A DNA stretch of 64,000 nucleotides from positions 5,119-69,118 of the forward strand of contig CBDVBZ010000004.1 of assembly GCA_965372355.1 (NCBI GenBank). The letters are read 5' to 3'. Shown one piece after another: positions 1 through 64,000 of the stretch; within the stretch, counting starts at the first letter, position 1, and every line of letters begins with the position of its first letter. Position numbers and translations under genes: made by a program. The notes beneath the pieces are model-generated. The model had not been told where the DNA came from. It worked only from the letters and a program-made list of their open reading frames with translations, and searched no databases. The stretch comes from an uncultured bacterium (GTDB lineage Bacteria; Krumholzibacteriota; Krumholzibacteriia; WVZY01).

Positions 1-471
1 AACGGAGCGGCCTTCGACGGACTCGCTCTCAAGATAACCCTGCAAATCACCACCGGTCAAGCGCTTCACTTTCTTGCGCTCATTGATAAAGAGGACAGCA
101 AGAATCAGAATGATCAGAAAAAGCAGCGGCAGAACAAAACGCCTGAACAGCCGCGGAGACCTTACCCTTTCCTCGATCACCGCCTCCTCGATGTCCCACA
201 TCGTACCGACTCCGTGCGTTCCCCTTCCCCTCTGTCTATCCAGAGCCCTCATCACCTCCTCGACATCCACACCGAGAAACCGCGCGTAGTTCCTCAAGAA
301 TCCCTTGAGATAAATGTCGCTGCCGACCGAGTCGAAATCATCCTGTTCCAAGGACGACAGGACTTCGACGGAGATCTTTGTATCCCGATTCGCAGCCTCG
401 AGCGTCAGCCCCTTTGCCTCGCGCGCAGACCGCAACATTTCACCGACCGAACTCGCAACGTTATCGCTCAT
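1..471 (-). CDS. RodZ-like cytoskeleton/cell-shape protein: N-terminal XRE-type HTH followed by a TM helix (partial; 3' end lies beyond window start)
   Basis: Manual minus-strand translation from ATG at 471-469 gives MSDNVASSVGEMLRSAREAKGLTLEAANRDTKISVEVLSSLEQDDFDSVGSDIYLKGFLRNYARFLGVD..., followed by a hydrophobic segment LFRRFVLPLLFLIILILAVLFI. This matches the RodZ N-terminal pattern (HTH, then ...YLRGFLRSYARxLGLD). It is absent from the ORF track because no stop codon falls inside the window. Confidence 0.55.
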   Translation of the reverse strand, partial: MSDNVASSVGEMLRSAREAKGLTLEAANRDTKISVEVLSSLEQDDFDSVGSDIYLKGFLRNYARFLGVDVEEVMRALDRQRGRGTHGVGTMWDIEEAVIEERVRSPRLFRRFVLPLLFLIILILAVLFINERKKVKRLTGGDLQGYLESESVEGRSV

Positions 472-488
472 CGTACACCCGCTATTCT

Positions 489-3206
489 CTAACCTCCGAC
501 TATCTTCAACGACTCCTCGATCTTACTCAACTCGGACATCAGCACTTCCCGCTTGCTGCGCGCCTTCTCCACGACTTCCTGACGCGCCTTCTTGACGAAG
601 TTGTCGTTGGACAACTTCTTGTCGACGGCCGAGAGCTCGCGCTCGATCTTGGCCTTCTCCTTTTTGAGACGTTGGGTCTCGGCGTCGAGGTCGGCGATAC
701 CGGCCAACGGAACAATGACCTCCAGCTCGCCCACCGGTGAGCTCGCGGCGCCCTTGTCCTTCACGACATCGGGGCCGATCTGCAGAAAGTCCGTGCGCGT
801 GAGCTGTTTGATGCCTGCGGTCATCTCATCGAGCATCCGGGGCGCCGGCTCCGGCGTCTTGATCCGCAGCTCGATCGAGGTCTTCGGGGCGATGCGGTAC
901 TGAGCCCTGATGTTCCTCGTCGCCGTGACGAGCCCCCGAAACACTTCCATCCTCTGATCGGCCGCTTCGTCACCGAGTGCATCAAGCCCTCGCGGGTACT
1001 TCGCTTCGACGAGCAGGCCGTCGGTCATCGGAAACCTCGACCACAACTCCTCGGTAACATACGGCATGAAGGGATGCAGCATCTTGACCGACTCCCCCAG
1101 GGTGAACAACAGCACGGCAAGAACGGTGCGTTTGTCACCCTCGCCGTAAAGTCGAATCTTCGCCAGCTCCAGATACCAGTCGCAAAAATCGCTCCAGAAG
1201 AAATCATATACTCTCGATGCCGCGTCGTTCAAGCGGGACCCGGACAGCCTCTCCGTCACATCACGGCTCGCCGCATGCAGAGCGCTGAGGATCCACCGGT
1301 CCTCCCACTGGAGATCGAGCGGCGCCGCGAGTGACCTTCCGTACCGCTCGCTCCACATGTCGACCAGCGGCCCTTCCCCTCCCGGCTGATCACCCGAGAG
1401 TCCCTCCCCATCCTTGTCATGGGCGGATAGTATCATCCTCGAGGCCTGCCAGATTTTGTTCATAAAATTGCGGCCCATCTCAAGTTTTTCCTCGGCAAAA
1501 AAAACATCACGCCCCGGCGGGGACAGCATCACCAGCGTGAACCGAAAAGCATCGGTCCCCCACTTGTCGATGATATCCAGCGGATCGGGAGAGTTGCCCA
1601 GCGACTTGCTCATCTTGCGGCCCTCGATATCACGAACGATACCGGTGAGAAAGACATGTCGAAACGGGATTTCGTTCATGAATTCGAGCGAGGCCATGAT
1701 CATGCGCGCAACCCAGAAGAATATGATCTCAGAACCAGTGACCAGCACGTTCGTTGGATGAAACGTTTCGAGATCCTTTGTCTCATCGGGCCATCCCAGC
1801 GGCGAGAATGTCCACAGCCACGATGAGAACCAGGTATCCAGCACGTTCTCGTCCTGTGTGATCGACGTCGAGCCACACGTCTCACAGGCGGTCGGGTCAT
1901 CCATCGCCACGGTGAGATGCCCATCGGGGCAATACCACACGGGAATGCGGTGCCCCCACCATAGCTGTCTCGAAATACACCAATCACGGATGTTGTGCAT
2001 CCAGCTGAGATAGACGTTTCTCCAACGAGGCGGGTAGAAATCGATCTCACCGCGCTCGACCACATCGATCGCCGGCTCTGCAAGCGGCTTCATTTTGACG
2101 AACCACTCCCGTGACAGGAGGGGTTCGATCACGGTACCGCACCGGTCGTGCTGACCCACCGAGTGGCGATAGGGCTCTATCTTTTCGATCAGCCCATCCT
2201 CCTCGAGCGCCGCGAGAACCTTCTTCCGTGCCTCGAAGCGGTCCAGACCCGCGAATCGCTCGCCCGCCGCCTCTGTCATCCTGCCTTCGCGATCGATAAC
2301 CACCACATGGGGCAGCTCGTGTCGCTCCGCAATATCGAAATCGTTGGGATCGTGCGCCGGCGTGACCTTTACGAACCCGGAGCCAAACTCGGGATCGACC
2401 GCCGAATCGGTGACGAACGGGATCTCCCGACCGACCAGTGGCAGGATAGCCGTCTTGCCGTGATAGCCCCTGGTCTTTGGATCGTCCGGGTTGACCGCCA
2501 CGGCGGTGTCACCGAGCATCGTCTCCGGTCGCGTCGTCGCTACGACAATCGCCGACCCGTCAACGACCGGATACCGGATCCAGTAGAGCTTCGCGTCCTT
2601 CTCGACATACTCGACCTCCTCATCGGAGATCGCGGTGGCACAAGAAGGACACCAGTTCACGATATAGTTGCCGCGGTAGATGAGAGATTTGTCGTACAGA
2701 CGAACAAAAACGCTGCGGACGGCGCGGCTCCTCGCCTCATCGAGCGTAAAGGCCTCGCGTGTCCAGTCGAGCGAACAACCGAGGTTCTTCAACTGGCTGA
2801 CGATGTGCCGGTGATGCTTGTCTTTCCACTCCCACACGTGCTCGAGAAACTCCTCCCTGCCAAGATCACTACGCTTGATTCCCTTCTTTGCGAGATCCTT
2901 CTCGACAACTTTCTGCGTGGCGATGCCCGCGTGATCGGTGCCCGGCACAAAGAGAGTGGTGAAGCCCTCCATGTGTTTCCAGCGAATCAGCAGATCCTGA
3001 ACGCTATCGCCGAGCACGTGACCCACATGCAGAATTCCGGTTACGTTCGGCGGAGGAAGCACGATGACAAAGGTGTCACCGGCCTTCGCCGCATCGGGCG
3101 TGAAAACACCTTGCTCGTCCCACGCGGCGTTCCAGCGCTCTTGTGCGGTCTTGAAATCGAAGTGTTTTTCGAGTGGCTCGTTCATAAATAGTGTCCATCG
3201 CTCCAA
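489..3206 (-). CDS. valS: valyl-tRNA synthetase
   Basis: 905 aa. Class I HIGH motif (PNVTGILHVGH) and KMSKS motif (GRKMSKSLGN). C-terminal coiled coil typical of ValRS. True start may be the internal MNEPLEKHF. Confidence 0.95.
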   Translation of the reverse strand: MERWTLFMNEPLEKHFDFKTAQERWNAAWDEQGVFTPDAAKAGDTFVIVLPPPNVTGILHVGHVLGDSVQDLLIRWKHMEGFTTLFVPGTDHAGIATQKVVEKDLAKKGIKRSDLGREEFLEHVWEWKDKHHRHIVSQLKNLGCSLDWTREAFTLDEARSRAVRSVFVRLYDKSLIYRGNYIVNWCPSCATAISDEEVEYVEKDAKLYWIRYPVVDGSAIVVATTRPETMLGDTAVAVNPDDPKTRGYHGKTAILPLVGREIPFVTDSAVDPEFGSGFVKVTPAHDPNDFDIAERHELPHVVVIDREGRMTEAAGERFAGLDRFEARKKVLAALEEDGLIEKIEPYRHSVGQHDRCGTVIEPLLSREWFVKMKPLAEPAIDVVERGEIDFYPPRWRNVYLSWMHNIRDWCISRQLWWGHRIPVWYCPDGHLTVAMDDPTACETCGSTSITQDENVLDTWFSSWLWTFSPLGWPDETKDLETFHPTNVLVTGSEIIFFWVARMIMASLEFMNEIPFRHVFLTGIVRDIEGRKMSKSLGNSPDPLDIIDKWGTDAFRFTLVMLSPPGRDVFFAEEKLEMGRNFMNKIWQASRMILSAHDKDGEGLSGDQPGGEGPLVDMWSERYGRSLAAPLDLQWEDRWILSALHAASRDVTERLSGSRLNDAASRVYDFFWSDFCDWYLELAKIRLYGEGDKRTVLAVLLFTLGESVKMLHPFMPYVTEELWSRFPMTDGLLVEAKYPRGLDALGDEAADQRMEVFRGLVTATRNIRAQYRIAPKTSIELRIKTPEPAPRMLDEMTAGIKQLTRTDFLQIGPDVVKDKGAASSPVGELEVIVPLAGIADLDAETQRLKKEKAKIERELSAVDKKLSNDNFVKKARQEVVEKARSKREVLMSELSKIEESLKIVGG

Positions 3207-3244
3207 AGCGAGCGAGTGAGGTCTCCTGTAGGATCCTTTCGCGG

Positions 3245-3270
3245 GAACCCTCTTTCAGAGGACAGGCGAG
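3245..3270. repeat. 26-nt intergenic motif ga[ag]CCCTCTTTCAGAGGACAGGCGAG, copy A; contains hairpin CCTCT-ttc-AGAGG; flanked by stem CGCGG(3240-3244)/CCGCG(3281-3285)
   Basis: Identical 23-nt core recurs at 63151-63173. Both copies lie between minus-strand genes and are enclosed by different but complementary outer stems. Confidence 0.6.
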
Positions 3271-3461
3271 TGAATATCTACCGCGGTGGCGCCGCAGGCG
3301 CCACAGTGAGCGCGCCGCGTCAGCGCCCGCGCCGCGGTTAGCCAAGCGAAGTGGAGCGAGGGTCCCTAGGAAGAGCCTCGCTCGCGAGCAATCGCCGCAC
3401 AAGTGCTCTAAGATCAAAGCAGCGTATCACTTCGCCCTCGGAGGGGTCAACGCCGGATATC

Positions 3462-4301
3462 CTAGATGCGGCCCAGCGCCATCGCGAGGATGCCAAAGAA
3501 CATCTGCACCTTGAGAATCCGGCTCGTCCAGTGCAGGGCGACCCGCTCACGCGAGCGGAGCGCGAGAAAGGCGGCGGCCAGGACACCGGGGACGAAGAGG
3601 AGTTCCATGACAAACCCGTAGGTTATTCCGTAGTAGCCGACCAACGCCGGCACTGGGGAAACGATGACGCACAGATACAGTGAAGCGGCGGCCCAAAGAA
3701 CCGCGACCCTCGCACCGTAACGGACGGCAATGGTCGACGCGCCGGCCTCGCGGTCACCGGGGATATCCTCGGCACCCTTGACCAGCTCGCGGCCCATGAC
3801 CAGCAGAAATGCCAGCAGCGCGGGAAACCCGGTTGCCTCGAAGTTGCCGGTCGGGATCGCGCCACCCACAAAGGCACTCGCGGCGATCGCCGCGACCAGA
3901 AGGTTTCCGGCAAGCGCGATACGTTTTCCCTTGCGCGCATAGTAGTAGAGTAGAACTTGCCACCCCAGAATGAGGGAGAACATCGGCGGGGACAACAGCG
4001 CGATCGCAAGAACTACTGTAATGACGGAACCGACGAGGTATGCGCGAAGGACGTACCCGGGTGTCAGCCGCCCGGACGGAATCGGCCGCCGGGGTTTGTT
4101 CACCCGGTCTATGTCACGATCGCAGTAGTCATTGATCAGATTGCCGAGCCCGGTAACAAAAGCGGTGAAGATGAACGGCAACGAGATATCCGCGGGGCGC
4201 GTACCGCCCGAAAGCAGGTAGCCCGCTACGATGCAACCACCCGCAGCGATCATGTTGTGGGGCCGAGTGATTTCGATCGTCGCGAGCAACCGAGCAGCCA
4301 C
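3462..4301 (-). CDS. UbiA-family aromatic/isoprenoid prenyltransferase (integral membrane)
   Basis: 279 aa, polytopic. First Asp-rich motif NDYCDRDIDRVNKPRRPIPSG is typical of the UbiA/DGGGP-synthase superfamily. Substrate cannot be assigned from sequence. Confidence 0.8.
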   Translation of the reverse strand: MAARLLATIEITRPHNMIAAGGCIVAGYLLSGGTRPADISLPFIFTAFVTGLGNLINDYCDRDIDRVNKPRRPIPSGRLTPGYVLRAYLVGSVITVVLAIALLSPPMFSLILGWQVLLYYYARKGKRIALAGNLLVAAIAASAFVGGAIPTGNFEATGFPALLAFLLVMGRELVKGAEDIPGDREAGASTIAVRYGARVAVLWAAASLYLCVIVSPVPALVGYYGITYGFVMELLFVPGVLAAAFLALRSRERVALHWTSRILKVQMFFGILAMALGRI

Positions 4302-4313
4302 GGGCCGGCTCCT

Positions 4314-5960
4314 TTACAGATTCCACGTCACATGCATGAACACGGATGTCAACCAGTCATCGATATCCTGTTGGTGCGCGACATTCTTCACCCTGGCCTG
4401 AATGAAATTCACGCCGATCGATGAGTTGCCGCGAAGCTCCCATTCCAGACCCAAACCGTATCCATAGGTTTTCTCCACGACACCGGACGGGAACTTCGGG
4501 TTGGGATCATCGCCTGCCACGAACTGGCGCCAGTCGTTGCCCTCTCCGCGACGCTCGAGCGAGAAGGAGAGTAACGTCGTCAAACTGGGGATCGGGTAGA
4601 CCGCCATGTCGATGTACGCGCGGTCGGAATCCGGGCCCAGTGAGGCCCCCAACGGGTTGTCGAGCGAAAGGTCCACGTCTCCGGTGACCCAGTAGTTTAT
4701 CGAGTCCTCGTGCGTGTATGTGTAGATATCGATATAGCGGTACTGGAAACGAAACGTGGCCGGTAAGGGGTCGACAAGAGCCACGCGCCCGCCGACGTCG
4801 AACGCGAGCTTGTCGGGATACGGATCGTCCTCGAACTGATAGTCGTCGATCAGAAAGCTGCCGTACAAAAGAAGACCGTTCGTCACCTCGTACTTCAGAT
4901 CGAACTCCCACGTGGCGTTATCGTTGTTTTCCAACTGCTCGTTGAACTGGTTGGAATAGAAGCTGCTCAACGGCAGAAGATACATGTGGTCAAAACCACG
5001 CCCTGTATAAATAACCGCTTCGCTCAAGCCCAAGACCGCGGGGCCGAACCGCATCTCGAGGCGGTGGGCGGCAAAACGACGATCCGCGGATGCCGAGAGC
5101 GTTGCGTTCAAAAAGCTGAACAGGAGGTTCTTGAAGCCGATCCGTGCGCCCCACTTGTCCAGGCTGCCGGCTGTGTCGGACAAGATCAAGTTGCCGACCT
5201 CGCTCGGACCCCAGTTTGAATAATCACGCCCCCAGAAAAGCGTCACCCGCCGTTTCCACTGGTAGACGAGATACGCACGCTCGTACAGCGACGTCAGTCC
5301 CTTAAAGCTCTTTTCACGGCGCGAGGGCTTACGTCTGTCGACACGATCGCCCCTCTCCGGTCCGAAAGTCAGCCGGTACCGCACCTCCCAAGTAACCCAG
5401 TCTTTGAAATGCAACCGAAGATCGGGGTTACCGGTCAGAAAAAACGCCCACTTCGGATCGTGCAGTGGCTTGCCGGGGACAAACGACAGGGCGACGTCTC
5501 CCTCCAGGTATAACGGGGCATCCTTGGCCCAAATAGCGGGCGGATCAAACCGTGTCTTGGGATCACTCTGGGCTTCGGGTAACGTGTACTCTTTCTGCAG
5601 CCGATCGAGATTGAACCGATCGCGCGCTGACAACAACGTCTCCGTCACTTCGATGCTTCTTAGTATCTGCTCGACGTAACCGATAACGTCCGGGCGTGTG
5701 AACAACGTCTCCGATGGGAGCCGGACGAGACGGAGGGCTTCGAAACGTTTGAGTGTGGGATAGGTCCAATCCTCGGGCGGAATAAACTCGTTGCCGATGC
5801 TTTCTGATTGGCTGTGACTTGCGGTGACCGTTATGAGGACGAAAATGACGAGAACCCCGAGCGTCCTAGGAAGTCCCCCCGTGCGTTTCGCTTTTCTGAA
5901 ATCTGCGATCCGCCGCCCGATAGTTCTCTTTTGCCTTGTCAAGCTGACCAGCCTTGTCAT
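4314..5960 (-). CDS. predicted secreted/outer-membrane protein (possible beta-barrel; Wzi-like capsule-assembly protein is one possibility)
   Basis: Positively charged N-region then hydrophobic signal segment LGVLVIFVLITVTASHS. Body is rich in alternating aromatic/hydrophilic stretches (YRYIDIYTYTHEDSINYWVTGDVDLSL, GYGLGLEWELRG). Start is uncertain: the longest ORF begins at 5996 and overlaps the upstream TPR gene. Confidence 0.5.
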   Translation of the reverse strand: MTRLVSLTRQKRTIGRRIADFRKAKRTGGLPRTLGVLVIFVLITVTASHSQSESIGNEFIPPEDWTYPTLKRFEALRLVRLPSETLFTRPDVIGYVEQILRSIEVTETLLSARDRFNLDRLQKEYTLPEAQSDPKTRFDPPAIWAKDAPLYLEGDVALSFVPGKPLHDPKWAFFLTGNPDLRLHFKDWVTWEVRYRLTFGPERGDRVDRRKPSRREKSFKGLTSLYERAYLVYQWKRRVTLFWGRDYSNWGPSEVGNLILSDTAGSLDKWGARIGFKNLLFSFLNATLSASADRRFAAHRLEMRFGPAVLGLSEAVIYTGRGFDHMYLLPLSSFYSNQFNEQLENNDNATWEFDLKYEVTNGLLLYGSFLIDDYQFEDDPYPDKLAFDVGGRVALVDPLPATFRFQYRYIDIYTYTHEDSINYWVTGDVDLSLDNPLGASLGPDSDRAYIDMAVYPIPSLTTLLSFSLERRGEGNDWRQFVAGDDPNPKFPSGVVEKTYGYGLGLEWELRGNSSIGVNFIQARVKNVAHQQDIDDWLTSVFMHVTWNL

Positions 5961-6996
5961 AAACAACGCCGAGGTAGTAATACGCCTTGCCATCATCGGG
6001 GCTAATCTCGGTCACTCGCTTTAGGGGAGCAATCGCCTTGTCCGGCTCATCCATTCTATTGTAGCACACACCGATGCGGTACAGAATCGAGGGATTCTCC
6101 GGATCCATTTGCAGCGCGCTGTGCAGACTCTTGACCGCTTTTCCGTACAACCCCTTCTTGTCGTATGCCAGGCCGAGGTACAAATGAGCATTCTTGTGTG
6201 ACTGATCGAGCCGCAGAACTCTTCTGAATTCTTCGATTGCACCCTTGATGTCACCTTGTTCAAAAAGGGCCACACCGAGATTGAAGTGCGCCTCGATGCT
6301 TTTTGGCTCGAGTTCGATCGCAAGGCTGAATTGTTGAATCGCCCGTTCGTGCATTCCCCTTTCACCGTAGAGCGCGCCCAGATTGAAACGCGCCGCCGCG
6401 CTATCGGGGTTGAATTGCACCGCCTTCCGAAACAACTGTATCGCAGTCTCGCCTTCGCCCTTCAAATCGAGCAAATAGCCAAGGTTCGTGTACGCTTTAC
6501 TGTGCGCACCGTCCAGAGCGATCGCTCTGCGATAGCACACTTCCGCTTTCTCGTAACGCTCGCCGCACGCCAGGGTGACTCCGTAACGGTAGTGGCATTC
6601 CGCGTTGTCCGGATCGAGCTCGATTGCGTATTCGTGTTCCTTGATCGCTCGATCCATATCACCGAGTTGTTCGCTGAGACGGCCGAGGAAGTAGTGCGAC
6701 AGTGCACGATGGGTCTGCGTTGCCGCCAAACGCTCGTAGCAGGTCAAGGCGTCCCGCAGGCACTTCCGATCCACCAGCGTTTTGCCGATCACCTCGAGCA
6801 ACGTCGGGGAGACATCAGGGCTCTCGACAATACGCCTGGAGTAAGCCAGCGCCTCTTCCCCCCTGTCCGATTGCCAGAGGAGCCCCGCGAGCTCGCAGGT
6901 GGCCATGTGATCGTTCGGATCGCGATCGACCCGCTGCTGCAGACGACCGAGGCGCCTGAGGTCCGCTCTGGATATTTCCTGACTCTCCAATGTCAT
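5866..6996 (-). CDS. TPR-repeat protein
   Basis: 376 aa of consecutive 34-aa TPR units (e.g. AYYYLGVVYDKAGQLDKAKENYRAA, AHLYLGLAYDKKGLYGKAVKSLHSAL). No other domain recognised. Confidence 0.8.
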   Translation of the reverse strand: MTLESQEISRADLRRLGRLQQRVDRDPNDHMATCELAGLLWQSDRGEEALAYSRRIVESPDVSPTLLEVIGKTLVDRKCLRDALTCYERLAATQTHRALSHYFLGRLSEQLGDMDRAIKEHEYAIELDPDNAECHYRYGVTLACGERYEKAEVCYRRAIALDGAHSKAYTNLGYLLDLKGEGETAIQLFRKAVQFNPDSAAARFNLGALYGERGMHERAIQQFSLAIELEPKSIEAHFNLGVALFEQGDIKGAIEEFRRVLRLDQSHKNAHLYLGLAYDKKGLYGKAVKSLHSALQMDPENPSILYRIGVCYNRMDEPDKAIAPLKRVTEISPDDGKAYYYLGVVYDKAGQLDKAKENYRAADRRFQKSETHGGTS

Positions 6997-7094
6997 AGCT
7001 TCACCTTGTTTAGCGTCCCAAAGCGAAACTATTACAGCATTGAAAAAGGTGTCAAGAATTATTGCGCGGAGCAGTGGTACCTATCTAATTGCGA

Positions 7095-8573
7095 CTAAGC
7101 CTCTTCGTCGCCAACCTGGATCTCGAGCTCGATTTTGATCGGGACGGTCTTGCGCATCTGTGACCGTTTGAGATACACGGGGACCGTCACGGTGACCGGT
7201 TCGTCATCCTGGCTGGCCACAGGCGATGGGTGCCCCGGCGGCGGGCTCGCTGTCCTGGGGGGTGGCGATGTCGCCTCCTTGGGCTCCGGCTCCTCTGTTT
7301 CGGCCGTTTTGGACTGAAACGGGTCGACGATAAACTCTCCCCCTTGCGAATCCGTGGGTAACTCGACCGGCGTGTCATCGAAATCGATCACGCGGCCGAC
7401 GTCCTCGTCCACTTCCCGGGAGCTCTCCAACGACGCAAACTGGAACTCCTTGTCGAGGGAGTCATCCATCTTCTTCTCGGTGCCCGCGTTGGCTTCCCCC
7501 AGAGGCGTCTGGGCCATCGGGGGCGCCGTTTCGATCTTCCCGGGCTTAGATGGCGCTGATGTCACGACACGTGGCGTATCCGGCACCGGCACGTTGTTCT
7601 CTTCCACCTCGCGGAGCGCGCTGTCGACCACATCGGAAACGTCGTCGCTCACCGCGGGCGGCTTCGGACCGGCCGGCTGAGACGCCCAGGGCTGCGATTG
7701 GGTTGTCTGCGCGGCCGTCGGCTGCGATCGGGTTGTCTGCGCGGCCGTCGGCTGCGATTGGGTTGTCTGCGCGGCCGTCGGCTGCGATTGGGTTGTCTGT
7801 GCGGCCGTCGGCTGCGATCGGGTTGTCTGCGCGGCCGTCGGCTGCGGCTCGGTGACGTGCGGCATGGGTCCGTGAGCGGCCACCGGCTGCGGCTCCGGAG
7901 TCTGCGGCGTGGGAGGCGCCTCGGTCTGCGACTCCTGCGGCGAACCTTCCACCCCGGCTCCGACACGCGGCGCCGGCTGGGTGCTCTTCAGGCGTTCAAC
8001 GAGCTGCCGGTACAGCAATCCGCCGATCGCGCGGAATGTCTCGTAGATACCGTGGCCGGTCGTCGCAACCGCCTCATAGCTCGGAACGTTCAACAGATTC
8101 AGCTTGCTGTTCAGCATCGCGACGGGCAGTGCGCCGGGGAGATCCCGCTTGTTGTACTGGATCACCCACGGCATCGTATCGAGCGTCAAGCTGTGCTCGT
8201 TGAGGTTTTCCTCGAGGTTGCGAAGGCTTTCGATGTTCTCCTCCATCTTCGAGGCCTGGGAATCCGCGACAAACACCACGGCGTCGGCTCCCTTCAAAAC
8301 TAGTTTTCTCGTCGCGTTGTAGTAGACCTGTCCCGGCACCGTGTAAAGTAGTATCCGTGTTCGATAACCGTTGATCTCCCCGACATCTAGTGGTAAGAAA
8401 TCGAAGAAGAGGGTCCGATCGGTCCGGGTTTTCATCGACACCATTTTGCCCTTCGTGTCCTCCGGCATTCTTTCGTAGATAAATTCGAGATTCGTCGTTT
8501 TGCCACTCAAAGCCGGCCCGTAATAGACGACCTTGGCGTTGAGCTCGGCTCCTGAGTAATTGAAAACAACCAT
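7095..8573 (-). CDS. mglA: MglA-family Ras-like small GTPase with ~300-aa low-complexity C-terminal extension
   Basis: From [33 protein letters not shown]... the first ~195 aa align closely with Myxococcus MglA ([59 protein letters not shown]). P-loop GPALSGKTT, switch-I Thr, TVPGQ and NKRD are all present. The tail is Pro/Thr/Gln-rich with five QPTAAQTT[RQ]S repeats and an acidic segment. The ORF-track start at 8729 is a 52-aa artefactual extension. Confidence 0.85.
   Translation of the reverse strand: [492 protein letters not shown]
7690..7855. repeat. 30-bp tandem repeat, ~5.4 copies (GGCTGCGAT[TC]GGGTTGTCTGCGCGGCCGTC), in-frame inside mglA-like tail
   Basis: Directly visible periodicity at 7690-7719, 7720-7749, 7750-7779, 7780-7809, 7810-7839, plus a partial unit. 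Encodes the [10 protein letters not shown] decapeptide repeats. Confidence 0.9.
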
Positions 8574-8804
8574 GGAATGTCCCCTCGAGTCGCGCGATGC
8601 GGTTGCGGTTGACAAGTGGCGAGTCGCGCGGCCTGTCACAGGTGGTGTACGATACGAATGACTGCAATCGGTTTCGGAGAAGCGGCCAGAGGCCGTTCCG
8701 CTTCGCCTCTCGCGCAAGTACCGTGCCAAGGGTGGGCCTCATCCCGAGGGTGGGATTTTGCCTAATCGCTTGCCGTCAAGTCAAATACGAGTCTAATACG
8801 GTGG

Positions 8805-9731
8805 GTGAGCCGTGACGGCCGGGCCACCCGCGTGCATTCTGCTTGGGTATATAGCAACATGATGCGATCGACCAAGAACGGCGTGGGGACGCGGGTTTCG
8901 CGAACAAGACCGTCTCCGGGATACCGGGCGGTCACGTGGCTCGCGTCCAAAACGCCTCACCCGATGCTCGTGCGGCTGGCAAAACTCGGCGGATGGATCC
9001 ACTACTGGGCTGCTCGTGACAAGCGTCGAAACTACTTGAACAATACGTCACAAGCAATTGACTTCAATGGCACTACAAAACCGTGGCATGCGTTCCAGAA
9101 TCAAGTACTCAACATCCTCGAACTCCTCAAGGCGACGTCGGAGACCGAAGTCCAGGTGATCTCGCGGCTGTCGCTGCACGGTGGCGAGCATATCGACTCC
9201 GCGCTGCAACTTGGAACCGGCTTGATTCTAACCACGATGCATTCCGGCAACTGGGAGTTGTCCGGGCTGCTCCTGTCCTTACGCGGCTACCCGATTACGA
9301 CCGTCGCGGGAACCCAGCTCCGGGAGGGCTGGTCCGATGAAGTCAAGGCGTTCAAGGAGCGCCACGGCATCAGTGTGATTTCGCCCCACAACAGCATGAG
9401 GCCGCTGTATCGGGCTCTACAGTCAAATCGAATCGTTGTCCTTCACATCGATGGCGATGTTTATCGAGCGGGTATCGAAGCGACGCTTCTCGGCAGAACG
9501 GTGATGGTTCCGCGCGGTCCCGCCCACCTCTCTCGAGCGGTGGGTGCACCCACTGCTTTCGCATACTGCCGGCGAACCGCCGACAACCGCTTGCTCGTCC
9601 ACGTCGAGTCACCCCACGCCCCACCAAGCACGGATGCGGATGAGCTTCGGTTGACGCAGCACTACGTTGGCCGCCTCGAAAATTGTATATTGGAAGACCC
9701 TAGCCAGTGGTGTATATTTAGCAGACTGTGA
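8805..9731 (+). CDS. LpxL/HtrB/MsbB-family lipid acyltransferase (LABLAT superfamily; PatA-like)
   Basis: Family motif TTMHSGNWELSG (H-x-GNWE). Downstream ...VLHIDGDVYRAGIEATLLGRTVMVPRGPAHLSRAVGAPTAFAYCRR is typical of lauroyl/palmitoyl acyltransferases. Start could be the internal MMRS (~8859). Confidence 0.8.
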   Translation: MSRDGRATRVHSAWVYSNMMRSTKNGVGTRVSRTRPSPGYRAVTWLASKTPHPMLVRLAKLGGWIHYWAARDKRRNYLNNTSQAIDFNGTTKPWHAFQNQVLNILELLKATSETEVQVISRLSLHGGEHIDSALQLGTGLILTTMHSGNWELSGLLLSLRGYPITTVAGTQLREGWSDEVKAFKERHGISVISPHNSMRPLYRALQSNRIVVLHIDGDVYRAGIEATLLGRTVMVPRGPAHLSRAVGAPTAFAYCRRTADNRLLVHVESPHAPPSTDADELRLTQHYVGRLENCILEDPSQWCIFSRL

Positions 9732-9756
9732 GTGGTCACCGAATCCGGCGGGTCAC

Positions 9757-10938
9757 ATGAAGGTTGTACAAGTTACCCAATCCTACCATCCCCGTCCCGG
9801 TGGAGTGACGGAGCACGTCGATCACGTCACCCGGGAGCTCAGACGTCGCGGCCACGAAGTGACGATTGTCACCACGAATTTCGGCCATGGCTGCGCCGAG
9901 CAGCCGGGCGTCATCCGTATCGGACGCAATGCCCTCGTCCCGATAAACAGCGCCTGGGTCAACATGACCGTCGGCTGGAATCTGCAACGCGAACTTGCCC
10001 GCGTTCTCGACTCGCAACAGCCCGACGTCATCCACACGCACTGCCCGCTGGCACCGACGCTTCCACTCATGACACTCCTGGCGGCTCCCGAGAGCTCAGC
10101 CGTCATTGGGACGTTCCATGCGGCGGCGCGGCAGAGCCTCGGCTACCGGGTCTTTGGCGGCGTGCTCGAGAAATTTGCCGCGCGACTCGACGTGCGCATT
10201 GCAGTCTCGGATGCGGCGCGGTCTCTGGCGGACTCGTACTTCCCTGGCGACTATGTCATCGTCCCGAACGGGGTTGACTGTGAACGGTTCTCTCCGCGCC
10301 ATAAACCAATCGAGGACTTCAAAGACAACGCGTTCAACATCCTGTTTGTCGGACGCATGGACAAACGCAAGGGGCTCAAGTACCTCTTTCGAGCCGTCGC
10401 GTTGGCCGCAAGACGCACGTCGCGGCGTCTTCGTTTGATCGTCGTTGGTGATGACGGCCCCCGGAGGCATCTGCTGCCGAGGATCAACGATGTTGTCGAA
10501 GTCGTTTTCACCGGTGTTGTCGATCGTGATCTGGTGCCGCGCTACTTCGCAACAGGCGATATGTTCTGCTCACCGGCAATAGACCGCGAGAGCTTTGGAA
10601 TCGTTCTTCTGGAAGCGATGGCCTCGGGGCTTCCCGTCGTCGGGACTACGATACGAGGCTATCTGACCATACTCAAGCCGGAGCAGAATGCGCTCGTCGT
10701 CCCGCCAAAGGACCCCACCGCGCTGTGTGACGCCATCGTGCGGATGGCCGAGGACGAACCCCTGCGCTGGAGGCTGCGCAAGGCGGGGCTGAGCTTCGCC
10801 CAGTCCTACCGATGGGACCGCGTCGTCGATCAGCTCGAAGCGGTCTATCGAGGACAAACGGAATTGCAGACCGCCTGGCAATCCGCCGATGCGCAGCTCA
10901 TCGCGGAATCGCCCCCCGCGAGGGCACAAAAGGCCTAG
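9757..10938 (+). CDS. GT4 glycosyltransferase, PimA-like (phosphatidylinositol mannosyltransferase-like)
   Basis: From MKVVQVTQSYHPRPGGVTEHVDHVTRELRRRGHEVTIVT. Blocks RIAVSD...VPNGVD...FVGRMDKRKG...CSPAIDRESFGIVLLEAMASGLPVV parallel mycobacterial PimA (RIAVSD, IPNGVD, FLGRYDEPRKG, CAPHLGGESFGIVLVEAMAAG). The ORF-track start at 9667 is an extension. Confidence 0.8.
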   Translation: MKVVQVTQSYHPRPGGVTEHVDHVTRELRRRGHEVTIVTTNFGHGCAEQPGVIRIGRNALVPINSAWVNMTVGWNLQRELARVLDSQQPDVIHTHCPLAPTLPLMTLLAAPESSAVIGTFHAAARQSLGYRVFGGVLEKFAARLDVRIAVSDAARSLADSYFPGDYVIVPNGVDCERFSPRHKPIEDFKDNAFNILFVGRMDKRKGLKYLFRAVALAARRTSRRLRLIVVGDDGPRRHLLPRINDVVEVVFTGVVDRDLVPRYFATGDMFCSPAIDRESFGIVLLEAMASGLPVVGTTIRGYLTILKPEQNALVVPPKDPTALCDAIVRMAEDEPLRWRLRKAGLSFAQSYRWDRVVDQLEAVYRGQTELQTAWQSADAQLIAESPPARAQKA

Positions 10939-10943
10939 CCGCT

Positions 10944-12176
10944 GTGCCGTCTTCGCGCGCTCTCAAACTCTGTTTTCTTTTCTTTGCACTCGCTCAGATC
11001 ACGTCGATATTCGGTGATCGTCTCCATCAGTTCTCCGTCGTGGGAATGATCGGGCGCATCAACCCCGGCGATGCCGTCGAGCTCTATCAACTCGCTCTTT
11101 TTTCGTTTTTGCCCGTCCTCGTCTTTGCCCCCATGTTTGGCAGCCTGATCGACCGGTCCAACAAAGCCCTCGTGCTGATCGTGGTCGATCTGATCCGCGG
11201 GGGTATCGTGCTTCTGGTTCCCACGCTGTTCTACCTGATGGGCAACCTGTACGCGTTCTATCTGCCCGTGCTTTTCCTCTCGCTCGCCAACCTCTGGTTC
11301 GCGCCCGCGAAGTCTGCCGTCATCCCGGAGATCTTCGGCGAGCGATATCTGCTGCAAATCAACGCGGTCCTCTGGGGACTGGGAATCGTCGGCACGCTGG
11401 GCGGATTTCTGCTGGGCGGGTGGCTGATCGACTTCCACAGCTGGGAACTGAGCTTCTACAGCGACGGCGCGAGCTATCTGATCTCGGTGGTGTTTCTGCT
11501 CCCCATGCTCGCCGTGGCCCGCGCGCGAAAGAACAAATGCTCGAAACAAACGGCGACGCCTGCCGGCGACGCCGCGCGCGGCATGATCGGCTCCGTTCGC
11601 GAGGGACTCGTTCTCATTCGGGGCAACCGGCCGGTGGCATACGGACTGATCACCCAAACCACGTTGTTCGGGGGCCTCGGTATCCTCTACGTGATCGGCA
11701 TTGCGCACATCCAGTCGGTGTTTCCACCGGACAGGACGATTTACCTGAGCATCGTCGCGTCGGCCGCGACGGTTGGTCTCCTGGCAGGCGCCGCGCTCGG
11801 GGCGGCGTTGAGGCGATGGCTATCCGTCAACCCGGTGATCGCGCAGTCGACCTTTCTTCTCGCGATCTCCTGCATCGGCATTGCCAGAACTGACACGCTC
11901 GTACCCATGACCGTTTGGGCGCTCGTCATGGGGATCTCGCTGTCGCCTCTCTTCATCGTCACGGAAACGCTTCTCCAGGTGTCGACACCGGAGGCGTTCC
12001 GGGGGCGCGTGTTCTCCTCCCGCGAGGTTCTGACAAAGGCATCGTTTCTCTTGATGTCATCGGTAGCGACGCTCGCAACAGCGCTCGTCGGCAAAGAAAC
12101 CATCATAATGGGCGTCGGCGTAGTTCTTGCAGGACTTGCGATGTTGCTCGCAACGAAGAACTTCCTTAAGGCGTAG
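10944..12176 (+). CDS. MFS-type transporter (12 predicted TM helices)
   Basis: Hydrophobic helices throughout (LCFLFFALAQITSIFGDRL..., GLGIVGTLGGFLLGGWLIDF...). Putative GTG start at 10944 just after the upstream stop; the ORF-track start at 10812 overlaps the GT4 gene. Confidence 0.7.
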   Translation: MPSSRALKLCFLFFALAQITSIFGDRLHQFSVVGMIGRINPGDAVELYQLALFSFLPVLVFAPMFGSLIDRSNKALVLIVVDLIRGGIVLLVPTLFYLMGNLYAFYLPVLFLSLANLWFAPAKSAVIPEIFGERYLLQINAVLWGLGIVGTLGGFLLGGWLIDFHSWELSFYSDGASYLISVVFLLPMLAVARARKNKCSKQTATPAGDAARGMIGSVREGLVLIRGNRPVAYGLITQTTLFGGLGILYVIGIAHIQSVFPPDRTIYLSIVASAATVGLLAGAALGAALRRWLSVNPVIAQSTFLLAISCIGIARTDTLVPMTVWALVMGISLSPLFIVTETLLQVSTPEAFRGRVFSSREVLTKASFLLMSSVATLATALVGKETIIMGVGVVLAGLAMLLATKNFLKA

Positions 12177-12205
12177 AATCATTACTCAAAGCGGGTGATC
12201 CTGCT

Positions 12206-12646
12206 GTGCGCATAATCGAAAAGATGCTAAACGAGATGTTCGCCAGGCTTCTGAACATCGAAATTGACCCAGCTGTTGTGGAAAAACTCGTACCCGTAGT
12301 TGCCGGTGTCTCTGAAAAGATCAAAGGCACCCTCGATCTCGACACCGTGCAGGGGCAGAATACGTTTCGCGCACTCATCTGCAGCATGATTGCGCACGGT
12401 TGGGGACTCGGCATGCATCCCGACAACAACCCACGGCGAAATCTCGACGACAAGAGGCTCGAGGTCAAGGTCTGCAAGGACATCCTCGTACCGATGGAGA
12501 CCCTGAAGGCGATACGCTACGTCCAGAAAGATGAATACGGCCGTGTCAAAAAGGCGCTCTTCGAGCCCGACCAAAACGCGAGGATATGGAATCAGATCGA
12601 TGAAATGCTGGGGCGAGTCGCCAAAGAGAAGTCGCAGGAGGACTAA
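12206..12646 (+). CDS. hypothetical protein
   Basis: 146-aa ORF in an otherwise unoccupied interval, with mixed charged/hydrophobic composition. No recognisable motif. Confidence 0.45.
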   Translation: MRIIEKMLNEMFARLLNIEIDPAVVEKLVPVVAGVSEKIKGTLDLDTVQGQNTFRALICSMIAHGWGLGMHPDNNPRRNLDDKRLEVKVCKDILVPMETLKAIRYVQKDEYGRVKKALFEPDQNARIWNQIDEMLGRVAKEKSQED

Positions 12647-13560
12647 GGCTTCTTATCGCCTTCGTTCACGGGCGGGTGTGAGTTGCCGTTGATCTTCTCG
12701 AGCTCCACGGACCGTCCACCATCCGAATACACCACCTTGTCCATGATGCTCTGCATCAGATACACTCCCCTCCCCGAGGACCGGAGCACGTTCTGACCCC
12801 TGGTGGGATCCGCTATCGCGGCGAAGTCAAACCCTTCCCCTTGATCCTTGATCTTGATCTTGAAACGCGACGAGCTCACATAGATGTGTACGCTCACCTT
12901 CTTGTGGGGGTCGGATCGATTGCCATGGAGCATGGCGTTTGTCAGCGCCTCGTCACAGGCCAGCGGGATATTGATCCTGCAGTCCGTCGGCGGATAGGAG
13001 AATTCCTTCAACAGGAGTGAAATCAGGTAGTTCAAACCGAGCACGAACGCGAGATCGTTTGGGATCAGGAAATCGAGCCGGACCATCCCGCGTCCCATGA
13101 GATCGGGGTACCGCTTGAACTGTGGGATATTGGGAAGCGCCGTTGCGATTTCCGCCTTGAGATCGATGTCCTCGTACGGCGGCAAGAGCACGTTCTGCAC
13201 TCCGATCGACTGGAACCTCAGGAAACTCACCTGCGGGCACTCACCCAACACGAGCAAATAGTTGAGTTGCGGATACTCGAGCTTGCAACTGCGCAGGAGC
13301 GGAGCGTCGATATCCTGCGCCTTCTTCTCGACGATGACAGCAAAGGCCAGGCTGAGCTTCTCCACCCGGGCAAGCGCCTCCATCAACTTTTCGATACTGG
13401 AATGGACCGTGTAGTGCTCCGGAGCGCCGGAGCATTTTGAAAGAACTACCCTGAGGTGCCCGGAATCACTCGAAACGACGTAGACTATTGGCTCTCGAGC
13501 TCTGGGCGCTTCTTGATATGCGTGACCCGGTACGTGGCGTTCAGAATACTTTTTGCCCAT
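12643..13560 (-). CDS. RsbW-like GHKL ATPase/serine-kinase domain protein with N-terminal pseudo-receiver-like domain
   Basis: C-terminal N-box ACDEALTNAMLHGN and G1-box KDQGEGFD match the HATPase_c fold of anti-sigma-factor kinases. The N-terminal ~190 aa show alternating beta/alpha hydrophobic blocks (IVYVVSS, LAFAVIV, YLLVLG) suggestive of a REC/STAS-like fold. Start taken at MGKKYSE. Confidence 0.6.
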   Translation of the reverse strand: MGKKYSERHVPGHAYQEAPRAREPIVYVVSSDSGHLRVVLSKCSGAPEHYTVHSSIEKLMEALARVEKLSLAFAVIVEKKAQDIDAPLLRSCKLEYPQLNYLLVLGECPQVSFLRFQSIGVQNVLLPPYEDIDLKAEIATALPNIPQFKRYPDLMGRGMVRLDFLIPNDLAFVLGLNYLISLLLKEFSYPPTDCRINIPLACDEALTNAMLHGNRSDPHKKVSVHIYVSSSRFKIKIKDQGEGFDFAAIADPTRGQNVLRSSGRGVYLMQSIMDKVVYSDGGRSVELEKINGNSHPPVNEGDKKP

Positions 13561-14149
13561 CCGCCAAAATCTCGTTGAGCGCTTCTTTGAAGTAGTCGGT
13601 TGATTTGGCAACCTCAGGCCCGACTTTTTCCTTGTAGAGTTCCCAGGATTTCTTTATCTCGTCACCCAGAGCCATCATGAGATTGCCGTCGACGAGCGCC
13701 TGATCCCGTTTATCCTGGTTGTAACACAGGATATCGGAAACCAGAACCCTGGCGAGCCGCCTGGCCCTGTCCTGCTCGGTGTCCCTGCGGCGCTTCCTTC
13801 GCGGCGGCGTCTTCGCAGACGCGCGTTCCGGTGTCGCAGGTGGACTCGCCTTCTCGTCGGGTTGTCCGCCGGCATCCGTCTTCAGAGCGGGCTCGCGTTT
13901 CAGCTCCACGCCCGATCCCTCGGGTGGTTTTGTAAACGCCGCCTGCTCCTGCATTCCAACGGTGGTATCCGGCGATTTCGCCGGTGACCTTACCATGACG
14001 TCTTCGACACCGACAACCACATTCTGGCGTTGCGGCGCCAGGGTGAAAACCGCCTTGCACTGCGGGCACCGGACACGTGTGGGTTTGGATGGAACCTTTG
14101 CATCCGGCAGAAAATATTTCGCCGCACACCCCTCACAGAGAATGGTCAT
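13541..14149 (-). CDS. zinc-ribbon (MJ0042-type CxxC...CxxC) protein with Pro-rich linker and conserved C-terminal helical domain
   Basis: N-terminus MTILCEGCAAKYFLPDAKVPSKPTRVRCPQCKAVF. Pro/Ala/Lys-rich linker with an RRKRRR patch. C-terminal ...ARVLVSDILCYNQDKRDQALVDGNLMMALGDEIKKSWELY.... Confidence 0.55.
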   Translation of the reverse strand: MTILCEGCAAKYFLPDAKVPSKPTRVRCPQCKAVFTLAPQRQNVVVGVEDVMVRSPAKSPDTTVGMQEQAAFTKPPEGSGVELKREPALKTDAGGQPDEKASPPATPERASAKTPPRRKRRRDTEQDRARRLARVLVSDILCYNQDKRDQALVDGNLMMALGDEIKKSWELYKEKVGPEVAKSTDYFKEALNEILADGQKVF

Positions 14150-14301
14150 GGACAGGCCTACCCTTTTTGCTCAACAAGGCAGACCGTGCGGATCGAGCGT
14201 CCCACAGCCTGCACAATCTCCTGCGAAAAAACGGAAACCCGACAGCGTTTGTGCCGTTATGCGGTGACATTAGCAACAATTACGCCAAATGCGCGTCCGA
14301 T

Positions 14302-16395
14302 CTAGCTGATCGTACTCAGTGTCGCGTCGAACTCCATTTCCTCGAGAAATCGACGGCACGGCACCGATTCGGGGCTGGTAAGGCGCAAGTCGTTATCTAT
14401 CAATCGTTTCACGCGCGAGCGCGCAATTTCGACGATTTTCTGATCGAGAGCCGGATTCGCGACCTTGAGCCCGGGCACGCCGTGCTGCCGCACGCCGAAG
14501 AACTCACCCGGCCCGCGGATCTTGAGATCCTCCGCGGCGATCCGAAAACCATCGGAGACGCGCGTCAGCACGCCGAGCCTCTGGCGGGCGATGTGTGAGG
14601 TGGCATCGGAGACGGCGAGAAAGCAGAAACCCGGTGTGCCACCGCGGCCCACGCGCCCCCTGAGCTGGTGAAGCTGGGACAGTCCGAACCGCTCGGGGTG
14701 GTGAACGACCATGATCGTAGCTTCGGGGACGTGTACGCCGACTTCAACGACCGTGGTGGCAATCAGCGCCTTGATTCGCGACGCCGAGAAATCCTCCATC
14801 ACCCTCTCTTTGTCGGCCAGCGGCATCCGCCCGTGCAGCATACCGATCGGCAGACCGGCAAACACGCCGTTCGAGAGTTCGTCAAAGGCCGACACGGCGG
14901 CCTCGAGATCCTGCTTCTCCGTCTCATCGATCAGCGGATAGAGCAGATAGGCCTGACGCCCCGCCTCCAGTTCTTCGCGGACGAACCCATACATCGCGTC
15001 GCGTTTGGCGCTTTCTACAACTCGTGTCTTCACCGCCGCGCGACCCGGCGGCATCTCGTCGATCACGGAGAGATCCAGATCCGCATAGGCGGTCAGCGCC
15101 AGTGTCCGCGGGATCGGCGTCGCCGTCATGACCAGCATGTGCGGGCTGGCGTGCTTGTCGAGGAGAATCGCGCGCTGCCGGACGCCAAAGCGGTGTTGTT
15201 CATCGATGACAACGACGCCGAGGTTCTTGAACCGTACGTCTTCCTGTATCAACGCGTGCGTTCCGATGACCACCCGGGCAACGCCCTCCGCAATTCGGGA
15301 CTGAACGCGTCTCTTCTCTCCGGGCTTGAGCGACCCGATCAGCACATCAACCGGGACCTTCACCGCCTCGAAAAGCCCGGTCAGACTTTTTGCGTGCTGG
15401 ATCGCTAGGATCTCGGTCGGCACCATGAACGCCGCCTGACAGCCCGCCTCCACGCCGGCGAGCAGCGTCAGACCGGCGACGACGGTCTTGCCGGAGCCTA
15501 CATCCCCTTGGAGAAGGCGATGCATTCCCCTGTCGCTGGTGAGATCCGAATGGATATCGCCGAGGACCCTCTGCTGTGCTCCCGTCAACGTGAAAGGCAG
15601 CGCCTGGATCGTCTTCTTCTCGAACACGAAGTCGATGCTGACGGGCGACCGGCGCGATCTCCTCGACCGCTGGCGTTGCAGCGCCAGTGTCAGCTGCAGA
15701 TAGAACAGCTCCTCGAGCTTTAGCCGCCACATTGCCCGCTCGTGGTGTTGCCAATCATCCGGAAAGTGAATGCCGCGCAGCGCGTCGATTCGGCCCAGGA
15801 TCTTCTGTTCGAGAACGACGTCGGATGGCAGGTTCTCTACGATCACCGTCTCGTACCGATCGAGCGCTCGGGCGACGAGGTCTCGCAGATACCGTTGTGA
15901 TACCCCGGCGGTCAACGGGTAGACGGGAACGATCCTCCCCGTGTGCACCAGATCCTCATCCAGCGCTTCTCCGACCATTTCGAACTCCGGGTTGACAACC
16001 TGCCGGACTCCCTGGAAGAAACGCAGCTCACCGTTCAGAATGAGCTCCCCACCGGGTTTTAGCTTCTTGGCCAGATACGGTTGGTTGAACCAGACCACCT
16101 GGACGATTCCCGAATCATCTCCGACCACCACCGTGAGAATCGACCGTCTCCTCCGGGTCCGCCGCTGGGCAACCGTGAGCACCTGACCGAGAAAGCTCAG
16201 GTTTTCCCCAGGTGTCAACTGACCTATTTTCAACAAATTGCGTCTGTCGTAGTATTGGCGTGGAAAATGGGTGATCAGATCGTTGACCGTCTCGATGCCC
16301 AGCTTGAGGAGACGCTGGGCTCGAACCGGCCCCACACCCTTTAGAAACTGGCAGCGATCCGCCAGCGAGAGGCATCTTTGTTGCTGACCGGACAA
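14302..16395 (-). CDS. recG: ATP-dependent DNA helicase RecG
   Basis: 697 aa. N-terminal wedge/HhH region (FLKGVGPVRAQRLLKLGIETVNDL). Helicase motif I GDVGSGKT, motif II VIDEQHRFG, then C-terminal helicase domain. Confidence 0.95.
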   Translation of the reverse strand: MSGQQQRCLSLADRCQFLKGVGPVRAQRLLKLGIETVNDLITHFPRQYYDRRNLLKIGQLTPGENLSFLGQVLTVAQRRTRRRRSILTVVVGDDSGIVQVVWFNQPYLAKKLKPGGELILNGELRFFQGVRQVVNPEFEMVGEALDEDLVHTGRIVPVYPLTAGVSQRYLRDLVARALDRYETVIVENLPSDVVLEQKILGRIDALRGIHFPDDWQHHERAMWRLKLEELFYLQLTLALQRQRSRRSRRSPVSIDFVFEKKTIQALPFTLTGAQQRVLGDIHSDLTSDRGMHRLLQGDVGSGKTVVAGLTLLAGVEAGCQAAFMVPTEILAIQHAKSLTGLFEAVKVPVDVLIGSLKPGEKRRVQSRIAEGVARVVIGTHALIQEDVRFKNLGVVVIDEQHRFGVRQRAILLDKHASPHMLVMTATPIPRTLALTAYADLDLSVIDEMPPGRAAVKTRVVESAKRDAMYGFVREELEAGRQAYLLYPLIDETEKQDLEAAVSAFDELSNGVFAGLPIGMLHGRMPLADKERVMEDFSASRIKALIATTVVEVGVHVPEATIMVVHHPERFGLSQLHQLRGRVGRGGTPGFCFLAVSDATSHIARQRLGVLTRVSDGFRIAAEDLKIRGPGEFFGVRQHGVPGLKVANPALDQKIVEIARSRVKRLIDNDLRLTSPESVPCRRFLEEMEFDATLSTIS

Positions 16396-16464
16396 TGGAC
16401 TACTCCCTTGCCTTGATGGGCGACTTGCGGTATATTACGTGAGTTCTTAAGGGAGGTCTATACA

Positions 16465-16656
16465 ATGAGTCGCAAATGTGAAGTCTGCAAAAAAGGGCCG
16501 ATGGTCGGCAATAAGGTCAGCCACGCTCACAACACATCGAGACGCCGGTGGCTGCCGAATCTCCAGAAGATCACTGTCGAGCTCGACGGCAAGGTACGCA
16601 ACGCCTATGTCTGCACGTCTTGTATACGTTCGGGCAAGGCAAGAAAAGTGGTATGA
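16465..16656 (+). CDS. rpmB: 50S ribosomal protein L28
   Basis: 63 aa: [36 protein letters not shown]... Confidence 0.95.
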
Positions 16657-17025
16657 GACGAGCCGTTCCCGCCTTTTCGCCACAGCACCACCCAAAAAGT
16701 CAGCCTTGAAGCCCCTTGTCAAGATCACCGTGTATTGGTAAGGGGTCGCAGCAGATAGCGCGCCTTTACCCGAGGCCTGCGCCAGGTCTGACGACCTTCT
16801 GCACCCGTCTCAAAGTTGACATTCTGCAGTTTTGTACTAAAATAGACTATAGAAGGGTTCTCCGGAAGCTGTTGCGCTGATTGTCTGGGACTAAAATATA
16901 TTCCTCTTCCTGTGCTCTGGTCCAAGAAATCGGATTACACTTCTTCGGGAATCCTTCTCTTTATTGACCCCCGCGTTTGTGAGCAACCGATTCCCCAACA
17001 AAGGCAAGAGCGAACCCTTCTTCTG

Positions 17026-18246
17026 TTAGTCCATTTGCTTTCTCACGAACGTCGGAACCCTGAAATTGTCTGAGTTGAACGAGCGAATCGAGCCGCTGCC
17101 CATCATGACGGTCTCTTCCGCTTCTTTCGCCTCGGCGACGGGCTCGGCCTCGACCTCGACCGGTTTCTCCTCTGGTTCCGGTGCACGAGGCTGGGGTTTG
17201 AGTTCGACGACGCGCTGATCACTGCTCAGCAGCTCGGTGAAATTGATTTCCTTCCTCTCCGTCTCTTCCTCCTCTTTGATCACCGGGACGCCATCGAATC
17301 CGGTCGCGATCACGGTCACCTTGAGTTCGTCGGCGGACAGTTTCTCATCGATCACCGCGCCGAGAAACACGTGCGCACCGGGGCCTGCTTCCTTGTTGAT
17401 GATCGTCGCCGCTTTGCTGACCTGCTGCAGGCTCAAGGACTTGGATCCGGTGATGTTGACCAGAATCCCGCTCGCGCCGCGGACCGAAATGTTATCGAGC
17501 AGCGGGCTGGCAATCGCCATGTTCGCGGCTTCCTCAGCACCGTTCTTGCCGCTGCCGACACCGGTTCCCATAATGGCATCGCCGCCATCGCTCATGACGC
17601 TACGGACATCGGCAAAATCCAGATTGACCACGCCGGTCTCCGTAATCAGATCCGAGATACCACGAGTCGCGTTGCAGAGCACCTCATCGGCCAGCGAGAA
17701 CGCATCGAGCAACGGTGTGTTCTCATCGGTGATCGCGAGCAGCTTGTCGTTGGGGATGACGAGCAACGTATCCACTTCCCTCTTGAGTTCCTCGATCCCC
17801 TTTTCCGCCTGCGCGATCCGCTGATCCCCTTCGAAAAAGAAGGGTCGCGTGACAATACCCACGGTCAGCGCTCCGGCCTCGCGCGCAATCGAGGCGACAA
17901 TCGGGCAAGCTCCCGTGCCGGTGCCCCCACCCATCCCAGCGGTGAGAAACACCATATCGGCACCCTGAAGGCTTTCCCTGAGGACTTCGCGGCTCTCCTC
18001 GGCAGCCTCTGCCCCGACTCGCGGGTCGCCACCGGATCCCAGTCCTCGGGTGATCTTTGCGCCGATCTGGATTCGCTGTTGAGCCTCCGACCCCCTCAAC
18101 ACCTGCAGGTCCGTATTCAGCGCCGTGAAGTCGACGCCACCAAAACCCGCGTTCACCATTCGGTTCACAGCGTTTCCACCGGCGCCACCAACCCCGACTA
18201 CTTTGAGGACCGTTAGCCGCTTGTCTTCCTCGAGTTGAAAACGCAT
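17026..18246 (-). CDS. ftsZ: cell division protein FtsZ
   Basis: Tubulin signature GGGTGTG ([19 protein letters not shown]). N-terminal [15 protein letters not shown]. Disordered C-terminal linker plus conserved C-terminal peptide. Confidence 0.97.
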
Positions 18247-18267
18247 ACGCCTGCTCCTTTCATCGAG

Positions 18268-19509
18268 CTATACAAAACTTGCAATTGCCTTGCGTAGGTG
18301 GTCAACCGACGTTCTCCACCATCTGGCCGACGATGTCCTTTCCGACCTTCCCGCGCTCCAGGCATCGTCGTAGAGGAGTAAACCAACTCCCGTCGCATAT
18401 TTCGGATGGTTGACGACTTCGGTAAGCCCATCAACCGCTATAGGGGTCCCTATTCTGACCGGTAAATCGAATACCTGTTCGGCGAGTTCCTGGGCTCCGG
18501 CGAGCATCGATGATCCACCAGTGAGAACGACACCGGCCCCCAGTGATTTCTTGTACTCACTCTTCGTGATCTGATCATTGATCAGCGAGAACAGCTCGTT
18601 GACCCTCGGTTCGATGATTCCGGCCAGGAAGTGCTTACCCACCTTCTTATCTTCGCGAAACCCGATACCGGGAACGTCTATCTGTTCGTCGAGCGACGCC
18701 ATACTCGATAGTGCACAACCATGTTCGATCTTTATGGATTCTGCCGCCCGCATGGCGGTTCGCAAGCCATAAGCGATATCGCTCGTCACATTGCTCCCCC
18801 CAATACCGATCACACCGCTGGCCACCACACCGTCTTCCCGGTAGATCATGACATCCGTCGTGCCGCCCCCGATATCGATCAGCATGACGCCGATCTCCCG
18901 TTCATCGTCGGTGACGACCGAGAAGCTGGACGCGAGTGGCTCGAGGACGAGTTCGCCGATATCGATGTGGCAGTTATCGAGTGTCCGGGCAATGTTGTCC
19001 AGCGCTGCCCGGGACGCCGTCACCACATGCGCCCTCGCCTCCAGACGGGTCCCTCGCATACCCGAGGGCTCTCGAATACCGTCCTGATTGTCGATGATGT
19101 ACTGCTGCGGCAACGTGTGAAGAATCTCACGGTCCGCCGGCAGGGAGAAATCGGCCGCCGCTCTGAGTGAGCGTGCCACGTCGTCGCGGTCGATCTCGGG
19201 GTCCGGACCCGGTATTCCCACGACACCACGACTGTTCATGCTGAGTATGTGCTCGCCTGCGACACCGACGTTGTACTGCCGCACGGATGTTCCCGCCATC
19301 TTCTCCGCCTCGGCGACCGCGCAGGCAACCGATCCGCTCGCCTTCTCGATATCGACGACGACCCCCTGCTTGAGACCTTCCGCCGGTGTCGTGCCGATAC
19401 CAATGATGCGGACGGCGCCATCCTGCCGCATCCCGAGCATCGCGGACACTTTGGTCGTACCCATATCAAGGCTACCCACGAGTTGTCCGTCTATTCTCAC
19501 GTCATGCAC
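18268..19509 (-). CDS. ftsA: cell division protein FtsA
   Basis: Actin-like ATPase: DMGTTKVSAMLG..., DIGGGTTDVMIY..., C-terminal amphipathic tail. Lies immediately upstream of ftsZ. Confidence 0.95.
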   Translation of the reverse strand: MHDVRIDGQLVGSLDMGTTKVSAMLGMRQDGAVRIIGIGTTPAEGLKQGVVVDIEKASGSVACAVAEAEKMAGTSVRQYNVGVAGEHILSMNSRGVVGIPGPDPEIDRDDVARSLRAAADFSLPADREILHTLPQQYIIDNQDGIREPSGMRGTRLEARAHVVTASRAALDNIARTLDNCHIDIGELVLEPLASSFSVVTDDEREIGVMLIDIGGGTTDVMIYREDGVVASGVIGIGGSNVTSDIAYGLRTAMRAAESIKIEHGCALSSMASLDEQIDVPGIGFREDKKVGKHFLAGIIEPRVNELFSLINDQITKSEYKKSLGAGVVLTGGSSMLAGAQELAEQVFDLPVRIGTPIAVDGLTEVVNHPKYATGVGLLLYDDAWSAGRSERTSSARWWRTSVDHLRKAIASFV

Positions 19510-19521
19510 CTGCCTCTCGGA

Positions 19522-20292
19522 CTAGATCCCGTTCCTAAGTACGATCTGATCGTCGAAACGGAGATCGATCAGCTTAGCCGAGTCATCATTTCTGGCGATG
19601 GTGTTTTCCAGCAGGAAATACCTTCTTAATCGATTCTCGAATTCTGAACTTCCAAGCAGCAATACCACACCCTCTCTCAAAGAGACAATGCTTATTCCGC
19701 TCGTCCCGATCCTCAATTCCGAGATGCTGTCGGCGAATCCCCCACCGTACTTCTTGCAGATCAGCAGTGTCTCGAGAGCCCATGTCAAACGCTCGTCGTC
19801 GCAGAACTGCCCCTCGCTTACCGCCGCACCGCCCAGCCCCGTGACGATCGGGAGATCCAGGAGATCGGTCAGGTCGTCTGAGCCCATCACCATGCCCTCC
19901 TGATCGACTTCCAGGAACTTGCCCGCATAGATCAGGGCCACCGGCTCGCGCTCCGAAAACGTGCAAATCACCCGATTCGGCAAGACACGTTTGAACCGGG
20001 CGCTCCGGATCCTTGGATGTTGGGCAAATCTTGCCGCAAAATTCTCCAATGGTACAAGAAGAATGTTCTCTCCCCGCATGCCCTGGAGAGCCCTGTCTAT
20101 CTCTCCGCTATCGAGCCGGTTCAACCCGTTGTAATCCACCTGGGTGATGGCGAGCTTCTCCGTGGTGGTCAGATAACTGTGCGCGTAGAAACAGCCCACG
20201 ATCACGGTCCCAATGACGACAGATGTCGCGAGACGTGCGATCACGGCCACGAGGGCCTGCCTTTTCTGACGGCGTGTCTTATCGATTGCCAA
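19522..20292 (-). CDS. ftsQ: cell division protein FtsQ/DivIB (POTRA domain)
   Basis: Single N-terminal TM (LVAVIARLATSVVIGTVIVGCF), then POTRA-like ITQVDYNGLNRLDSGEIDRAL. Positioned between murB and ftsA. Confidence 0.85.
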   Translation of the reverse strand: MAIDKTRRQKRQALVAVIARLATSVVIGTVIVGCFYAHSYLTTTEKLAITQVDYNGLNRLDSGEIDRALQGMRGENILLVPLENFAARFAQHPRIRSARFKRVLPNRVICTFSEREPVALIYAGKFLEVDQEGMVMGSDDLTDLLDLPIVTGLGGAAVSEGQFCDDERLTWALETLLICKKYGGGFADSISELRIGTSGISIVSLREGVVLLLGSSEFENRLRRYFLLENTIARNDDSAKLIDLRFDDQIVLRNGI

Positions 20293-21208
20293 TGATGATC
20301 ACCTCCGGTTTGAGACGAACTCCGAACTTGGCCTCGACCCTGTCGCCGACGAGCCTGATCAGATTCTCCACGTCGTTTGCCCTCGTACCCTCGCCGACGT
20401 TGACCATGAAGTTCGCGTGCTTTTTCGAAACCATCGCTCCACCCCGGCGCTCGCCCTTCAAACCGCACGCTTCGATCATCTGGCCGGCGAAACCGCCGCG
20501 GGGGTTCCTGAACGTGCTCCCGAAGGTGCGCTCCGAGAGCGGTTGTGTGTGTTTTCGGCCGAGCGACTGCTGCAAACAGGCCTCGTCGATCTCGCCCGGC
20601 GGGCAGTGGAAGATGGCCGAAAGCACGATCGAATTCGGAGGCAATGTGCTCCCGCGATAGCGGAACGCCATTTCCTCGGGCTTGAGTACAATGAGCTTCC
20701 CGTTCCCGTCTATCAGCCTCGCGCTCTTCAAGACGTTGGAGAGATCCGATCCGAAGGCGCCCGCATTCATCCGGACGGCGCCGCCCACGGATCCGGGTAT
20801 ACCGACGGCAAACTCGAATCCGGGGCGGGCGTTCTTTGTCAGCACCCTACCCAACTTCGTGAACGACAGACCCGCTTCCGCGTGCGCGGTTCGTTTGAGC
20901 AGACGAAATCCCGCCAGATTGCCGGCGACCTGGATGATCAGACCCTCATATCCTCCGTCGCGTACGATCAGATTCGAACCGCGCCCGACGCCGATATACG
21001 GCAACCCCCATTTGAGAGCCGTCCGAACAACGGAGATCACCTCGGGGCCCCGGTGGGGCACCGCGAAGAACCACGCCTTGCCACCGGCGCCAAACGTCGT
21101 GTGCTTGGACATGGGTTCATCGACCCGGACACCCCGGGGGCAGGCCTTTCGCAACTCAGCCTCTATTCTTTGACTATCCACTGCTCCCATGGCAATCGCC
21201 TGCATCAT
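20279..21208 (-). CDS. murB: UDP-N-acetylenolpyruvoylglucosamine reductase MurB
   Basis: FAD-binding region HTTFGAGGKAWFFAVPHRGPEVISVV...YIGVGRGSNLIV. Start set at MMQAIAMG (21208), an ATGA overlap with the murC stop. The 105-aa upstream extension in the ORF track has no homology. Confidence 0.9.
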   Translation of the reverse strand: MMQAIAMGAVDSQRIEAELRKACPRGVRVDEPMSKHTTFGAGGKAWFFAVPHRGPEVISVVRTALKWGLPYIGVGRGSNLIVRDGGYEGLIIQVAGNLAGFRLLKRTAHAEAGLSFTKLGRVLTKNARPGFEFAVGIPGSVGGAVRMNAGAFGSDLSNVLKSARLIDGNGKLIVLKPEEMAFRYRGSTLPPNSIVLSAIFHCPPGEIDEACLQQSLGRKHTQPLSERTFGSTFRNPRGGFAGQMIEACGLKGERRGGAMVSKKHANFMVNVGEGTRANDVENLIRLVGDRVEAKFGVRLKPEVIIIGNR

Positions 21209-22584
21209 CGCTCTTTCTCGAGCCGGCGGAGAAGAAGCTCTCCCGCCCGATAAATGTCTCCAGCTCCGAGCGTCAGTACGAGATCCCCCGCCTTCAGGTG
21301 GGGTAGCGCCTGTTCTACCAGCGCCTCGATCGAGTCCGATCGGAATACCTCGATCCCCGACTTCCTTACCTTTTCTGCGATGAGATCGGACGTCACTCCG
21401 GGTATCGGGTCCTCCCCTGCTGCGTAGATATCGGTCATAAAGACAACGTCGGCACCGGCAAAACAGCTCCCGAACTGTTTGACCAGGGCTTGTGTCCGTG
21501 TGAAACGATGCGGCTGAAAACAAACGATCAGGCGCTTGTCGTAGTTCTCGCCAGCCGCGCGTATCGTTGCCGCGATCTCCGTAGGATGATGCCCGTAGTC
21601 ATCGACTACGGTGATGCCTGAAGCCTCACCCTTAAGCTCGAACCGCCGCCCCACACCCTCGAACGTCTCGATGCCTTTCTTTATCGACTCAAAGGGCAGA
21701 TCGAGTTCCAACCCGACGGTCGTGGCGGCAAGGGCATTTCGCACCATGTGCTCGCCCGGCAGATCGAGGCGAATGTCACCGAGGAGTCTGTTGCGATGGC
21801 GGACCTCGAATACCCAGCCCCGAGACCCTTTGCGAAGGATCGTGCCCTGCAAATCGGCCTCTCCACCGAGGGAATACGACACCTTTCGTCTGCGGATACG
21901 CGGCATGATGGAAACCACGTTTGGATCGTCGGCGCACAGCACCACCGACCCGTAGAACGGCACCCGCGATGCGTATTCCACAAAGCCATCCTTGATGGCC
22001 TCCAAATCAGGGTAGAAATCGAGGTGCTCGAGATCGATATTGGTGATGACGGCAATACTCGAGGGGAGCTGAACGAATCCCCCGTCGCTTTCATCCGCCT
22101 CCGCCACGATATAACGGCTGTCGCCGAGCCGTGCATTGGTGCCGATGGCTTTCAACTTGCCTCCGACGACAACGGTCGGGTCCAGACCGCCGTAGTTGAG
22201 CACCGATGACACCAGCGAGGTCGTCGTCGTTTTGCCGTGTGAGCCCGCCACGGTGATGGCGAACTTGAGACGCATGAGTTCCGCGAGCATCTCCCCTCTT
22301 GGAATCGCCGGCACGGCGTTCATGTTTGCCTCGACGACTTCTGGGTTCGTGGCCGGGACCGCACTCGAGTACACAACGACATCGGCGCCTTGAACGTTCT
22401 TTGCCTCGTGTTTGCCGAATACAACGGCACCCAGTTTTTCGAGATTCCGGGTCGTATCGGACAACTTGAGGTCGGACCCCGAGACCTCGAAGCCGAGATT
22501 CAGGAGAACCTCGGCGATGCCGCTCATGCCGATGCCGCCGATGCCAACGAAATGAATCCTTCTCGTTCTGCCCAGAAAAACCAT
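21205..22584 (-). CDS. murC: UDP-N-acetylmuramate--L-alanine ligase MurC
   Basis: HFVGIGGIGMSGIAEVL, Mur ligase ATP-binding ITVAGSHGKTTTTS, central and C-terminal Mur ligase domains. Start at MVFLGRTRRIHF. Confidence 0.95.
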   Translation of the reverse strand: MVFLGRTRRIHFVGIGGIGMSGIAEVLLNLGFEVSGSDLKLSDTTRNLEKLGAVVFGKHEAKNVQGADVVVYSSAVPATNPEVVEANMNAVPAIPRGEMLAELMRLKFAITVAGSHGKTTTTSLVSSVLNYGGLDPTVVVGGKLKAIGTNARLGDSRYIVAEADESDGGFVQLPSSIAVITNIDLEHLDFYPDLEAIKDGFVEYASRVPFYGSVVLCADDPNVVSIMPRIRRRKVSYSLGGEADLQGTILRKGSRGWVFEVRHRNRLLGDIRLDLPGEHMVRNALAATTVGLELDLPFESIKKGIETFEGVGRRFELKGEASGITVVDDYGHHPTEIAATIRAAGENYDKRLIVCFQPHRFTRTQALVKQFGSCFAGADVVFMTDIYAAGEDPIPGVTSDLIAEKVRKSGIEVFRSDSIEALVEQALPHLKAGDLVLTLGAGDIYRAGELLLRRLEKER

Positions 22585-22600
22585 CACTCGGGTTCTCCCA

Positions 22601-23755
22601 TCATTGTGCTGTGCTCCCCGCGGCAAGGCTGGGGTGTTCCCGCCGTTGCGCAAGCTCGGGCTTCCCGAGCCCCGCCACTTCTCGGATTCTGGTGGCCGCT
22701 TCGATATCCGCGTCGCCGGGCGCCCAGGCTCGTAGCTTGCGCGCCATCTCCTCGCGCCGGCTCCCGTCGTCGAGGAGAGCGAAGATCATCGTCTCGAGTG
22801 TCTTTGCACCGAGCCTCCGATCCTCCACGACGACAGCCGCATCCACGTCCGTGAGCTCGGCCACGTTGCACGCCTGGTGGTCATCCGCCGCGTACGGGTA
22901 CGGGACGAAAATCGAGGGCACGCCGAAGGCCGCCAGCTCGAAAACGGCCGACGCGCCCGCCCGCGACACGGCAAGATCCGCGACTTCGTAGGCGTTGTCT
23001 ATCTGTTCGAGGAATGGCAGGACACGGACGTGGGTGGCGAGCGGTTCGAGATCGGCGCGAACGGCCTCGTAGTCGTTCCTGCCGGTCAGAAATACGAACT
23101 GGACCTTGCGTTTTGAGAGGATGCTCTTCACTGCCACGCGCGCTGCCTCGTTGATCGCATGGGCTCCACGGCTGCCTCCAAATATCAGCACGGTCGGAAG
23201 CGTCGCATCGAGATCGAAAAAGGCAAACGCCTCATCCCGGTCTCTGCGCGGCTTCACTCTGAGGGGGTTGCCGATGACATCACAGCGAACACCCTTTGGG
23301 AGGAAACCACGGGAGTCCTTGTACGAGAGAAGCACGAGATGCGCGAATCGCGACAACATGCGATTGGCCAGACCCGGGATACTGTTCTGCTCCTGTAGGA
23401 CGCGTTTCTTTCCGCACACAACGGACGCGGCCACAACGGCGACGCTGGCGAACCCACCGGTCCCGACAACCACATCGGGGTTGAATGAGACGATCTCTTT
23501 TACCGCGCGCAACATGCTCGACAAAAACACAAACGGACTCGCCAGTTTGGAAGCCAACCCCGAGCCCCGCACCCCCCGGCCGGCGAGCAAAACGTGGGGG
23601 AGACCGAGATCTTGGAAGATATTGCTCTCGACACCCGACTTCGCGCCGACGAAAAGCACATCGACACCATCCCCGAAACGCTTGAGAGCGTTGTAGATGG
23701 CGATACCCGGATACACATGTCCGCCGGTTCCGCCACCGGCGATCATCACACGCAT
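22601..23755 (-). CDS. murG: UDP-GlcNAc:undecaprenyl-PP-MurNAc-pentapeptide GlcNAc transferase MurG
   Basis: MRVMIAGGGTGGHVYPGIAI signature of the MurG N-terminus. GT28 C-terminal domain. Confidence 0.95.
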   Translation of the reverse strand: MRVMIAGGGTGGHVYPGIAIYNALKRFGDGVDVLFVGAKSGVESNIFQDLGLPHVLLAGRGVRGSGLASKLASPFVFLSSMLRAVKEIVSFNPDVVVGTGGFASVAVVAASVVCGKKRVLQEQNSIPGLANRMLSRFAHLVLLSYKDSRGFLPKGVRCDVIGNPLRVKPRRDRDEAFAFFDLDATLPTVLIFGGSRGAHAINEAARVAVKSILSKRKVQFVFLTGRNDYEAVRADLEPLATHVRVLPFLEQIDNAYEVADLAVSRAGASAVFELAAFGVPSIFVPYPYAADDHQACNVAELTDVDAAVVVEDRRLGAKTLETMIFALLDDGSRREEMARKLRAWAPGDADIEAATRIREVAGLGKPELAQRREHPSLAAGSTAQ

Positions 23756-23781
23756 GTCTTCTCCCTCGGCTTCATCATGTG

Positions 23782-24924
23782 CTAGGCCATCCGTCGTCTG
23801 TCCCGGGTCGCACGTTGCGCTCGGGGTCTCTTGGATACATTGAGCAGTATGCCGATCGAAAATGCGTTCACTACGAGGGCCGATCCGCCATAACTCAAGA
23901 ATGGAAGCGGCAGACCTGTCACCGGAAAGAGACCGGTTGCAACAAACATATTGAGGATCGCATACACAAAGACCGTGCTTCCGATGCCGACGGCGAGCAT
24001 CTCTCCAAAACGGTCATTGCTCTGGCGGGATATCCTCAGCGTCCGCAACGCCAGCAGCAAGAACAGGAGGCTCACGAACATCGTCCCCATCAATCCCGCC
24101 TCTTCACCCAGGATGGAAAAGATAAAATCCGTATGCGAATCGGGGAGCCAGTTGAGTTTCTGCCGGCTCGCGCCGAAGCCCAACCCGAACGGTCCGCCCG
24201 TCCCCAGCCCGATCAGCGACTGGTGAAGCTGCCAGTTCAATTCTCCGATTCCCTCGCTGGGGTTGAAATACGCGTGGAGCCGATCACCGGCATACCCCAC
24301 CGTACGGATTCCGATCGCCGCGAGCCCGATAACGGTGGACGCCAGCAAGGCCAGATGGGAAAGCCGCGCGCCACCGAGGAACAACATCAGAAACGCGATC
24401 ACCGCCGTCGCCGATGCGGACCCGAAGCTCGGCTGTGCAGCCATCAACCCCAACACCAAAACGACCAGAACGCCGGCCGGCAAAAATCCGGACTTGAACT
24501 GACTCAGGTCTTTTCCCTTGCGGGCTATCCAGAAGGCGAGAAACAAAACCAGCGCGAATCTGGCAATTTCCGATGGCTGAAACGTCATCTGCAAAAAATC
24601 CAGTTGGTACGATCGAACCGGTCCGCGTATCGCGACACCAAAGATGAAGAGCCCGATCAGCATCGCAATACCTGCGCCCAGCGCCACCGGCGACAAACGT
24701 CGGAAAACGCGGTAATCGATGTGAAGCGCCAGAACGAGAAACAAACCGGCGATCGCCATTCTTACGAGATGTCGCTTGAGCAGGAAGTACGTATCCCCGA
24801 ACTTGCCCGCCGAGAAATACGAACTGGAGGAAGCAACGAGGCTGCAGCTAATAGCCATCAGGATGACGACGATCAGCAAGATCCTTCTGTCACACTCGAG
24901 TTTTGGAGCTTTGATCTTTCTCAT
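23782..24924 (-). CDS. ftsW: SEDS-family peptidoglycan glycosyltransferase FtsW
   Basis: Polytopic. Blocks ...MTFQPSEIARFALVLFLA... and C-terminal ...PFLSYGGSALVVNAFSIGILLNVS typical of FtsW/RodA. Lies in the dcw position between murD and murG. Start at MRKIKAPKL. Confidence 0.9.
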   Translation of the reverse strand: MRKIKAPKLECDRRILLIVVILMAISCSLVASSSSYFSAGKFGDTYFLLKRHLVRMAIAGLFLVLALHIDYRVFRRLSPVALGAGIAMLIGLFIFGVAIRGPVRSYQLDFLQMTFQPSEIARFALVLFLAFWIARKGKDLSQFKSGFLPAGVLVVLVLGLMAAQPSFGSASATAVIAFLMLFLGGARLSHLALLASTVIGLAAIGIRTVGYAGDRLHAYFNPSEGIGELNWQLHQSLIGLGTGGPFGLGFGASRQKLNWLPDSHTDFIFSILGEEAGLMGTMFVSLLFLLLALRTLRISRQSNDRFGEMLAVGIGSTVFVYAILNMFVATGLFPVTGLPLPFLSYGGSALVVNAFSIGILLNVSKRPRAQRATRDRRRMA

Positions 24925-24934
24925 AACAACTCTC

Positions 24935-26296
24935 TCACAACAGACTCGCCGCAGCCTTGAACGCCTCGCCTCTTTCGGTGTAACCACTGAACATATCGAA
25001 GCTGGAGCAGGCGGGGGCGAGAAGCACTGTGTCACCCGATTTGGCGGTTTCGCTTGCCACCCTGACCGCTTCCTCCATAGTCGCCGCACGGAAGATGTCA
25101 CAATGACCGCGAAGGGCAGCCTCGATCTTGTCACCGGCCTCGCCGATCAGGACGACCCGCCGGACCTTACCGAGATGTTTCACGAGTGGGGCGTAGTCAC
25201 CGCCCTTGTCGACTCCGCCCAGGATCAGGACGAGGTGTCCGTCGATGCTACGTACGCTTTTGATCGCCGCGTCGACGTTTGTCGCCTTGGAATCATCGAT
25301 ATAGGCAACGCCGCCCGCGACCCTCGCAAGCTCCATCCGATGCGGCAGAGCCCGGTACGCTCTCAGCGCCCTCGCAACAACACGCGCATCGATGTCGAAT
25401 GGCATAGCGGCCGCCACAGCGGCCATGGCGTTCTCGAGATTGTGGATCCCGACGGGTGAGAAATCCGATATCGGCATCACCACCTCGACGTCCCCCCGCC
25501 AACGTCTGACGATAGTGCCCTCGTGCACATAGACGCCGTTGTCGCCTGCGGGCGTCCTGCCAAACGGGATCTTCTTGCCCGTGTAGCCATCCGCGATTCG
25601 TTTGCAGACAACGTCATCCTCGTTGTAGACGAACCACGTGTCTTCGTCCGCCGCGTTTAGTATCCTCGATTTGGATTCCGCGTACTTGTCGAACGAGTTG
25701 TCATATCTGTCCAGATGATCGGCGGTGACATTGAGCAGCACGGCGACCCGCGTCTTGAAATCTTCGATCGTGTCCAGCTGAAAACTGCTGATCTCGAGTA
25801 CCGCGACATCAATTTCTCTTTTTTGCGTAATGATCGATGAAAGGGGCGTCCCTATGTTGCCACCAACGGCATACCGTCGCTCCGCGGCTTGAAAGATATC
25901 GCCCAGGAGACTCACAACGGTGGATTTGCCATTCGTGCCCGTCACACCGATGATCTCGGCCGCGCAGAAGTGATAGGCCAGCTCCAGTTCACCAATGACC
26001 TCAATGCCATCGGCTCTTGCCTTTCGCACGACGGGGTGTTCGAGAGAGACACCTGGGCTTACAACAACACAATCGCTATCGATCACGCTCCCCAACACAC
26101 TCTCTCCCGTGGCGATTTCTACCGAACGCTCCAGCCCCTCGAACTCCGGCGAGGCGAGGACCGATTCCAGAACCGATGCATCGTCATCAAAGATGGCGAC
26201 GTTAAACCCCCTGTTGGCGAGGAGGCGCGTGACGGCCACGCCACTCTTCCCCAACCCAATGACAAAGAACTTCTTTTTGCTGGAAATATCCACCAA
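24935..26296 (-). CDS. murD: UDP-N-acetylmuramoylalanine--D-glutamate ligase MurD
   Basis: N-terminal FFVIGLGKSGVAVTRLL. ATP-binding IIGVTGTNGKSTVVSLL. C-terminal Mur ligase domain. Confidence 0.95.
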   Translation of the reverse strand: MVDISSKKKFFVIGLGKSGVAVTRLLANRGFNVAIFDDDASVLESVLASPEFEGLERSVEIATGESVLGSVIDSDCVVVSPGVSLEHPVVRKARADGIEVIGELELAYHFCAAEIIGVTGTNGKSTVVSLLGDIFQAAERRYAVGGNIGTPLSSIITQKREIDVAVLEISSFQLDTIEDFKTRVAVLLNVTADHLDRYDNSFDKYAESKSRILNAADEDTWFVYNEDDVVCKRIADGYTGKKIPFGRTPAGDNGVYVHEGTIVRRWRGDVEVVMPISDFSPVGIHNLENAMAAVAAAMPFDIDARVVARALRAYRALPHRMELARVAGGVAYIDDSKATNVDAAIKSVRSIDGHLVLILGGVDKGGDYAPLVKHLGKVRRVVLIGEAGDKIEAALRGHCDIFRAATMEEAVRVASETAKSGDTVLLAPACSSFDMFSGYTERGEAFKAAASLL

Positions 26297-26306
26297 CAGA
26301 CCCCAA

Positions 26307-27392
26307 TCACTGAAGTTTCAGTGTACTGAGACTCAGCAACGTGAGCAGCATTGCCACGATCCAGAACCGGACCACTATCTTGGACTCCGACCACCCGCAG
26401 AGCTCGAAGTGGTGATGAATCGGCGCCATCCGGAAGACCCGCTTCTTGCGGATCTTGAATGAGACAACCTGAATGATGACGCTCAGCGCCTCGGCAACGA
26501 ACACTCCGCCGATCACGAGCAGCAGTAGCTCCCTCTTGATGAGAACGGCCACGACACCCAACGCACCACCCAGAGCGAGCGACCCGGTGTCGCCCATAAA
26601 CACCTGCGCGGGGTGGGCGTTATACCAGAGAAAGCCCAGCGACGCCCCGACGACCGCCATGCAGTAGATCGCCAGCTCACCGCTGCCATCCAGATAGAGA
26701 ATATTGAGGTACTCCGAAAAGACCCGGTGGCCACTTAAGTAAGCCAAACCCGCAAAAGCCAGAAAGCAGAACGCACCCAAACCGATCGCGAGACCGTCGA
26801 CGCCATCGGTGAGGTTCACCGCATTGCTCGTCCCCGTGATCACGAGCATGACAAGGATGACGTAGGCCGGCCCAAAGTTGATGAACAAGCCCTTCATAAA
26901 CGGAATAGCGGTCAACGTACCGGCATCTTCAACGAGCGGGTTGAAATAGAGATAGACACCGAGAGCCAAGCCATACGTGATCTGCCCGATGAGTTTGTAA
27001 CGGCCAATCAGCCCTTTCCTCCGTTTCTTCACTACGCCGAGGTAATCATCGACAAACCCTATCAACCCCATCCAGGCCGTAGTGACGAGCGCGATCTGAA
27101 CGTAGCGGTTGGTGAGATTGCACCACAGCAGCGCCGGGATAAACACCGCGGCGAGGATGAGCAAACCACCCATCGTAGGTGTCCCCTTCTTTGTCGCGTG
27201 TGTCTCCGGTGTATCCTCGCGGACTTGCGCTCGTACGTTGCGTCTTTGGAGAAAGCGAATAAACCACGGACCGATGACAAAAGCGATCAGGAGGGCTGTG
27301 ACCGTGGCGTAGGCCGCCCTGAATGTGATATATCTGAACACATTCAGGGCCGAAAAATGCTCATGCAGCGGATACAGCAGATGATAAAGCAT
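26307..27392 (-). CDS. mraY: phospho-N-acetylmuramoyl-pentapeptide transferase MraY
   Basis: 10-TM protein with conserved NAVNLTDGVDGLAIG and HHHFELCGWSE motifs. Confidence 0.95.
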   Translation of the reverse strand: MLYHLLYPLHEHFSALNVFRYITFRAAYATVTALLIAFVIGPWFIRFLQRRNVRAQVREDTPETHATKKGTPTMGGLLILAAVFIPALLWCNLTNRYVQIALVTTAWMGLIGFVDDYLGVVKKRRKGLIGRYKLIGQITYGLALGVYLYFNPLVEDAGTLTAIPFMKGLFINFGPAYVILVMLVITGTSNAVNLTDGVDGLAIGLGAFCFLAFAGLAYLSGHRVFSEYLNILYLDGSGELAIYCMAVVGASLGFLWYNAHPAQVFMGDTGSLALGGALGVVAVLIKRELLLLVIGGVFVAEALSVIIQVVSFKIRKKRVFRMAPIHHHFELCGWSESKIVVRFWIVAMLLTLLSLSTLKLQ

Positions 27393-28804
27393 CAGTCACC
27401 ACTCTCCTTGCTGAGTGATTGCCTGAGACGCCCGACGATTGTGTCCAAAGAAACCGCTCGTGATGCCTTGACCAGAACCAGATCTCCCGGCTTCAGCTCG
27501 GCTTCCACGGTCGCGTAGAGCTCATCGAGCGAATCGAACAACTGCACAAACTTGCCGCTCTTTCCAAGACCCTCGCTGACGACCCGCCCGCTATCGCCAA
27601 CCCAATACAAACGATCGACCGCCGATTGGGCGATGAACTCGCCGAGCCGCCGGTGCTCGTCATCGCTGTAAGATCCGAGTTCCGCCATATCGCCGAGTAT
27701 TGCTATCCGGCGCCGGGCCTCGATCCTTGCCAGCGAGGAGAGTGACACGCGCATGCTCGTCGGGTTCGCGTTGTACGAATCGTCGATCAGCACGACACCG
27801 CCATCCTTGTGAACACGTGCGCGACCTCGAATCAGTTGGGCCTCGGCAAGGGCCTCGCGTGAACGCTCTGGTTCGACACCGCAAACATCACCGACGGCAA
27901 AAGCAGCCGCTGCATTGAGAAGGTTATAGAGACCAAAGCTCCTGATCGTGAGGAGCTGATCATTTATGGCGAAGTTGATCTGATCTCCATCATCCTCGAC
28001 GGCGGAAACCCGAAAGTCACACAAATCACCGTATCCAAAGGTGACAACGCGGCAGTCGGCGTTGTCATTCAGAACGTCGAAGTGATCATCGTCTCGCGGC
28101 AGTACGGCATGGCCTTCGGGCTCGATGCATCCGAGCAGCTCCGCCTTCGCCTCTGCGATCTTTCTGCGGCTGCCAAACAGACCGATGTGTGCATCACCGG
28201 TATTGGTGATCACACCCAGGTCAGGCCTTAGAATCTCTGCCAGGAACTGAATCTCACCGGAGTGGTTTGCTCCGATCTCGGCGACAAGATACTCGCTTTC
28301 GTGATCCGTCTCGAGAAGTGTAAGCGGGACCCCGATGTGATTGTTCAGATTGCCCGGGTTCGCAGACACCTTGTATTTCTTTTTCAGAATCAGCCTTATA
28401 TACTCTTTTGTCGTTGTCTTCCCCGCACTACCCGTGACGGCGATAACACGAAGATCCAGTGTGTTTCGGTACTTGCTCGACAGGACCTGGAGCGAGGCCA
28501 ACGCATCGTCGACGAGTACGAACGGTGCTTCCGATTGCCCGAGCGCGTCAGCGACATCCTCGCGTTCGACCACCGAGGCACAACTTCCCCTGGACCTCGC
28601 ATCATCGACATAGCGATGACCATCGGTGTGCTCGCCCTCGAGGGCGAAGAAGATCCGGCGAGAGCAATCGCCGCGCGAGTCGATCGTGGCACCCATCCAC
28701 ATGTCGTTGTCGTGCCCAAAGAGACTGGCCCGCTTGAGCCTGCCGGCCGCATCCAAGGACTCCTCGATCCAGGAGAGCGTTCTCGTTTTCACTCCGAACT
28801 CCAT
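27392..28804 (-). CDS. murF: UDP-MurNAc-tripeptide--D-alanyl-D-alanine ligase MurF
   Basis: VIAVTGSAGKTTTKE P-loop plus Mur ligase central and C-terminal domains. Lies between murE and mraY. Confidence 0.95.
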   Translation of the reverse strand: MEFGVKTRTLSWIEESLDAAGRLKRASLFGHDNDMWMGATIDSRGDCSRRIFFALEGEHTDGHRYVDDARSRGSCASVVEREDVADALGQSEAPFVLVDDALASLQVLSSKYRNTLDLRVIAVTGSAGKTTTKEYIRLILKKKYKVSANPGNLNNHIGVPLTLLETDHESEYLVAEIGANHSGEIQFLAEILRPDLGVITNTGDAHIGLFGSRRKIAEAKAELLGCIEPEGHAVLPRDDDHFDVLNDNADCRVVTFGYGDLCDFRVSAVEDDGDQINFAINDQLLTIRSFGLYNLLNAAAAFAVGDVCGVEPERSREALAEAQLIRGRARVHKDGGVVLIDDSYNANPTSMRVSLSSLARIEARRRIAILGDMAELGSYSDDEHRRLGEFIAQSAVDRLYWVGDSGRVVSEGLGKSGKFVQLFDSLDELYATVEAELKPGDLVLVKASRAVSLDTIVGRLRQSLSKESGD

Positions 28805-30297
28805 AGCTTCAACGCGTTGACCGCCTCCTTACGGTCATCGAAATGGCGCCGCTTTGTTCCAACGATTTGATAGTCTTCGTGTCCCTTTCCGCATACCGCA
28901 ACGAGGTCGTCCGGCCCGGCATTCCGGATGGCTTCTTGGATGGCCTTGTGCCGGTCGGGCTCCACCACGAGGTTCCCCCGCCCACAATCCATTCCCTCGA
29001 GAATATCGTCGATGATTCTCAGGGGATCTTCCGTGCGCGGATTGTCGCTCGTCACATAACAGACATCCGCGCGTCTCTGGGCAATCTCCCCCATCAGCGG
29101 GCGTTTCCCCTTGTCGCGGTCACCGCCGCAACCAAAAACGACGATGAGACGCTGGGGCCCCAGCGCGCGACAGAACTCCAGCGTTCGCTCGAGGCTGTCT
29201 GGTGTGTGTGAGTAATCGACGATGGCTCGTGGTTTGCCCCCTCCACCCAGAGCCTCGAAGCGACCCGGGACCTTGCCGACCGATTCGAGACCCGATTTGA
29301 TGCGGTCGAGCCCGATCCCCAGCAAACTTCCGGCTGCAGCCGCCATCACCGCGTTGGAGGCACTGAAACTTCCCAGGAGTTTGAGATCGATGGCGATCTC
29401 CTCTTTGCCCGCGTGCAGGACGAACCGGGTGCCGCTTAGCGTGGCCCGGACGTCTGTGCCATAGACATCGGCCACCTCGCGGATGCTCGTGGAGACAGCC
29501 CCTCCGGGAAATTCATTTCCGATTTTCCTGGCACGTTCGTCGTCGAGCGAATAGACCAGCGTTCCGGGATCTTTGTGGCGGTCCTCGGCGATCAGCGAAT
29601 AGCAGAACTCACGTTTTGCGTCGATGTAGTCGTCCATCGTTGAGTGATAGTCGAGGTGGTCACGAGTTATGTTGGTTAGCATCCCAATCTCGAAATCAAG
29701 TCCCCATGTGCGCTGCTGCCTCACCGCGTGAGAACTGACCTCCGCGACCACCCCGACACACCCATCTTTCTTCATATCAGCCAGTAGCTGATGTAACGTA
29801 ATTGGCTCGGGCGTCGTATGAACGGCTGCGGACAACCGGCTTCCCGATCCGTGTCCTACCGTCCCGATAATCCCGAACTCTCCGACCGACGACTGCGCGC
29901 ATATTGCGCGGAAGAGGTGTGCCGTCGACGTTTTTCCGTTGGTCCCCGTCACCCCGACGAGGCGCAGATCGCGAGCCGGGTTTTTGTGGATCTCCGAGGC
30001 GAGAACGGCCAACGCTTTGGCCGAGTCGATAACCACGACGTTTGCCGCCTCTCCCGTGTCCAGTGGCTCTTCGGTTACGCACGCCGCCGCGCCGCGCCGG
30101 ACTGCATCACCAACAAAATGATGCCCATCGGTATCCACGCCGCGGATCGCCACGAATACATCGCCGGGCTCGATCTCCCGAGAGTCACTCTTTATCCCCT
30201 TTATCTCGACGTCTGGCATATCTTTCGTATCCACCTCTCCAAGAGCATTCATCAGATCGCGAAGCCGAAGCCCGCTGCTATCTCGCCCCACTCCCAT
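28789..30297 (-). CDS. murE: UDP-MurNAc-L-Ala-D-Glu--2,6-diaminopimelate ligase MurE
   Basis: LVGVTGTNGKTSTAHL. DNPR motif (VTSDNPRTEDP) indicating meso-DAP specificity. Confidence 0.93.
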   Translation of the reverse strand: MGVGRDSSGLRLRDLMNALGEVDTKDMPDVEIKGIKSDSREIEPGDVFVAIRGVDTDGHHFVGDAVRRGAAACVTEEPLDTGEAANVVVIDSAKALAVLASEIHKNPARDLRLVGVTGTNGKTSTAHLFRAICAQSSVGEFGIIGTVGHGSGSRLSAAVHTTPEPITLHQLLADMKKDGCVGVVAEVSSHAVRQQRTWGLDFEIGMLTNITRDHLDYHSTMDDYIDAKREFCYSLIAEDRHKDPGTLVYSLDDERARKIGNEFPGGAVSTSIREVADVYGTDVRATLSGTRFVLHAGKEEIAIDLKLLGSFSASNAVMAAAAGSLLGIGLDRIKSGLESVGKVPGRFEALGGGGKPRAIVDYSHTPDSLERTLEFCRALGPQRLIVVFGCGGDRDKGKRPLMGEIAQRRADVCYVTSDNPRTEDPLRIIDDILEGMDCGRGNLVVEPDRHKAIQEAIRNAGPDDLVAVCGKGHEDYQIVGTKRRHFDDRKEAVNALKLWSSE

Positions 30298-30303
30298 CTC
30301 GCA

Positions 30304-32418
30304 TCAACTCTTGCCTCGTCGCGCTGCTGCGTCCCTGCAGTAGATGCGGACGATTCCCGAACTGGTGGACTTCCCGGGCGCAGGTTTCTGCGACGTGACC
30401 ACACCGGTTCCGCTGATCGAACAGCGCAGCCCCGCCTGGACGGCTTTTCGTTTCGCCGCTCGAATTGGCAAACCCCTGAGATCGGGTGTCTTGTGCTGGG
30501 CCGTGCGCGACGAGCCCTCACTCAAATAGAGTCTCAACACTTCGTCCCGTCCCATTGCGACTCCGGGATCGGGGTCCTGCGCGACCACTTTGCCACTATT
30601 CCCGTTGCACAGGACGTTGAGCTCGAGCTGTCTGGCCTGCGCCATCGCCCGAGCGCGTTCGAGCCTCAGAAAATTCGGAGCGATGATCGTCTCTCCGTTC
30701 CCTGCGGACCCATCCTCCAGGACATCGGTTGTGAGCACCTGATCGAACATCGACGATGAGTTGGCGATCGCGGCCATCATCTTCGAGAACACGGGCGCCG
30801 CCGACACGCCGCCAAAGCGGTTGCGATAGTTGGGTTCATCCAGCATGACGAGGCAGACGATCTGCGGATTCTCGTAGGGCGCGAACCCGACAAAGCTCGC
30901 GATGAATCTGTTCTCCGAGTACCCCCCGGACGAACAAGCCTTCTCCGCCGTCCCTGTCTTGCCCGACAACTCCAGGTACACGAGGTCCGCTCGCTGACCG
31001 GTTCCCTCTTCGACGACGGAACGGCAGAAGCTTCTCAGGCGCTGCGCGGTGTCTTTGGAAACAACCCGTCGAACCCTGACCGGCTCGAAGGTCTCGATAT
31101 CTTCTTTGTTCTCATCGATGATCGATTTGACGATTCTCGGCTTCATCAGAACACCGTCGTTGGCAATCGCCGCAAACGCGTTGGCCAGCTGCAGTGGTGT
31201 CACGGCGATCTCCTGACCGAACGCCATCGTGATCTGCGTTCGTCTGGACCACTTTTTAACTGGCGCCACACTCCCCGCGGACTCGCCGAGGAATCGGATA
31301 CCGGTCTTCGCGCCAAAACCAAAGAGCCGGACGAACTCGAAAAACTCGAGTGGCTTGAGATTGAGCGAGGCCTTGGCCATTACGATATTGCTCGAAAAAA
31401 CAAATCCTTCCCGGAAGGTCAGGTGGCCGTAGGGGTGCGAATCCGATATAACGGCCACACCCATGTCCGCCCGACCGTTCTCGGCATCAAAAACATCGAA
31501 ACTGCGGACCTTCGAGGTCTGAAGCAAGGCGGCGGCGGTCACCAGCTTGAACGTGGATCCCGGCTCGTAGACATTGGACACGGACCGTAATGTCCACAGC
31601 GAATCGGCCAGGTCCCTGGCCCCTCGTGATGCCGCCGAGGGAGACTCGGCGAGTGCCAGGACCCCCCCGGTCGGCACGTTCAGTATGATAAGCGCCCCCC
31701 CGTTCGCGCCCGATTCCCGGACGGAGCGCTCCAACTCGAGCTCGGCGATCTCCTGAAGACCCGCATCGATCGTGAGGACGACGTGCCTGCCGTTGAGCGG
31801 TTTTTCTTCCGCGTATGTGTAATAGCCCTTCGATTTGTAGGTACCGTCTCTCTGCACCACTTCCCAGCCCGGAGTCCCGGCCAGTGTTTCATCGAAGGCC
31901 GCCTCGATGCCGGCCCTTCCCTCGCTCTCGTGCCCCACGAACCCCACGATCTTCGCCGCCGTGCTGCCAAATGGGTATATACGGTCCGCCTCGCGGTGGA
32001 TTTCCACACCACACAACCCTTTGATCTCCAGACGGGCCTCGTCCGACAACGCGCACTGTCGTTTGACATAGACAAAAGACTTGTCGGAACGGAGCAGTTT
32101 CTTGACCGCGCTTTTTGGCATGGAGAGATGTCGTGAGAGAACGGATACGACTTCCCCGCCTTTCTGCACCTTCTGCGGGTTGAGCGATACCGAGCAGGAC
32201 CTGATACTCAGCGCAAGCGGGCGGCCGTTGCGGTCAAAAATGCCTCCACGAATCGGAGGCACCTGTTTCTTGACCTTCCACTGATCCGTCGCCATGTCGG
32301 CGTAGTGGGCTCTCGAGAAGATCTGCACCTTAATCAATTTACCCCAGAGAACCAGGGTAAGAATCACGAACACGCCACCGACGACATAGAGCCGAAAATT
32401 TCGTTTCTTGCGTCTCAT
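30304..32418 (-). CDS. ftsI: peptidoglycan D,D-transpeptidase FtsI (class B PBP) with two C-terminal PASTA-like repeats
   Basis: N-terminal TM, dimerisation domain, transpeptidase motifs (STFK: EPGSTFKLVTAA; SxN; KTG: SGKTGTA). C-terminal IIAPNFLRLERARAMAQARQLELNVL... and PDLRGLPIRAAKRKAVQAGLRCSISG... resemble PASTA units. Confidence 0.92.
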   Translation of the reverse strand: MRRKKRNFRLYVVGGVFVILTLVLWGKLIKVQIFSRAHYADMATDQWKVKKQVPPIRGGIFDRNGRPLALSIRSCSVSLNPQKVQKGGEVVSVLSRHLSMPKSAVKKLLRSDKSFVYVKRQCALSDEARLEIKGLCGVEIHREADRIYPFGSTAAKIVGFVGHESEGRAGIEAAFDETLAGTPGWEVVQRDGTYKSKGYYTYAEEKPLNGRHVVLTIDAGLQEIAELELERSVRESGANGGALIILNVPTGGVLALAESPSAASRGARDLADSLWTLRSVSNVYEPGSTFKLVTAAALLQTSKVRSFDVFDAENGRADMGVAVISDSHPYGHLTFREGFVFSSNIVMAKASLNLKPLEFFEFVRLFGFGAKTGIRFLGESAGSVAPVKKWSRRTQITMAFGQEIAVTPLQLANAFAAIANDGVLMKPRIVKSIIDENKEDIETFEPVRVRRVVSKDTAQRLRSFCRSVVEEGTGQRADLVYLELSGKTGTAEKACSSGGYSENRFIASFVGFAPYENPQIVCLVMLDEPNYRNRFGGVSAAPVFSKMMAAIANSSSMFDQVLTTDVLEDGSAGNGETIIAPNFLRLERARAMAQARQLELNVLCNGNSGKVVAQDPDPGVAMGRDEVLRLYLSEGSSRTAQHKTPDLRGLPIRAAKRKAVQAGLRCSISGTGVVTSQKPAPGKSTSSGIVRIYCRDAAARRGKS

Positions 32419-32858
32419 CGACCCGACTTTCCGCTTTCGCGTAGCAGACTAAACCGGTAAAGATCGTTGTTCCCGGAAAACTCGTGTGTGAACTCGACAG
32501 GCTGCCGCGGACCCTGCGGATCGTTCTCGACAGCGAATCTTTCAATGGTACCGTCGTGGGCCTGAACCATGCCAAGCTTCGACTCACAGTATTCCGTCAC
32601 CTTCCCCCGCGACGACCTCGAGATATACTCACCGGTGAGTTTGTGGAGCGCCTCGTTACGCCCCTGCCTCGAGCGTTTCAACTCTGCAATGTCTTGCGTG
32701 AGCACCGACGTGTACACCTGTGCAGAAACATACGTCAGCAAGAGCAGGGCAATCCCCGTGTAGACAAGAAGTGTCACGTGCAGGCGGGTACTGCACGTTA
32801 AGGCGGCAGCCAAACCGTGGCCGAGCCTGCGATAGATGTCGTTCTTGTTTTTCTTCAT
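32415..32858 (-). CDS. ftsL: cell division protein FtsL-like (single TM + coiled coil)
   Basis: From MKKNKNDIYRR: TM helix LLVYTGIALLLLTYV followed by coiled-coil TQDIAELKRSRQGRNEALHKL. Canonical position between rsmH and ftsI. Stop overlaps the ftsI start. Confidence 0.65.
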   Translation of the reverse strand: MKKNKNDIYRRLGHGLAAALTCSTRLHVTLLVYTGIALLLLTYVSAQVYTSVLTQDIAELKRSRQGRNEALHKLTGEYISRSSRGKVTEYCESKLGMVQAHDGTIERFAVENDPQGPRQPVEFTHEFSGNNDLYRFSLLRESGKSGR

Positions 32859-32868
32859 CTGTCTTCTC

Positions 32869-33774
32869 CTAGACAACAACTCGTGCGGCACGCAGCCGGG
32901 CGCTTCGCGCTCTGGGGTTGGCCTCAACTTCTTGCGATGACGGTTTCACCACGCGCCGCGTCAGAACCTCCAGCGTCGCCGTGTGATCACAGGCACATAC
33001 CGGCACCCGGGGAGGACATATGCAATCACGGCTTTCCCGCCGAAAGGAGTCTTTGACAAGTCGATCTTCAAGAGAGTGATAACTTATGACAACGATCCTT
33101 GCGTTCTTGCGCAGTTTTGCAGCAAGCCCATCGAGGAATCGTTCGAGATTGCGAAGTTCATCGTTGACTACGATGCGAATCGCCTGAAACACCTTGCTCA
33201 ACAGGGCCGGTGGCGCGGGGCCCCGCAATACGGTTTCGACGGCCTGCCGGAGATCGGATGTCGTGGTCATTTCGTTTCGTTCGACCGCGGCGCGAATCTC
33301 CTTCGCGATCTTCGACGCTCCCCTCACTTCACCAAGGCGTTTTATCATCCGTGAGAGCTCGCGCTTATCGGTTCTCTCCAGCAACGCTCCGGCCGTTTCT
33401 CCCTCGGAGGACATTCGCATGTCGAGCGGTCCGTCGCTAGCGTGACTGAATCCGCGCTCGTGTCTGTCTATCTGCAGGCTCGACACACCGAGATCGACGA
33501 GCACTCCGTCCGCCCGCTCCTGCTCGATCTGGTGAAGATCAGCGTAGTTGGCTCTCACGAGTCGAACTCGCTCCTTGAAAGGTTTGAGGGTTTTCTCCGC
33601 CTCGGCGAGCGCCTGCGGATCGCGATCGATTCCGAGAACGCGCACATCCTGGTTCGCAACGAGAATCGCGGCCGTGTGTCCTCCGCCACCAACGGTGGCA
33701 TCGATCAACAGCCGCGACTGTTCGTGCAGCAGGTAGTGCACGACTTCGGTTGTCATCACCGGGGTATGGATCAT
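32869..33774 (-). CDS. rsmH: 16S rRNA (cytosine1402-N4)-methyltransferase RsmH (MraW)
   Basis: MIHTPVMTTEVVHYL...DATVGGGGHT SAM-binding motif. 301 aa. Confidence 0.95.
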   Translation of the reverse strand: MIHTPVMTTEVVHYLLHEQSRLLIDATVGGGGHTAAILVANQDVRVLGIDRDPQALAEAEKTLKPFKERVRLVRANYADLHQIEQERADGVLVDLGVSSLQIDRHERGFSHASDGPLDMRMSSEGETAGALLERTDKRELSRMIKRLGEVRGASKIAKEIRAAVERNEMTTTSDLRQAVETVLRGPAPPALLSKVFQAIRIVVNDELRNLERFLDGLAAKLRKNARIVVISYHSLEDRLVKDSFRRESRDCICPPRVPVCACDHTATLEVLTRRVVKPSSQEVEANPRARSARLRAARVVV

Positions 33775-33837
33775 TGAATGCTCCCGTGCCTGGATCCGGA
33801 TCGAAACACGCTCCAGCCAGGTTTCGATCTACCCCCA

Positions 33838-34281
33838 TCAGAACAACCGATCGTTCGTTTCCTTGAACGCGCGTATCATGTCCTCGTACTTCCTCTCCAT
33901 GTGACTCTTGTGCCAAACTTCTATGTAGATATCCATATCGACAACTGCGACCGTCCCGTCGAGTCTGCACGTCTCTCGAATACGGCCCGGAATCATGAAT
34001 CTCCCCTGGCCATCGACGACAGCCGTTTCCTTGATCATCATCGCGTACCGGTACGTGTCCTTTTTTTGCTCCCCGGGTGTCCCGCTTCGCAGGGTCTGCC
34101 GGTACTCCTCCCACTGCGAGGCCGTGCGAATCTCGAGATATGGAGGGTCGGAGAGGTTGGGCACGAGGTACAGAGTGTCGCCTTTCTTGATCTCAAACGC
34201 CTCGCGGACCTCCTTCGGGAGCAGCAATCGGCCCTTGCTGTCAATGGCGTGCAGGGACTTCTCATTGAAGTGGTTGATCAT
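33838..34281 (-). CDS. mraZ: transcriptional regulator MraZ
   Basis: 147 aa with two MraZ repeats: DSKGRLLLPKEVRE and DGQGRFMIPGRIRE (DxxGR motifs). Confidence 0.95.
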   Translation of the reverse strand: MINHFNEKSLHAIDSKGRLLLPKEVREAFEIKKGDTLYLVPNLSDPPYLEIRTASQWEEYRQTLRSGTPGEQKKDTYRYAMMIKETAVVDGQGRFMIPGRIRETCRLDGTVAVVDMDIYIEVWHKSHMERKYEDMIRAFKETNDRLF

Positions 34282-34652
34282 AGATATATACCAGAAATTT
34301 CGGTTTGTTGATCAAGCTCTAGTGAAACTGGGAACTACCTCCACAATAGCGCCTAGAATAGGTTCTATTTGGGACACAGTCAAGCGCAAAATCCGTCATC
34401 TGGAAGATTCCCTGGAGATTTCCATGAACGGCATAACCTGTTTGTTTATATTAGATTAATGGTCTCTCAAGAACGGGATCAGTCGTCCGGAGGGCCGAGA
34501 ACGCCCGAGAGGCCCGACGGGGCATTTTTCGGCGTAAAATAGCGTATCACACTATGTCACAATAGGTTGCGCTGGCCGAAGGTCTCTGGAGCGTGCCTGA
34601 GCCTCCACGAGCCTCTTGGACAGGGTTCCCTCCCCACCGGAAGGTGCTTTTT

Positions 34653-36209
34653 TCAGTCGGAGTACACGCGATACAGCGTGAAGTAGTACGGGCCGGGCAT
34701 GCGGATACCGAGGTTCTCCATCCGCTCCACCCGGATGGCCGCCAGCCGGCAGTCACCAAAGGTCCGCCCATCCAGCCGGTTTGGCGTCGTCGCCCGGTCG
34801 ATCAGGAAGTCGACCCGCGGAAAAGCGGCGAGGTCGAGGTAGAGCCCCTGTTGAACCACTTCCTCGTATGTGTGCTCGCGCATCAGTCTCGCGGTCGCTG
34901 TATCCACCAGCCCACCGAGATCGAGAACGCGGCGCTTCGAATAGAATCCGACGTAACCGATGTCGATCGCGGCCACGACGGCGTCTTCGTCGGAGTGATT
35001 CTTGATGTGGAGAGCGAGATGTTTAAGGTTGTGGGTAAGGTCCCGCGAGAACGCGCGCGACGGTCCGACCACGAACCCGAAGTAGAGCGCGATATTCAAC
35101 GTCACCACGATGATCGCCGTGGCCGTTATCAGGGCACGCCGGCCGCTTGCCGCCCTGCCGAGTTTCCCCGCCAGATCCTCCAGGGCGACAAAACCAAGCA
35201 CCAGGGCAAAAGGAGTCGTGAGCAGCAAGTAGCGGGACAAGATCTGGACATCGAAAACAACGAACGCGACCGGCAACGCAACAATCCACAACAGCAGAAA
35301 CCGGCATTGGTCAGAGAGCACCTTCGCTCGACCGCGAAGTACCACGATGGATGCGAGGATCGCGAGGAGCAGAATACCTTCGGTACCGCCCGAGATCTCT
35401 GCGACGGGCTCCAGTCTCTGAACGAGGGAGATGGGGTTGAGACTGAACCCACCGCTCTTTGCTCCCGCGGTAAGCGGCAAAAACTGTCCGAGATGAAGTT
35501 TGGCGAAAGCGAGCCACGGCGCAATGAGTGCCGCGTAGATCGTGAGAGTGCGAACCAAACACGACCACTCGCGCCGTCTTACGGACAGAAACGCCAGCAC
35601 ATAGACGGGCACCAACAAATACGCCTCCGGACGGACAAGTGCGGCAATCGCCATAGCGAATCCAAGCAGCCACGCCTTGCGGGGCGAGTGCGACGCGTCG
35701 AGCCATGCGATACCCGCCGCCGCGATCACAAGAACCGCCGAAGCGGTTTCCATGCTCAGGGCCGTCCATCGCACGTGCCACGCGTGCGTGGCCAGCGTCA
35801 AAGCGCACATCCACGCGGTGAACACGGCAAGCCCGATCGCACGGGCGAAGCCAAACATGAGAACCACGGCGACACCGCCGCTGAGCCACGACAGAATGCG
35901 CGAGTACACAACGAGATTCTCTCCGCCCCCGAAGATGCTTCCCAACGCAGCGAGGCACAACACCCACAGGGGGCTGGTTGTCCCATACGCCACGTTGCCG
36001 GCGTTAAAGCTGTACTCCCCGCGGATGATCATGTTGTCTGCGTACTGGATGTGGATATAGGTGTCGTCGATCACACCGTGCTTCAATGGCACGAGCAGCA
36101 CGGCCAGAACAAAGACAGGGATGAGAAGCGATGCGTTTTGCCTTGCAGTCACGACGTTCGTAATCCCCTTTCTTACCCTATCGCCACAGCATTCTGGCCA
36201 GTCCACCAA
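34653..36209 (-). CDS. GT-C-fold membrane glycosyltransferase, ArnT/PMT-like (GT39/GT83-like)
   Basis: First extracytoplasmic loop GVIDDTYIHIQYADNMIIRGEYSFNAGNVAYGTTSPLWVL mirrors the ArnT/PMT pattern (DE.RYA.IAREM..GDW...G.PYFEKPPLLYW). ~11 TM helices plus a ~140-aa C-terminal soluble domain. Confidence 0.6.
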   Translation of the reverse strand: MVDWPECCGDRVRKGITNVVTARQNASLLIPVFVLAVLLVPLKHGVIDDTYIHIQYADNMIIRGEYSFNAGNVAYGTTSPLWVLCLAALGSIFGGGENLVVYSRILSWLSGGVAVVLMFGFARAIGLAVFTAWMCALTLATHAWHVRWTALSMETASAVLVIAAAGIAWLDASHSPRKAWLLGFAMAIAALVRPEAYLLVPVYVLAFLSVRRREWSCLVRTLTIYAALIAPWLAFAKLHLGQFLPLTAGAKSGGFSLNPISLVQRLEPVAEISGGTEGILLLAILASIVVLRGRAKVLSDQCRFLLLWIVALPVAFVVFDVQILSRYLLLTTPFALVLGFVALEDLAGKLGRAASGRRALITATAIIVVTLNIALYFGFVVGPSRAFSRDLTHNLKHLALHIKNHSDEDAVVAAIDIGYVGFYSKRRVLDLGGLVDTATARLMREHTYEEVVQQGLYLDLAAFPRVDFLIDRATTPNRLDGRTFGDCRLAAIRVERMENLGIRMPGPYYFTLYRVYSD

Positions 36210-37803
36210 ACCCGCTCTTTCGCAGGACCGTCTTCATCCGTTCCTTCTCGTTCTCGTCGAAGACCCGCAAAACCTTCAGCAGTCCTGGATACACCACACA
36301 CCCGACAAGAAAGAGTACCACTCTTATGACAAGAGACAAGCCTCCGGATCCAGTATCGATCAACGCCATGACGACGAGGAGAGGAAGCATCGCCACACAC
36401 ACGCCAACCAGAATACTCGCAAGAACGCGGCCTACGAAGCGGAGGTCAATAGATAGCGCGGATATTCTGACGGCGAGCACGAGTTGCACGACGCATGCAG
36501 CCAGACTCGCCAACCCTATGCCGGTCAAGTCGAGCACCGGGCCAAGAACCGCGATGAGGGCAACATAGACGATTGCCCAGGCCAGGTCGACCCGAAGCGC
36601 GCCGCGAACATGGTCCGTCGCCTTCATCACCGTTGTCAAAGGCGCGGTCGCGGTCACGATCGGTATGCAAGCGGCCAGCATGATCACGAGCGGAATGGCA
36701 GGCGTATAACTGACGCTCGAAACGAGAATGATGAGATCGCGCCCAAATGCACCGATGCTAAACGCCACGAGCACGCCGACCGCCACGCTGAACTTGAGGA
36801 ACATTCGGGCAATCGAATCGGCATCTCTTGCTCTTCCTTCGACGTGAAGCCGGGTGACCTCCGGCTGGATCGCCGTGTTCGATGCGGCAAGCAGCCGGTT
36901 TGCCGATTGTGTGATACGGGCGCCGATGTGAAACAGGGCAATGAGTTCGAGAGGGAGAACCTGTGCCACAACGTACCGGTCGACATCGGTAAAGGCCACT
37001 GCCACCAGACTGATCCCCAGCGCACCGAGAAAGTAGTCGCGGTATGCGACACCGCTCGCCGCAGCACTCGCCGCGTCCCGGCCACCGTTCTCAATACCCG
37101 TCCGCGCCACCAACCACAGAAACACCGGGATGCCGATACCGGTTGAGACAAGATGCACAACACCGAGAATCCTGAAGATCAGCGCGAGGGACAGGTCATG
37201 TCGAGCGATATACATCCACACCAATGTGGCGAGCAATGACAATAGTTCGATAGGCACCTGAACGGTGATCCTGCGCAACCCCTGCAGCCCACCATAGACG
37301 ATCTGCTTGAGAACAATCCCTAATGTCGTGATCGCAAACCACAGGAGGAGTTCACCGCTGACGACCCCGGGATCCACGAAGGAGAGCAACCACGACCGCA
37401 TACCATACGCCACAGCACCGAGCAGCGCGAACAAAACGGTCGAGACGACCAGACACACAACGCTCAGACGCATCGCCCGCGCGCCGTCGTTGGCCGATTC
37501 GTGTACGGGAAGATAACGTACCAGCAGTTGCGGCAGACCGTTGGCGGCAAGCATCGCCAGCAGGAGCGAAAAACCCCTGAGAGAGGCAAACAAACCAAAC
37601 GTATCAAGAGCCAGAAAGTTGGACAGTATCTTTATCTGAACAAGAGCGAGGAGCGTACCGAGGATAGCCTGGATGACGAGCGCCATCGCATTCGGCAGAA
37701 ATCTGGACTCTCCGTGTGACGTGGGGATGCGATCTCTCATTCGCCTGGTTGTTTGATTGAACGCCTGGCAGCCGCAGCAAATCTCAAGGGGATCGAACGC
37801 CAA
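36178..37803 (-). CDS. MOP-superfamily oligosaccharide flippase (Wzx/MurJ-like polysaccharide biosynthesis protein)
   Basis: ~14 TM helices with conserved Arg/Asp in the first helices (LVRYLP...). No soluble domains. Located inside a glycan gene cluster. Confidence 0.7.
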   Translation of the reverse strand: MAFDPLEICCGCQAFNQTTRRMRDRIPTSHGESRFLPNAMALVIQAILGTLLALVQIKILSNFLALDTFGLFASLRGFSLLLAMLAANGLPQLLVRYLPVHESANDGARAMRLSVVCLVVSTVLFALLGAVAYGMRSWLLSFVDPGVVSGELLLWFAITTLGIVLKQIVYGGLQGLRRITVQVPIELLSLLATLVWMYIARHDLSLALIFRILGVVHLVSTGIGIPVFLWLVARTGIENGGRDAASAAASGVAYRDYFLGALGISLVAVAFTDVDRYVVAQVLPLELIALFHIGARITQSANRLLAASNTAIQPEVTRLHVEGRARDADSIARMFLKFSVAVGVLVAFSIGAFGRDLIILVSSVSYTPAIPLVIMLAACIPIVTATAPLTTVMKATDHVRGALRVDLAWAIVYVALIAVLGPVLDLTGIGLASLAACVVQLVLAVRISALSIDLRFVGRVLASILVGVCVAMLPLLVVMALIDTGSGGLSLVIRVVLFLVGCVVYPGLLKVLRVFDENEKERMKTVLRKSGFGGLARMLWR

Positions 37804-38708
37804 CGAAGGACCGGGTACTCGTACCGGGCACCACCGAGCGATTCCTTGTAATCGATCAGCGTGTCCTTGTTCAGGCTGCCTCCGAGGTTATAGCGTTTGT
37901 AACCATTGTCGCACGCATGCCGGATACACGAACTATAGAGGAGTGTGCTCGCCTGGACCGATCGGCTGTCTTGTGTCGTCACACCGTTCCACGCAATCAC
38001 GGTGTCCCCAAAGTAGAAATTCAAGTGACCGCCGAGCAATTCGTCACCCGCCCGCGCGAGAAACAACCGTACGTTGCCACCACCTCTTTGCACCAATTCG
38101 ACAAACAGCGACTCGGGGTACGCGCGCGGTAGATTCCACTCGTCCGCTCGCTCCCTGTATATCCGGTAATAGCCTCTCACCTCGTCTGCAGAGGCTGTTT
38201 GCGCGACCGTAATACCTTCGCGCTCCGCCTTCCTCGTTTGACGCCGTTTTGATTTCTCGAACTGCCCGCTCCACAGCTCGTCGAAGCCAGGTTCCAGATC
38301 GATAATGTGCGTCGTCACAGTGTCGCGCGACATCCGTGATTCCGGTAAGCGATTCAGAAAGTCAACCATTGCGACCTCGTGCACATCCATTCTCCGACGC
38401 GTGCGTGCAAATCGATCGGCCAGAAGTTTCTCGACCGGGCCTGCCTCGACGGTGACGGGTCCCCCGTAAGTACCAAAGGGCAGAGACAAGCACCTCCGCA
38501 AAATACCGCTTCCGGTCACGAAGTATGGTAGATATCCGAGGAGGTTCTCACCGCTTCGTGCGACGAGACACCTGAACTTGAACTGTGGAAAGCTGTTTGT
38601 GAGGCACTCGAGCCAGACGCGCGTGTGATAGAAGCTGGCCAGTGGAGACTGACATGCTATCTCATCGAGACCATCAGGGACTCGATCCACGGTTTCTACT
38701 CGCATCAC
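37737..38708 (-). CDS. FemAB-family (Acetyltransf_6/GNAT-fold) acyl/aminoacyl transferase
   Basis: Architecture and blocks such as LLGYLPYFVTGSGILRRCLSLPFGTYGGPV and LFLARAGDELLGGHLNFYFGDTVIAWNGVT...YKRYNLGGS match FemAB/BioF2-like transferases. Adjacent to a DegT aminotransferase. Confidence 0.65.
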   Translation of the reverse strand: MMRVETVDRVPDGLDEIACQSPLASFYHTRVWLECLTNSFPQFKFRCLVARSGENLLGYLPYFVTGSGILRRCLSLPFGTYGGPVTVEAGPVEKLLADRFARTRRRMDVHEVAMVDFLNRLPESRMSRDTVTTHIIDLEPGFDELWSGQFEKSKRRQTRKAEREGITVAQTASADEVRGYYRIYRERADEWNLPRAYPESLFVELVQRGGGNVRLFLARAGDELLGGHLNFYFGDTVIAWNGVTTQDSRSVQASTLLYSSCIRHACDNGYKRYNLGGSLNKDTLIDYKESLGGARYEYPVLRWRSIPLRFAAAARRSIKQPGE

Positions 38709-39913
38709 GACCTCGAATAATGGGCGGCGATACGGTTTATCGCCCGGACGACATCATCGACGTCGCTGTCACTCATCCCCGGGAATATGGGAAGAGAGAG
38801 ACACCTGGAGTAGTACGATTCGCAGTTCGGAACATCCGCGGGTCCGTCGAGATATCGCTGAAAGAAACCGTGCTTGTACACCGGGATGAAATGGACCGAA
38901 CACCCGATGTTCTCGGCGTTGAGCGCCTTCGCGAACCGGTCCCGGTCAATGGTAAGAGCGTCGACATTGAGAAGTATGACAAAGAGGTGCCACGTGTGGA
39001 CGTTGCCCTTTCCTACCCGAGGCAGCTCGACGCAGGCCGAACCGTCGAGTTGGCTCAGATATCCCTCGGCGACAACGCGTCTGTCCTCCAACAGTTCGTC
39101 GATCCGCATGAGCTGAGACAGTCCAAGCGAGGACAGAAGGTCGCTCATATTGAACTTGTAACCAAGGGCCTCCACGTTATAGAACCACGAACCACGGTCG
39201 GAATGACGGTTCCAGCTGTCCTCAGACATACCGTGATACGACAGGACCCGGAACTGCCGAGCCAGCTCGTCGTTGTTCGTCGACAGGCATCCTCCTTCGC
39301 CGCTGGTCAGGTTCTTTGTGGCGTAAAAACTAAAGGCGGTCGCATCGCCGAATCCCCCTATCGTCTTACCGCCCGCAGCCGCGCCGAAGCTGTGTGCCGC
39401 GTCTTCGACGACCCGTATCGAATTCGATTCGGCAAGGCTGATAATTTCGTCAATCTTGCACGCCTGTCCGCCGAAATGAACCGGCATGTATACCTTGGTT
39501 TGATTTGTCGTTCGCTTCGCGAACTCTTCGGGCGCGGGTCCAAACGTCTCCATCTCGATATCGGCAAGAACGGGTTTCGCGCCGGTGTGCATAATCGCAT
39601 GGACCGTCGAAGCGAACGTGAGCGCCGATGTCACAACCTCGTCTCCAGGGCCGACACCAAGCGCGGCCAAAGCAAGATACATGGCAGCGCTGCACGAGTT
39701 CACCGACACGACGTTGCGCACACCCAGGTACTTGCGAAGATCCCTCTCGAAAAGCTGGGTCTGGGGGCCCGTTGTCAACCAGCCCGACTGCAGCGTGTCC
39801 GTGACACGCTCGATATCGCTTGCGTTGATCGACGGCCGGAAGAAGGGCAGGAACTTCTCTCTTATCGGATCGCCGCCCTCAATTGCGGGTAGTTTGTCAC
39901 GTCTGTTTCCCAA
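38705..39913 (-). CDS. DegT/DnrJ/EryC1/StrS-family PLP-dependent sugar aminotransferase
   Basis: RVVEDAAHSFGAAAGGKTIGGFGDATAFSFYATKNLTSGEGG (Lys of ATKN is the PLP-binding residue). N-terminal ...IEGGDPIREKFLPF typical of PglE/ArnB/WecE-like enzymes. Confidence 0.9.
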   Translation of the reverse strand: MGNRRDKLPAIEGGDPIREKFLPFFRPSINASDIERVTDTLQSGWLTTGPQTQLFERDLRKYLGVRNVVSVNSCSAAMYLALAALGVGPGDEVVTSALTFASTVHAIMHTGAKPVLADIEMETFGPAPEEFAKRTTNQTKVYMPVHFGGQACKIDEIISLAESNSIRVVEDAAHSFGAAAGGKTIGGFGDATAFSFYATKNLTSGEGGCLSTNNDELARQFRVLSYHGMSEDSWNRHSDRGSWFYNVEALGYKFNMSDLLSSLGLSQLMRIDELLEDRRVVAEGYLSQLDGSACVELPRVGKGNVHTWHLFVILLNVDALTIDRDRFAKALNAENIGCSVHFIPVYKHGFFQRYLDGPADVPNCESYYSRCLSLPIFPGMSDSDVDDVVRAINRIAAHYSRS

Positions 39914-39946
39914 AGTATACGTCCTCTATCTCCAGCCAATAAATGT

Positions 39947-41365
39947 TCAAGAGCTCAACTTGGCGTCCGGGATTACAGAGTCCAGAAACGAACGGATCCC
40001 GGCCCCGTCACCGCGTTCTGCAAGCTCGCCGAGCCGGCCGAGCACTTGCTGCTGATCCCAGCCGTCCGGCAAGCCAGGACGGGCTGTCAGAATGTAGTTA
40101 TGGGCTGAGTCCTCGATCAGTTCTCCATCGGCAACAAGATTCTCGTGCAGCTTCTCGCCGGGTCTGAGCCCACTTTGCTTGATCACAATGTCATCTTCCG
40201 GCCTCAGCCCGTGCAGGGCGATGAGATCCTTGGCAATCTCCATGATTTTGATCGGAGAGCCCATTTGAAGGATAAAGATCTCGCCACCTTTTCCCATCAT
40301 CGACGCCTGGATGACGAGCATACAGGCCTCTTTGAGCGTCATAAAAAAGCGAGACGCTCGCGCGTCGCTGACCGTGACGGGCCCACCGGCCCGGATCTGG
40401 CGTATGAAAAGCGGCACGACGCTTCCTCGGCTTCCCAAAACATTGCCAAAACGGACCGTGATGAGACGCGGGTTGTCTGCTTCTTCTGCCCCCTCGATCA
40501 TCAGGTATTCGGCGATCCGTTTGGTTGCGCCCATGACACCCACCGGACGGACGGCCTTATCCGTGGAGATCAGAACCAGCCGCTCGGTTTCCGCGTCACG
40601 ACAGATCCGAATGATGTTTGCGGTGCCGAAAACGTTGTTCTTTACCGCCTCTTCGGGATGACTCTCCATATAATGGACATGCTTGTGGGCGGCGGTGTGA
40701 TATACAAACTCCGGATGAAGACGATCGAACACATGCGACAAACCGTTCGCATCGCGTATATCCGCAATGACGGGTGTGATCTTCAAATGAGGATGGGCCG
40801 TGCGAAGCTCCTCCTCGATCCGGAACACTTGGTTTTCCCCCCGGCCGAGCAGGTGGATCTCGCTCAAACCAAACCTGGCCAGTTGACGGCAAATCTCCCC
40901 CCCGATCGAGCCACCGGCCCCCGTGACCATCACGGAACGTCCCGAAAGCTCTCCACCGATCGCGTCTTCATCGAACTCGACGGTTTCCCGTCCGAGCAGG
41001 TCATCCGGGTGTACTTCCCGGATCTGCTCGAGATGAACCGGCCCCTGGATGATCTCGATGAGACCTGGGACGATCTTGAATGTCACACCCGCGTCGCGGC
41101 ACAGTGCCACTACCCGGCGTACAAACTCGCGAGAGCCCGAGGGGACGGCAATGATTGCCTCTTCGACGTGTTCACGCCGGGCAACGTGCGGCAACTCACC
41201 GCTTCCCCCAAAGACGCGGAAACCCTCTATCGTCTTTCCGTGCAGGGTTGTGTCGTCGTCCAGGTATCCGACGATATCCAGTCCGGCTTCCTTGTGCGAC
41301 TGGATTTCGCGGACCACCATGATGCCGGCCTCACCGGCACCAATTATGATAACGCGTTTTGACAT
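39947..41365 (-). CDS. nucleotide-sugar 4,6-dehydratase/epimerase, PglF/CapD/WbpM family (short form)
   Basis: Rossmann VMVTGAGGSIGGEICRQL, catalytic region STDKAVRPVGVMGATKRIAEYL, and C-terminal CapD block. An N-terminal CoA-binding-like domain (VIIIGAGEAG) precedes it, but no N-terminal TM helices. Confidence 0.85.
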   Translation of the reverse strand: MSKRVIIIGAGEAGIMVVREIQSHKEAGLDIVGYLDDDTTLHGKTIEGFRVFGGSGELPHVARREHVEEAIIAVPSGSREFVRRVVALCRDAGVTFKIVPGLIEIIQGPVHLEQIREVHPDDLLGRETVEFDEDAIGGELSGRSVMVTGAGGSIGGEICRQLARFGLSEIHLLGRGENQVFRIEEELRTAHPHLKITPVIADIRDANGLSHVFDRLHPEFVYHTAAHKHVHYMESHPEEAVKNNVFGTANIIRICRDAETERLVLISTDKAVRPVGVMGATKRIAEYLMIEGAEEADNPRLITVRFGNVLGSRGSVVPLFIRQIRAGGPVTVSDARASRFFMTLKEACMLVIQASMMGKGGEIFILQMGSPIKIMEIAKDLIALHGLRPEDDIVIKQSGLRPGEKLHENLVADGELIEDSAHNYILTARPGLPDGWDQQQVLGRLGELAERGDGAGIRSFLDSVIPDAKLSS

Positions 41366-41391
41366 GGCAATTCTGCCCGGACACTCCCGAT

Positions 41392-43785
41392 CTAGCGAAT
41401 CAACGAGATCGTTCTGACGACCGTGCCCGTGTCCGCCGATATTCGAACCAGATATACACCGCTTGCCGCGAAAAACCCGGATTCCGTCGTCAGATCCCAC
41501 ACCTCGCGTTCATTGGGACGGACGTTTTCCTCCGCGTGGACCAGCTCGCCTTCCAGTGTGTAGATCTCGATGTCGACCGGGCTGTTGTGATTCGCGATCT
41601 TCAACATGGTGTGGCCCCGGCGCGGGCGAATCGGGTTTGGGTATAGATAGACCTTTGAAAGATCCGTCGGGCCCGGTTCCAATGACGACAGATCCAGTAT
41701 AGATAAACCACCCGCGGTTGCAATGTAAAGCAGGTTCTGAGTCGGATGCAGCGTGAGGGCATGACAGAGCGCATCGGCCAGCGCCGACACAACCTTCTTC
41801 TGGTCAGGAAAGAAAAGACTCAGTTGCTCCCGCCACGCGGCCTGCGTAGTGAAGGACAAGATCTCGCGCTCATTGTCCCGGCTGATCCGGTTCAGACCCA
41901 AATCGGTGGCCACCCAAAGGTTTTCGTCGTGGTCGAGCGCAAGATCCATAACGGCGTTGCTGAGTAATTCGCCCCCCAACCCACGCTTCGCTTGAAACCT
42001 TCTGAACAAACCGTTCTCGTATCCATAAACCCCCGCTTTCGTACCCACCCACACAACCCCGTCGCTCCGCACGGTCACGGCGGACACGTCTCCGCCGTCG
42101 AAGTCATCGGCGACCGTACCCAAATGGGTCCACACATCGCCCGACAGATCGAAGAGGCTGGCTTTGTCGTACCCTCCGGTTCTCCACTCCCGGACGCCGT
42201 CCGATGCGTCCGCAACCCAGACCACCCCCCCGGGGCCAAAAGCGACGTCTGTGATATCGCCCACTTGCATGCCGAGGTTTGTGCTCGTGGGCGTGATGTG
42301 CCGCCATTCGTTTCCGTCTTCGCTCAAGATACTGATGCCGCGCCATTCGTCCGGGGCTGTTCCGCCGGGGTCGACAGCGTGCAGAAACCACCGGTTGCCC
42401 GCGGGGTCTTCCATTGCCCTATGGTGTCTCAACGATCCCAAACCGTCGCCGCCACCGGATCCGATGTCGTGATGTGTCCAGATATCGTTTTCGTACGAAA
42501 GATCCAAACCATCCTCCAGCTGGTCAACCTCTATCTCCGGCACTAACGGCCTCCACAACGAACAGAACCACTTCGATCCTTGCGAATCGGCAAGTAAGGC
42601 GAGGTTCGTGGACCGAGTACTCAGATTCGTGTCACCAACGGCGGGGTTGTAGTTGAACCACGTTCCACTCGGTGTCAGTTTGCCAACGCCAAAGCTCGCA
42701 CTCGACACCCACAACGACCCATCGATATCGAATGAGCTGCGACGCAGGTCTCTGCCCGTTGGCGCGTTGGCGCGCAGATCCCGCACGGTCGTTCCATCAA
42801 AAAGGAGAAGGTATCCACCGCGGCCGCGGCTCACCTGGCCGGTTCCCATATAGACCGTCCCATCCACCATGGGTTGAAGTCCGCGGGTCTCGGCCTGGCT
42901 GTTGAGCCCGTACTTGTGGAAGATGTGGACAAAGCTATGGGTGATCCACCCGCTGCCGTCGTTTTCGAACAACCGGGAATTCGACGCCGCCCAAAGCTTC
43001 TGTCCGCCAAACTTGATCGAGAAGATCGATTCTGTGCCGAGCCCCGCCGGGATCCACGTGCCGCCAGAATCATCGAGATACGCCAGACCAGCGCTGGTAC
43101 CTACCCACAGTGCGGTGTCGTCTCTGGCAAACACGTGTGCATTGAGACTCGGGAGACCGTTCGATACCTCCTCCGTGAAGCCAAGACGGTCGCGTCTGGC
43201 GACACCGTTGTCCGTCGCAAACCACAGGAAGTCACCGTCGACAAAGACGTCCGCGATCTCCTCGCTCGGCAGACTGTCCGTGGGAAACCGGGAACTCGGA
43301 AACCCGGCAACGATGAGACCGGCGCCGGCCTTGGTGCCGTAAACAACACTGTCTCCCCAGGCCGTCACCGTTGTTATGCGATCGTCGGCAATCCCATCCC
43401 CGGTGGCCTCGAATGTGCTCACATCGAACCCCCCGGGCACGAAGTCGAGCCGGGCAATCCCCAACCGGTCGGTTCCGACCCAAAGCGAGCCCTTGCTGTC
43501 GAACGCAAGACACGTGAGAAAGCTCGTTGGAAGACCGATCGTGTTGGTAAACTGTTCGAAGGTCGAGTCGTCGGGTTGGTATACGAGAAGTCCGCCGCTC
43601 GTCGCGCAGTAGAGTTCCCCGTCCCTCATGACGATCTCCGAAATGAGGTTTGGGTTGATATGATTGACCCACTCGCTCTGCTGGGCTTCGGCGTCCTCAC
43701 GCCAGATCGTAGCGATGGCAATGAGAACGAGGAGGTGTCTCGAGATTCGACGGATTGGGCTGATCATTGGTGGTATAGCGCGCAC
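41392..43785 (-). CDS. secreted multi-bladed beta-propeller protein (Reg_prop-like repeats) with T9SS-type C-terminal sorting domain
   Basis: Signal peptide MISPIRRISRHLLVLIAIATIWREDAEAQ. Many W/G-rich repeats (GSLWVGTDRLGIARLD, TALWVGTSAGLAYLD, GVVWVGTKAGVYGY, NLWVATDLGLNRI). C-terminal ~85 aa LYPNPIRP...IEIYTLEGELVH...EVWDLTTESGFFAASGVYLVRI matches the Por/T9SS CTD (or FlgD-Ig-like) pattern. Confidence 0.75.
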   Translation of the reverse strand: MRAIPPMISPIRRISRHLLVLIAIATIWREDAEAQQSEWVNHINPNLISEIVMRDGELYCATSGGLLVYQPDDSTFEQFTNTIGLPTSFLTCLAFDSKGSLWVGTDRLGIARLDFVPGGFDVSTFEATGDGIADDRITTVTAWGDSVVYGTKAGAGLIVAGFPSSRFPTDSLPSEEIADVFVDGDFLWFATDNGVARRDRLGFTEEVSNGLPSLNAHVFARDDTALWVGTSAGLAYLDDSGGTWIPAGLGTESIFSIKFGGQKLWAASNSRLFENDGSGWITHSFVHIFHKYGLNSQAETRGLQPMVDGTVYMGTGQVSRGRGGYLLLFDGTTVRDLRANAPTGRDLRRSSFDIDGSLWVSSASFGVGKLTPSGTWFNYNPAVGDTNLSTRSTNLALLADSQGSKWFCSLWRPLVPEIEVDQLEDGLDLSYENDIWTHHDIGSGGGDGLGSLRHHRAMEDPAGNRWFLHAVDPGGTAPDEWRGISILSEDGNEWRHITPTSTNLGMQVGDITDVAFGPGGVVWVADASDGVREWRTGGYDKASLFDLSGDVWTHLGTVADDFDGGDVSAVTVRSDGVVWVGTKAGVYGYENGLFRRFQAKRGLGGELLSNAVMDLALDHDENLWVATDLGLNRISRDNEREILSFTTQAAWREQLSLFFPDQKKVVSALADALCHALTLHPTQNLLYIATAGGLSILDLSSLEPGPTDLSKVYLYPNPIRPRRGHTMLKIANHNSPVDIEIYTLEGELVHAEENVRPNEREVWDLTTESGFFAASGVYLVRISADTGTVVRTISLIR

Positions 43786-43789
43786 TACC

Positions 43790-45925
43790 CTAAAGAGGCT
43801 GCTTGAGTCTCAGGCTGCGTTTTCTTCCCATTAGAATATTGCCAAACGTCACCACAAGGATCTTCACATCCCTGCCCAACGACCAATTCCTCGTGTAGCT
43901 GGCATCCTGTGCCAGAAGATCTTCCAGGGAGATCTCGTCGTAACGCCCGGCTCTCCACAGGCCGGTCACTCCCGGGCGAACGTCAAAACGAAAGCCCGCC
44001 TTGGAATCGAGCATATCCGCATGCGACGACGGCATCGGATACGGACCGACGATGCTCAGCTTTCCTGTGACCACCAACCAAAAGAGGGGCGAATTGACGA
44101 TATCAGAGGGGCCGTTCGAACTCCTTGCATCGGCTACCGGCAACATGAAGGCCTCACCACACAACCCAAGCCTTGACTCTCGAGAGAAAGGTGTCCTCCC
44201 GCGAATCGATGCATACATAAAGTATAACACGCTAAACGGCAGCGACACTACCAGAAAAACCACACCGATGCCGATATCAAGCAGTCGTTTACCCAGTTTG
44301 TCGATCGCATAACGCGTATCCCTGCGGTAGGCGATCGCCGGACGACCGGCCAGATCGGTCACCTCAGCCTGATGGATAACGAGTCCCGAGAAGTCCGCCA
44401 CAACAGTGACATCCAGAACCCGTTTGCGCCCCATGACGATGATATCCGTCATCCGGTCCTCCGGCACGGCTCCGGGCAGCAATATGAGTTCCTGAACGCG
44501 AAACCTGTCAACAATCTCACCGATCTCAGAGACATCACCCAGGCTCCGTTGATGCTCACCGTCGGTCGCCACAATACCCACAATGTCCAGACCGCTGGAG
44601 GCGCCCCCGCGGAGCTCCTGCTCGAGCGCTCTTGCCTCTGAAAGGGCTCCTACGATGCAGACCCTCTTGAGATCGAGCTTCTGAGCGAGCAGCGCCCGGT
44701 GAAAACGCCGCAGGAGCGACCGTAGCAGCCAGTCGTAAAGTATGGCGAACGGAACCAGGAACGCGACAACCAACCTCGAGTAGCTCTGAATCTGGCTCAG
44801 ATAGGTACTGGCCATGAGCAACACGGAGGAAAAGATCACTGCCCGGCCGATGGCGAAAAGCTCGTCCACCCGCGATGTGTCACGTCGGATTCTATACAGA
44901 CCCAGAACCAAGAACGTGAAAACAAAAAGGATGTTCTGGTAAATCGTAAACTTGTCGTACGCCTGAAGCGGGAACAGCGGCTTCGCAAGAAAATCTCCGA
45001 GCGCCAGCCTCGAATAGTACGCCGATAGGAACGCGAGGTTGAACGCGACAAGGTCAGCCCCGAGAAAGAGCGTGACCTTCAACACCTCTCTGTATTTCTT
45101 GAGCGCATAGAAAACGGCGTTCCACTTCTCGTAATAACGGATCAAGCTGGCAAGATGCGCCACAAAGGGCCGGTTGAGCACCGACTTTGCACTCTCGCGG
45201 GCATGGTCATGGACCACCACGGCCTCCGGGTGATAATAGACGTCCCAGCGCTTCTGCTTCATCCGGTAGCACCAGTCGACATCCTCGAAATACAGAAAGA
45301 ACCGCTCGTCCATCATCCCGACGGACTCCACCGCTTCGCGCCGAACAAGCATGCACGCTCCCAGCACCCAGTCAACCTTTGCCGTCGTCTCGTGATTAAA
45401 ATCCAACATGAGATGTTTGGAGATCACCGAGGAGTTTCTGAAGATCCTTCCGAGAGGTGTTCTTCGGAGAAGGAGAACTCTCCAGTTATAAAACCTGCGG
45501 CAGGAATACTGGAGGTTGCCGTCGTAGAAAACCAGCTTAGGAGCGACGATACCCGCATCCGGAGTTTTCTCCATGAACTGATAGAGCGTTCTTATCGAAT
45601 GCTCCCGGATAACCGTGTCGGGATTCAGAATCAGCAAGTATCTTCCACGAGCCCGTTGTATACCCAGATTCACGGCGACCGAAAAGCCGGCGTTTCTCGT
45701 ACCGGCACTGAGATCGACCCATGGATAACAGTCTTGCACCAACTGAGAAGTGCCGTCGGAACTCGCGTTGTCCACGACAATGACTTCCGTCCGGTCGAAC
45801 ATGCTCTGCTTTTTGAGTGAATCAAGGCAGAGCCCGAGAACCGAGCGGCTGTTGTGCGTGACAATAACGACTGAAACGTCCACGGTGGAATCAGTCTCTC
45901 TGAAAGGCATCACGGAGTGATTCAA
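43790..45925 (-). CDS. bifunctional GT2 glycosyltransferase fused to WbaP-type polyprenyl-phosphate glycosylphosphotransferase (PGT) domain
   Basis: N-terminal GT2 (VSVVIVTHNSRSVLGLCLDSL...VIVVDNASSDGT...DxD-type region). Middle TM helices plus a CoA-binding-like region (RVCIVGALSEARALEQEL...IVGIVA). C-terminal Bac_transf-like block LSIVGPYP...RPGVTGLWRAGRYDEISLEDLLAQDASYTRNWSLGRDVKIL. The canonical KFRSM and SLDELPQL motifs appear absent or altered. Confidence 0.8.
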   Translation of the reverse strand: MNHSVMPFRETDSTVDVSVVIVTHNSRSVLGLCLDSLKKQSMFDRTEVIVVDNASSDGTSQLVQDCYPWVDLSAGTRNAGFSVAVNLGIQRARGRYLLILNPDTVIREHSIRTLYQFMEKTPDAGIVAPKLVFYDGNLQYSCRRFYNWRVLLLRRTPLGRIFRNSSVISKHLMLDFNHETTAKVDWVLGACMLVRREAVESVGMMDERFFLYFEDVDWCYRMKQKRWDVYYHPEAVVVHDHARESAKSVLNRPFVAHLASLIRYYEKWNAVFYALKKYREVLKVTLFLGADLVAFNLAFLSAYYSRLALGDFLAKPLFPLQAYDKFTIYQNILFVFTFLVLGLYRIRRDTSRVDELFAIGRAVIFSSVLLMASTYLSQIQSYSRLVVAFLVPFAILYDWLLRSLLRRFHRALLAQKLDLKRVCIVGALSEARALEQELRGGASSGLDIVGIVATDGEHQRSLGDVSEIGEIVDRFRVQELILLPGAVPEDRMTDIIVMGRKRVLDVTVVADFSGLVIHQAEVTDLAGRPAIAYRRDTRYAIDKLGKRLLDIGIGVVFLVVSLPFSVLYFMYASIRGRTPFSRESRLGLCGEAFMLPVADARSSNGPSDIVNSPLFWLVVTGKLSIVGPYPMPSSHADMLDSKAGFRFDVRPGVTGLWRAGRYDEISLEDLLAQDASYTRNWSLGRDVKILVVTFGNILMGRKRSLRLKQPL

Positions 45926-46616
45926 AACGAAGCTTCCACACCAGAAAAACCGCTTCCCATACGATTCGACGAGACATCTTCGAGGCCCCGCTCGTTCTGT
46001 CCACGAAGATGATCGGAATTTCCTTGATCCGGAACTTCTTTCTCCAGACGTAATGGTTCACTTCGATTTGAAAGGAATAGCCGTCACTCTTGATCTCATC
46101 GAGGGGGAGGCTCTCGAGAACCTCTCGACGAAAGCACTTGAATCCGCCGGTGGCGTCTTTTAGCGGCATACCGGTGACGAACCGCGTATAGATGTTGGCC
46201 CCCACGCTCAGAAAGAGCCTCGATAGAGGCCAGTTCATCACGGTGATGCCGTCGAGATACCTCGAGCCTAGCACGAGGTCCGCGTCCTTGATCGCCTCGA
46301 GAAATTCGGGCAACGCACCGGGATCGTGCGAGAAATCAGCATCCATCTCGAACACAAACTGCACAGAAGTGTTCTGCAGCGCCCATTTGAACCCCGCGAT
46401 ATAGGCGCTGCCCAGGCCCAGCTTACTCGGGCGTCGCAGCACGTGCAGTCGGTCGTTCGTCTTGGTCAACTCGTCGACGCGATCGCCGGTGCCATCCGGA
46501 GAGTTATCGTCGACAACGAGAACGCCGATGTCGAAATTGAGGCTGAAAATCTTCTCAATGAGCGCATCGATGTTTTCGCGCTCATTGTATGTCGGAACGA
46601 TTACGAGCGTTTCCAA
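45891..46616 (-). CDS. polyprenol-phosphate mannose/glycose synthase, Dpm1/Ppm1-like GT2 (soluble form)
   Basis: METLVIVPTYNERENI...VLVVDDNSPDGT...FEMDADFSHDP. Classic Dpm1-family sequence with no TM helices. Confidence 0.85.
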   Translation of the reverse strand: METLVIVPTYNERENIDALIEKIFSLNFDIGVLVVDDNSPDGTGDRVDELTKTNDRLHVLRRPSKLGLGSAYIAGFKWALQNTSVQFVFEMDADFSHDPGALPEFLEAIKDADLVLGSRYLDGITVMNWPLSRLFLSVGANIYTRFVTGMPLKDATGGFKCFRREVLESLPLDEIKSDGYSFQIEVNHYVWRKKFRIKEIPIIFVDRTSGASKMSRRIVWEAVFLVWKLRFESLRDAFQRD

Positions 46617-49198
46617 ATCATTCTTCCCCGCAGGTTGAAGACAACGGCAAAAAGCAGTATGCCAAGGGCTGTGGCGAACGTGATAACCGACACCGCCAGC
46701 GATTTCTTTAGCAGCGACATGTCGTAACGAAACACGATGTCATGATCGCCGGCGGGCAGCGCCACCGCCCGCAGAACGTGGTTGGCACGGATGATCTCTC
46801 CGGGCTCACCATCCACCTCGACCTGCCAGCCCGGGTAATAAATCTCGCCCAACACCATCAGCGCCGGGGACGGCAACGACGCCTGCACCCGGATCTCGTT
46901 GAAACGGTACTCCGTTATCTCCGCCGTGGCACCCTCGCGGGACACCGGCTCGATAGACGGGGCCTTCTCGAGAAGCGCGGTCCGCGACACATCGAGGCGC
47001 CTGTCGGCCAGCAACGTCTGTAGGGCCTGCGAACCCGGGCGCACCTCGAACCGATCGACAAAGAACACACGCGGCAACGCGTGTGTGTTCTCATAGACGA
47101 ACTTCTCCCGGCCAGTGCGGTCCATCCCGCGCCACAGCATCTTGAAGACCGGGTCCTCGCCGAGCGGATTCGACGTGACCAGATACCGGACATTGAGCAT
47201 GTCTGCCATCCGATAGTCGTTTCTCTGAACCGCGATATCAAGAGCATCGATGAACTCCTTGTAGATCGACAGCTTGGCGGGTTGGTAGCCGCCTATCGAC
47301 GAGATTCCGAAGTTCATGTACCGGTTCGTCTCGAAATCACCAACAACAGGGCGAGACGGATGAAGCATCGGGAAGACGCGAAACCGGCCGCCCTGTTTCT
47401 GGAGAAACTCGACCACGGCGTCCGGCTCGAGCACCCTGTTCGAATCATCTACTGACCTTATTATGCTCATCTGCGGATTTCGAAACAGCTTCTCGGGATA
47501 AATGATGTGACGGTCCACGAGATAGATATCCAGCATCCCCACACCCAGTACCGCCAGCACCAGGGCCAGTGCGCCGATATGTCGTTTGAAAAAGGCCCAG
47601 ACCAGCGACGCGGTCACGAGGAACAGTACGGAGAACTTGACAAGATCCGTAAACAGGTGTCCCCCGACGATTCGTGCGAGCTCGAGCTGTTCCCTTACCG
47701 AGCGCACGTTTCGGATCCTGTCGGCTATCGATTCGGTGAATCCGCCCGTCCAGTAGCTGTACGTGACGAGAACAATCAGCAGAACGGCCGCCGCTGCGAT
47801 CGCCGCCCTGAGCGCAGAACGGCTGCCCCTTATGGGATCGTACTTGAGCGCAGCCGATAAACCGATCCCGCAGAGCAGAACCAGCCCGAGCTGCTGAACG
47901 ATCAACACCATAACAGGCACCCGGAACTTGTTGAAATACGGGAGGAACTTGAAGAGCGGGCCATAGAGCAGGGGAAGATGCTTGCCAAAGGCGACCAGGG
48001 TCGTCACGGCCACGACAAAGACGAGAAACCATGTGAAACGCGTTCGCGCGATAAGCACGGCGACGACGGCAAAGAATGCTACGATCACACCCACGTAGTT
48101 GGCGTAATCCGTAAAAGGCATGTGCCCGAAATAGTAAAATTTGCCAAACCCGAACGCGAACGGTACCAGAAAACTCAACGTTTCGGCGGGATGAAGACTC
48201 CAGTTGGTGGCGTAGTCATAGGTGAGCCCACCTCCACCCGCGGCACCGCGGATCGAGTACTGCGCGTAGTCGTGCACGGGCAGAAACAACACCGCGCTGA
48301 TACCCAGCGCTCCCAGAACGATGAGGGCCAAAACACCAACGGCACCTCCGACATCCACCAATGCCGCGCGTTTCGCCGACGAGGCTCCACGCTCGTAGGC
48401 ATCTTTCAGGAATCCGAACACCGGGGGATCGGCTGCGCTCACCCCGCGAAACGCGTCCTTGATCTTGAGCGTCCCGAAAAAGACCACATGCATACCGATC
48501 AACGCAAACGTGTAGTAGGAGATCTGAAGATGCGACCTCAAAAACTGAAATCCGAGCAGGACCGTAAGGGCGCTCGCGTTGAGCAGAACACCCTTACCTC
48601 TCCATAAACGATCCCAGAAGAACAAGGCAAACGGCATGTACCCCACCGCGCTTGCCTGGCTACCGTGACCGTTGGCCCCTACGGCGACTTGGTTGGGCAT
48701 CCACATCATCATGACCCCAACGCCTGCCGCTATGAGGAAATTGACCCCACGGCCGATCAGGATTAACCACACGCCGAGCCCCAAGAAGAAGATGTGGAAG
48801 AGAAGCCACGTGGTGTTGGGAAACTTGAGCTTTGTGATCAGAAAACCGGTGACTACCGTGATGGGATACACATGAGGGACGTAGGTCATGCTGCCGTAAC
48901 TCGGCATCCCCGAGAACAGGTGTGGGTTCCACTGAGGGTACTCGCCCTCACTCATTGCTTTTTTGATCGGAGTCGACAGACTGAGCGCCGACTCCACGTC
49001 ACCGGCCACGAAGAGCTTGTTCTCAAAAACGAGTTCCGGGTACAGCACGCATATGGCGGCGATGAGAATAAAGATCGAGATGAGTGCCTGGTGGACAACG
49101 GGAATGCTCGCAGGCAGACCACCTTTCGCGGACGGACGATGGTTGACGGCAGCCGCCTTCTTTTCTGCGGCCCCACCTCTCTTTTTCTTCCTTTTCGC
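46601..49198 (-). CDS. YfhO-family GT-C membrane glycosyltransferase
   Basis: Start at MAKRKKKRGG. ~13 N-terminal TM helices, a large extracytoplasmic domain, and a single terminal TM helix (LAVSVITFATALGILLFAVVF) match YfhO topology. It sits among GtrB/Dpm1-like genes. Confidence 0.7.
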   Translation of the reverse strand, partial: AKRKKKRGGAAEKKAAAVNHRPSAKGGLPASIPVVHQALISIFILIAAICVLYPELVFENKLFVAGDVESALSLSTPIKKAMSEGEYPQWNPHLFSGMPSYGSMTYVPHVYPITVVTGFLITKLKFPNTTWLLFHIFFLGLGVWLILIGRGVNFLIAAGVGVMMMWMPNQVAVGANGHGSQASAVGYMPFALFFWDRLWRGKGVLLNASALTVLLGFQFLRSHLQISYYTFALIGMHVVFFGTLKIKDAFRGVSAADPPVFGFLKDAYERGASSAKRAALVDVGGAVGVLALIVLGALGISAVLFLPVHDYAQYSIRGAAGGGGLTYDYATNWSLHPAETLSFLVPFAFGFGKFYYFGHMPFTDYANYVGVIVAFFAVVAVLIARTRFTWFLVFVVAVTTLVAFGKHLPLLYGPLFKFLPYFNKFRVPVMVLIVQQLGLVLLCGIGLSAALKYDPIRGSRSALRAAIAAAAVLLIVLVTYSYWTGGFTESIADRIRNVRSVREQLELARIVGGHLFTDLVKFSVLFLVTASLVWAFFKRHIGALALVLAVLGVGMLDIYLVDRHIIYPEKLFRNPQMSIIRSVDDSNRVLEPDAVVEFLQKQGGRFRVFPMLHPSRPVVGDFETNRYMNFGISSIGGYQPAKLSIYKEFIDALDIAVQRNDYRMADMLNVRYLVTSNPLGEDPVFKMLWRGMDRTGREKFVYENTHALPRVFFVDRFEVRPGSQALQTLLADRRLDVSRTALLEKAPSIEPVSREGATAEITEYRFNEIRVQASLPSPALMVLGEIYYPGWQVEVDGEPGEIIRANHVLRAVALPAGDHDIVFRYDMSLLKKSLAVSVITFATALGILLFAVVFNLRGRMIWKRS

Positions 49199-49278
49199 CA
49201 TAGAGTTGGATCCTTCCGATGATGGTACCACACCGTCATCGGGCCGTAAATCAAGGAATGTACGTGCTTTAACGCTCC

Positions 49279-50418
49279 TTACCCACGCGCCGGTTTCTCG
49301 GCCAGGCCGCACAGGATCTCCCGACATCGCCCCCAGGAAAACCGGTGTTTCGCCTTCGCGATCCCGTCTTGCAACCGTTGCGCAGTACCATCGCGGAAGA
49401 ACTCGAGCATCGCCCCGCTCAGAGCATCCGGGTCACCCGGTGTCACGACGTAACCCGACACTCCATCCTCTACGACATCGGGTAATCCACCGACCCGCGT
49501 GACGACAACCGGCCTGTCGAATCCGAACGCTATCTGCACGATTCCGCTCTGCGTCGCGGAGAGATACGGCAGCACCACAACATCGGCGGCCACGAAGTAT
49601 TTCTCGACTTCCTCGTTCGGCACATACTGGTCCACCATCCGCACGCGGTCTCCGATCCCCAGACCCTCGATCTCGCTGACGTACGGCTGCCTGTCCTCGT
49701 AGAATTCGCCGACGATCATCAGCGTGGCCTCGATCTGCTGAATGGTTTTGGCGAAGGCCTGAATTAAAACCCGGAGACCTTTATAGGGGCGGATCAGTCC
49801 AAAAAAGAGAATGACCCGACCATCGACTCCAATCTCCCGGCGCGCCGTTTCCCTCGTATGCCGGCCTTTGTTGAATATGTCATAGATCGGATGTGGATGG
49901 ACATCCACGACGGCACCCTTTTTTATGCTTAGGAGGTTGCGACGATCCTCCTGCGATTGGACGAGGAAACGGCTGACCTGAGAGAACCCCAACCGGATCA
50001 GAACCGTGTCGATCAACGATTTCTCGTGGGGCAACACGTTGTGACACAAAAAGGCGACTCTCCGCTTCAGCGATCCGCCGAGAAGCAGAATGATCACGGC
50101 ATAGGCGACGGCAAAAAACGGATGCCACCACTGAAATACGATCAGATCGGGTCGATAAGATCTCATCGCTTGAGCGGCGCTCCAGAACGACAACGGATTC
50201 ATCGTGTCAATGAGACGCCTCGAGGGCACATCGAGCGGCTCACCACTCGTATCGAACTGCGTCTTGCCGGGGAATAGGAATGATGGATAGAGTCGTTTGA
50301 AATTCACCACCAGAACATCGTGGTGCTTACCAAACTCCTCTGCAAGCACGGATGTGAAGTGTGCGATCCCGCCGCGATACGGATAGACAGGTCCGACGAG
50401 ACAGACCTTTTTGATCAT
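49279..50418 (-). CDS. GT4 (group 1) glycosyltransferase
   Basis: MIKKVCLVGPVYPYRGGIAHF.... C-terminal EX7E-type region (LPYLSATQSGIVQIAFGFDRPVVVTRVGGLPDVV). Confidence 0.85.
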   Translation of the reverse strand: MIKKVCLVGPVYPYRGGIAHFTSVLAEEFGKHHDVLVVNFKRLYPSFLFPGKTQFDTSGEPLDVPSRRLIDTMNPLSFWSAAQAMRSYRPDLIVFQWWHPFFAVAYAVIILLLGGSLKRRVAFLCHNVLPHEKSLIDTVLIRLGFSQVSRFLVQSQEDRRNLLSIKKGAVVDVHPHPIYDIFNKGRHTRETARREIGVDGRVILFFGLIRPYKGLRVLIQAFAKTIQQIEATLMIVGEFYEDRQPYVSEIEGLGIGDRVRMVDQYVPNEEVEKYFVAADVVVLPYLSATQSGIVQIAFGFDRPVVVTRVGGLPDVVEDGVSGYVVTPGDPDALSGAMLEFFRDGTAQRLQDGIAKAKHRFSWGRCREILCGLAEKPARG

Positions 50419-51374
50419 GGCGCTTGCCCGCCTCCAAGGGGCAGCCCGGAGTCGTGCGTGAGGTGTTCGCGCAGGGTGTAGGTGGCTTCCTGGGCGCCGC
50501 GCGCCGTGATCAGCTCAGCGAGTAGCCCGATCGAGCCGATCTGAAGCGCCACGATGATCAGAACAAAACCCGCGAGCATGATCGGCCGAACCCTCAGGCC
50601 GACGCCACCAATGTACTGTATGAGAAAGATGATCTGAGGTATGGCTCCGATTACGAACAGAACGAATGCGATACGTCCAAAAAAATGAAGCGGTTTCAAC
50701 GCTCGTCGCGTGATGAACATCACTGTGACGAGGTCAAAGAACCCATTCAGAAAACGCTCGCCACCGTACTTGCTCCGACCGTACTTGCGTTTGAAATGCC
50801 GGACCTGGATCTCATCGACCTTGAACCCTTCCCAACCGGCCAGAACGGGTATAAAGCGATGCAGCTCTCCATACACCGCTATGGATCTAGCCACTTCCCC
50901 TCTGTAGGCCTTGAGTCCGCAGTTGAAATCGTGGAGGCGAAGACCGCTCATGACGGAAGTGACGAAATTGAAGAACTTGGACGGCAACCTCTTCGTCCAC
51001 GGATCTTGTCTATCCATTTTCCAACCCGACACCAGATCGGCGCCCTCGTGGAGCTTATTGATCAGCGCGGGTATCTCAGCGGGGTCGTCCTGAAGATCCG
51101 CATCCATCGTGATGATGATATCGCCCGTGGCCTCCTTGAATCCCACCGACAGCGCGGCCGATTTGCCGTGATTGCGTCTAAAGCTCAGGACTTTGACCTT
51201 GGGAGAACGCTCATAGAGATCGCGCAGAATGAGGAGTGACTTATCCACGCTGCCATCGTCGACAAAGATATACTCGTAGTCCACCCCGATGCCTGTCATC
51301 ACGGATTCGAGGCTTTCGAACAGCTCAGGGAGGCTTTCTTCCTCGTTGTAGAGCGGGATCACCACGGATATCAT
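50415..51374 (-). CDS. polyprenyl-phosphate glycosyltransferase, GtrB/ArnC-like GT2 with C-terminal TM anchors
   Basis: MISVVIPLYNEEESL...FVDDGSVDKS...ITMDADLQDDP, then two C-terminal TM helices (FVLFVIGAIPQIIFLIQYIGG, IMLAGFVLIIVALQIGSIGLLAELI). Confidence 0.85.
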   Translation of the reverse strand: MISVVIPLYNEEESLPELFESLESVMTGIGVDYEYIFVDDGSVDKSLLILRDLYERSPKVKVLSFRRNHGKSAALSVGFKEATGDIIITMDADLQDDPAEIPALINKLHEGADLVSGWKMDRQDPWTKRLPSKFFNFVTSVMSGLRLHDFNCGLKAYRGEVARSIAVYGELHRFIPVLAGWEGFKVDEIQVRHFKRKYGRSKYGGERFLNGFFDLVTVMFITRRALKPLHFFGRIAFVLFVIGAIPQIIFLIQYIGGVGLRVRPIMLAGFVLIIVALQIGSIGLLAELITARGAQEATYTLREHLTHDSGLPLGGGQAP

Positions 51375-51383
51375 TTCGACCTC

Positions 51384-52340
51384 CTAATCACCGATCAATC
51401 GCTTGAGTGTGGCCTGCAGCCACTCCGTCTCCATCGCGAGGCCTTCCTCCACCGTCGTCTTTGGCGCGTATCCAAGCTCCCCCCTGGCCAGACTGATGTC
51501 GGCATACGTGTGAGTGACATCCCCTTTTGCCCGGTCTTCGTATCGCACGTCCAGACCCGTGGGAAGTATTCCGGAGATGATGTCGAGCGCGGCATTCAAT
51601 GCGATCCGTGTGCCACCCCCCACATTGAAAACGCTCTCTTCCCCATCGTATTCCATGGCGAGCGTACAAGCCTCAACGATATCGGAAACGAACGTGAAAT
51701 CCCTCGTCTGAGTACCATTGCCAAAAACCGTAACCGGTTGTTCGTCCAGACCGGCTCGGATAAACCGATGAAACGCCATATCGGGTCGTTGTCTGGGCCC
51801 AAACACGGTGAAGAACCTCAGAGCCACCACCGGCAATCCGAAGTTGCTCCGGTACAGCAGGCAAAGCGCCTCGCCGGAGAGCTTGGTAACACCGTATGGG
51901 GAGACGGGGCACGTCGGATGGGTCTCGGACATGGGAAGCTCCTGGGTCTCCCCATAGACTGAGCTCGAGCTCGCATACACAAAACGTCTGACACCCTTGT
52001 TTCGCGCCGCCTCGCACAGTCGCTGAGTCGCCCGTATATTGGCGTCGACATAGCTGTCGAACAGGCTGTCCCAACTGTCCCTTACACCGGCCCACGCCGC
52101 GAGATGAAAGACGTAGTCGACTCCCTCGAGAATGCCGTCGAGATCGAGTTCGTTGAGATCGCCCTCGATCAGCGAGAAACCCTTCTTCTTCTCAAGACTG
52201 TTGAGATTCTCTCGTTTGAACCGGACATCGTAGTTCGCGCAGAGCGAATCGACACCGACGACGTCGAGGTCCTTTGCCAACAACGCCTCAGTGAGATGCG
52301 AGCCGATAAACCCTGCAGCACCGGTTACGAGCGTTTTCAT
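51384..52340 (-). CDS. NAD-dependent nucleotide-sugar epimerase/dehydratase (SDR family)
   Basis: MKTLVTGAAGFIGSHL Rossmann motif. Catalytic YASSSSVYG...Y/K context. 318 aa. Confidence 0.85.
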   Translation of the reverse strand: MKTLVTGAAGFIGSHLTEALLAKDLDVVGVDSLCANYDVRFKRENLNSLEKKKGFSLIEGDLNELDLDGILEGVDYVFHLAAWAGVRDSWDSLFDSYVDANIRATQRLCEAARNKGVRRFVYASSSSVYGETQELPMSETHPTCPVSPYGVTKLSGEALCLLYRSNFGLPVVALRFFTVFGPRQRPDMAFHRFIRAGLDEQPVTVFGNGTQTRDFTFVSDIVEACTLAMEYDGEESVFNVGGGTRIALNAALDIISGILPTGLDVRYEDRAKGDVTHTYADISLARGELGYAPKTTVEEGLAMETEWLQATLKRLIGD

Positions 52341-52390
52341 AGGCGTCCATATTCGCCGATTGCGCCGCCGCGACGCCGGCCTGACTCAGG

Positions 52391-54919
52391 TTACTGGTTC
52401 TCTGGAACCGAATCTTGCGTCTGTGTGCTGCGATCCAGGAGCTTCTGTCTGGATCTTATCATCGAATCGTCGTTGGGGTGACGCGCGATCCAGTTGTCGA
52501 CAAAGCGCAGCGCCCGGTCAACGCGATTGTACCGCATGCATATCGCTGTTGCGCTCACAACCGCGTCTCTGTGGTCGGGACAGTACTCTATCATCGCCTC
52601 TATCGTGGCAAGCACTCCTTGAAAATCCTCGATCCGCTCCTGCACACCCGCGAGACGATAGCGCACGTCGCAATCGTAGGGATCCTCTTCGATCTTGTCT
52701 CGGTAGTACTGTACTGCTCGGGTCGTGTCACCGCTCTCGAGGTAGTACCAGCCCAGCCACATCACAACGGGCGTCAAACCCGGCGAGATCTGCTCGGCCG
52801 CCTCCAGGTTCTTGATTGCCGCTTCGTAATCCTGTGCGCGGTATTGCATAAAACCGAGCTGGGTAAACGCTGCCGCATAGTTCTGAACCAGGCGATGCAC
52901 AAATGGCGGGTGATAAATCGATTCATCCCGCTGGTAGTCCTCGTCGAGCAGCCCCAGATAGCTGTAGTTCTGCCAGACGTTCTCTTCGAGTTTTGCAAGA
53001 TTGACCATGTTCTGCCCCTTGCGGGGAACAACACGGTAGGCCAACCCCTCCATCTCGAGGAACTCACGGTAGGGCTTGTAAATATTCGGTGGGATCGTGA
53101 CGGCAAAGTAGATCGGCTTCTTGTTGCTGTTGTATTTGAGGATGTGCTGCACGCCAATATCCCTGACGAGGATCCAGCTGCCGTCCTTGGTTTTGATCGG
53201 GCCCAAACGCGCGAGCTCGGCATCGGTCCAACGAATATTCACCTTTGGCTCATTGTCCCTCAGCTGCTTTATGTACCACGGCGTGTTTAGAAGGCTCAGG
53301 TTTACCACACGCACATCGGCGCGGTACTTCTCGACCTCCTGGATATACCAAAGTGGAAACGTGTCATTGTCACCGTTTGTAAAGATGATCCCATCTCGGT
53401 CCAGTCCCACCAGCATGTTCTTCGCGTACTCGCTGCATACGAAGTCGGCGGAGCGGTCGTGCTGAAAGAAGTGAGCCCGAAGCGTGAACGCTGGAAGAAC
53501 CAGAAATATAACGGCGGGCACGACAGCGGATGCCATACCGGTAACACCGACGCGAGATGCGAGACGCCGAATCTCGGACAGCAGGCTCGCCGCTCCGATC
53601 GCGATGAAAACGGCGAAATAGTAGAACGCGGGCAGATAGAAGTAGTCTCGCTCACGAACCTCCGCGTCGGAGAAGTTGAGATAAACGATCATGCCGAGGC
53701 TCGTCACCAGGAATGTCGCAAACAGTATGACAAATGTCTTCCGGTGCTTTGCATAGTGATCCACCATACCCCAGATACCCAGCGCCAGCGGGATCACCGA
53801 CCCGATATTCAGTCTACCAAGATAGACGGTCGCCATCTTGAACTGATCCTGGAGGTATTCGTTGAAATGCTGGAGCTGAAACCCAAAAAACGAGGATTTG
53901 CGCTCAAAGACGTTTGGCGGCGGGTACTGTTCGCGCCTGAGCACCGCATACAAACCGCGCCAGGTTTCCGGGTCCGCCTCGTCGATGGCGGGGTTGTGCC
54001 CCGAGCGAATCTTGAGATACAGGTGCACCGAAATCCCGAGAATGAAGAGCGCGCTGCAAATGATGGCGAATTTTGATTTGGACTGTGCGAAAAAGACCGC
54101 CAGCGCGACCACGAAGAGCGCGATGAGGGTAAGTGTGATCTGACCGTTCCTGTAGAGCGTCGCGTCGGCCACAAAGATCGCCACGCCCGCGCAGGCAAGC
54201 AAAAACTGCGTATTGCTGAACGACTTCTCCTTCGTCATCAGGATGACCAGGAAAACCCCCGAGAATGCCAGAATCGTTCCCAGGTGAAGACCGACGGTCA
54301 GCGCGAGCAGATAGAACAGAAGATAGACATATGAGACCGATTTCGGTCCCGTCGGGTTGTCCGCCCATTTGAGGGCCAGCCACGTCATGAAACCCATCAC
54401 GAACACGCTCATCGCGTACACTTCGGATTCCGTCGAATTCGCCCAGTACGTGTGACTGAACGTTAGGAAGAGCGCGCCCACCGTCGCCCCGGCCACCCTG
54501 ATCAAGGCGTCTGCCGCCGTGGCGCACCTCCCCATCATGTAGTCGAGGAAGCGAATCGCCAGCAGATACACCATCAGCACGCCGAGGCTGCCGGCAACCA
54601 CCGATATGAAGTTCACCTTACCGGCGATCGAAAACGGCAGTGGAAGCATCGTAAACACCCTCCCCACTAGGACATAGAGCGGCGTCCCGGGTGAGTGTGG
54701 CACACCGAGTGTGTACGCGCTGGCAATAAACTCGCCGGCATCCCAGAATGGCGCGCTGGGAGCCATGGTTCTCATATAGAGAAACAGGCTGAGCACGGCC
54801 GTAAACACAGCCCCGACAAGGAAATACACCCGAACAACGGGGTCCGCCGGCGCCGGCCTGGGTTGTGGCTCGGCCCTGGGGGCCGGCCGCGGTTTCGTTG
54901 ATTTCTGCTTTTTTGCCAT
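52391..54919 (-). CDS. GT-C-fold glycosyltransferase-like membrane protein (DUF2723/TMEM260-type) fused to C-terminal TPR repeats
   Basis: N-terminus ...SAPFWDAGEFIASAYTLGVPHSPGTPLY (first-loop acidic motif plus HPPG-like block) and ~11 TM helices. The C-terminal ~250 aa are TPR units (YEAAIKNLEAAEQISPGL..., RAVQYYRDKIEEDPYD...). Confidence 0.7.
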   Translation of the reverse strand: MAKKQKSTKPRPAPRAEPQPRPAPADPVVRVYFLVGAVFTAVLSLFLYMRTMAPSAPFWDAGEFIASAYTLGVPHSPGTPLYVLVGRVFTMLPLPFSIAGKVNFISVVAGSLGVLMVYLLAIRFLDYMMGRCATAADALIRVAGATVGALFLTFSHTYWANSTESEVYAMSVFVMGFMTWLALKWADNPTGPKSVSYVYLLFYLLALTVGLHLGTILAFSGVFLVILMTKEKSFSNTQFLLACAGVAIFVADATLYRNGQITLTLIALFVVALAVFFAQSKSKFAIICSALFILGISVHLYLKIRSGHNPAIDEADPETWRGLYAVLRREQYPPPNVFERKSSFFGFQLQHFNEYLQDQFKMATVYLGRLNIGSVIPLALGIWGMVDHYAKHRKTFVILFATFLVTSLGMIVYLNFSDAEVRERDYFYLPAFYYFAVFIAIGAASLLSEIRRLASRVGVTGMASAVVPAVIFLVLPAFTLRAHFFQHDRSADFVCSEYAKNMLVGLDRDGIIFTNGDNDTFPLWYIQEVEKYRADVRVVNLSLLNTPWYIKQLRDNEPKVNIRWTDAELARLGPIKTKDGSWILVRDIGVQHILKYNSNKKPIYFAVTIPPNIYKPYREFLEMEGLAYRVVPRKGQNMVNLAKLEENVWQNYSYLGLLDEDYQRDESIYHPPFVHRLVQNYAAAFTQLGFMQYRAQDYEAAIKNLEAAEQISPGLTPVVMWLGWYYLESGDTTRAVQYYRDKIEEDPYDCDVRYRLAGVQERIEDFQGVLATIEAMIEYCPDHRDAVVSATAICMRYNRVDRALRFVDNWIARHPNDDSMIRSRQKLLDRSTQTQDSVPENQ

Positions 54920-55044
54920 GAAGTTACCGATGCGGGGGTCGTTCCAAACCTGACTATTCTAGTGTTTTCTCGCGATAAGGTTCCGCAAAAACCGGACCGA
55001 TTCGAATGCTATAAGCTACCCCAGCTAGCAGATCGGATCAACAG

Positions 55045-56034
55045 CTAAATGGTGGAGGCATCGGCCCTTGGGTTGGACATCTCGCGCCTACGGGCTAAAA
55101 AGAACGCAAAACCGAGCAGACTAATCGAGACCGAGATCAGATAGGTCAGGAATTCTATCGCGAACGCATCGGTCCGTCCGATCCCTGCCTGCGCAAAGAG
55201 CAAGATTCCCAACCCCTCCCTGACACCAAGCCCGTTTATCGTGATCGGGGGTATCATGGCCAGACCCAGCACCGGCACAAAGACGAAAAACAACCCAAAG
55301 ACCACGGCGTCGATCGGCACACCCAGCGCGACCGCCGCGAGAACGTGCGTCATGACCCGGAGGAACTGGATGACCAGCGACAGGAGAATCAGCCTCAGAA
55401 CGAGCCACCGCCTGCTCTTGAACTCACTCAGGCCATCGAATATCCATCCCGCCCGTTTGTCGACCGACAACGGGCGAATCAGACCCACGAGCCGTCTCAG
55501 AAGTGTGCCCAGTGGCTTGATGAAATAGAAGCCCACCAACGGCATCATGCATCCGAGAAACACAATCAGGTAGACGGCTACGGTCCCGCCCGGCCAGAAC
55601 GCCGTGCTCAGCAACACGGCCGCAACGGCCAACAGACAGAGGCTGAAAATCCCGATAAAGCGATCCATCAGTGTGACCGCCGTCACCCGATAGACGTTGC
55701 TGCCTATTCGGCTGACATCGTAGATCTTCATCGCGTCCCCGCCGATATTCGCCGGCAGGAAGTTGTTGAAAAACAACCCCACGAAATAGAAGCGAAACGA
55801 TTGCGGAAAAGTCAGTCGAACGCCCGATGCGACCAGAAGGAAATGCCACTGGAGTGCGCCGAGGACGTTACTCACAAAGAAGACGAGGATGGCAAGCGCC
55901 ACGGTGGCTCGATCGAGGGTCCGCACGAGGGCGAACAGATCCTCGAGCGATATCTTGCTGACGAGAAAAATCAAGAGCCCGGCGCTTACCAGGAGCTTGA
56001 CCAGGAGCTTTGCTAACGGACCGGGCGCCTTCAT
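55045..56034 (-). CDS. LPG_synthase_TM/UPF0104-type flippase-like integral membrane protein
   Basis: Start at MKAPGPLAKLLV (ATGA overlap with the upstream GT4 stop). 8 TM helices with a conserved ...FFNNFLPANIGGDAMKIYDV... block. The 93-aa Arg/Gly-rich extension in the ORF track is rejected. Confidence 0.65.
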   Translation of the reverse strand: MKAPGPLAKLLVKLLVSAGLLIFLVSKISLEDLFALVRTLDRATVALAILVFFVSNVLGALQWHFLLVASGVRLTFPQSFRFYFVGLFFNNFLPANIGGDAMKIYDVSRIGSNVYRVTAVTLMDRFIGIFSLCLLAVAAVLLSTAFWPGGTVAVYLIVFLGCMMPLVGFYFIKPLGTLLRRLVGLIRPLSVDKRAGWIFDGLSEFKSRRWLVLRLILLSLVIQFLRVMTHVLAAVALGVPIDAVVFGLFFVFVPVLGLAMIPPITINGLGVREGLGILLFAQAGIGRTDAFAIEFLTYLISVSISLLGFAFFLARRREMSNPRADASTI

Positions 56035-57149
56035 CCAGCGGACCCAATCTGACCGAGAAAGACACGCTCCATTTCCGCGGCCGTCCGGTCCCACGTCAAC
56101 GATCCCGCCCATTGGACCGCCTTGCCGCTCATCTCCTGCCACTTGTGCTTGTCCCTGAGCAACTCGAGAGATTTCTCGGCAAACGCCCGATCGTCTCCGT
56201 ACTCCACCAGATAACCGGTCTCCCCGTCCTTGACGGAGTCTTGAAGCCCCGGACGGTTGCTCGCGACGACAGGGACGCCACAGGCGTTGGCCTCGACGAC
56301 GGTGAGTCCCCAACCCTCCTTTGGGCTCGCGTTGAGAAAGAGATGCGCCTGGTTAAGCACCGCCACCAGTTCGTTCGTCTTTACCACACCGAGGAATTTT
56401 ACCGAGGTGTTCAAACCCATCTTCTCCACCAGATCGACGAGCTCGTCCACCCCCGGTCCGCCGCCAATGATAAACAGCCGGGCGTTTGGCAGCTGTTCCC
56501 GGATCCGCGCGAAGGCCTTTATCACGACATCGATCGACTTGTATTTTCGGATTCGCCCAAAGTGAACGATGGTCGGATCCGAATACCGGTCGAGACCCTC
56601 GATCCGCCTGTACGTGTCGTGATCGAGTCCGCACAGGACAACATCGATGCGCTCCGCCGCGATGCCCCGCCTAATCAGGTCTTCCTTCGTACTCGGGCTG
56701 ATTACGGCGAACTGACAGTTTTTGTAAACCGCAGGTATCAGTCGTTCCCATAGATAGACGTAGCTCGCAAGCACGGCATTCGTCTCGCGGTAGATCGTGG
56801 TGCCGAACAGATGCGGGATAACGGGAAGCACCCGGGTGCGTGTCAGTGCGGGTAGAAAAAACGGGATCTTGTTTATGTCCTCGATGATGAGATCGACTGG
56901 GTTCCGTTTGATAAATGACCTGACGTGAAACGGCAGAACGAAGTTCGCGTTGTACCAGCTGCCCTTCCTGATAACACGGATACCATCGCACAAATCCGTC
57001 TCCTCACAACCCGGGAATCCGGTCGCGAACATTGTCACCTCGTGACCGTTCTTGACCATCCGCGTGAGGATTTCGTGGAGATGGACTTCGGCTCCGCCGG
57101 CATCCGGGTTCTTGAGGTCCCGCCAGTTCACAGCTACAAATTTTGCCAA
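56031..57149 (-). CDS. GT4 (group 1) glycosyltransferase
   Basis: MAKFVAVNWRDLKNPDAGGAEVHLHEILTRMVKNGHEVTMF.... C-terminal EX7E region GLTVVEANACGVPVVASNRPGLQDSV. Confidence 0.85.
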   Translation of the reverse strand: MAKFVAVNWRDLKNPDAGGAEVHLHEILTRMVKNGHEVTMFATGFPGCEETDLCDGIRVIRKGSWYNANFVLPFHVRSFIKRNPVDLIIEDINKIPFFLPALTRTRVLPVIPHLFGTTIYRETNAVLASYVYLWERLIPAVYKNCQFAVISPSTKEDLIRRGIAAERIDVVLCGLDHDTYRRIEGLDRYSDPTIVHFGRIRKYKSIDVVIKAFARIREQLPNARLFIIGGGPGVDELVDLVEKMGLNTSVKFLGVVKTNELVAVLNQAHLFLNASPKEGWGLTVVEANACGVPVVASNRPGLQDSVKDGETGYLVEYGDDRAFAEKSLELLRDKHKWQEMSGKAVQWAGSLTWDRTAAEMERVFLGQIGSAG

Positions 57150-57161
57150 GCCACCCTCCCG

Positions 57162-57920
57162 CTATTTCTTGATCGCGATACAGCCAATGACCATGGCCGT
57201 ATTCGTGCGTAGTTTCTCCGGCACAGCCGATTTGACCGTTCCGTGAAGGCCTTGGAACCAACGGGGTTTCAACGGGTACATCGGCATCCGCAGACCGGTC
57301 TTGAGCAGGATTCGCCGAATCCCCCGGTACCATATCGGCGGCGACGGGTTGTGTCCATAGACCCCCACAACCTGCATACCGCGCTCCTCCACCAGGCGGC
57401 ACAGCTGTGCCACCGAGAATTCGGTCTCCCAACCGGCGAACCACCGGCCCAGAAAAATCAGAATGTGTTTCAAAACGGTGTAATAATGATAACGCTGCGG
57501 CACATCGACGAGGAGCACACCACCCCTTTTCAACACCCGTACGTGATCGTCCAGCATATCGCCCGGGTTGCGGAAGTGCTCCAGCAGTCCCTGGTGAAAC
57601 ACAACGTCGAGCGACTCATCCAAAAACGGGAGATCGAACGCGTCGCCGCACACGATTCGTACGTTGTGCCGCACCGAGCGGCTCATCAGTGTTAGCGACT
57701 TCTCGCTGTAGTCCAGCGCATAGGTGATCGCGTCCTGCGACGCGATTTTGTCCGCGTCACGTCCTGTTCCCGCGCCGACCTCGAGAACTTTTCGCCCGGC
57801 CAGATCCATGTACTTTGTCAGGTTCTCGACGATTCGGTCATCGGTACCGTATACATCCTCGAGATCGCTGGAGGCTTCCCAGAAGTCATCCCAATGCTTT
57901 TTCTCTGAGGAACGTTTCAT
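57162..57920 (-). CDS. class I SAM-dependent methyltransferase
   Basis: Motif I VLEVGAGTGRD. Post-I acidic ALDYSE. Motif II/III ...VVFHQGLLEHF...LKRGGVLLV. Confidence 0.8.
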   Translation of the reverse strand: MKRSSEKKHWDDFWEASSDLEDVYGTDDRIVENLTKYMDLAGRKVLEVGAGTGRDADKIASQDAITYALDYSEKSLTLMSRSVRHNVRIVCGDAFDLPFLDESLDVVFHQGLLEHFRNPGDMLDDHVRVLKRGGVLLVDVPQRYHYYTVLKHILIFLGRWFAGWETEFSVAQLCRLVEERGMQVVGVYGHNPSPPIWYRGIRRILLKTGLRMPMYPLKPRWFQGLHGTVKSAVPEKLRTNTAMVIGCIAIKK

Positions 57921-57938
57921 CGGTGAGACGTCGCCAGG

Positions 57939-58670
57939 CTAGTAGCCGCGTCGCAATCGGTCCGCCAGCATGGGAGGCAGCCCCGCATCGAGGATTTTTG
58001 CCGCGGCCCGATCTACATCATACTCGACCCTGTGTATGTTGATTGATTTTGATTCGCTGTCGTAGACAACGTAGGCAGACCGCGCGTCTCCATCCCGTGG
58101 CTGACCCACGCTGCCGACGTTTACCATGATCTTCTTGTTCGCGTTGACCCTGACGCTATCCTCGGGAGCCAGCGGGACCACGGAACCGTTGTCAGTGTGT
58201 ACGGCTGGGAAATGGGTATGTCCAATAAAGGCAAGTGTCGGTTTCATCGCGTGAAATGCGTCTGCCGCTTCCAGAGGCTCGACGACGTAGACCCATGCCT
58301 CCGGTCTGAAAGGCGACGAATGCACAGCCACGAACTCCGAGTCGACATCAATCAGCATTGGTAACGTTCGCAGATACTCCCGTCCGTTCTCCGTGAGGTT
58401 GGCCTCGCTGTAAAGAATCCCCGCCCTCGCCACGGGGTTGAACATCTCCCGCTGTGACGGATCGATCACCGCCGCGTCGTGATTGCCCAACACGGCCCGA
58501 GCCCCGGGAAGCGAGACAAACTTTTCCACACACTCACTCGGGTTGGCACCATATCCAACAAAATCGCCCAGACAGATTATCTCGTCGACGTTCCTTTCCA
58601 TCGCGTCGGAAAGTACCGAGGTTAGCGCCTCGAGGTTGCTGTGAATGTCGGATATGATCAAGTATCTCAA
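57939..58670 (-). CDS. metallophosphoesterase (calcineurin-like, YfcE/MJ0936-type)
   Basis: MRYLIISDIHSNLEAL...ICLGDFVGYG...GNHD...GHTH metal-ligand motifs. Confidence 0.8.
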   Translation of the reverse strand: MRYLIISDIHSNLEALTSVLSDAMERNVDEIICLGDFVGYGANPSECVEKFVSLPGARAVLGNHDAAVIDPSQREMFNPVARAGILYSEANLTENGREYLRTLPMLIDVDSEFVAVHSSPFRPEAWVYVVEPLEAADAFHAMKPTLAFIGHTHFPAVHTDNGSVVPLAPEDSVRVNANKKIMVNVGSVGQPRDGDARSAYVVYDSESKSINIHRVEYDVDRAAAKILDAGLPPMLADRLRRGY

Positions 58671-59104
58671 TTGGTGTCCTGCCTGAACATGTGCACGAAG
58701 TGGTCGAGCACTCCATTTACAAACTGTCCGGCGTCCCGCGAGCTGAAGGTGTGTGCGATCTCGATCGCCTCATTGATGATGACCTTCGACGGCACATCGG
58801 GGAAATACAGGATTTCGGCCAGAGCGAATCTGATGATGCTCTTGTCGATCAACGACACTCGCTCGAGGTCCCAGTTGATCAGCCCTTCGCGAATCTTCTC
58901 GTCTAGCTCCGCGAGGTGCTCCTGCGTTATTGTCAACAGGGCGCTTGCGTACTCGACCGTTTCCTGGCCCGAGGATCTTCGCTCCACCTGCTCCCCCAGG
59001 ATCTCCTCCCACGACAGATCCGAGAACTCCGCCTCGTAGAGCACCTGGAGAACGATCTCTCTCGCCCTTCTTCGCTTGCCCACTTTCACGCTCAGCCTTC
59101 CCAC
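58667..59104 (-). CDS. nusB: transcription antitermination factor NusB
   Basis: 145 aa. RRRAREIVLQVLYEAEF...NWDLERVSLIDKSIIRFALAEILY is typical NusB. Classic position downstream of ribH. Confidence 0.9.
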   Translation of the reverse strand: MGRLSVKVGKRRRAREIVLQVLYEAEFSDLSWEEILGEQVERRSSGQETVEYASALLTITQEHLAELDEKIREGLINWDLERVSLIDKSIIRFALAEILYFPDVPSKVIINEAIEIAHTFSSRDAGQFVNGVLDHFVHMFRQDTN

Positions 59105-59559
59105 AGGTTCATCATCTCGACCAGCGCGAGAGCGCTATCCCACCCCTTGTTGCCCTTCCTGCCACCGGCGCGAGCCATCGCCTGGTCTGTATTCTCGGCG
59201 GTTACCACTCCATACGTAACCGGGATAGAACAGCTGGATGAAACCTCGGCTATGGAGAATATCACCGAGTCGCAAAGGTTGTCGAAGTGATTGGTTTCAC
59301 CACGAATTATCGCTCCCAAACAGATCAGACCATCGTATTTCCCCGCGCTGCCGAGCTTGCGCGCCATCTGCGGCACCTCGAACGATCCCGGCACCCAATA
59401 TACATCAACGTCCGAAGAGTTGACGCCGTGTTTGATCACGCAGTCAACGGCGCTGTCGACGAGGCGTTTGGTTACGAAATCATTGAACCGCCCGGCTACG
59501 ATTGCAACTTTTTTATCCGCGCCGTTGAGATCGGCCTCATGGATGTTTGGCGCCACCAT
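59092..59559 (-). CDS. ribH: 6,7-dimethyl-8-ribityllumazine synthase
   Basis: 155 aa. KVAIVAGRFNDFVTKRL...VYWVPGSFEVP...GAIIRGETNHFD. Confidence 0.95.
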   Translation of the reverse strand: MVAPNIHEADLNGADKKVAIVAGRFNDFVTKRLVDSAVDCVIKHGVNSSDVDVYWVPGSFEVPQMARKLGSAGKYDGLICLGAIIRGETNHFDNLCDSVIFSIAEVSSSCSIPVTYGVVTAENTDQAMARAGGRKGNKGWDSALALVEMMNLWEG

Positions 59560-60806
59560 TACTCCTTGCGGTCCGTTCCGTTCAACCGCTCCGCTTCGGG
59601 GAGACCGTGAAGAATATGGCCGAGTTTGTCGCGTTTTGTCGCCAGATAACGGATGTTGTTCCGGTTGGGCTGAACTTCAACCGCCACGCGTTCGACGATC
59701 TCTATCCCGTAGCCCTTCAACCCCACGACCTTCTTTGGGTTATTCGTGAGCAACCGCATTTTGCGTACCCCCAGATCACGCAGAATCTGTGCCCCGATGC
59801 CATAGTCGCGGAGATCGGGTGCAAAACCGAGTTCCTCGTTCGCCTCCACCGTGTCACGGCCCTCGTCCTGTAGTGCGTACGCACGGATCTTGTTCTCCAG
59901 GCCAATACCCCGTCCTTCCTGCCGCATGTAGAGAAGCACCCCTTTTCCGGCGCGCTCGATCTGCATGAGCGCCCTCTCCAGCTGGAGGCCGCAGTCACAC
60001 CGCAACGACCCAAACAGATCTCCGGTGAGGCACTCCGAGTGGACCCGGACGAGGATAGGCTCCTCGACGTCGATCTCACCCTTGACCAGCGCCACGTGCT
60101 GGGAGTTGTCCAGACGGTTCACATAGAGGTGAAGCATAAAAGTTCCATAGTTGGTAGGCAGGGTGGTGCTGGTCCTGTGTTCGACCAGTTTCTCGTGTTT
60201 CCTGCGATACTCGATTAGATTCTGAATCGTGAGAATTTTGAGGCCGTGCTCCTCCGCCATGCGCTCGAGCTTTGGCAAACGCGCCATATGTCCGTCATCA
60301 TCCATCACCTCGCAAAGCACTCCAGCAGGATCGAGACCGCACAACGCCGCGAGATCCACGGATGCCTCGGTGTGACCCGCGCGTCTCAAAACTCCTCCGG
60401 GAAACGCAGCGAGCGGGAAAATGTGCCCGGGACGCGCGAAATCCTCCGCTTGCGCATCCGGGTCGATTGCGGCACGGATCGTTTCCGCTCGGTCGAACGC
60501 ACTGATACCTGATGTTGTTCCCTCTATGGCGTCTATCGACACGGTAAACGCGGTTCCCAGTTTGGCCGTATTCCTCGCCACCATCGGTCCGAGATCGAGG
60601 GTGTCTAGCCGTTCGGGGGTAAGCGCCAGACAGATCAGCCCACGCGCGTGCTTCGCCATGAAGTTGATCTTGTCCGGTGTGGCCTTCACCGCAGGCAGGA
60701 TCATATCCCCCTCGTTCTCGCGGGCCTCGTCATCGACGACGATGACGATGTTGCCCTGCTGCATCTCTTTAATTGCCTCTTCTATGGTGCAGAAAACGCT
60801 CATCAT
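59559..60806 (-). CDS. ribBA: bifunctional 3,4-dihydroxy-2-butanone-4-phosphate synthase / GTP cyclohydrolase II
   Basis: N-domain [16 protein letters not shown]...[10 protein letters not shown]-domain Zn site [20 protein letters not shown] and [11 protein letters not shown]. Start taken at [11 protein letters not shown]. Confidence 0.93.
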
Positions 60807-60881
60807 TCCACCTCTCTGTAGCACCAGCACCCGGCGGCTCTCTGTAGCATCCGCTGGCTCTCTGGGGATATCCACGGGATG

Positions 60882-61523
60882 TCACTCCGACGCTTGCTCC
60901 CCTTGGATGTTCATCAGGTAATGTCGTACATACTTGGCTATGATATCGATTTCCAGGTTCACCGGTGTGCCGGGCTCGTACTCGCTGACTATTGTTTCCT
61001 GCAACGTGTACGGGATGATCGTAATCGTAATCGTCCTGCCCGATCCAACCCCGGCGATCGTCAGACTCACGCCATCAACGGTTATGGACCCTTTTTCAAC
61101 TGCGTATACAAAAATTTCCTCGGGCATCTCGATGGTCAGGAAGCGGTCACTGAGATCCTTGCCTCCTGGATTCTCCCGGCCGACCCTTTCGAAGGCCACA
61201 ACCCGACCCATGCCATCGACGTGACCCTGCACGATGTGTCCCCCGAGCGCCGTGTCGGGCGTCGCCGCCGGTTCCAGGTTGACGGGGCTTCCCTCGTCGA
61301 TGCTCCCGAGCGTGGTTCGGCTGAGCGACTCTCCCACGGCCGTAAACGCAAACGTGTCGTCGGCGACGGATTCTACCGTCATGCAAGCGCCGCTCACCGC
61401 GATGCTGTCACCGGGCGACAGCCGCTTCGCCAACTCGGTCGCTGAAATCGTGAATGTGTGACCAGCCGGGTTTTCCACCCGGCTCACCACCCGACCCATC
61501 GAACGTATTATTCCAGTAAACAT
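60882..61523 (-). CDS. ribE: riboflavin synthase (alpha subunit)
   Basis: Two lumazine-binding repeats beginning MFTGIIRSMGRV and ...GHIVQGHVDGMGRV. Confidence 0.95.
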   Translation of the reverse strand: MFTGIIRSMGRVVSRVENPAGHTFTISATELAKRLSPGDSIAVSGACMTVESVADDTFAFTAVGESLSRTTLGSIDEGSPVNLEPAATPDTALGGHIVQGHVDGMGRVVAFERVGRENPGGKDLSDRFLTIEMPEEIFVYAVEKGSITVDGVSLTIAGVGSGRTITITIIPYTLQETIVSEYEPGTPVNLEIDIIAKYVRHYLMNIQGEQASE

Positions 61524-61527
61524 TCAA

Positions 61528-62691
61528 TCACCGTCCCTCAACCAGACAATCGGTTATTCCTGTGTAGGTTTTTCTCTTCAAGTAGCTTATCAAGACATCC
61601 TGCCCAAAGCTCTCCACACCGGCCAGAACCGCGTCACCCGGGTCGACGAGCGAGTTGACCAGAGTCACACCTTCCGGACCAAAAACTCCCGGGGACACGA
61701 ACAACCGCAGGGCATCCCATGTCTCGCTCCCAAGGAAGCTCGTCAGCACATCTGCGCCACCCTCGACAAGGATGCTCGAGATACCCCACTCCGTCATCGT
61801 CTTTATCGCCAGTGTCTCGTCGACACGGTCGCCGCGTTTGTCACATCGAAGCACGGCGCCGCCACCGGCCTCGATCGCCCGAAACTTGTCGCCCGCTGGC
61901 TCCTCTCCGGTGATAACCAGGAAGCGCCGCCCTTCCTCCAGCCACCGGTAATCCGCCGGAAAACGAAAACGCGTATCCAGCACGACCGGCGCTGGATTCT
62001 GAACACCGTCGAGCGTTCGACAGTCGAGGCGCGGCCGGTCGACGAGGAGTGTGTTGATGCCAATCAGCACTCCCTCGTGCGTTGCCCGGAGACGATGGAC
62101 AAAGACCTGCGACTCCATCCCGGTAATGCTGTCCCGCGCCCCGGGCCGTGACGCGATCCGTCCGTCCCAAGTCGACGCCACCTTGATCGTCACGGCGCAA
62201 CCCAGGTTCATCATCCGCTTGAAATACGGCAGATTAAGGAGAATCGCCCGTGCCGCTCGGCGACCGACATCCACCCGGATTCCCCGTGAGCGGAGCGCTT
62301 CGATCCCCAGACCGTCCATCCGCGGATCGGGATCGGCCGCGCACACAACGACCCGCTCGACACCACTGCCAATGATGCGGCCGACACAGGGTGGCGTCTT
62401 GCCCTGATGGGTACACGGCTCGAGTGTGACATACAACGTCGCACCCCGTGCCCGCTCCCCGGCCCGGTCCAACGCCACGGTCTCGGCGTGGGCCAGGCCA
62501 AAGGCCTCGTGATAACCTTCGCCCACGATCCGGCCATCTCTTGCGACGACGGCCCCAACCATCGGGTTCGCCAGCGTCTTACCGGACCCGAGCCACGCCA
62601 GATCGATCGCCCGGTCCAGATAGAAATCATCGACCGTCGACGAAACGCTCGGCGTCGAGGGTCCTGATCCCTCTGGCAGAATTCGGTTCAT
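61528..62691 (-). CDS. ribD: bifunctional diaminohydroxyphosphoribosylaminopyrimidine deaminase / 5-amino-6-(5-phosphoribosylamino)uracil reductase
   Basis: CMP/dCMP deaminase Zn motifs HAE...PCTHQGKTPPC. C-terminal RibD_C reductase domain. Start taken at ATG (MNRILPEG) preceded by GGGTGG. Confidence 0.93.
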   Translation of the reverse strand: MNRILPEGSGPSTPSVSSTVDDFYLDRAIDLAWLGSGKTLANPMVGAVVARDGRIVGEGYHEAFGLAHAETVALDRAGERARGATLYVTLEPCTHQGKTPPCVGRIIGSGVERVVVCAADPDPRMDGLGIEALRSRGIRVDVGRRAARAILLNLPYFKRMMNLGCAVTIKVASTWDGRIASRPGARDSITGMESQVFVHRLRATHEGVLIGINTLLVDRPRLDCRTLDGVQNPAPVVLDTRFRFPADYRWLEEGRRFLVITGEEPAGDKFRAIEAGGGAVLRCDKRGDRVDETLAIKTMTEWGISSILVEGGADVLTSFLGSETWDALRLFVSPGVFGPEGVTLVNSLVDPGDAVLAGVESFGQDVLISYLKRKTYTGITDCLVEGR

Positions 62692-62827
62692 TCGTTCCAC
62701 CCGGCGTCAGGAGACGCCAGTTTACAAGTACCTGGGCAATGTGTGTGGAAAACTGGGGGTACGAAGAAAGCTCGACCCACGCACAACTCCGCGCGAGGGC
62801 CCGCGAGTAGCGGACACATCCGTGCAA

Positions 62828-62956
62828 CAAACCTTCTCCCATCCAGACTTTAACTGTCGGCTCCGTGATTCCAACGGATCAGTGAGCGCATGCGCTCACT
62901 CGCGGGCTTTGACCGCCGGTGGGGACTTTCACCCCGCCCCGAAGGTTTTCTCACGT
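62828..62956 (-). promoter_or_regulatory. FMN riboswitch (RFN element) in 5' leader of the rib operon
   Basis: Minus-strand read: CUUCGGGGCGGGGUGAAAGUCCCCACCGGCGGU...AAAGCCCGCGAGUGAGCGCAUGCGCUCACUGAUCCGUUGGAAUCACGGAGCCGACAGUUAAAGUCUGGAUGGGAGAAGG. This matches the FMN aptamer consensus (CUUCGGGGCAGGGUGAAAUUCCCGACCGGCGGU...GCCGACAGU.AAAGUCUGGAUGGGAGAAGG). Confidence 0.9.
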
Positions 62957-62959
62957 AAT

Positions 62960-62987
62960 ATATTACGCCGTTCCGCGCCAATGTCAA
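62960..62987 (-). promoter_or_regulatory. sigma70-like promoter for rib operon leader: TTGACA -16 nt- TAATAT
   Basis: On minus strand: -35 TTGACA (62987-62982), 16-nt spacer, -10 TAATAT (62965-62960). Ends ~5-10 nt upstream of the riboswitch 5' end. The -10 lies in a perfect palindrome CGTAATATATTACG. Confidence 0.5.
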
Positions 62988-63147
62988 GCCCCCTCGGGGC
63001 CCGTCAGGACGGACACGGGGCACGGCGAGCGCTCGAACGGATATTTCGAGCAAGCGCCGAGTCCGGCGCGCTGTCGCCAGCTTGGCGGCCGAGCGGACCC
63101 GGAGACAGCCTGGAGATGGCCACGTACGCCACGAGCGAGGTCGCGGC

Positions 63148-63173
63148 GAGCCCTCTTTCAGAGGACAGGCGAG
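63148..63173. repeat. 26-nt intergenic motif gagCCCTCTTTCAGAGGACAGGCGAG, copy B; flanked by stem GGCGAGCC(63145-63152)/GGCTCGCC(63190-63197)
   Basis: Same 23-nt core as 3248-3270. Enclosed by a complementary 8-bp outer helix whose sequence differs from the helix around copy A. Confidence 0.6.
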
Positions 63174-63214
63174 ACATGAAGCGAGGGTGGCTCGCCGTGT
63201 CCCGTGCGCCGAGA

Positions 63215-64000
63215 CTAGCCGGAGAGGAGGGCGTCTACGAAGTCGGGGGCGGAGAATTCGGAGAAGTCGTCGACCGATTCACCGGCGCCGATGAATTTGA
63301 CGGGGATGCCAAGGACTTGTTTGATGGCGATCACCATCCCGCCCTTTGCCGTGCTGTCGAGTTTCGTAAGAATGATGCCGTCGGTCTCCACATTCTTCGC
63401 AAACTCCCTGGCCTGGTGGAGGCTATTCTGTCCGAGCGTGGCATCGAGCGTTAGATAGGTATCAATCGCATCGTCGCTGAGAACCTTTCCGCAGACCCGC
63501 TTGATCTTCTTGAGTTCCTCCATCAGGTTGGTGCGCGTGTGCAACCGTCCCGCCGTGTCAATGATCACATAGTCCAGGCCTCGAGCCTTTGCCGCCGTGC
63601 AGGCGTCAAAGGCAACTGCCGCCGGATCGGAACCCTCGTCGTGTCCGATGATCTCCAGACCGAGCCGTTCCGCCCACAGGCTCAGCTGATCCTTCGCCGC
63701 CGCGCGGAATGTATCACCGGCGGCCAATAGCACTTTCTTGCCCTGCTTTTCGTAGTGCCTTGCAAGTTTCGCGACGCTCGTCGTTTTGCCGACTCCGTTC
63801 ACACCGACAACAACAACGGCCCTCGGCCAGGACGTGACCGCCGCCCCGTCATCATCACCCTCACCGAGGAGCCGGAGAAACTCATCCCTCAAGAACTCCA
63901 TGTGATCCGTGCGATCGCGGCGCGACTTGAGATCATCCATAAAACGCTCACACGCCTCGACACCAATGTCCGACCCGAGCAACAGTTCTTCGATCGTATC
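63215..64000 (-). CDS. ftsY: signal recognition particle receptor FtsY (partial; N-terminus beyond window end)
   Basis: SRP-GTPase G-domain: GVNGVGKTT, DTAGR, TKLD. Ends right after the G-domain (no Ffh M-domain), so FtsY rather than Ffh. The reading frame stays open to position 64000. Confidence 0.9.
   Translation of the reverse strand, partial: DTIEELLLGSDIGVEACERFMDDLKSRRDRTDHMEFLRDEFLRLLGEGDDDGAAVTSWPRAVVVVGVNGVGKTTSVAKLARHYEKQGKKVLLAAGDTFRAAAKDQLSLWAERLGLEIIGHDEGSDPAAVAFDACTAAKARGLDYVIIDTAGRLHTRTNLMEELKKIKRVCGKVLSDDAIDTYLTLDATLGQNSLHQAREFAKNVETDGIILTKLDSTAKGGMVIAIKQVLGIPVKFIGAGESVDDFSEFSAPDFVDALLSG

Follow-up and report, generated by a model that had tools for sequence, protein, structure and literature searches.

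The 64-kb window, i.e. the whole stretch of DNA analysed here, carries on its minus strand a 711-residue open reading frame (ORF), with TTG as its start codon, in which a family 2 glycosyltransferase (GT2) is fused to a module derived from the large monotopic phosphoglycosyl transferases (monoPGTs; Table 1). The database copy of this protein (P0001, NCBI/ENA; cluster label Candidatus Krumholzibacteria) is identical and starts 5 codons later, giving 706 aa. The fusion is a constant member of a conserved gene cluster for envelope glycans that occurs in Krumholzibacteriota, Eisenbacteria and relatives; its partners there include enzymes of amino-sugar synthesis, polyprenyl-phosphate sugar synthases, two GT-C enzymes, a Wzx flippase and a PorZ-like protein. 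For example, the ORF of a 241-aa GT2 with no hydrophobic segment overlaps the start of the fusion and lies directly upstream of it in 4 of 4 close loci and 32 of 33 distant loci with full flanks. The YfhO-like protein, whose PF09586 match is weak, C-terminal and below cutoff, recurs in 4/4 close and 23/33 distant loci, and the PorZ-like gene (NF052228 T9SS_PorZ at 102.7 bits, below the cutoff of 260; PDB 5m11 at E 1.3e-9 over aa 567-782) adjoins the fusion in 4/4 and 13/33, respectively. Synteny is likewise kept in related loci for the upstream block and for the amino-sugar and flippase block; within the latter, two genes downstream of the fusion, the PseB/PglF-like dehydratase has a DUF of the large-PGT type (TIGR03025 positions 123-240) and no transmembrane (TM) segment.

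Table 1. Features of the fusion gene and of its neighbours, with positions in the window and residue numbers of the 711-aa protein
Feature	Position	Strand	Basis
Whole ORF, 711 aa: GT2, 4 TM helices, DUF (PF13727), degenerate monotopic PGT domain	43790..45925	-	
GT2 (GT-A fold) domain, aa 14-255	45161..45886	-	PF00535 match, invariant motifs, Foldseek
Juxtamembrane helices, aa 256-280	45086..45160	-	Invariant columns, AF2 helices
Four TM helices, aa 281-405, counterpart of large-PGT 4-TMH bundle	44711..45085	-	Hydropathy, AF2, WbaP alignment
DUF / CoA_binding_3-like Rossmann domain, aa 406-540	44306..44710	-	PF13727, TIGR03025
Re-entrant membrane helix, aa 541-575	44201..44305	-	Invariant head residues, hydropathy, AF2
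Catalytic-core remnant, aa 576-612	44090..44200	-	Alignment register, family consensus, conservation, AF2 strands
C-terminal half of PGT fold, aa 613-702, retained	43820..44089	-	PF02397, WbaP/PglC structures, intact-fusion profile
Upstream partner: soluble 241-aa GT2, polyprenyl-phosphate sugar synthase-like (PpgS/AglJ/DPM-like)	45891..46616	-	
YfhO-like polytopic membrane protein (putative GT-C), 908 aa	46601..49327	-	PF09586, many TM segments
Upstream block, GT-type members: GT4; ArnC-like GT2 with 2 C-terminal TM segments; TMEM260-like GT-C with TPR repeats	49279..56313	-	
Upstream block, other members: SDR epimerase/dehydratase; flippase-like LPG_synthase_TM protein	49279..56313	-	
Downstream partner: secreted two-propeller protein, T9SS C-terminal domain, PorZ-like	41392..43785	-	Reg_prop, Por_Secre_tail
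Amino-sugar and flippase block: PseB/PglF-like 4,6-dehydratase, PseC/ArnB-like aminotransferase, FemAB-family acyltransferase, Wzx-like flippase	36178..41500	-	

An earlier note on this DNA had read an N-terminal GT2, TM helices, a Rossmann segment and a C-terminal Bac_transf domain in a single ORF, and Pfam, hydropathy and an AF2 model all agree with that reading. Glycos_transf_2 matches aa 18-199 (E 6e-25; 88.6 bits against a cutoff of 23.3) and CoA_binding_3 (PF13727) matches aa 341-502 (E 4e-8); positions 2-307 of TIGR03025 align to aa 290-594. The four to five TM helices counted in that note resolve into four TM segments (281-302, 326-344, 353-374 and 383-405 by hydropathy; helices 279-308, 320-341, 352-377 and 384-414 in the AF2 model) and one re-entrant helix (544-574 by hydropathy). 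With the AF2 model (mean pLDDT 78.5) as query, Foldseek returns WbaP (8t53) as the best PDB match, followed by GT-A glycosyltransferases. The juxtamembrane segment between GT2 and membrane bundle, modelled as helices 254-268 and 270-277, has a mean pairwise identity of 73%, and its invariant residues include H257, S260, R263-Y264-Y265 and K267-W268.

The GT2 domain carries the signature residues D52-N53-A54-S55..D57, N101-P102-D103 and E214-D215-V216-D217-W218, all invariant in the family; the invariance of D52, D57, D103, E214, D215 and D217, the PF00535 score and the Foldseek matches together assign it to the GT2 enzymes of GT-A fold. Its resemblance to the WbbL-type rhamnosyltransferases of TIGR01556 extends over nearly the full length of that profile (aa 36-299 against positions 16-260 of 281; E 1.6e-21), but the score of 76.7 is below the cutoff of 200.55 and places the protein outside the WbbL-type subfamily, and all other GT2 subfamily matches are also below their curated cutoffs. 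WbbL-type rhamnosyltransferases act on polyprenyl-PP-GlcNAc. They and other GT-A enzymes, such as WrtF (9omh) and a Leptospira enzyme (6p61), share the GT-A fold and the NPD and ED.D motifs with the GT2 of the fusion; unlike the window protein, the WbbL enzymes have no fused PGT-derived membrane module.

What, then, is left of the PGT? All monoPGTs employ a re-entrant helix, an Asp-Glu dyad and Mg, with Arg88 and Arg145 of PglC mediating the binding of undecaprenyl phosphate (UndP) (PMC10519829), and the catalytic dyad, Asp93-Glu94 in PglC, sits at the membrane interface (PMC10519829, PMC10186338). In the fusion, three independent alignments place a deletion in exactly this core. PF02397 (Bac_transf) scores the C-terminal half at 74 bits against a cutoff of 27, and its best stretch, aa 613-698, corresponds only to profile positions 92-178 of 179 (E 1.4e-20). 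By phmmer, aa 268-593 align to residues 50-379 of WbaP 8t53 and aa 612-695 to residues 436-519, leaving 18 residues of the fusion opposite 56 of WbaP (about 329-384 in native numbering), a loss that removes KFRxM and the helix-turn-helix 337-369. Finally, a comparison profile built from 8 GT2-large-PGT fusions with intact cores pairs aa 545-595 with positions 5-56 and aa 613-702 with positions 103-192 (60 bits), and the 46 positions in between (57-102, from KFRxM through D-E-L) face only the 17 residues 596-612. By profile alignment, 29-38 residues are absent, taking with them KFRxM, the mobile helix-turn-helix and the PRxT..G..LR block. A profile alignment had been named beforehand as the decisive check, and the canonical residues do not come into register; in other words, a shifted alignment that hides them is ruled out. 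The observation that FTMYKFRSM and the SLDELPQL region are replaced or shortened and that PRVTRVGR is missing is thus borne out, and the strings on which it was based (AFMLPVADAR, SDIVNSPLFW, RPGVTGLWRA and RNWSLGRDVKIL) are all found in the protein. The description of the PGT as full-length is not; the domain is internally truncated.

Residue by residue, the dyad position is occupied by Val610-Asn611 (counted back from P613; V-N is also the family consensus), the GPRP Arg by Tyr629 within GKLSIVGPYP, and KFRxM by M594-L595-P596-V597-A598. The equivalent of PglC Arg88 falls in the deleted stretch; counting back from P613, on the assumption that Arg88 lies five residues before Asp93, gives Gly605. 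Around the gap, much of the fold is kept. The re-entrant helix (AF2 helix 538-574) has the head K546-R547-x-x-D550 and S561-x-P563, of which K546, R547, D550 and S561 are invariant among the aligned family; the beta-hairpin at aa 580-598 persists (AF2 strands 580-586 and 592-598); and the C-terminal half, which phmmer also aligns to the WbaP and PglC structures, retains PLFW, GKLSIVGPYP, RPGVTGLWR and D674..Y677..W681..D686-x-K688. The protein therefore has the re-entrant helix, the C-terminal half and the 4-TMH bundle with PF13727 of a large monoPGT but neither the Asp-Glu dyad nor the conserved core of a catalytic monotopic PGT (PF02397). Bifunctional PGTs (Bi-PGTs) join a second domain to a competent PGT; here the architecture is present and the PGT core is missing. 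The curated NCBIfam scores are all below cutoff (TIGR03025, 181.2 vs 295.55; TIGR03023, 145.1 vs 410.75; TIGR03022, 107.3 vs 403). We infer from the sequence that canonical phosphosugar transfer to UndP would be impossible for this module and that it is inactive. A candidate substitute dyad, D354-E355, lies in the near-invariant stretch V-D354-E355-L-F of the TM2-TM3 loop, which resembles L-D-E-L-P; the stretch aligns to an ordinary WbaP loop, and, read directly from the sequences, it shows no conservation across the larger group of intact and deleted fusions, so it was rejected.

Each of the 29 relatives in the family alignment, which are 55-86% identical and about 700 aa long, has the deletion; over the remnant, their consensus reads RLGLxGxPxxxPxAGxGxSxGPSDxVNLPLFW. 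Conservation is highest in the GT2 region (68% identity, 32% invariant columns) and lowest in the former active-site stretch (52%, 3%); the C-terminal half has 58% identity with 23% invariant columns, and the DUF, among the less conserved regions, 58% with 12%. By these alignments, the conservation pattern is inverted relative to that of a working PGT, and the loss of the core is fixed and ancient. Within the close family, Asp608 is nearly invariant and the charged residues R646, R658, D674, D686 and K688 of the C-terminal half are invariant. Such conservation seems more than a mere anchor would require, which hints that a role in ligand binding may have been retained.

The same picture extends to 51 representative GT2-large-PGT fusions (50 from the library, plus the window protein): 8 have a textbook core, 4 have kept the core length with a mutated dyad, and 39 are core-deleted, the last falling into at least two clades in a rough tree. 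The D-E dyad is present in 8/8 intact fusions and absent from the 39, whereas the GT2 residues D52, N53, D103, E214, D215, D217 and H239 are conserved at about 100% in both groups. The core-deleted set also keeps the fold markers K546, R547, D550, G621, G627, P651, G652, Y677 and D686, with the helix head matching in 35 (K), 37 (R) and 36 (D) of 39. From the helix head to GxMSLVG the intact fusions measure 98-110 residues; the corresponding distance to GxxSxVG is 47-90 residues in core-deleted fusions and 75 in the window protein. No conserved acidic residue was found in the remnant of the wider core-deleted clade, and the C-terminal half is eroded further in some syntenic relatives. Given a remnant of such variable length and this additional erosion, catalysis by the PGT domain cannot be the selected function, and a domain that works by another mechanism or on another substrate, as had been suggested, is less likely.

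Intact fusions (P0174, P0268, P0199, P0131 and locus L030 of Desulfatiglandales) have the same end-to-end architecture, with alignable GT2, 4-TMH and DUF regions, and probably represent the ancestral state. They keep F-x-x-Y-K-F-R-S/T-M, D-P-R-V-T-R-x-G-x-F-L-R and L-D-E-L/I-P-Q, all three of which the window protein lacks; L030 has none of the conserved gene neighbourhood. Nor are such fusions uncommon, as had been supposed. In a 2021 PNAS study by O'Toole et al., GT fusions are reported to be a common class. A scan with patterns that lie in the GT2 domain finds relatives in at least 581 species-representative genomes from several phyla, with a detectable PGT remnant in only 43 of 82 related loci that were fetched. 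The literature, too, recognises bifunctional monoPGTs as a class (PMC10942596). One 1387-aa ORF, P0138, joins the fusion to the propeller protein and was considered as a Rosetta-stone fusion; its junction, RRRIVPLSIIPLLFLFSQKSEA, resembles the signal peptide of the propeller protein, making read-through or a gene-calling artefact likely, and it was downgraded.

Among characterised systems, the closest is Salmonella enterica WbaP, the prototype large monotopic PGT (PDB 8t53; PMC10942596) and the best PDB match in both sequence and structure. It has the same module order as the fusion after the GT2, which is an N-terminal extra of the fusion. The helix-head K-R-x-x-D, G..S.VG, PG.TG.W and D..Y...W...D motifs of WbaP are retained, and its Asp-Glu dyad and GPRP Arg are replaced by Val-Asn and Tyr. 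The WbaP DUF mediates dimerisation and binds uridine nucleotides (PMC10942596). A precedent for reuse of such a scaffold comes from the PglF/CapD-type UDP-sugar 4,6-dehydratases, in which the 4-TMH and DUF module serves a non-PGT enzyme (PMC10942596); there it is joined to a dehydratase, without any PGT remnant, whereas the module of the fusion carries a GT2 together with the re-entrant helix and half a PGT fold.

Taken together, the alignment register, the shared deletion and the invariance of the GT2 support the proposal of the earlier note that the PGT may be inactive and serve as a membrane scaffold for a GT2 that does the work, since the GT2 residues are invariant while the former active site is the least conserved region. 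We consider it likely that the protein is an active GT2 anchored by a dead PGT-derived module that serves as a scaffold in an envelope-glycan cluster. The ancestor would have been a bifunctional GT2-large monotopic PGT. In its descendant, the GT2 would be the catalytic part, cytoplasmic and held at the membrane surface, and the four TM helices, DUF, re-entrant helix and C-terminal half would form a non-catalytic scaffold kept under selection, which would anchor the GT2, probably dimerise it as the DUF does in WbaP, and place it within reach of an acceptor linked to polyprenyl-(di)phosphate, which a separate priming enzyme would make.

A more ambitious version of this reading seems possible, and we offer it tentatively: the fusions may form a large multi-phylum pseudoenzyme lineage within the monoPGTs, catalysis having been lost repeatedly from bifunctional ancestors, in which the dead fold reads or docks polyprenyl-(di)phosphate intermediates for the fused GT2 and recruits the neighbouring synthase and dehydratase, making a hub at the membrane where a conserved surface glycan is assembled. 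With a PorZ-like gene next to the fusion and FemAB-type aminoacyl-sugar enzymes nearby, that glycan could possibly be a T9SS cargo anchor. Compatible with the active-GT2 reading and not exclusive of it is the idea, which we regard as rather unlikely, that the dead module is mainly a membrane receptor that docks the soluble 241-aa DPM1/PpgS-like synthase or the TM-less PglF-like dehydratase and presents polyprenyl phosphate. DPM3 anchors DPM1 and Ppm2 anchors Ppm1 in an analogous way. The position of the 241-aa GT2 in 36 of 37 full-flank loci, its want of a hydrophobic segment and the large-PGT-type DUF of the dehydratase would all fit, as would the derivation of the re-entrant-helix domain from a polyprenyl-phosphate-binding enzyme and the dimerisation of WbaP through a swap of DUF beta-hairpins (PMC10942596). 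However, a receptor leaves unexplained why the fusion's own GT2 is its most conserved part, and the region with the UndP-binding Arg88 equivalent is deleted.

Could the module still prime? A cluster with a Wzx-like flippase and nucleotide-amino-sugar enzymes normally needs a priming enzyme. No canonical PGT was found in the 64-kb window or within ±10 kb of 82 related loci (1.39 Mb in total), nor a second monoPGT in either; the sole other PGT of the window is MraY, in the dcw cluster. The earlier statement that a 23-kb locus holds no other priming PGT is thus valid for the whole window and for the related loci. The 37 full-flank loci gave no MraY-like match either, a soft result, as phmmer detects WecA poorly when MraY is the query. 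The lack of a nearby canonical monoPGT or WecA-type gene despite Wzx and amino-sugar enzymes gives room for priming by other chemistry, in which a non-canonical active site (Asp608, or residues from the GT2 or DUF) would let one protein carry out glycan steps one and two. The fusion is indeed the only PGT-like gene in a cluster with Wzx, GT4s and amino-sugar enzymes in the window and the 82 loci, Asp608 is nearly invariant in the close family, and the PG-TG-W loop and helix head are retained. We nonetheless find this very improbable: the missing residues include every one known to contact phosphate or Mg, position 608 is Asp in just 5 of the 39 core-deleted fusions, and the poorly conserved, length-variable remnant and the eroded C-terminal half of some syntenic relatives speak against any active site there. 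Very improbable, too, is a proposal that the DUF and half-PGT would be a sensor of uridine nucleotides or UDP-sugars, exerting allosteric control over the fused GT2, with scaffolding reduced to anchoring; the WbaP DUF binds UMP, UDP and UTP, UMP inhibits WbaP (PMC10942596), and the fusion retains the DUF and the PG-TG-W loop, but the DUF is among its less conserved regions. Nothing was found in favour of the divergent stretch being a frameshift, sequencing error, misassembly or recent single-genome pseudogene, and such an origin can be dismissed, as the ORF is uninterrupted, independent assemblies hold the same sequence, the 29 relatives and dozens of distant ones share the short region, in the former together with overall length, and synteny is kept across phyla.

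The loss of the active site has consequences for annotation. MonoPGTs are treated as uniformly catalytic, with a core that is highly conserved, and finding the fold serves to assign both a protein and its pathway (PMC10519829, PMC11626204); hence, automated annotation names these core-deleted fusions sugar transferases or PGTs. In Krumholzibacteriota, Eisenbacteria and relatives, what looks like the priming enzyme of the cluster probably does not prime, and pathways reconstructed from it would carry a silent error. A literature search pairing 'pseudoenzyme' with 'phosphoglycosyl transferase' returned no match, and the words 'inactive' and 'dyad' are both absent from PMC11626204. We are drawn to these fusions as a natural experiment in which a 4-TMH bundle, a DUF and a re-entrant helix are under selection without PGT catalysis. 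Moreover, the intact, dyad-mutated, core-deleted and further eroded forms make up a testable series from a bifunctional enzyme to an enzyme joined to a pseudoenzyme.

The architecture that the earlier note had read by eye, a GT2 domain, a set of TM helices, a CoA-binding-like segment and a C-terminal Bac_transf domain in a single ORF, proved real by Pfam, hydropathy, AF2 modeling and Foldseek (see the table). The model (mean pLDDT 78.5) has helices that agree with hydropathy, and its top Foldseek match is S. enterica WbaP (8t53), with GT-A glycosyltransferases next. The fusion qualifies as a GT2. The same protein is present in NCBI and ENA as a 706-aa entry that starts 5 codons later (P0001), with the cluster label Candidatus Krumholzibacteria.

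Coordinates of the fusion protein, its neighbors and related loci
Feature	Coordinates	Strand	Description
Fusion ORF	43790-45925	minus	711 aa, TTG start
Glycos_transf_2	aa 18-199 of fusion		Pfam, E 6e-25
TM segments (n=4)	aa 281-302, 326-344, 353-374, 383-405 of fusion		Hydropathy
CoA_binding_3 (PF13727)	aa 341-502 of fusion		Pfam
Long hydrophobic helix	aa 544-574 of fusion		Hydropathy
Bac_transf (PF02397)	aa 613-698 of fusion		Pfam; best stretch covers profile positions 92-178/179 only
Arn-like upstream block	49279-56313	minus	Resembles Arn-type periplasmic modification module
Propeller protein	41392-43785	minus	797 aa, secreted; Reg_prop beta-propellers and T9SS C-terminal domain; 4-nt gap from fusion
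Amino-sugar row	37737-41500	minus	PseB/PglF-like 4,6-dehydratase, PseC/ArnB-like aminotransferase, FemAB-family acyltransferase (TIGR03019, E 3e-24)
PglF-like dehydratase	39947-41500	minus	Lg-PGT-type DUF (CoA_binding_3; TIGR03025 positions 123-240)
Long ORF, overlapping	34593-36329	plus	Between Wzx-like gene and mraW
Long ORF, overlapping	34653-36209	minus	Between Wzx-like gene and mraW
dcw cluster	17026-33774	minus	Directly abuts glycan cluster
dcw ORFs, expected murC to ftsZ	17026-22653	minus	
L030 fusion	10001-12193		Desulfatiglandales MAG, contig CAXXLN010000004.1; KFRxM and D-E-x-P, full profile coverage
Fusions of L051, L053, L057, L069, L073, L074	~10001-12100		Further-eroded subclade

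What remains of the PGT active site? The earlier note's suspicion that the catalytic region is degenerate is borne out, as neither an alignment to WbaP nor one to an intact-core profile brings the canonical residues into register. By phmmer, the fusion matches WbaP in two blocks, which pair aa 268-593 with chain positions 50-379 and aa 612-695 with 436-519, such that 18 fusion residues stand in place of 56. The part lost corresponds to about 329-384 in native WbaP numbering and includes the helix-turn-helix at 337-369 (PMC10942596) and the approach to the dyad. Against a reference profile of 8 GT2-PGT fusions with a textbook core, aa 545-595 align with positions 5-56 and aa 613-702 with positions 103-192, leaving positions 57-102, which run from KFRxM through D-E-L, to face only aa 596-612. 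Numbered back from Pro613, which does align, the position of the Asp-Glu dyad is occupied by Val610-Asn611; M-L-P-V-A stands in the place of KFRxM, and Tyr629 in that of the Arg of GPRP. In the AF2 model, a beta-hairpin (580-598) is followed directly by a helix (612-620). UndP binding in PglC is mediated by Arg88 and Arg145 (PMC10519829), and the stretch expected to carry the Arg88 equivalent is deleted here. A re-entrant helix, the Asp-Glu dyad and Mg are common to all members of the monoPGT superfamily (PMC10519829), the core of which is described as "highly conserved" throughout (PMC11626204), and no description of an inactive monoPGT domain turned up in the literature searched. These alignments show the PGT catalytic apparatus to be absent from the predicted protein. 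Because the defining dyad and core are missing, we do not class the fusion as a catalytic monoPGT, its nearest known relative being WbaP and its nearest known class the bifunctional monoPGTs.

In the close family, over 120 proteins of similar length (about 700 aa) share 54-100% identity with the fusion, and the short core region is common to all 29 that we aligned (55-86% identity; consensus RLGLxGxPxxxPxAGxGxSxGPSDxVNLPLFWLVVxGKMSxVGPYP), so the frameshift or sequencing error that the earlier note had allowed for does not explain the divergent stretch. The GT2 signature residues D52-N53-A54-S55..D57, N101-P102-D103 and E214-D215-V216-D217-W218 are invariant in these relatives. Mean pairwise identity (with invariant columns in parentheses) is 68% (32%) for the GT2 region, 66% (20%) for the four TM helices, 58% (12%) for the DUF, 52% (11%) for the re-entrant helix, 52% (3%) for the remnant core and 58% (23%) for the C-terminal half of the PGT. 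In a working PGT, conservation is highest around the dyad; in this family, it is lowest around the former dyad. As judged from these alignments, both the GT2 domain and the PGT-derived scaffold are shown to be under purifying selection.

A wider profile search of a 50%-identity representative library uncovered a large number of more distant proteins, also about 700 aa long and built in the same way from end to end, from which we compared 51 full-length sequences (the window protein and 50 library representatives). KFRxM and D-E-(L/I)-P are kept in 8 of the 51 (e.g. P0174, P0268 and P0199), in which the helix head and GxMSLVG are 98-110 residues apart. Another four retain the length with a mutated dyad, which reads D-L in P0124, E-K in P0147 and P0151, and Q-H in P0149. 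The remaining class, 39 of 51, is core-deleted, with a helix head-GxMSLVG distance of 47-90 residues in the 32 measurable representatives and 75 residues in the window protein's own family. By column statistics, intact and core-deleted classes alike retain the GT2 acids and H239 at about 100%; D-E is found in 8/8 intact fusions and is absent from the core-deleted ones, which still keep the fold markers K546 (35/39), R547 (37/39), D550 (36/39), G621 and G627 (39/39 each) and D686 (38/39). In a rough NJ tree of the N-terminal 540 residues, the core-deleted sequences fall into at least two separate clades that neighbor intact fusions, and therefore repeated loss of the PGT core is suggested, tentatively, since the tree is without support values.

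Among the fetched loci, only the fusion of L030 has an intact core, and none of the conserved cluster partners lie near it; this protein is possibly a picture of the ancestral bifunctional enzyme and is useful as a positive control. At the other extreme, the C-terminal half of some syntenic relatives is eroded to little more than PGLTGPW, where the PGT profile finds nothing, which is a further stage of PGT decay. The members of this subclade, mostly labelled Krumholzibacteria, are still about 700 aa.

We propose that the GT2 domain is probably the working enzyme. Its resemblance to WbbL-type transferases spans almost the full length of the latter (TIGR01556, E 1.6e-21; score below cutoff), and WbbL-type enzymes use polyprenyl-PP-GlcNAc as acceptor. 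The dead PGT module would hold the GT2 to the membrane interface and would probably dimerize it. A likely history is that a bifunctional ancestor carried out the first two steps, that priming was then handed to another enzyme, and that the active site of the PGT then degenerated, with the scaffold retained. PglF-like dehydratases provide a precedent for a 4-TMH and DUF module in the service of a non-PGT enzyme (PMC10942596). Compatible with this proposal, the dead module may also dock soluble neighbors, namely the 241-aa synthase and the DUF-bearing dehydratase. That the remnant still primes by a new mechanism is a weak alternative, because its length and sequence vary across the clade and its acidic residue D608 is not conserved beyond the close family.

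The genomic setting shows the fusion to be a constant part of a conserved envelope-glycan cluster with no canonical PGT nearby. On the minus strand, this long cluster comprises, in order, a flippase-like LPG_synthase_TM protein, a TMEM260-like GT-C that carries TPR repeats, an SDR epimerase, an ArnC-like GT2 (two TM segments), a GT4, a YfhO-like polytopic protein, a soluble PpgS/AglJ/DPM-like GT2 of 241 aa with an ORF that runs into the start of the fusion, the fusion itself, a two-propeller T9SS-CTD protein, the dehydratase, the aminotransferase, the acyltransferase and a Wzx-like flippase. Relatives at 63% and 59% identity have this gene order around them too. When species-representative genomes were scanned with patterns that sit in the GT2 domain, relatives turned up in at least 581 genomes, labelled Krumholzibacteriia/-ota, Eisenbacteria/Eiseniibacteriota, Latescibacterota, some Fibrobacteraceae and others. 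Cluster-bearing genomes that are complete or nearly so include OZ245046.1, CP070702.1, OY969801.1 and GCA_040961665.1 (contig JBFOMY010000003.1). Across 33 distant loci with full flanks, the 241-aa GT2 lies immediately upstream in 32 and the ArnC-like GT2 is present in 32, followed by the epimerase (25), the YfhO-like protein and the FemAB-like acyltransferase (23 each), the TMEM260-like protein (21), the PglF-like dehydratase (18) and the propeller protein (13). Over the 1.39 Mb that the window and the 82 fetched loci make up, the PGT profile matched no ORFs other than the fusions, with matches in 43 of the 82, and the only PF00953 gene in the window is mraY of the dcw cluster.

The Arn-like upstream block contains the ArnC-like GT2 (E 4e-54; its TM segments C-terminal), the SDR epimerase/dehydratase, the TMEM260-like GT-C and the LPG_synthase_TM protein. 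If the YfhO-like protein and the 241-aa soluble synthase are counted in, there are two polyprenyl-phosphate-sugar/GT-C pairs in the cluster.

What glycan might this cluster build? The propeller protein scores 102.7 bits against the NCBIfam PorZ model (below the cutoff of 260, and mainly over the C-terminal domain) and matches the PorZ structure 5m11 (E 1.3e-9, aa 567-782 to 533-741). PorZ in P. gingivalis is one component of the complex through which T9SS cargo becomes attached to A-LPS (PMC7468200), and since a PorZ-like gene adjoins the fusion, the cluster may, by analogy, build a cargo-anchoring glycan. The presence of a FemAB-type enzyme suggests an aminoacylated amino sugar, recalling the seryl or glycyl linking sugar of T9SS cargo, for which VimA is proposed as the amino acid transferase (PMC7468200). 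The PglF-like dehydratase has no hydrophobic segment, whereas C. jejuni PglF has four TM helices. Its annotated GTG start lies ~100 nt inside the upstream gene and homologues are 481-487 aa, and thus the true start is probably further downstream.

In the 1387-aa relative P0138, the fusion and propeller protein share one ORF, and four loci (L050, L056, L071 and L081) have long stop-to-stop ORFs with both together. The P0138 junction, RRRIVPLSIIPLLFLFSQKSEA, resembles the signal peptide of the propeller protein, making a read-through or gene-calling artefact as likely as a true fusion. Neither of the two overlapping long ORFs has a Pfam match, nor does the minus-strand ORF have an NCBIfam match; its product, 518 aa long, is matched by homologues in the corresponding place of 4/4 close loci and could be a divergent polymerase or ligase of the Wzy type. 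In the adjoining dcw cluster, Pfam confirms mraW, ftsI with a PASTA domain, murE, murF, mraY, ftsW and murG.

Follow-up and report, generated by a model that had tools for sequence, protein, structure and literature searches.

A conserved bacterial gene array with a probable role in sugar transfer outside the inner membrane that includes a TMEM260-like GT-C glycosyltransferase

The stretch of DNA analyzed here (64,000 nucleotides, referred to as the window) stems from an uncultured bacterium placed in the Krumholzibacteriota/Latescibacterota-type group and carries a tightly packed, widely conserved array of genes whose probable role is the addition of sugars outside the inner membrane (Table 1). 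An earlier, sequence-only reading had named a set of glycosylation genes between 45.9 and 54.9 kb; gene calling found each of them on the minus strand, with coordinates that agree exactly or closely with those given, and its claim that two polyprenyl-phosphate sugar synthases lie together with GT-C enzymes consuming such donors within 45891–54919 is borne out by families, folds and matches to solved structures. The genes around this core are conserved as well: the class I SAM methyltransferase gene neighbors the array elsewhere, as does the metallophosphoesterase gene, which sits between nusB and the glycosylation genes, and the second GT4 gene (BshA 131 bits, MshA 125 bits, both below cut-off) is a syntenic neighbor of the flippase-like gene. 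Synteny of the GT4 gene at 49279..50418 is kept in 26 loci. The GT2-phosphoglycosyltransferase fusion (TIGR03025, 181 bits, below cut-off), the start codon of which is ambiguous among 45925, 45910 and 45883, would initiate an Und-PP-linked glycan.

Table 1. Genes of the array and its surroundings (positions are those of the window).
Product	Coordinates	Strand	Evidence
Multi-pass membrane protein, 518-aa ORF, possible GT-C	34653..36209	-	7/39 relatives match PMT_2
GT2 domain fused to WbaP/WcaJ-type polyprenyl glycosylphosphotransferase, 711 aa	43790..45925	-	PF00535 88.6 bits, Bac_transf 74.1 bits, CoA_binding_3
Soluble DPMS/Dpm1-like polyprenyl-phosphate hexose synthase (GT2), 241 aa, TTG start	45891..46616	-	PF00535 108 bits
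YfhO-type GT-C glycosyltransferase, 866 aa from ATG 49201	46601..49201	-	Relatives' PF09586 matches, AlphaFold fold
GT4 glycosyltransferase, 379 aa	49279..50418	-	Glyco_trans_1_4 and Glycos_transf_1 matches
ArnC/GtrB-like polyprenyl-phosphate sugar synthase (GT2), 319 aa	50415..51374	-	PF00535 118 bits; two C-terminal membrane helices
SDR sugar-nucleotide 4-epimerase, 318 aa	51384..52340	-	PF01370 206.9 bits
TMEM260-like (formerly DUF2723) GT-C glycosyltransferase with TPRs, 842 aa	52391..54919	-	PF11028 155.3 bits and TPR matches
MprF-type 'flippase-like' membrane protein (LPG_synthase_TM), ~329 aa from ATG 56034	55045..56034	-	PF03706 127.4 bits
GT4 glycosyltransferase, 372 aa, BshA/MshA-like, retaining type	56031..57149	-	Glycos_transf_1 142.5 bits
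Class I SAM methyltransferase, 252 aa	57162..57920	-	Methyltransf_11 71 bits; syntenic in 31 loci
Metallophosphoesterase, 243 aa	57939..58670	-	Metallophos_2 72.7 bits; syntenic in 26 loci

Several of these genes overlap. Where the GT4 gene (49279..50418) meets the ArnC/GtrB-like gene, the sequence, read directly, contains a 4-nt ATGA overlap of the GT4 start codon with the ArnC/GtrB-like stop, as had been described; the second overlap described, of the YfhO-type gene with the same GT4 gene, is not supported, since a probable start of the YfhO-type gene at 49201 leaves a 77-nt gap. This ATG, 3 nt away from the start formerly given for an otherwise correctly located gene (46601–49198), is the most likely one; the reading frame is open as far as 49327 (46601–49327, 908 aa), and the 866-aa product from ATG 49201 is 100% identical to a database protein of 866 aa (P0001). 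Direct reading further revealed that the stop of the YfhO-type gene and the TTG start of the DPMS-like gene overlap by 16 nt, and an ATGA overlap is also present between the upstream GT4 gene and the flippase-like gene.

The 842-aa enzyme had been described as a DUF2723 domain fused to C-terminal TPR repeats, and so it is: PF11028 matches residues 60–232 far above its cut-off of 24.2 bits, and TPR_19, TPR_14 and TPR_2 match at residues 682–757. Judged by its sequence it is a true bacterial homolog of human TMEM260 (PF11028; 9RQL, 9RQM, 9RQN), which is matched by phmmer in two stretches (37–190 and 425–565; E 3.6e-19), by the family profile with an E-value of 1.6e-28, and, once the TPRs are removed, as the only PDB match of the protein (E 1.5e-19). 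The GT-C folds of both large enzymes, this one and the YfhO-type protein, are supported by confident models. The predicted layout of a membrane GT-C core (~27–484), a five-stranded alpha/beta 'Rossmann-like' domain (~494–670) and approximately ten TPR helices (672–833) has the domain order of human TMEM260, which differs in having five TPR helices and probably fewer membrane helices. Human D52 and H67, the donor-binding Asp/His of the first extracytoplasmic loop, align with D60 and H75, both invariant in 54 relatives; the human catalytic base D441 (in R-G-D) aligns with D517 (in N-G-D-N-D) and human G440 with G516, and these two residues are invariant in the relatives as well. Human R264 and Y267 sit in a donor-loading loop (bioRxiv 10.64898/2026.03.17.711096); a possible counterpart in the bacterial family is an R-x-x-Y in a flexible loop, the invariant R329-E-Q-Y332 (pLDDT <50), for which HMMER gave no alignment to the human loop. 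R355 of human TMH10 aligns with Y426, an invariant R424 being located two residues off. Conservation declines from the active-site core toward the TPRs, a trend also described for the human family (bioRxiv 10.64898/2026.03.17.711096); of the TPR asparagine ladder of human TMEM260, which is not evident, only N680 is conserved. The first 30 residues hold 8 Lys/Arg, which argues for a cytoplasmic N-terminus, so that the D60 loop and its partner D517 would be periplasmic. While human TMEM260 transfers mannose to Ser/Thr of IPT domains, neither an IPT-type sequon (80 loci) nor a Ser/Thr-rich candidate acceptor was found near the bacterial gene, whether in the window or across related loci totaling 1.3 Mb. 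Bacterial TMEM260-like proteins form ~1,300 clusters at 50% identity (E ≤ 1e-30); the genes of Gemmatimonadota and Balneolaceae are without the neighbors seen here, and one encodes no detectable TPRs.

The two best solved relatives of the epimerase are the 6zl6 series (E 1.6e-76, full length), which we take to be the UDP-glucuronate 4-epimerase of B. cereus, and MoeE5 (E 3.5e-65). In the B. cereus enzyme R185 and T178 bind the carboxylate, residues 126–128 form a Ser/Thr cluster, and a Tyr/Lys pair is catalytic (PMC12338863); R185, T178, Y149 and K153 of BcUGAepi are identical in the epimerase of the array, and the cluster T126-S-S is replaced by S-S-S. These features make the enzyme most like UDP-glucuronate 4-epimerases, with UDP-GalA as its likely product; the lipid donor may, therefore, be Und-P-GalA, whereas that of human TMEM260 is Dol-P-Man. 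The adjacent synthase had been taken for a membrane GtrB/ArnC-like enzyme, which agrees with its matches to ArnC (9hwj, E 1e-50, residues 2–289) and, over the full length, to GtrB (sll0501; 5ekp, ~E 4e-35 to 6e-35), and with its membrane segments at residues 235–253 and 267–285. It is not an ArnC ortholog, because it scores 183.7 bits with the NCBIfam ArnC model, the equivalog cut-off of which is 529.

The second synthase retains its description as a soluble Dpm1/Ppm1-like enzyme: no hydrophobic or membrane segment was found in it, and its best solved relative is the dolichol-P-mannose synthase of P. furiosus (5mlz, E 1.9e-35, residues 2–229, catalytic domain only). The YfhO-type protein itself matches PF09586 below cut-off (24.7 vs 28.5 bits) and with its C-terminal 60 residues only; still, 50 of 52 aligned relatives match that family (E ≤ 0.01, best 6.2e-11), some of them named 'YfhO family protein' by NCBI, and its AlphaFold model (pLDDT 85.2) retrieved ArnT (5f15, E 2.7e-5), AftD and STT3 with probability 1.0 in Foldseek, which upholds the GT-C assignment. 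Residue D68 (numbering from M43), following the first membrane helix, is invariant in the relatives, and a large extracytoplasmic beta-rich domain (~570–826) precedes the final membrane helix.

No gene scanned matched GtrA (PF04138), and the intergenic gaps are too small for a small gene. That the adjacent PF03706 protein (TIGR00374, 78 bits, above cut-off) serves as flippase for a lipid-linked sugar is a guess; of the 62 loci with enough upstream sequence, 32 have its gene immediately before the TMEM260-like gene. A third GT-C, ArnT-like, had been placed at 34653, a gene which lies outside 45891–54919. The product, likely ~499 aa from GTG 36152, is a membrane protein as claimed, but its assignment as a GT-C is weak: it matched no Pfam family, the best PMT_2 match among its relatives is 9.6e-8, and the family profile meets AftB (9dlf) with an E-value of 0.033, aligned on an invariant DD of the first loop. 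In all, 233 relatives of this protein were found.

The array has the same gene order in 48 loci spread over several candidate phyla of the FCB group, with identities of the TMEM260-like protein down to 31%; the grouping is, thus, not a matter of chance, and the array is probably conserved vertically. Directly after the TMEM260-like gene follows the epimerase gene (33 of 61 loci with enough downstream sequence), followed in turn by the ArnC-like gene in 31 of those 33. Among 21 loci with long flanks, the YfhO-type and DPMS-like genes are both present in 11 and both absent in seven, and the latter is never present without the former. Two modules co-vary, one of TMEM260-like, epimerase and ArnC-like genes, the other of YfhO-like and DPMS-like genes. 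The downstream end of the array varies by lineage; in Eisenbacteria it contains a GT22-like GT-C with sugar-activation genes. In known systems the pairings are reversed, TMEM260 going with DPM1-type synthesis of Dol-P-Man and YfhO-type enzymes with GtrB/CsbB-type synthases; since they run opposite, the assignment to modules is drawn from adjacency and co-variation only.

The identities and folds of the gene products, the conservation of catalytic residues, the synteny and the co-variation of modules are observed; a scheme can be drawn up from them in which we infer the sugars, the flippase and the topology and, most of all, the acceptors. In module A, the SDR epimerase would provide a UDP-sugar, probably UDP-GalA, which the ArnC/GtrB-like GT2 would load onto undecaprenyl phosphate at the cytoplasmic face; the lipid-linked sugar would be flipped, with the MprF-type flippase-like protein as the candidate, and consumed in the periplasm by the TMEM260-like GT-C. 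By analogy to human TMEM260, the membrane core of this enzyme (D60, H75) would bind the donor, its TPR domain would hold the polypeptide in extended form, and the alpha/beta domain, through D517, would activate a Ser/Thr hydroxyl, which would make it a protein O-glycosyltransferase. In module B, the soluble DPMS-like GT2 would make a polyprenyl-phosphate hexose (mannose most likely), the sugar of which the translationally coupled YfhO-type GT-C would pass to an acceptor, a protein or a glycan. The two GT4s and the GT2-phosphoglycosyltransferase fusion would assemble a glycan, which may serve as this acceptor or be transferred on its own.

Parts of this scheme have precedents. PgfS/PgfE/PgfM1/PgfM2 and GtrB/PgtC2 of streptococci conduct protein O-glycosylation with YfhO-type GT-Cs; they work on the outer side of the membrane and modify Ser/Thr residues of membrane proteins or secreted ones (PMC11092751). 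Shared with the array are a GtrB-type GT2, a 4-epimerase and two GT-Cs, at least one of them of the YfhO type; PgfS (144.7 vs 500 bits) and PgfM1 (19.6 vs 1400) are the only specific NCBIfam matches, both weak, of the array GT2 and the YfhO-like protein. Unlike in the streptococcal systems, the second GT-C of the array belongs to the TMEM260 family, the epimerase is closer to UDP-GlcA than to UDP-HexNAc epimerases, the bacterium is a diderm, and a second, DPMS-type synthase is added. Loading of polyprenyl phosphate by a cytoplasmic GT2, flipping, and transfer by a GT-C at the outer face are also common to GtrA/GtrB/GtrX, ArnC/ArnE-F/ArnT, CsbB/GtcA/YfhO, which glycosylates LTA (PMC5836110), and RgtE with RgtA-D/RgtF. 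In rhizobia, RgtE produces the bactoprenyl-P-GalA that the GT-C transferases RgtD and RgtF use (PMC7663294), a parallel which would extend to the GalA donor if the epimerase assignment holds. In contrast to these three-component systems, the array has the adjacent MprF-type protein instead of a GtrA or ArnE/F-type flippase, one of its GT-Cs bears a TPR peptide-binding domain, and it unites two modules in one cross-phylum array. The actinobacterial Ppm1/Pmt and Ppm1 + PimA/B + GT-C lipomannan pathways, where a soluble Dpm1-like synthase feeds GT-Cs and GT4s take part, are similar too, but the array lacks a GT39 (PMT) enzyme, has GT-Cs of the TMEM260 and YfhO families instead, and belongs to an unrelated lineage.

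The best explanation, to which we assign a probability slightly above one half (about 0.55), is an envelope-glycosylation array with two lipid-phosphate-sugar modules working in the periplasm beside Und-PP-glycan genes, the TMEM260-like enzyme being a protein O-glycosyltransferase; by analogy, this enzyme probably acts on proteins. We hold only tentatively the fuller proposal that it is a genuine bacterial protein O-glycosyltransferase acting on secreted or outer-membrane proteins that are still unfolded on entering the periplasm, with an Und-P-sugar (possibly galacturonate) provided by the two adjacent genes and with the YfhO-like GT-C as a second, independent protein or glycan arm.

It is possible, if not what we favor, that a glycolipid or polysaccharide is what these enzymes modify. 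The GT-Cs would then attach single residues of GalA or hexose, and their periplasmic target would be the lipid A/LPS core, a lipoglycan or a polymer resembling O-antigen; models would be RgtA-F with RgtE, Gtr-type O-antigen modification, CsbB/YfhO for LTA, and mycobacterial Ppm1 with GT4 (PimA/B) and GT-C for lipomannan. The host is diderm and has lipid A (a lipid A acyltransferase is encoded at 8805–9731), the epimerase points to the very sugar that Rgt enzymes put on LPS, and teichoic-acid glycosylation is the best-studied role of YfhO (PMC5836110). Further, the phosphoglycosyltransferase, the two GT4s, and a nearby MOP flippase and amino-sugar genes are typical of surface-polysaccharide loci, as is the lineage-variable downstream end exemplified by Eisenbacteria. 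However, the Asp which deprotonates the peptide Thr in human TMEM260 is kept, so is the C-terminal TPR peptide-binding module, a feature absent from GT-Cs known to modify glycans, ArnT, Rgt and GtrX among them, and, in contrast to genes for serotype-type modification, the array keeps the same core from phylum to phylum.

We regard it as unlikely that the YfhO-type GT-C is an O-oligosaccharyltransferase transferring en bloc an Und-PP-oligosaccharide started by the fusion and extended by the GT4s, with the lipid-P-sugar synthases serving only the TMEM260-like enzyme or later trimming. YfhO is predicted to be the long-missing oligosaccharyltransferase of general O-glycosylation in Bacteroidota (2026 preprint 10.64898/2026.07.27.740950), the YfhO-like gene is two genes from the initiating phosphoglycosyltransferase and adjoins GT4s, and STT3-type enzymes are among its structural matches; on the other hand, the 16-nt overlap and co-variation with the DPMS-like gene argue for a lipid-monophosphate-sugar donor, and all experimentally studied YfhO-type enzymes use Und-P-monosaccharides. 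The Bacteroidota role is a prediction only, and orthology of the divergent YfhO of the window to those proteins is an assumption.

Finally, the label "TMTC-like" given to the 842-aa protein fails as family membership: a bacterial equivalent of the enzymes that O-mannosylate cadherins in eukaryotes (GT105/PMT clan) is highly improbable, as the protein shares with TMTC1-4, which use a lipid-phosphate-mannose donor and a protein acceptor, the gross architecture of a GT-C membrane domain followed by (there lumenal) TPRs, but no detectable sequence relationship (neither PMT_2 (PF13231) nor DUF1736 is among its Pfam matches at E ≤ 0.01, and TMEM260 is matched directly), and its alpha/beta domain with the catalytic Asp between membrane core and TPRs is the layout of TMEM260, which TMTCs lack. 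The idea of a eukaryote-like GT-C + TPR architecture survives, with TMEM260 as the better namesake, because TMEM260, too, O-mannosylates proteins and combines a GT-C with TPRs (PMC10214176).

It was not until 2023 that TMEM260 was recognized as a third O-mannosyltransferase of humans, and a report of its structure followed in 2026. No characterized bacterial member of the family was found in the searchable literature; the bacterial relatives have one sentence there and have never been studied, yet they are common. The array supplies a concrete, conserved context for such genes, namely a dedicated epimerase, a lipid-sugar synthase and a candidate flippase, and from it follow testable predictions of donor and mechanism together with catalytic residues to mutate; bacterial TMEM260-type enzymes may use an acidic sugar. 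With a YfhO-type GT-C beside glycan-assembly genes in a diderm FCB-group bacterium, it also bears on the proposal that YfhO is the O-oligosaccharyltransferase of Bacteroidota (10.64898/2026.07.27.740950). Should the acceptor be LPS or a polysaccharide, the finding shrinks to a lineage-specific envelope-decoration locus; if the TMEM260-like enzyme is a protein O-glycosyltransferase, the array would represent the first defined prokaryotic TMEM260-type pathway, and its type would be a plausible evolutionary source of metazoan TMEM260 O-mannosylation.

As judged by homology, the 842-aa protein of the glycosylation array is a TMEM260 homologue and not a TMTC enzyme. It matches PF11028, whose Pfam title is now "Protein O-mannosyl-transferase TMEM260-like", with 155 bits, and human TMEM260 was found by phmmer of the protein against all PDB sequences (E 3.6e-19); a query without the TPRs matches nothing else in the PDB, and the family profile finds human TMEM260 at E 1.6e-28. 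No match to PMT_2 or DUF1736 was obtained for the protein in Pfam (E ≤ 0.01). The sequence-only reading, which had called the protein TMTC-like, was thus right in kind but wrong in the family name; TMEM260 is the correct one.

A cryo-EM study of 2026 resolved three parts in human TMEM260, namely a GT-C core, a Rossmann-like domain with five strands and a TPR domain; the donor sugar is bound by D52 and H67, D441 serves as catalytic base, and a flexible donor-loading loop contains R264 and Y267 (bioRxiv 10.64898/2026.03.17.711096). In the bacterial protein D60, H75 and D517 align with human D52, H67 and D441 and are invariant in 54 relatives, and an invariant R329-x-x-Y332 is found in the sole low-confidence loop of its model (pLDDT 84.7). 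In this model the membrane helices end near residue 484 and are followed by five strands flanked by helices and then by ten TPR helices. Conservation in the family drops from 0.72–0.82 in the core to 0.54 in the TPRs, the same trend as reported for the human TMEM260 family. As a hydropathy scan gave no reliable helix count for either GT-C, their topology was taken from the positive-inside N-terminus and homology instead.

The nearest relatives of the protein (identity up to 70%) come from metagenome assemblies of Krumholzibacteriota and Latescibacterota, and the TMEM260-like family comprises about 1,300 clusters (50% identity; E ≤ 1e-30). Public annotation already holds the family membership, as relatives are named "DUF2723 domain-containing protein" or "protein O-mannosyl-transferase family", and the 2023 TMEM260 discovery paper mentions "distant homologs in bacteria"; no characterised bacterial member was found in the searchable literature. 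The C-terminal domain is not uniform, since a 996-aa TMEM260-like protein of the Balneolaceae chromosome CP030887.1 (L069:9965-12955; PF11028, 222 bits) is without Pfam-detectable TPRs; its gene neighbours encode MsrB, an SNF transporter and a subtilase, none of them for glycosylation. Tandem duplication of the TMEM260-like gene was seen in 9 of 80 loci (L009-L012, L016, L046, L048, L057, L068), and the copies may be paralogues with different acceptor or donor specificity.

All credible genes between 28.8 and 62.7 kb lie on the minus strand, and when the proteins of the window were compared with 80 loci that each surround a gene for a relative of the 842-aa protein, 48 loci shared at least one cluster neighbour, at TMEM260-like identities between 72% and 31%. 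Many loci of Krumholzibacteriota, Latescibacterota, Eisenbacteria and a few other groups preserve the gene order throughout, from ribD to the GT2-phosphoglycosyltransferase fusion. Among 62 loci with sufficient upstream sequence, 32 have the flippase-like gene directly before the TMEM260-like gene; the epimerase follows the latter in 33 of the 61 with sufficient downstream sequence, and in 31 of these the ArnC-like gene comes after the epimerase. In Gemmatimonadota, Balneolaceae and other groups the TMEM260-like gene occurs outside any such array; the Balneolaceae and Gemmatimonadota neighbourhoods contain no glycosylation genes and therefore give no functional hint. Where about 10 kb of downstream sequence was available (21 loci), the YfhO-like and DPMS-like genes occur together in 11 loci and are jointly missing from 7, and the DPMS-like gene never occurs without YfhO; by this pattern two modules can be distinguished, which we infer to be TMEM260-like plus epimerase plus ArnC-like, and YfhO-like plus DPMS-like. 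The known partner of TMEM260 is DPM1 and that of YfhO is GtrB or CsbB; the pairing here is the reverse of that expected from homology, so that the assignment to modules goes by gene order and co-variation only.

Genes of the minus strand in 5′ to 3′ order, followed by two plus-strand open reading frames
Feature	Coordinates	Strand	Product
ribD, ribE, ribBA, ribH, nusB	within 57939-62700	-	riboflavin operon and NusB
Metallophosphoesterase		-	
Methyltransferase		-	
First GT4	56031-57149	-	
Flippase-like	55045-56034	-	
TMEM260-like GT-C	52391-54919	-	842 aa
Epimerase	51384-52340	-	
ArnC/GtrB-like GT2	50415-51374	-	319 aa
Second GT4	49279-50418	-	
YfhO-like GT-C	46601-49201	-	866 aa
DPMS-like small GT2	45891-46616	-	241 aa
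GT2-phosphoglycosyltransferase fusion	43790-45925	-	
PorZ-like T9SS protein	41392-43785	-	797 aa
Amino-sugar genes, MOP flippase	36178-41500	-	
Multi-pass membrane protein	34653-36209	-	518 aa
mraZ, mraW		-	
ftsI	30304-32418	-	FtsI-type penicillin-binding protein
Remaining dcw cluster		-	
Shadow ORF	34593-36329	+	578 aa
Shadow ORF	52415-53290	+	291 aa

Two polyprenyl-phosphate-sugar synthases had been claimed, and both are borne out by solved relatives. The 319-aa GT2 aligns over its full length, two C-terminal membrane helices included, with ArnC (E 1e-50) and GtrB (E 4e-35); the 241-aa GT2 is without a membrane segment and its nearest solved relative is the catalytic domain of the Pyrococcus dolichol-phosphate mannose synthase (E 1.9e-35), its product being most plausibly a polyprenyl-phosphate hexose such as mannose. 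The two best solved relatives of the epimerase are the 6zl6 series (E 1.6e-76), which we take to be the Bacillus cereus UDP-glucuronate 4-epimerase, and MoeE5 (E 3.5e-65). MoeE5 is an enzyme of the same type according to the literature. The B. cereus enzyme holds the carboxylate of its substrate by Arg185 and Thr178, and its catalytic residues are Tyr149 and Lys153 (PMC12338863); all four are identical in the epimerase here, and Thr126-Ser-Ser is replaced by Ser-Ser-Ser. These relatives, together with the conserved carboxylate-binding residues, suggest that UDP-GalA is made beside the ArnC-like synthase, a predicted supply which resembles that of rhizobial RgtE, the producer of bactoprenyl-phosphate-GalA for the GT-C transferases RgtD and RgtF (PMC7663294).

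The YfhO-type GT-C call is upheld, since 50 of 52 relatives match PF09586, a confident AlphaFold model (pLDDT 85) resembles ArnT, AftD and STT3, and an identical 866-aa database protein starting at Met43 (ATG 49201) exists; the 908-aa ORF itself stays below the PF09586 cut-off (24.7 versus 28.5 bits). The family profile found nothing significant among PDB sequences, and only fold comparison is informative on solved structures. The supposed ArnT-like GT-C at 34653 is a real conserved multi-pass protein (233 relatives), but is only weakly assigned to GT-C: the protein itself matches nothing in Pfam, PMT_2 is found in 7 of 39 relatives, and the AftB match of the family profile (E 0.033) is aligned at an invariant DD motif. 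The starts 49201 and 56034 agree best with relatives and junction geometry, and the longer YfhO-like and flippase-like starts were therefore rejected; for the latter the earliest possible start, TTG 56313, would give a 283-nt overlap with the upstream GT4, whereas from ATG 56034 the overlap is a 4-nt ATGA and the length is that of relatives. The N-terminal extension of the flippase-like ORF appears conserved in some loci, probably as a side effect of conservation of the GT4 coding sequence. Of the overlaps described before, the ATGA between GT4 and GtrB-like gene stands, but YfhO does not run over the GT4, a 77-nt gap separating them with the shorter start; YfhO and the small GT2 overlap by 16 nt.

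Two lipid-phosphate-sugar periplasmic glycosylation modules would be the best-supported picture of the array. For the TMEM260-like enzyme we favour a polypeptide acceptor, because the catalytic Asp of the alpha/beta domain and the TPR domain are retained. The gene composition echoes streptococcal Pgf (PgfS, PgfE, PgfM1, PgfM2) and GtrB/PgtC2, which carry out protein O-glycosylation outside the membrane (PMC11092751). Searches of the window in six frames for Ser/Thr-rich stretches and for the sequon proposed for TMEM260 acceptors (G-P-x-x-G/A-G-G-x-x-T/S), and of 1.3 Mb of related loci for the sequon alone, gave only out-of-frame or chance matches, so that neither window nor loci offer a candidate acceptor. 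The main rival is that LPS, a lipoglycan or a polysaccharide may be the acceptor; the phosphoglycosyltransferase and GT4s of the array argue for it, as do the differences between lineages at its downstream end and the epimerase, which hints at GalA, a classic LPS decoration. A further possibility, compatible with a glycan acceptor, is that the YfhO-like protein acts as an O-oligosaccharyltransferase, a role recently proposed for YfhO of Bacteroidota (10.64898/2026.07.27.740950), but the tight coupling of its gene to the DPMS-like synthase speaks against this. A chance gene cluster is rejected because of the synteny across loci.

The host is a diderm of the FCB group, as a lipid A acyltransferase and T9SS sorting domains are present in the window. 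Upstream, the riboflavin operon and nusB, with overlaps of 1–13 nt, directly join the array, and this junction is conserved across phyla, an unusual linkage of housekeeping and envelope genes; within the array the first GT4 and the flippase-like gene share the ATGA. A promoter and terminator scan of 43–62.9 kb gave counts equal to shuffled sequence and is uninformative on operon boundaries. In an Eisenbacteria variant (L033:14321-22255) the ArnC-like gene is followed by an inserted sugar-1-phosphate nucleotidyltransferase and GHMP kinase, and a 571-aa membrane protein (weak Alg9/GT22 match), a GT2, a methyltransferase and a MOP flippase replace the YfhO/DPMS-like pair. Directly downstream of the array here, the 797-aa protein combines Reg_prop beta-propeller repeats with a T9SS C-terminal sorting domain; it scores 102.7 bits against the T9SS "anionic LPS delivery protein" PorZ, below the cut-off of 260, and is syntenic only in the five closest loci. 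The tight run that follows, with ATGA-type overlaps, encodes a PglF/PseB-like 4,6-dehydratase, a DegT/PseC-like aminotransferase, a FemAB-family acyl/aminoacyl transferase and a MOP-type flippase. Such a set has the look of a modified amino-sugar pathway and, beside the PorZ-like gene, is reminiscent of the Wbp/Vim pathway for the linking sugar in T9SS cargo attachment of Porphyromonas. The FtsI-type protein encoded in the dcw cluster ends in PASTA domains, which are commoner in Gram-positive bacteria than in diderms with lipid A genes. The two long plus-strand ORFs are antisense to real conserved minus-strand genes; they are not genes but shadow ORFs of the kind typical for G+C-rich DNA.

The original observation is confirmed, with small corrections of coordinates and overlaps. 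New are the conserved array, which we infer to be split into two modules, the residue-level match, at the level of alignment, to the catalytic machinery of human TMEM260, and the hint of a galacturonate donor; for the 842-aa enzyme, TMEM260 is a more interesting name than TMTC.
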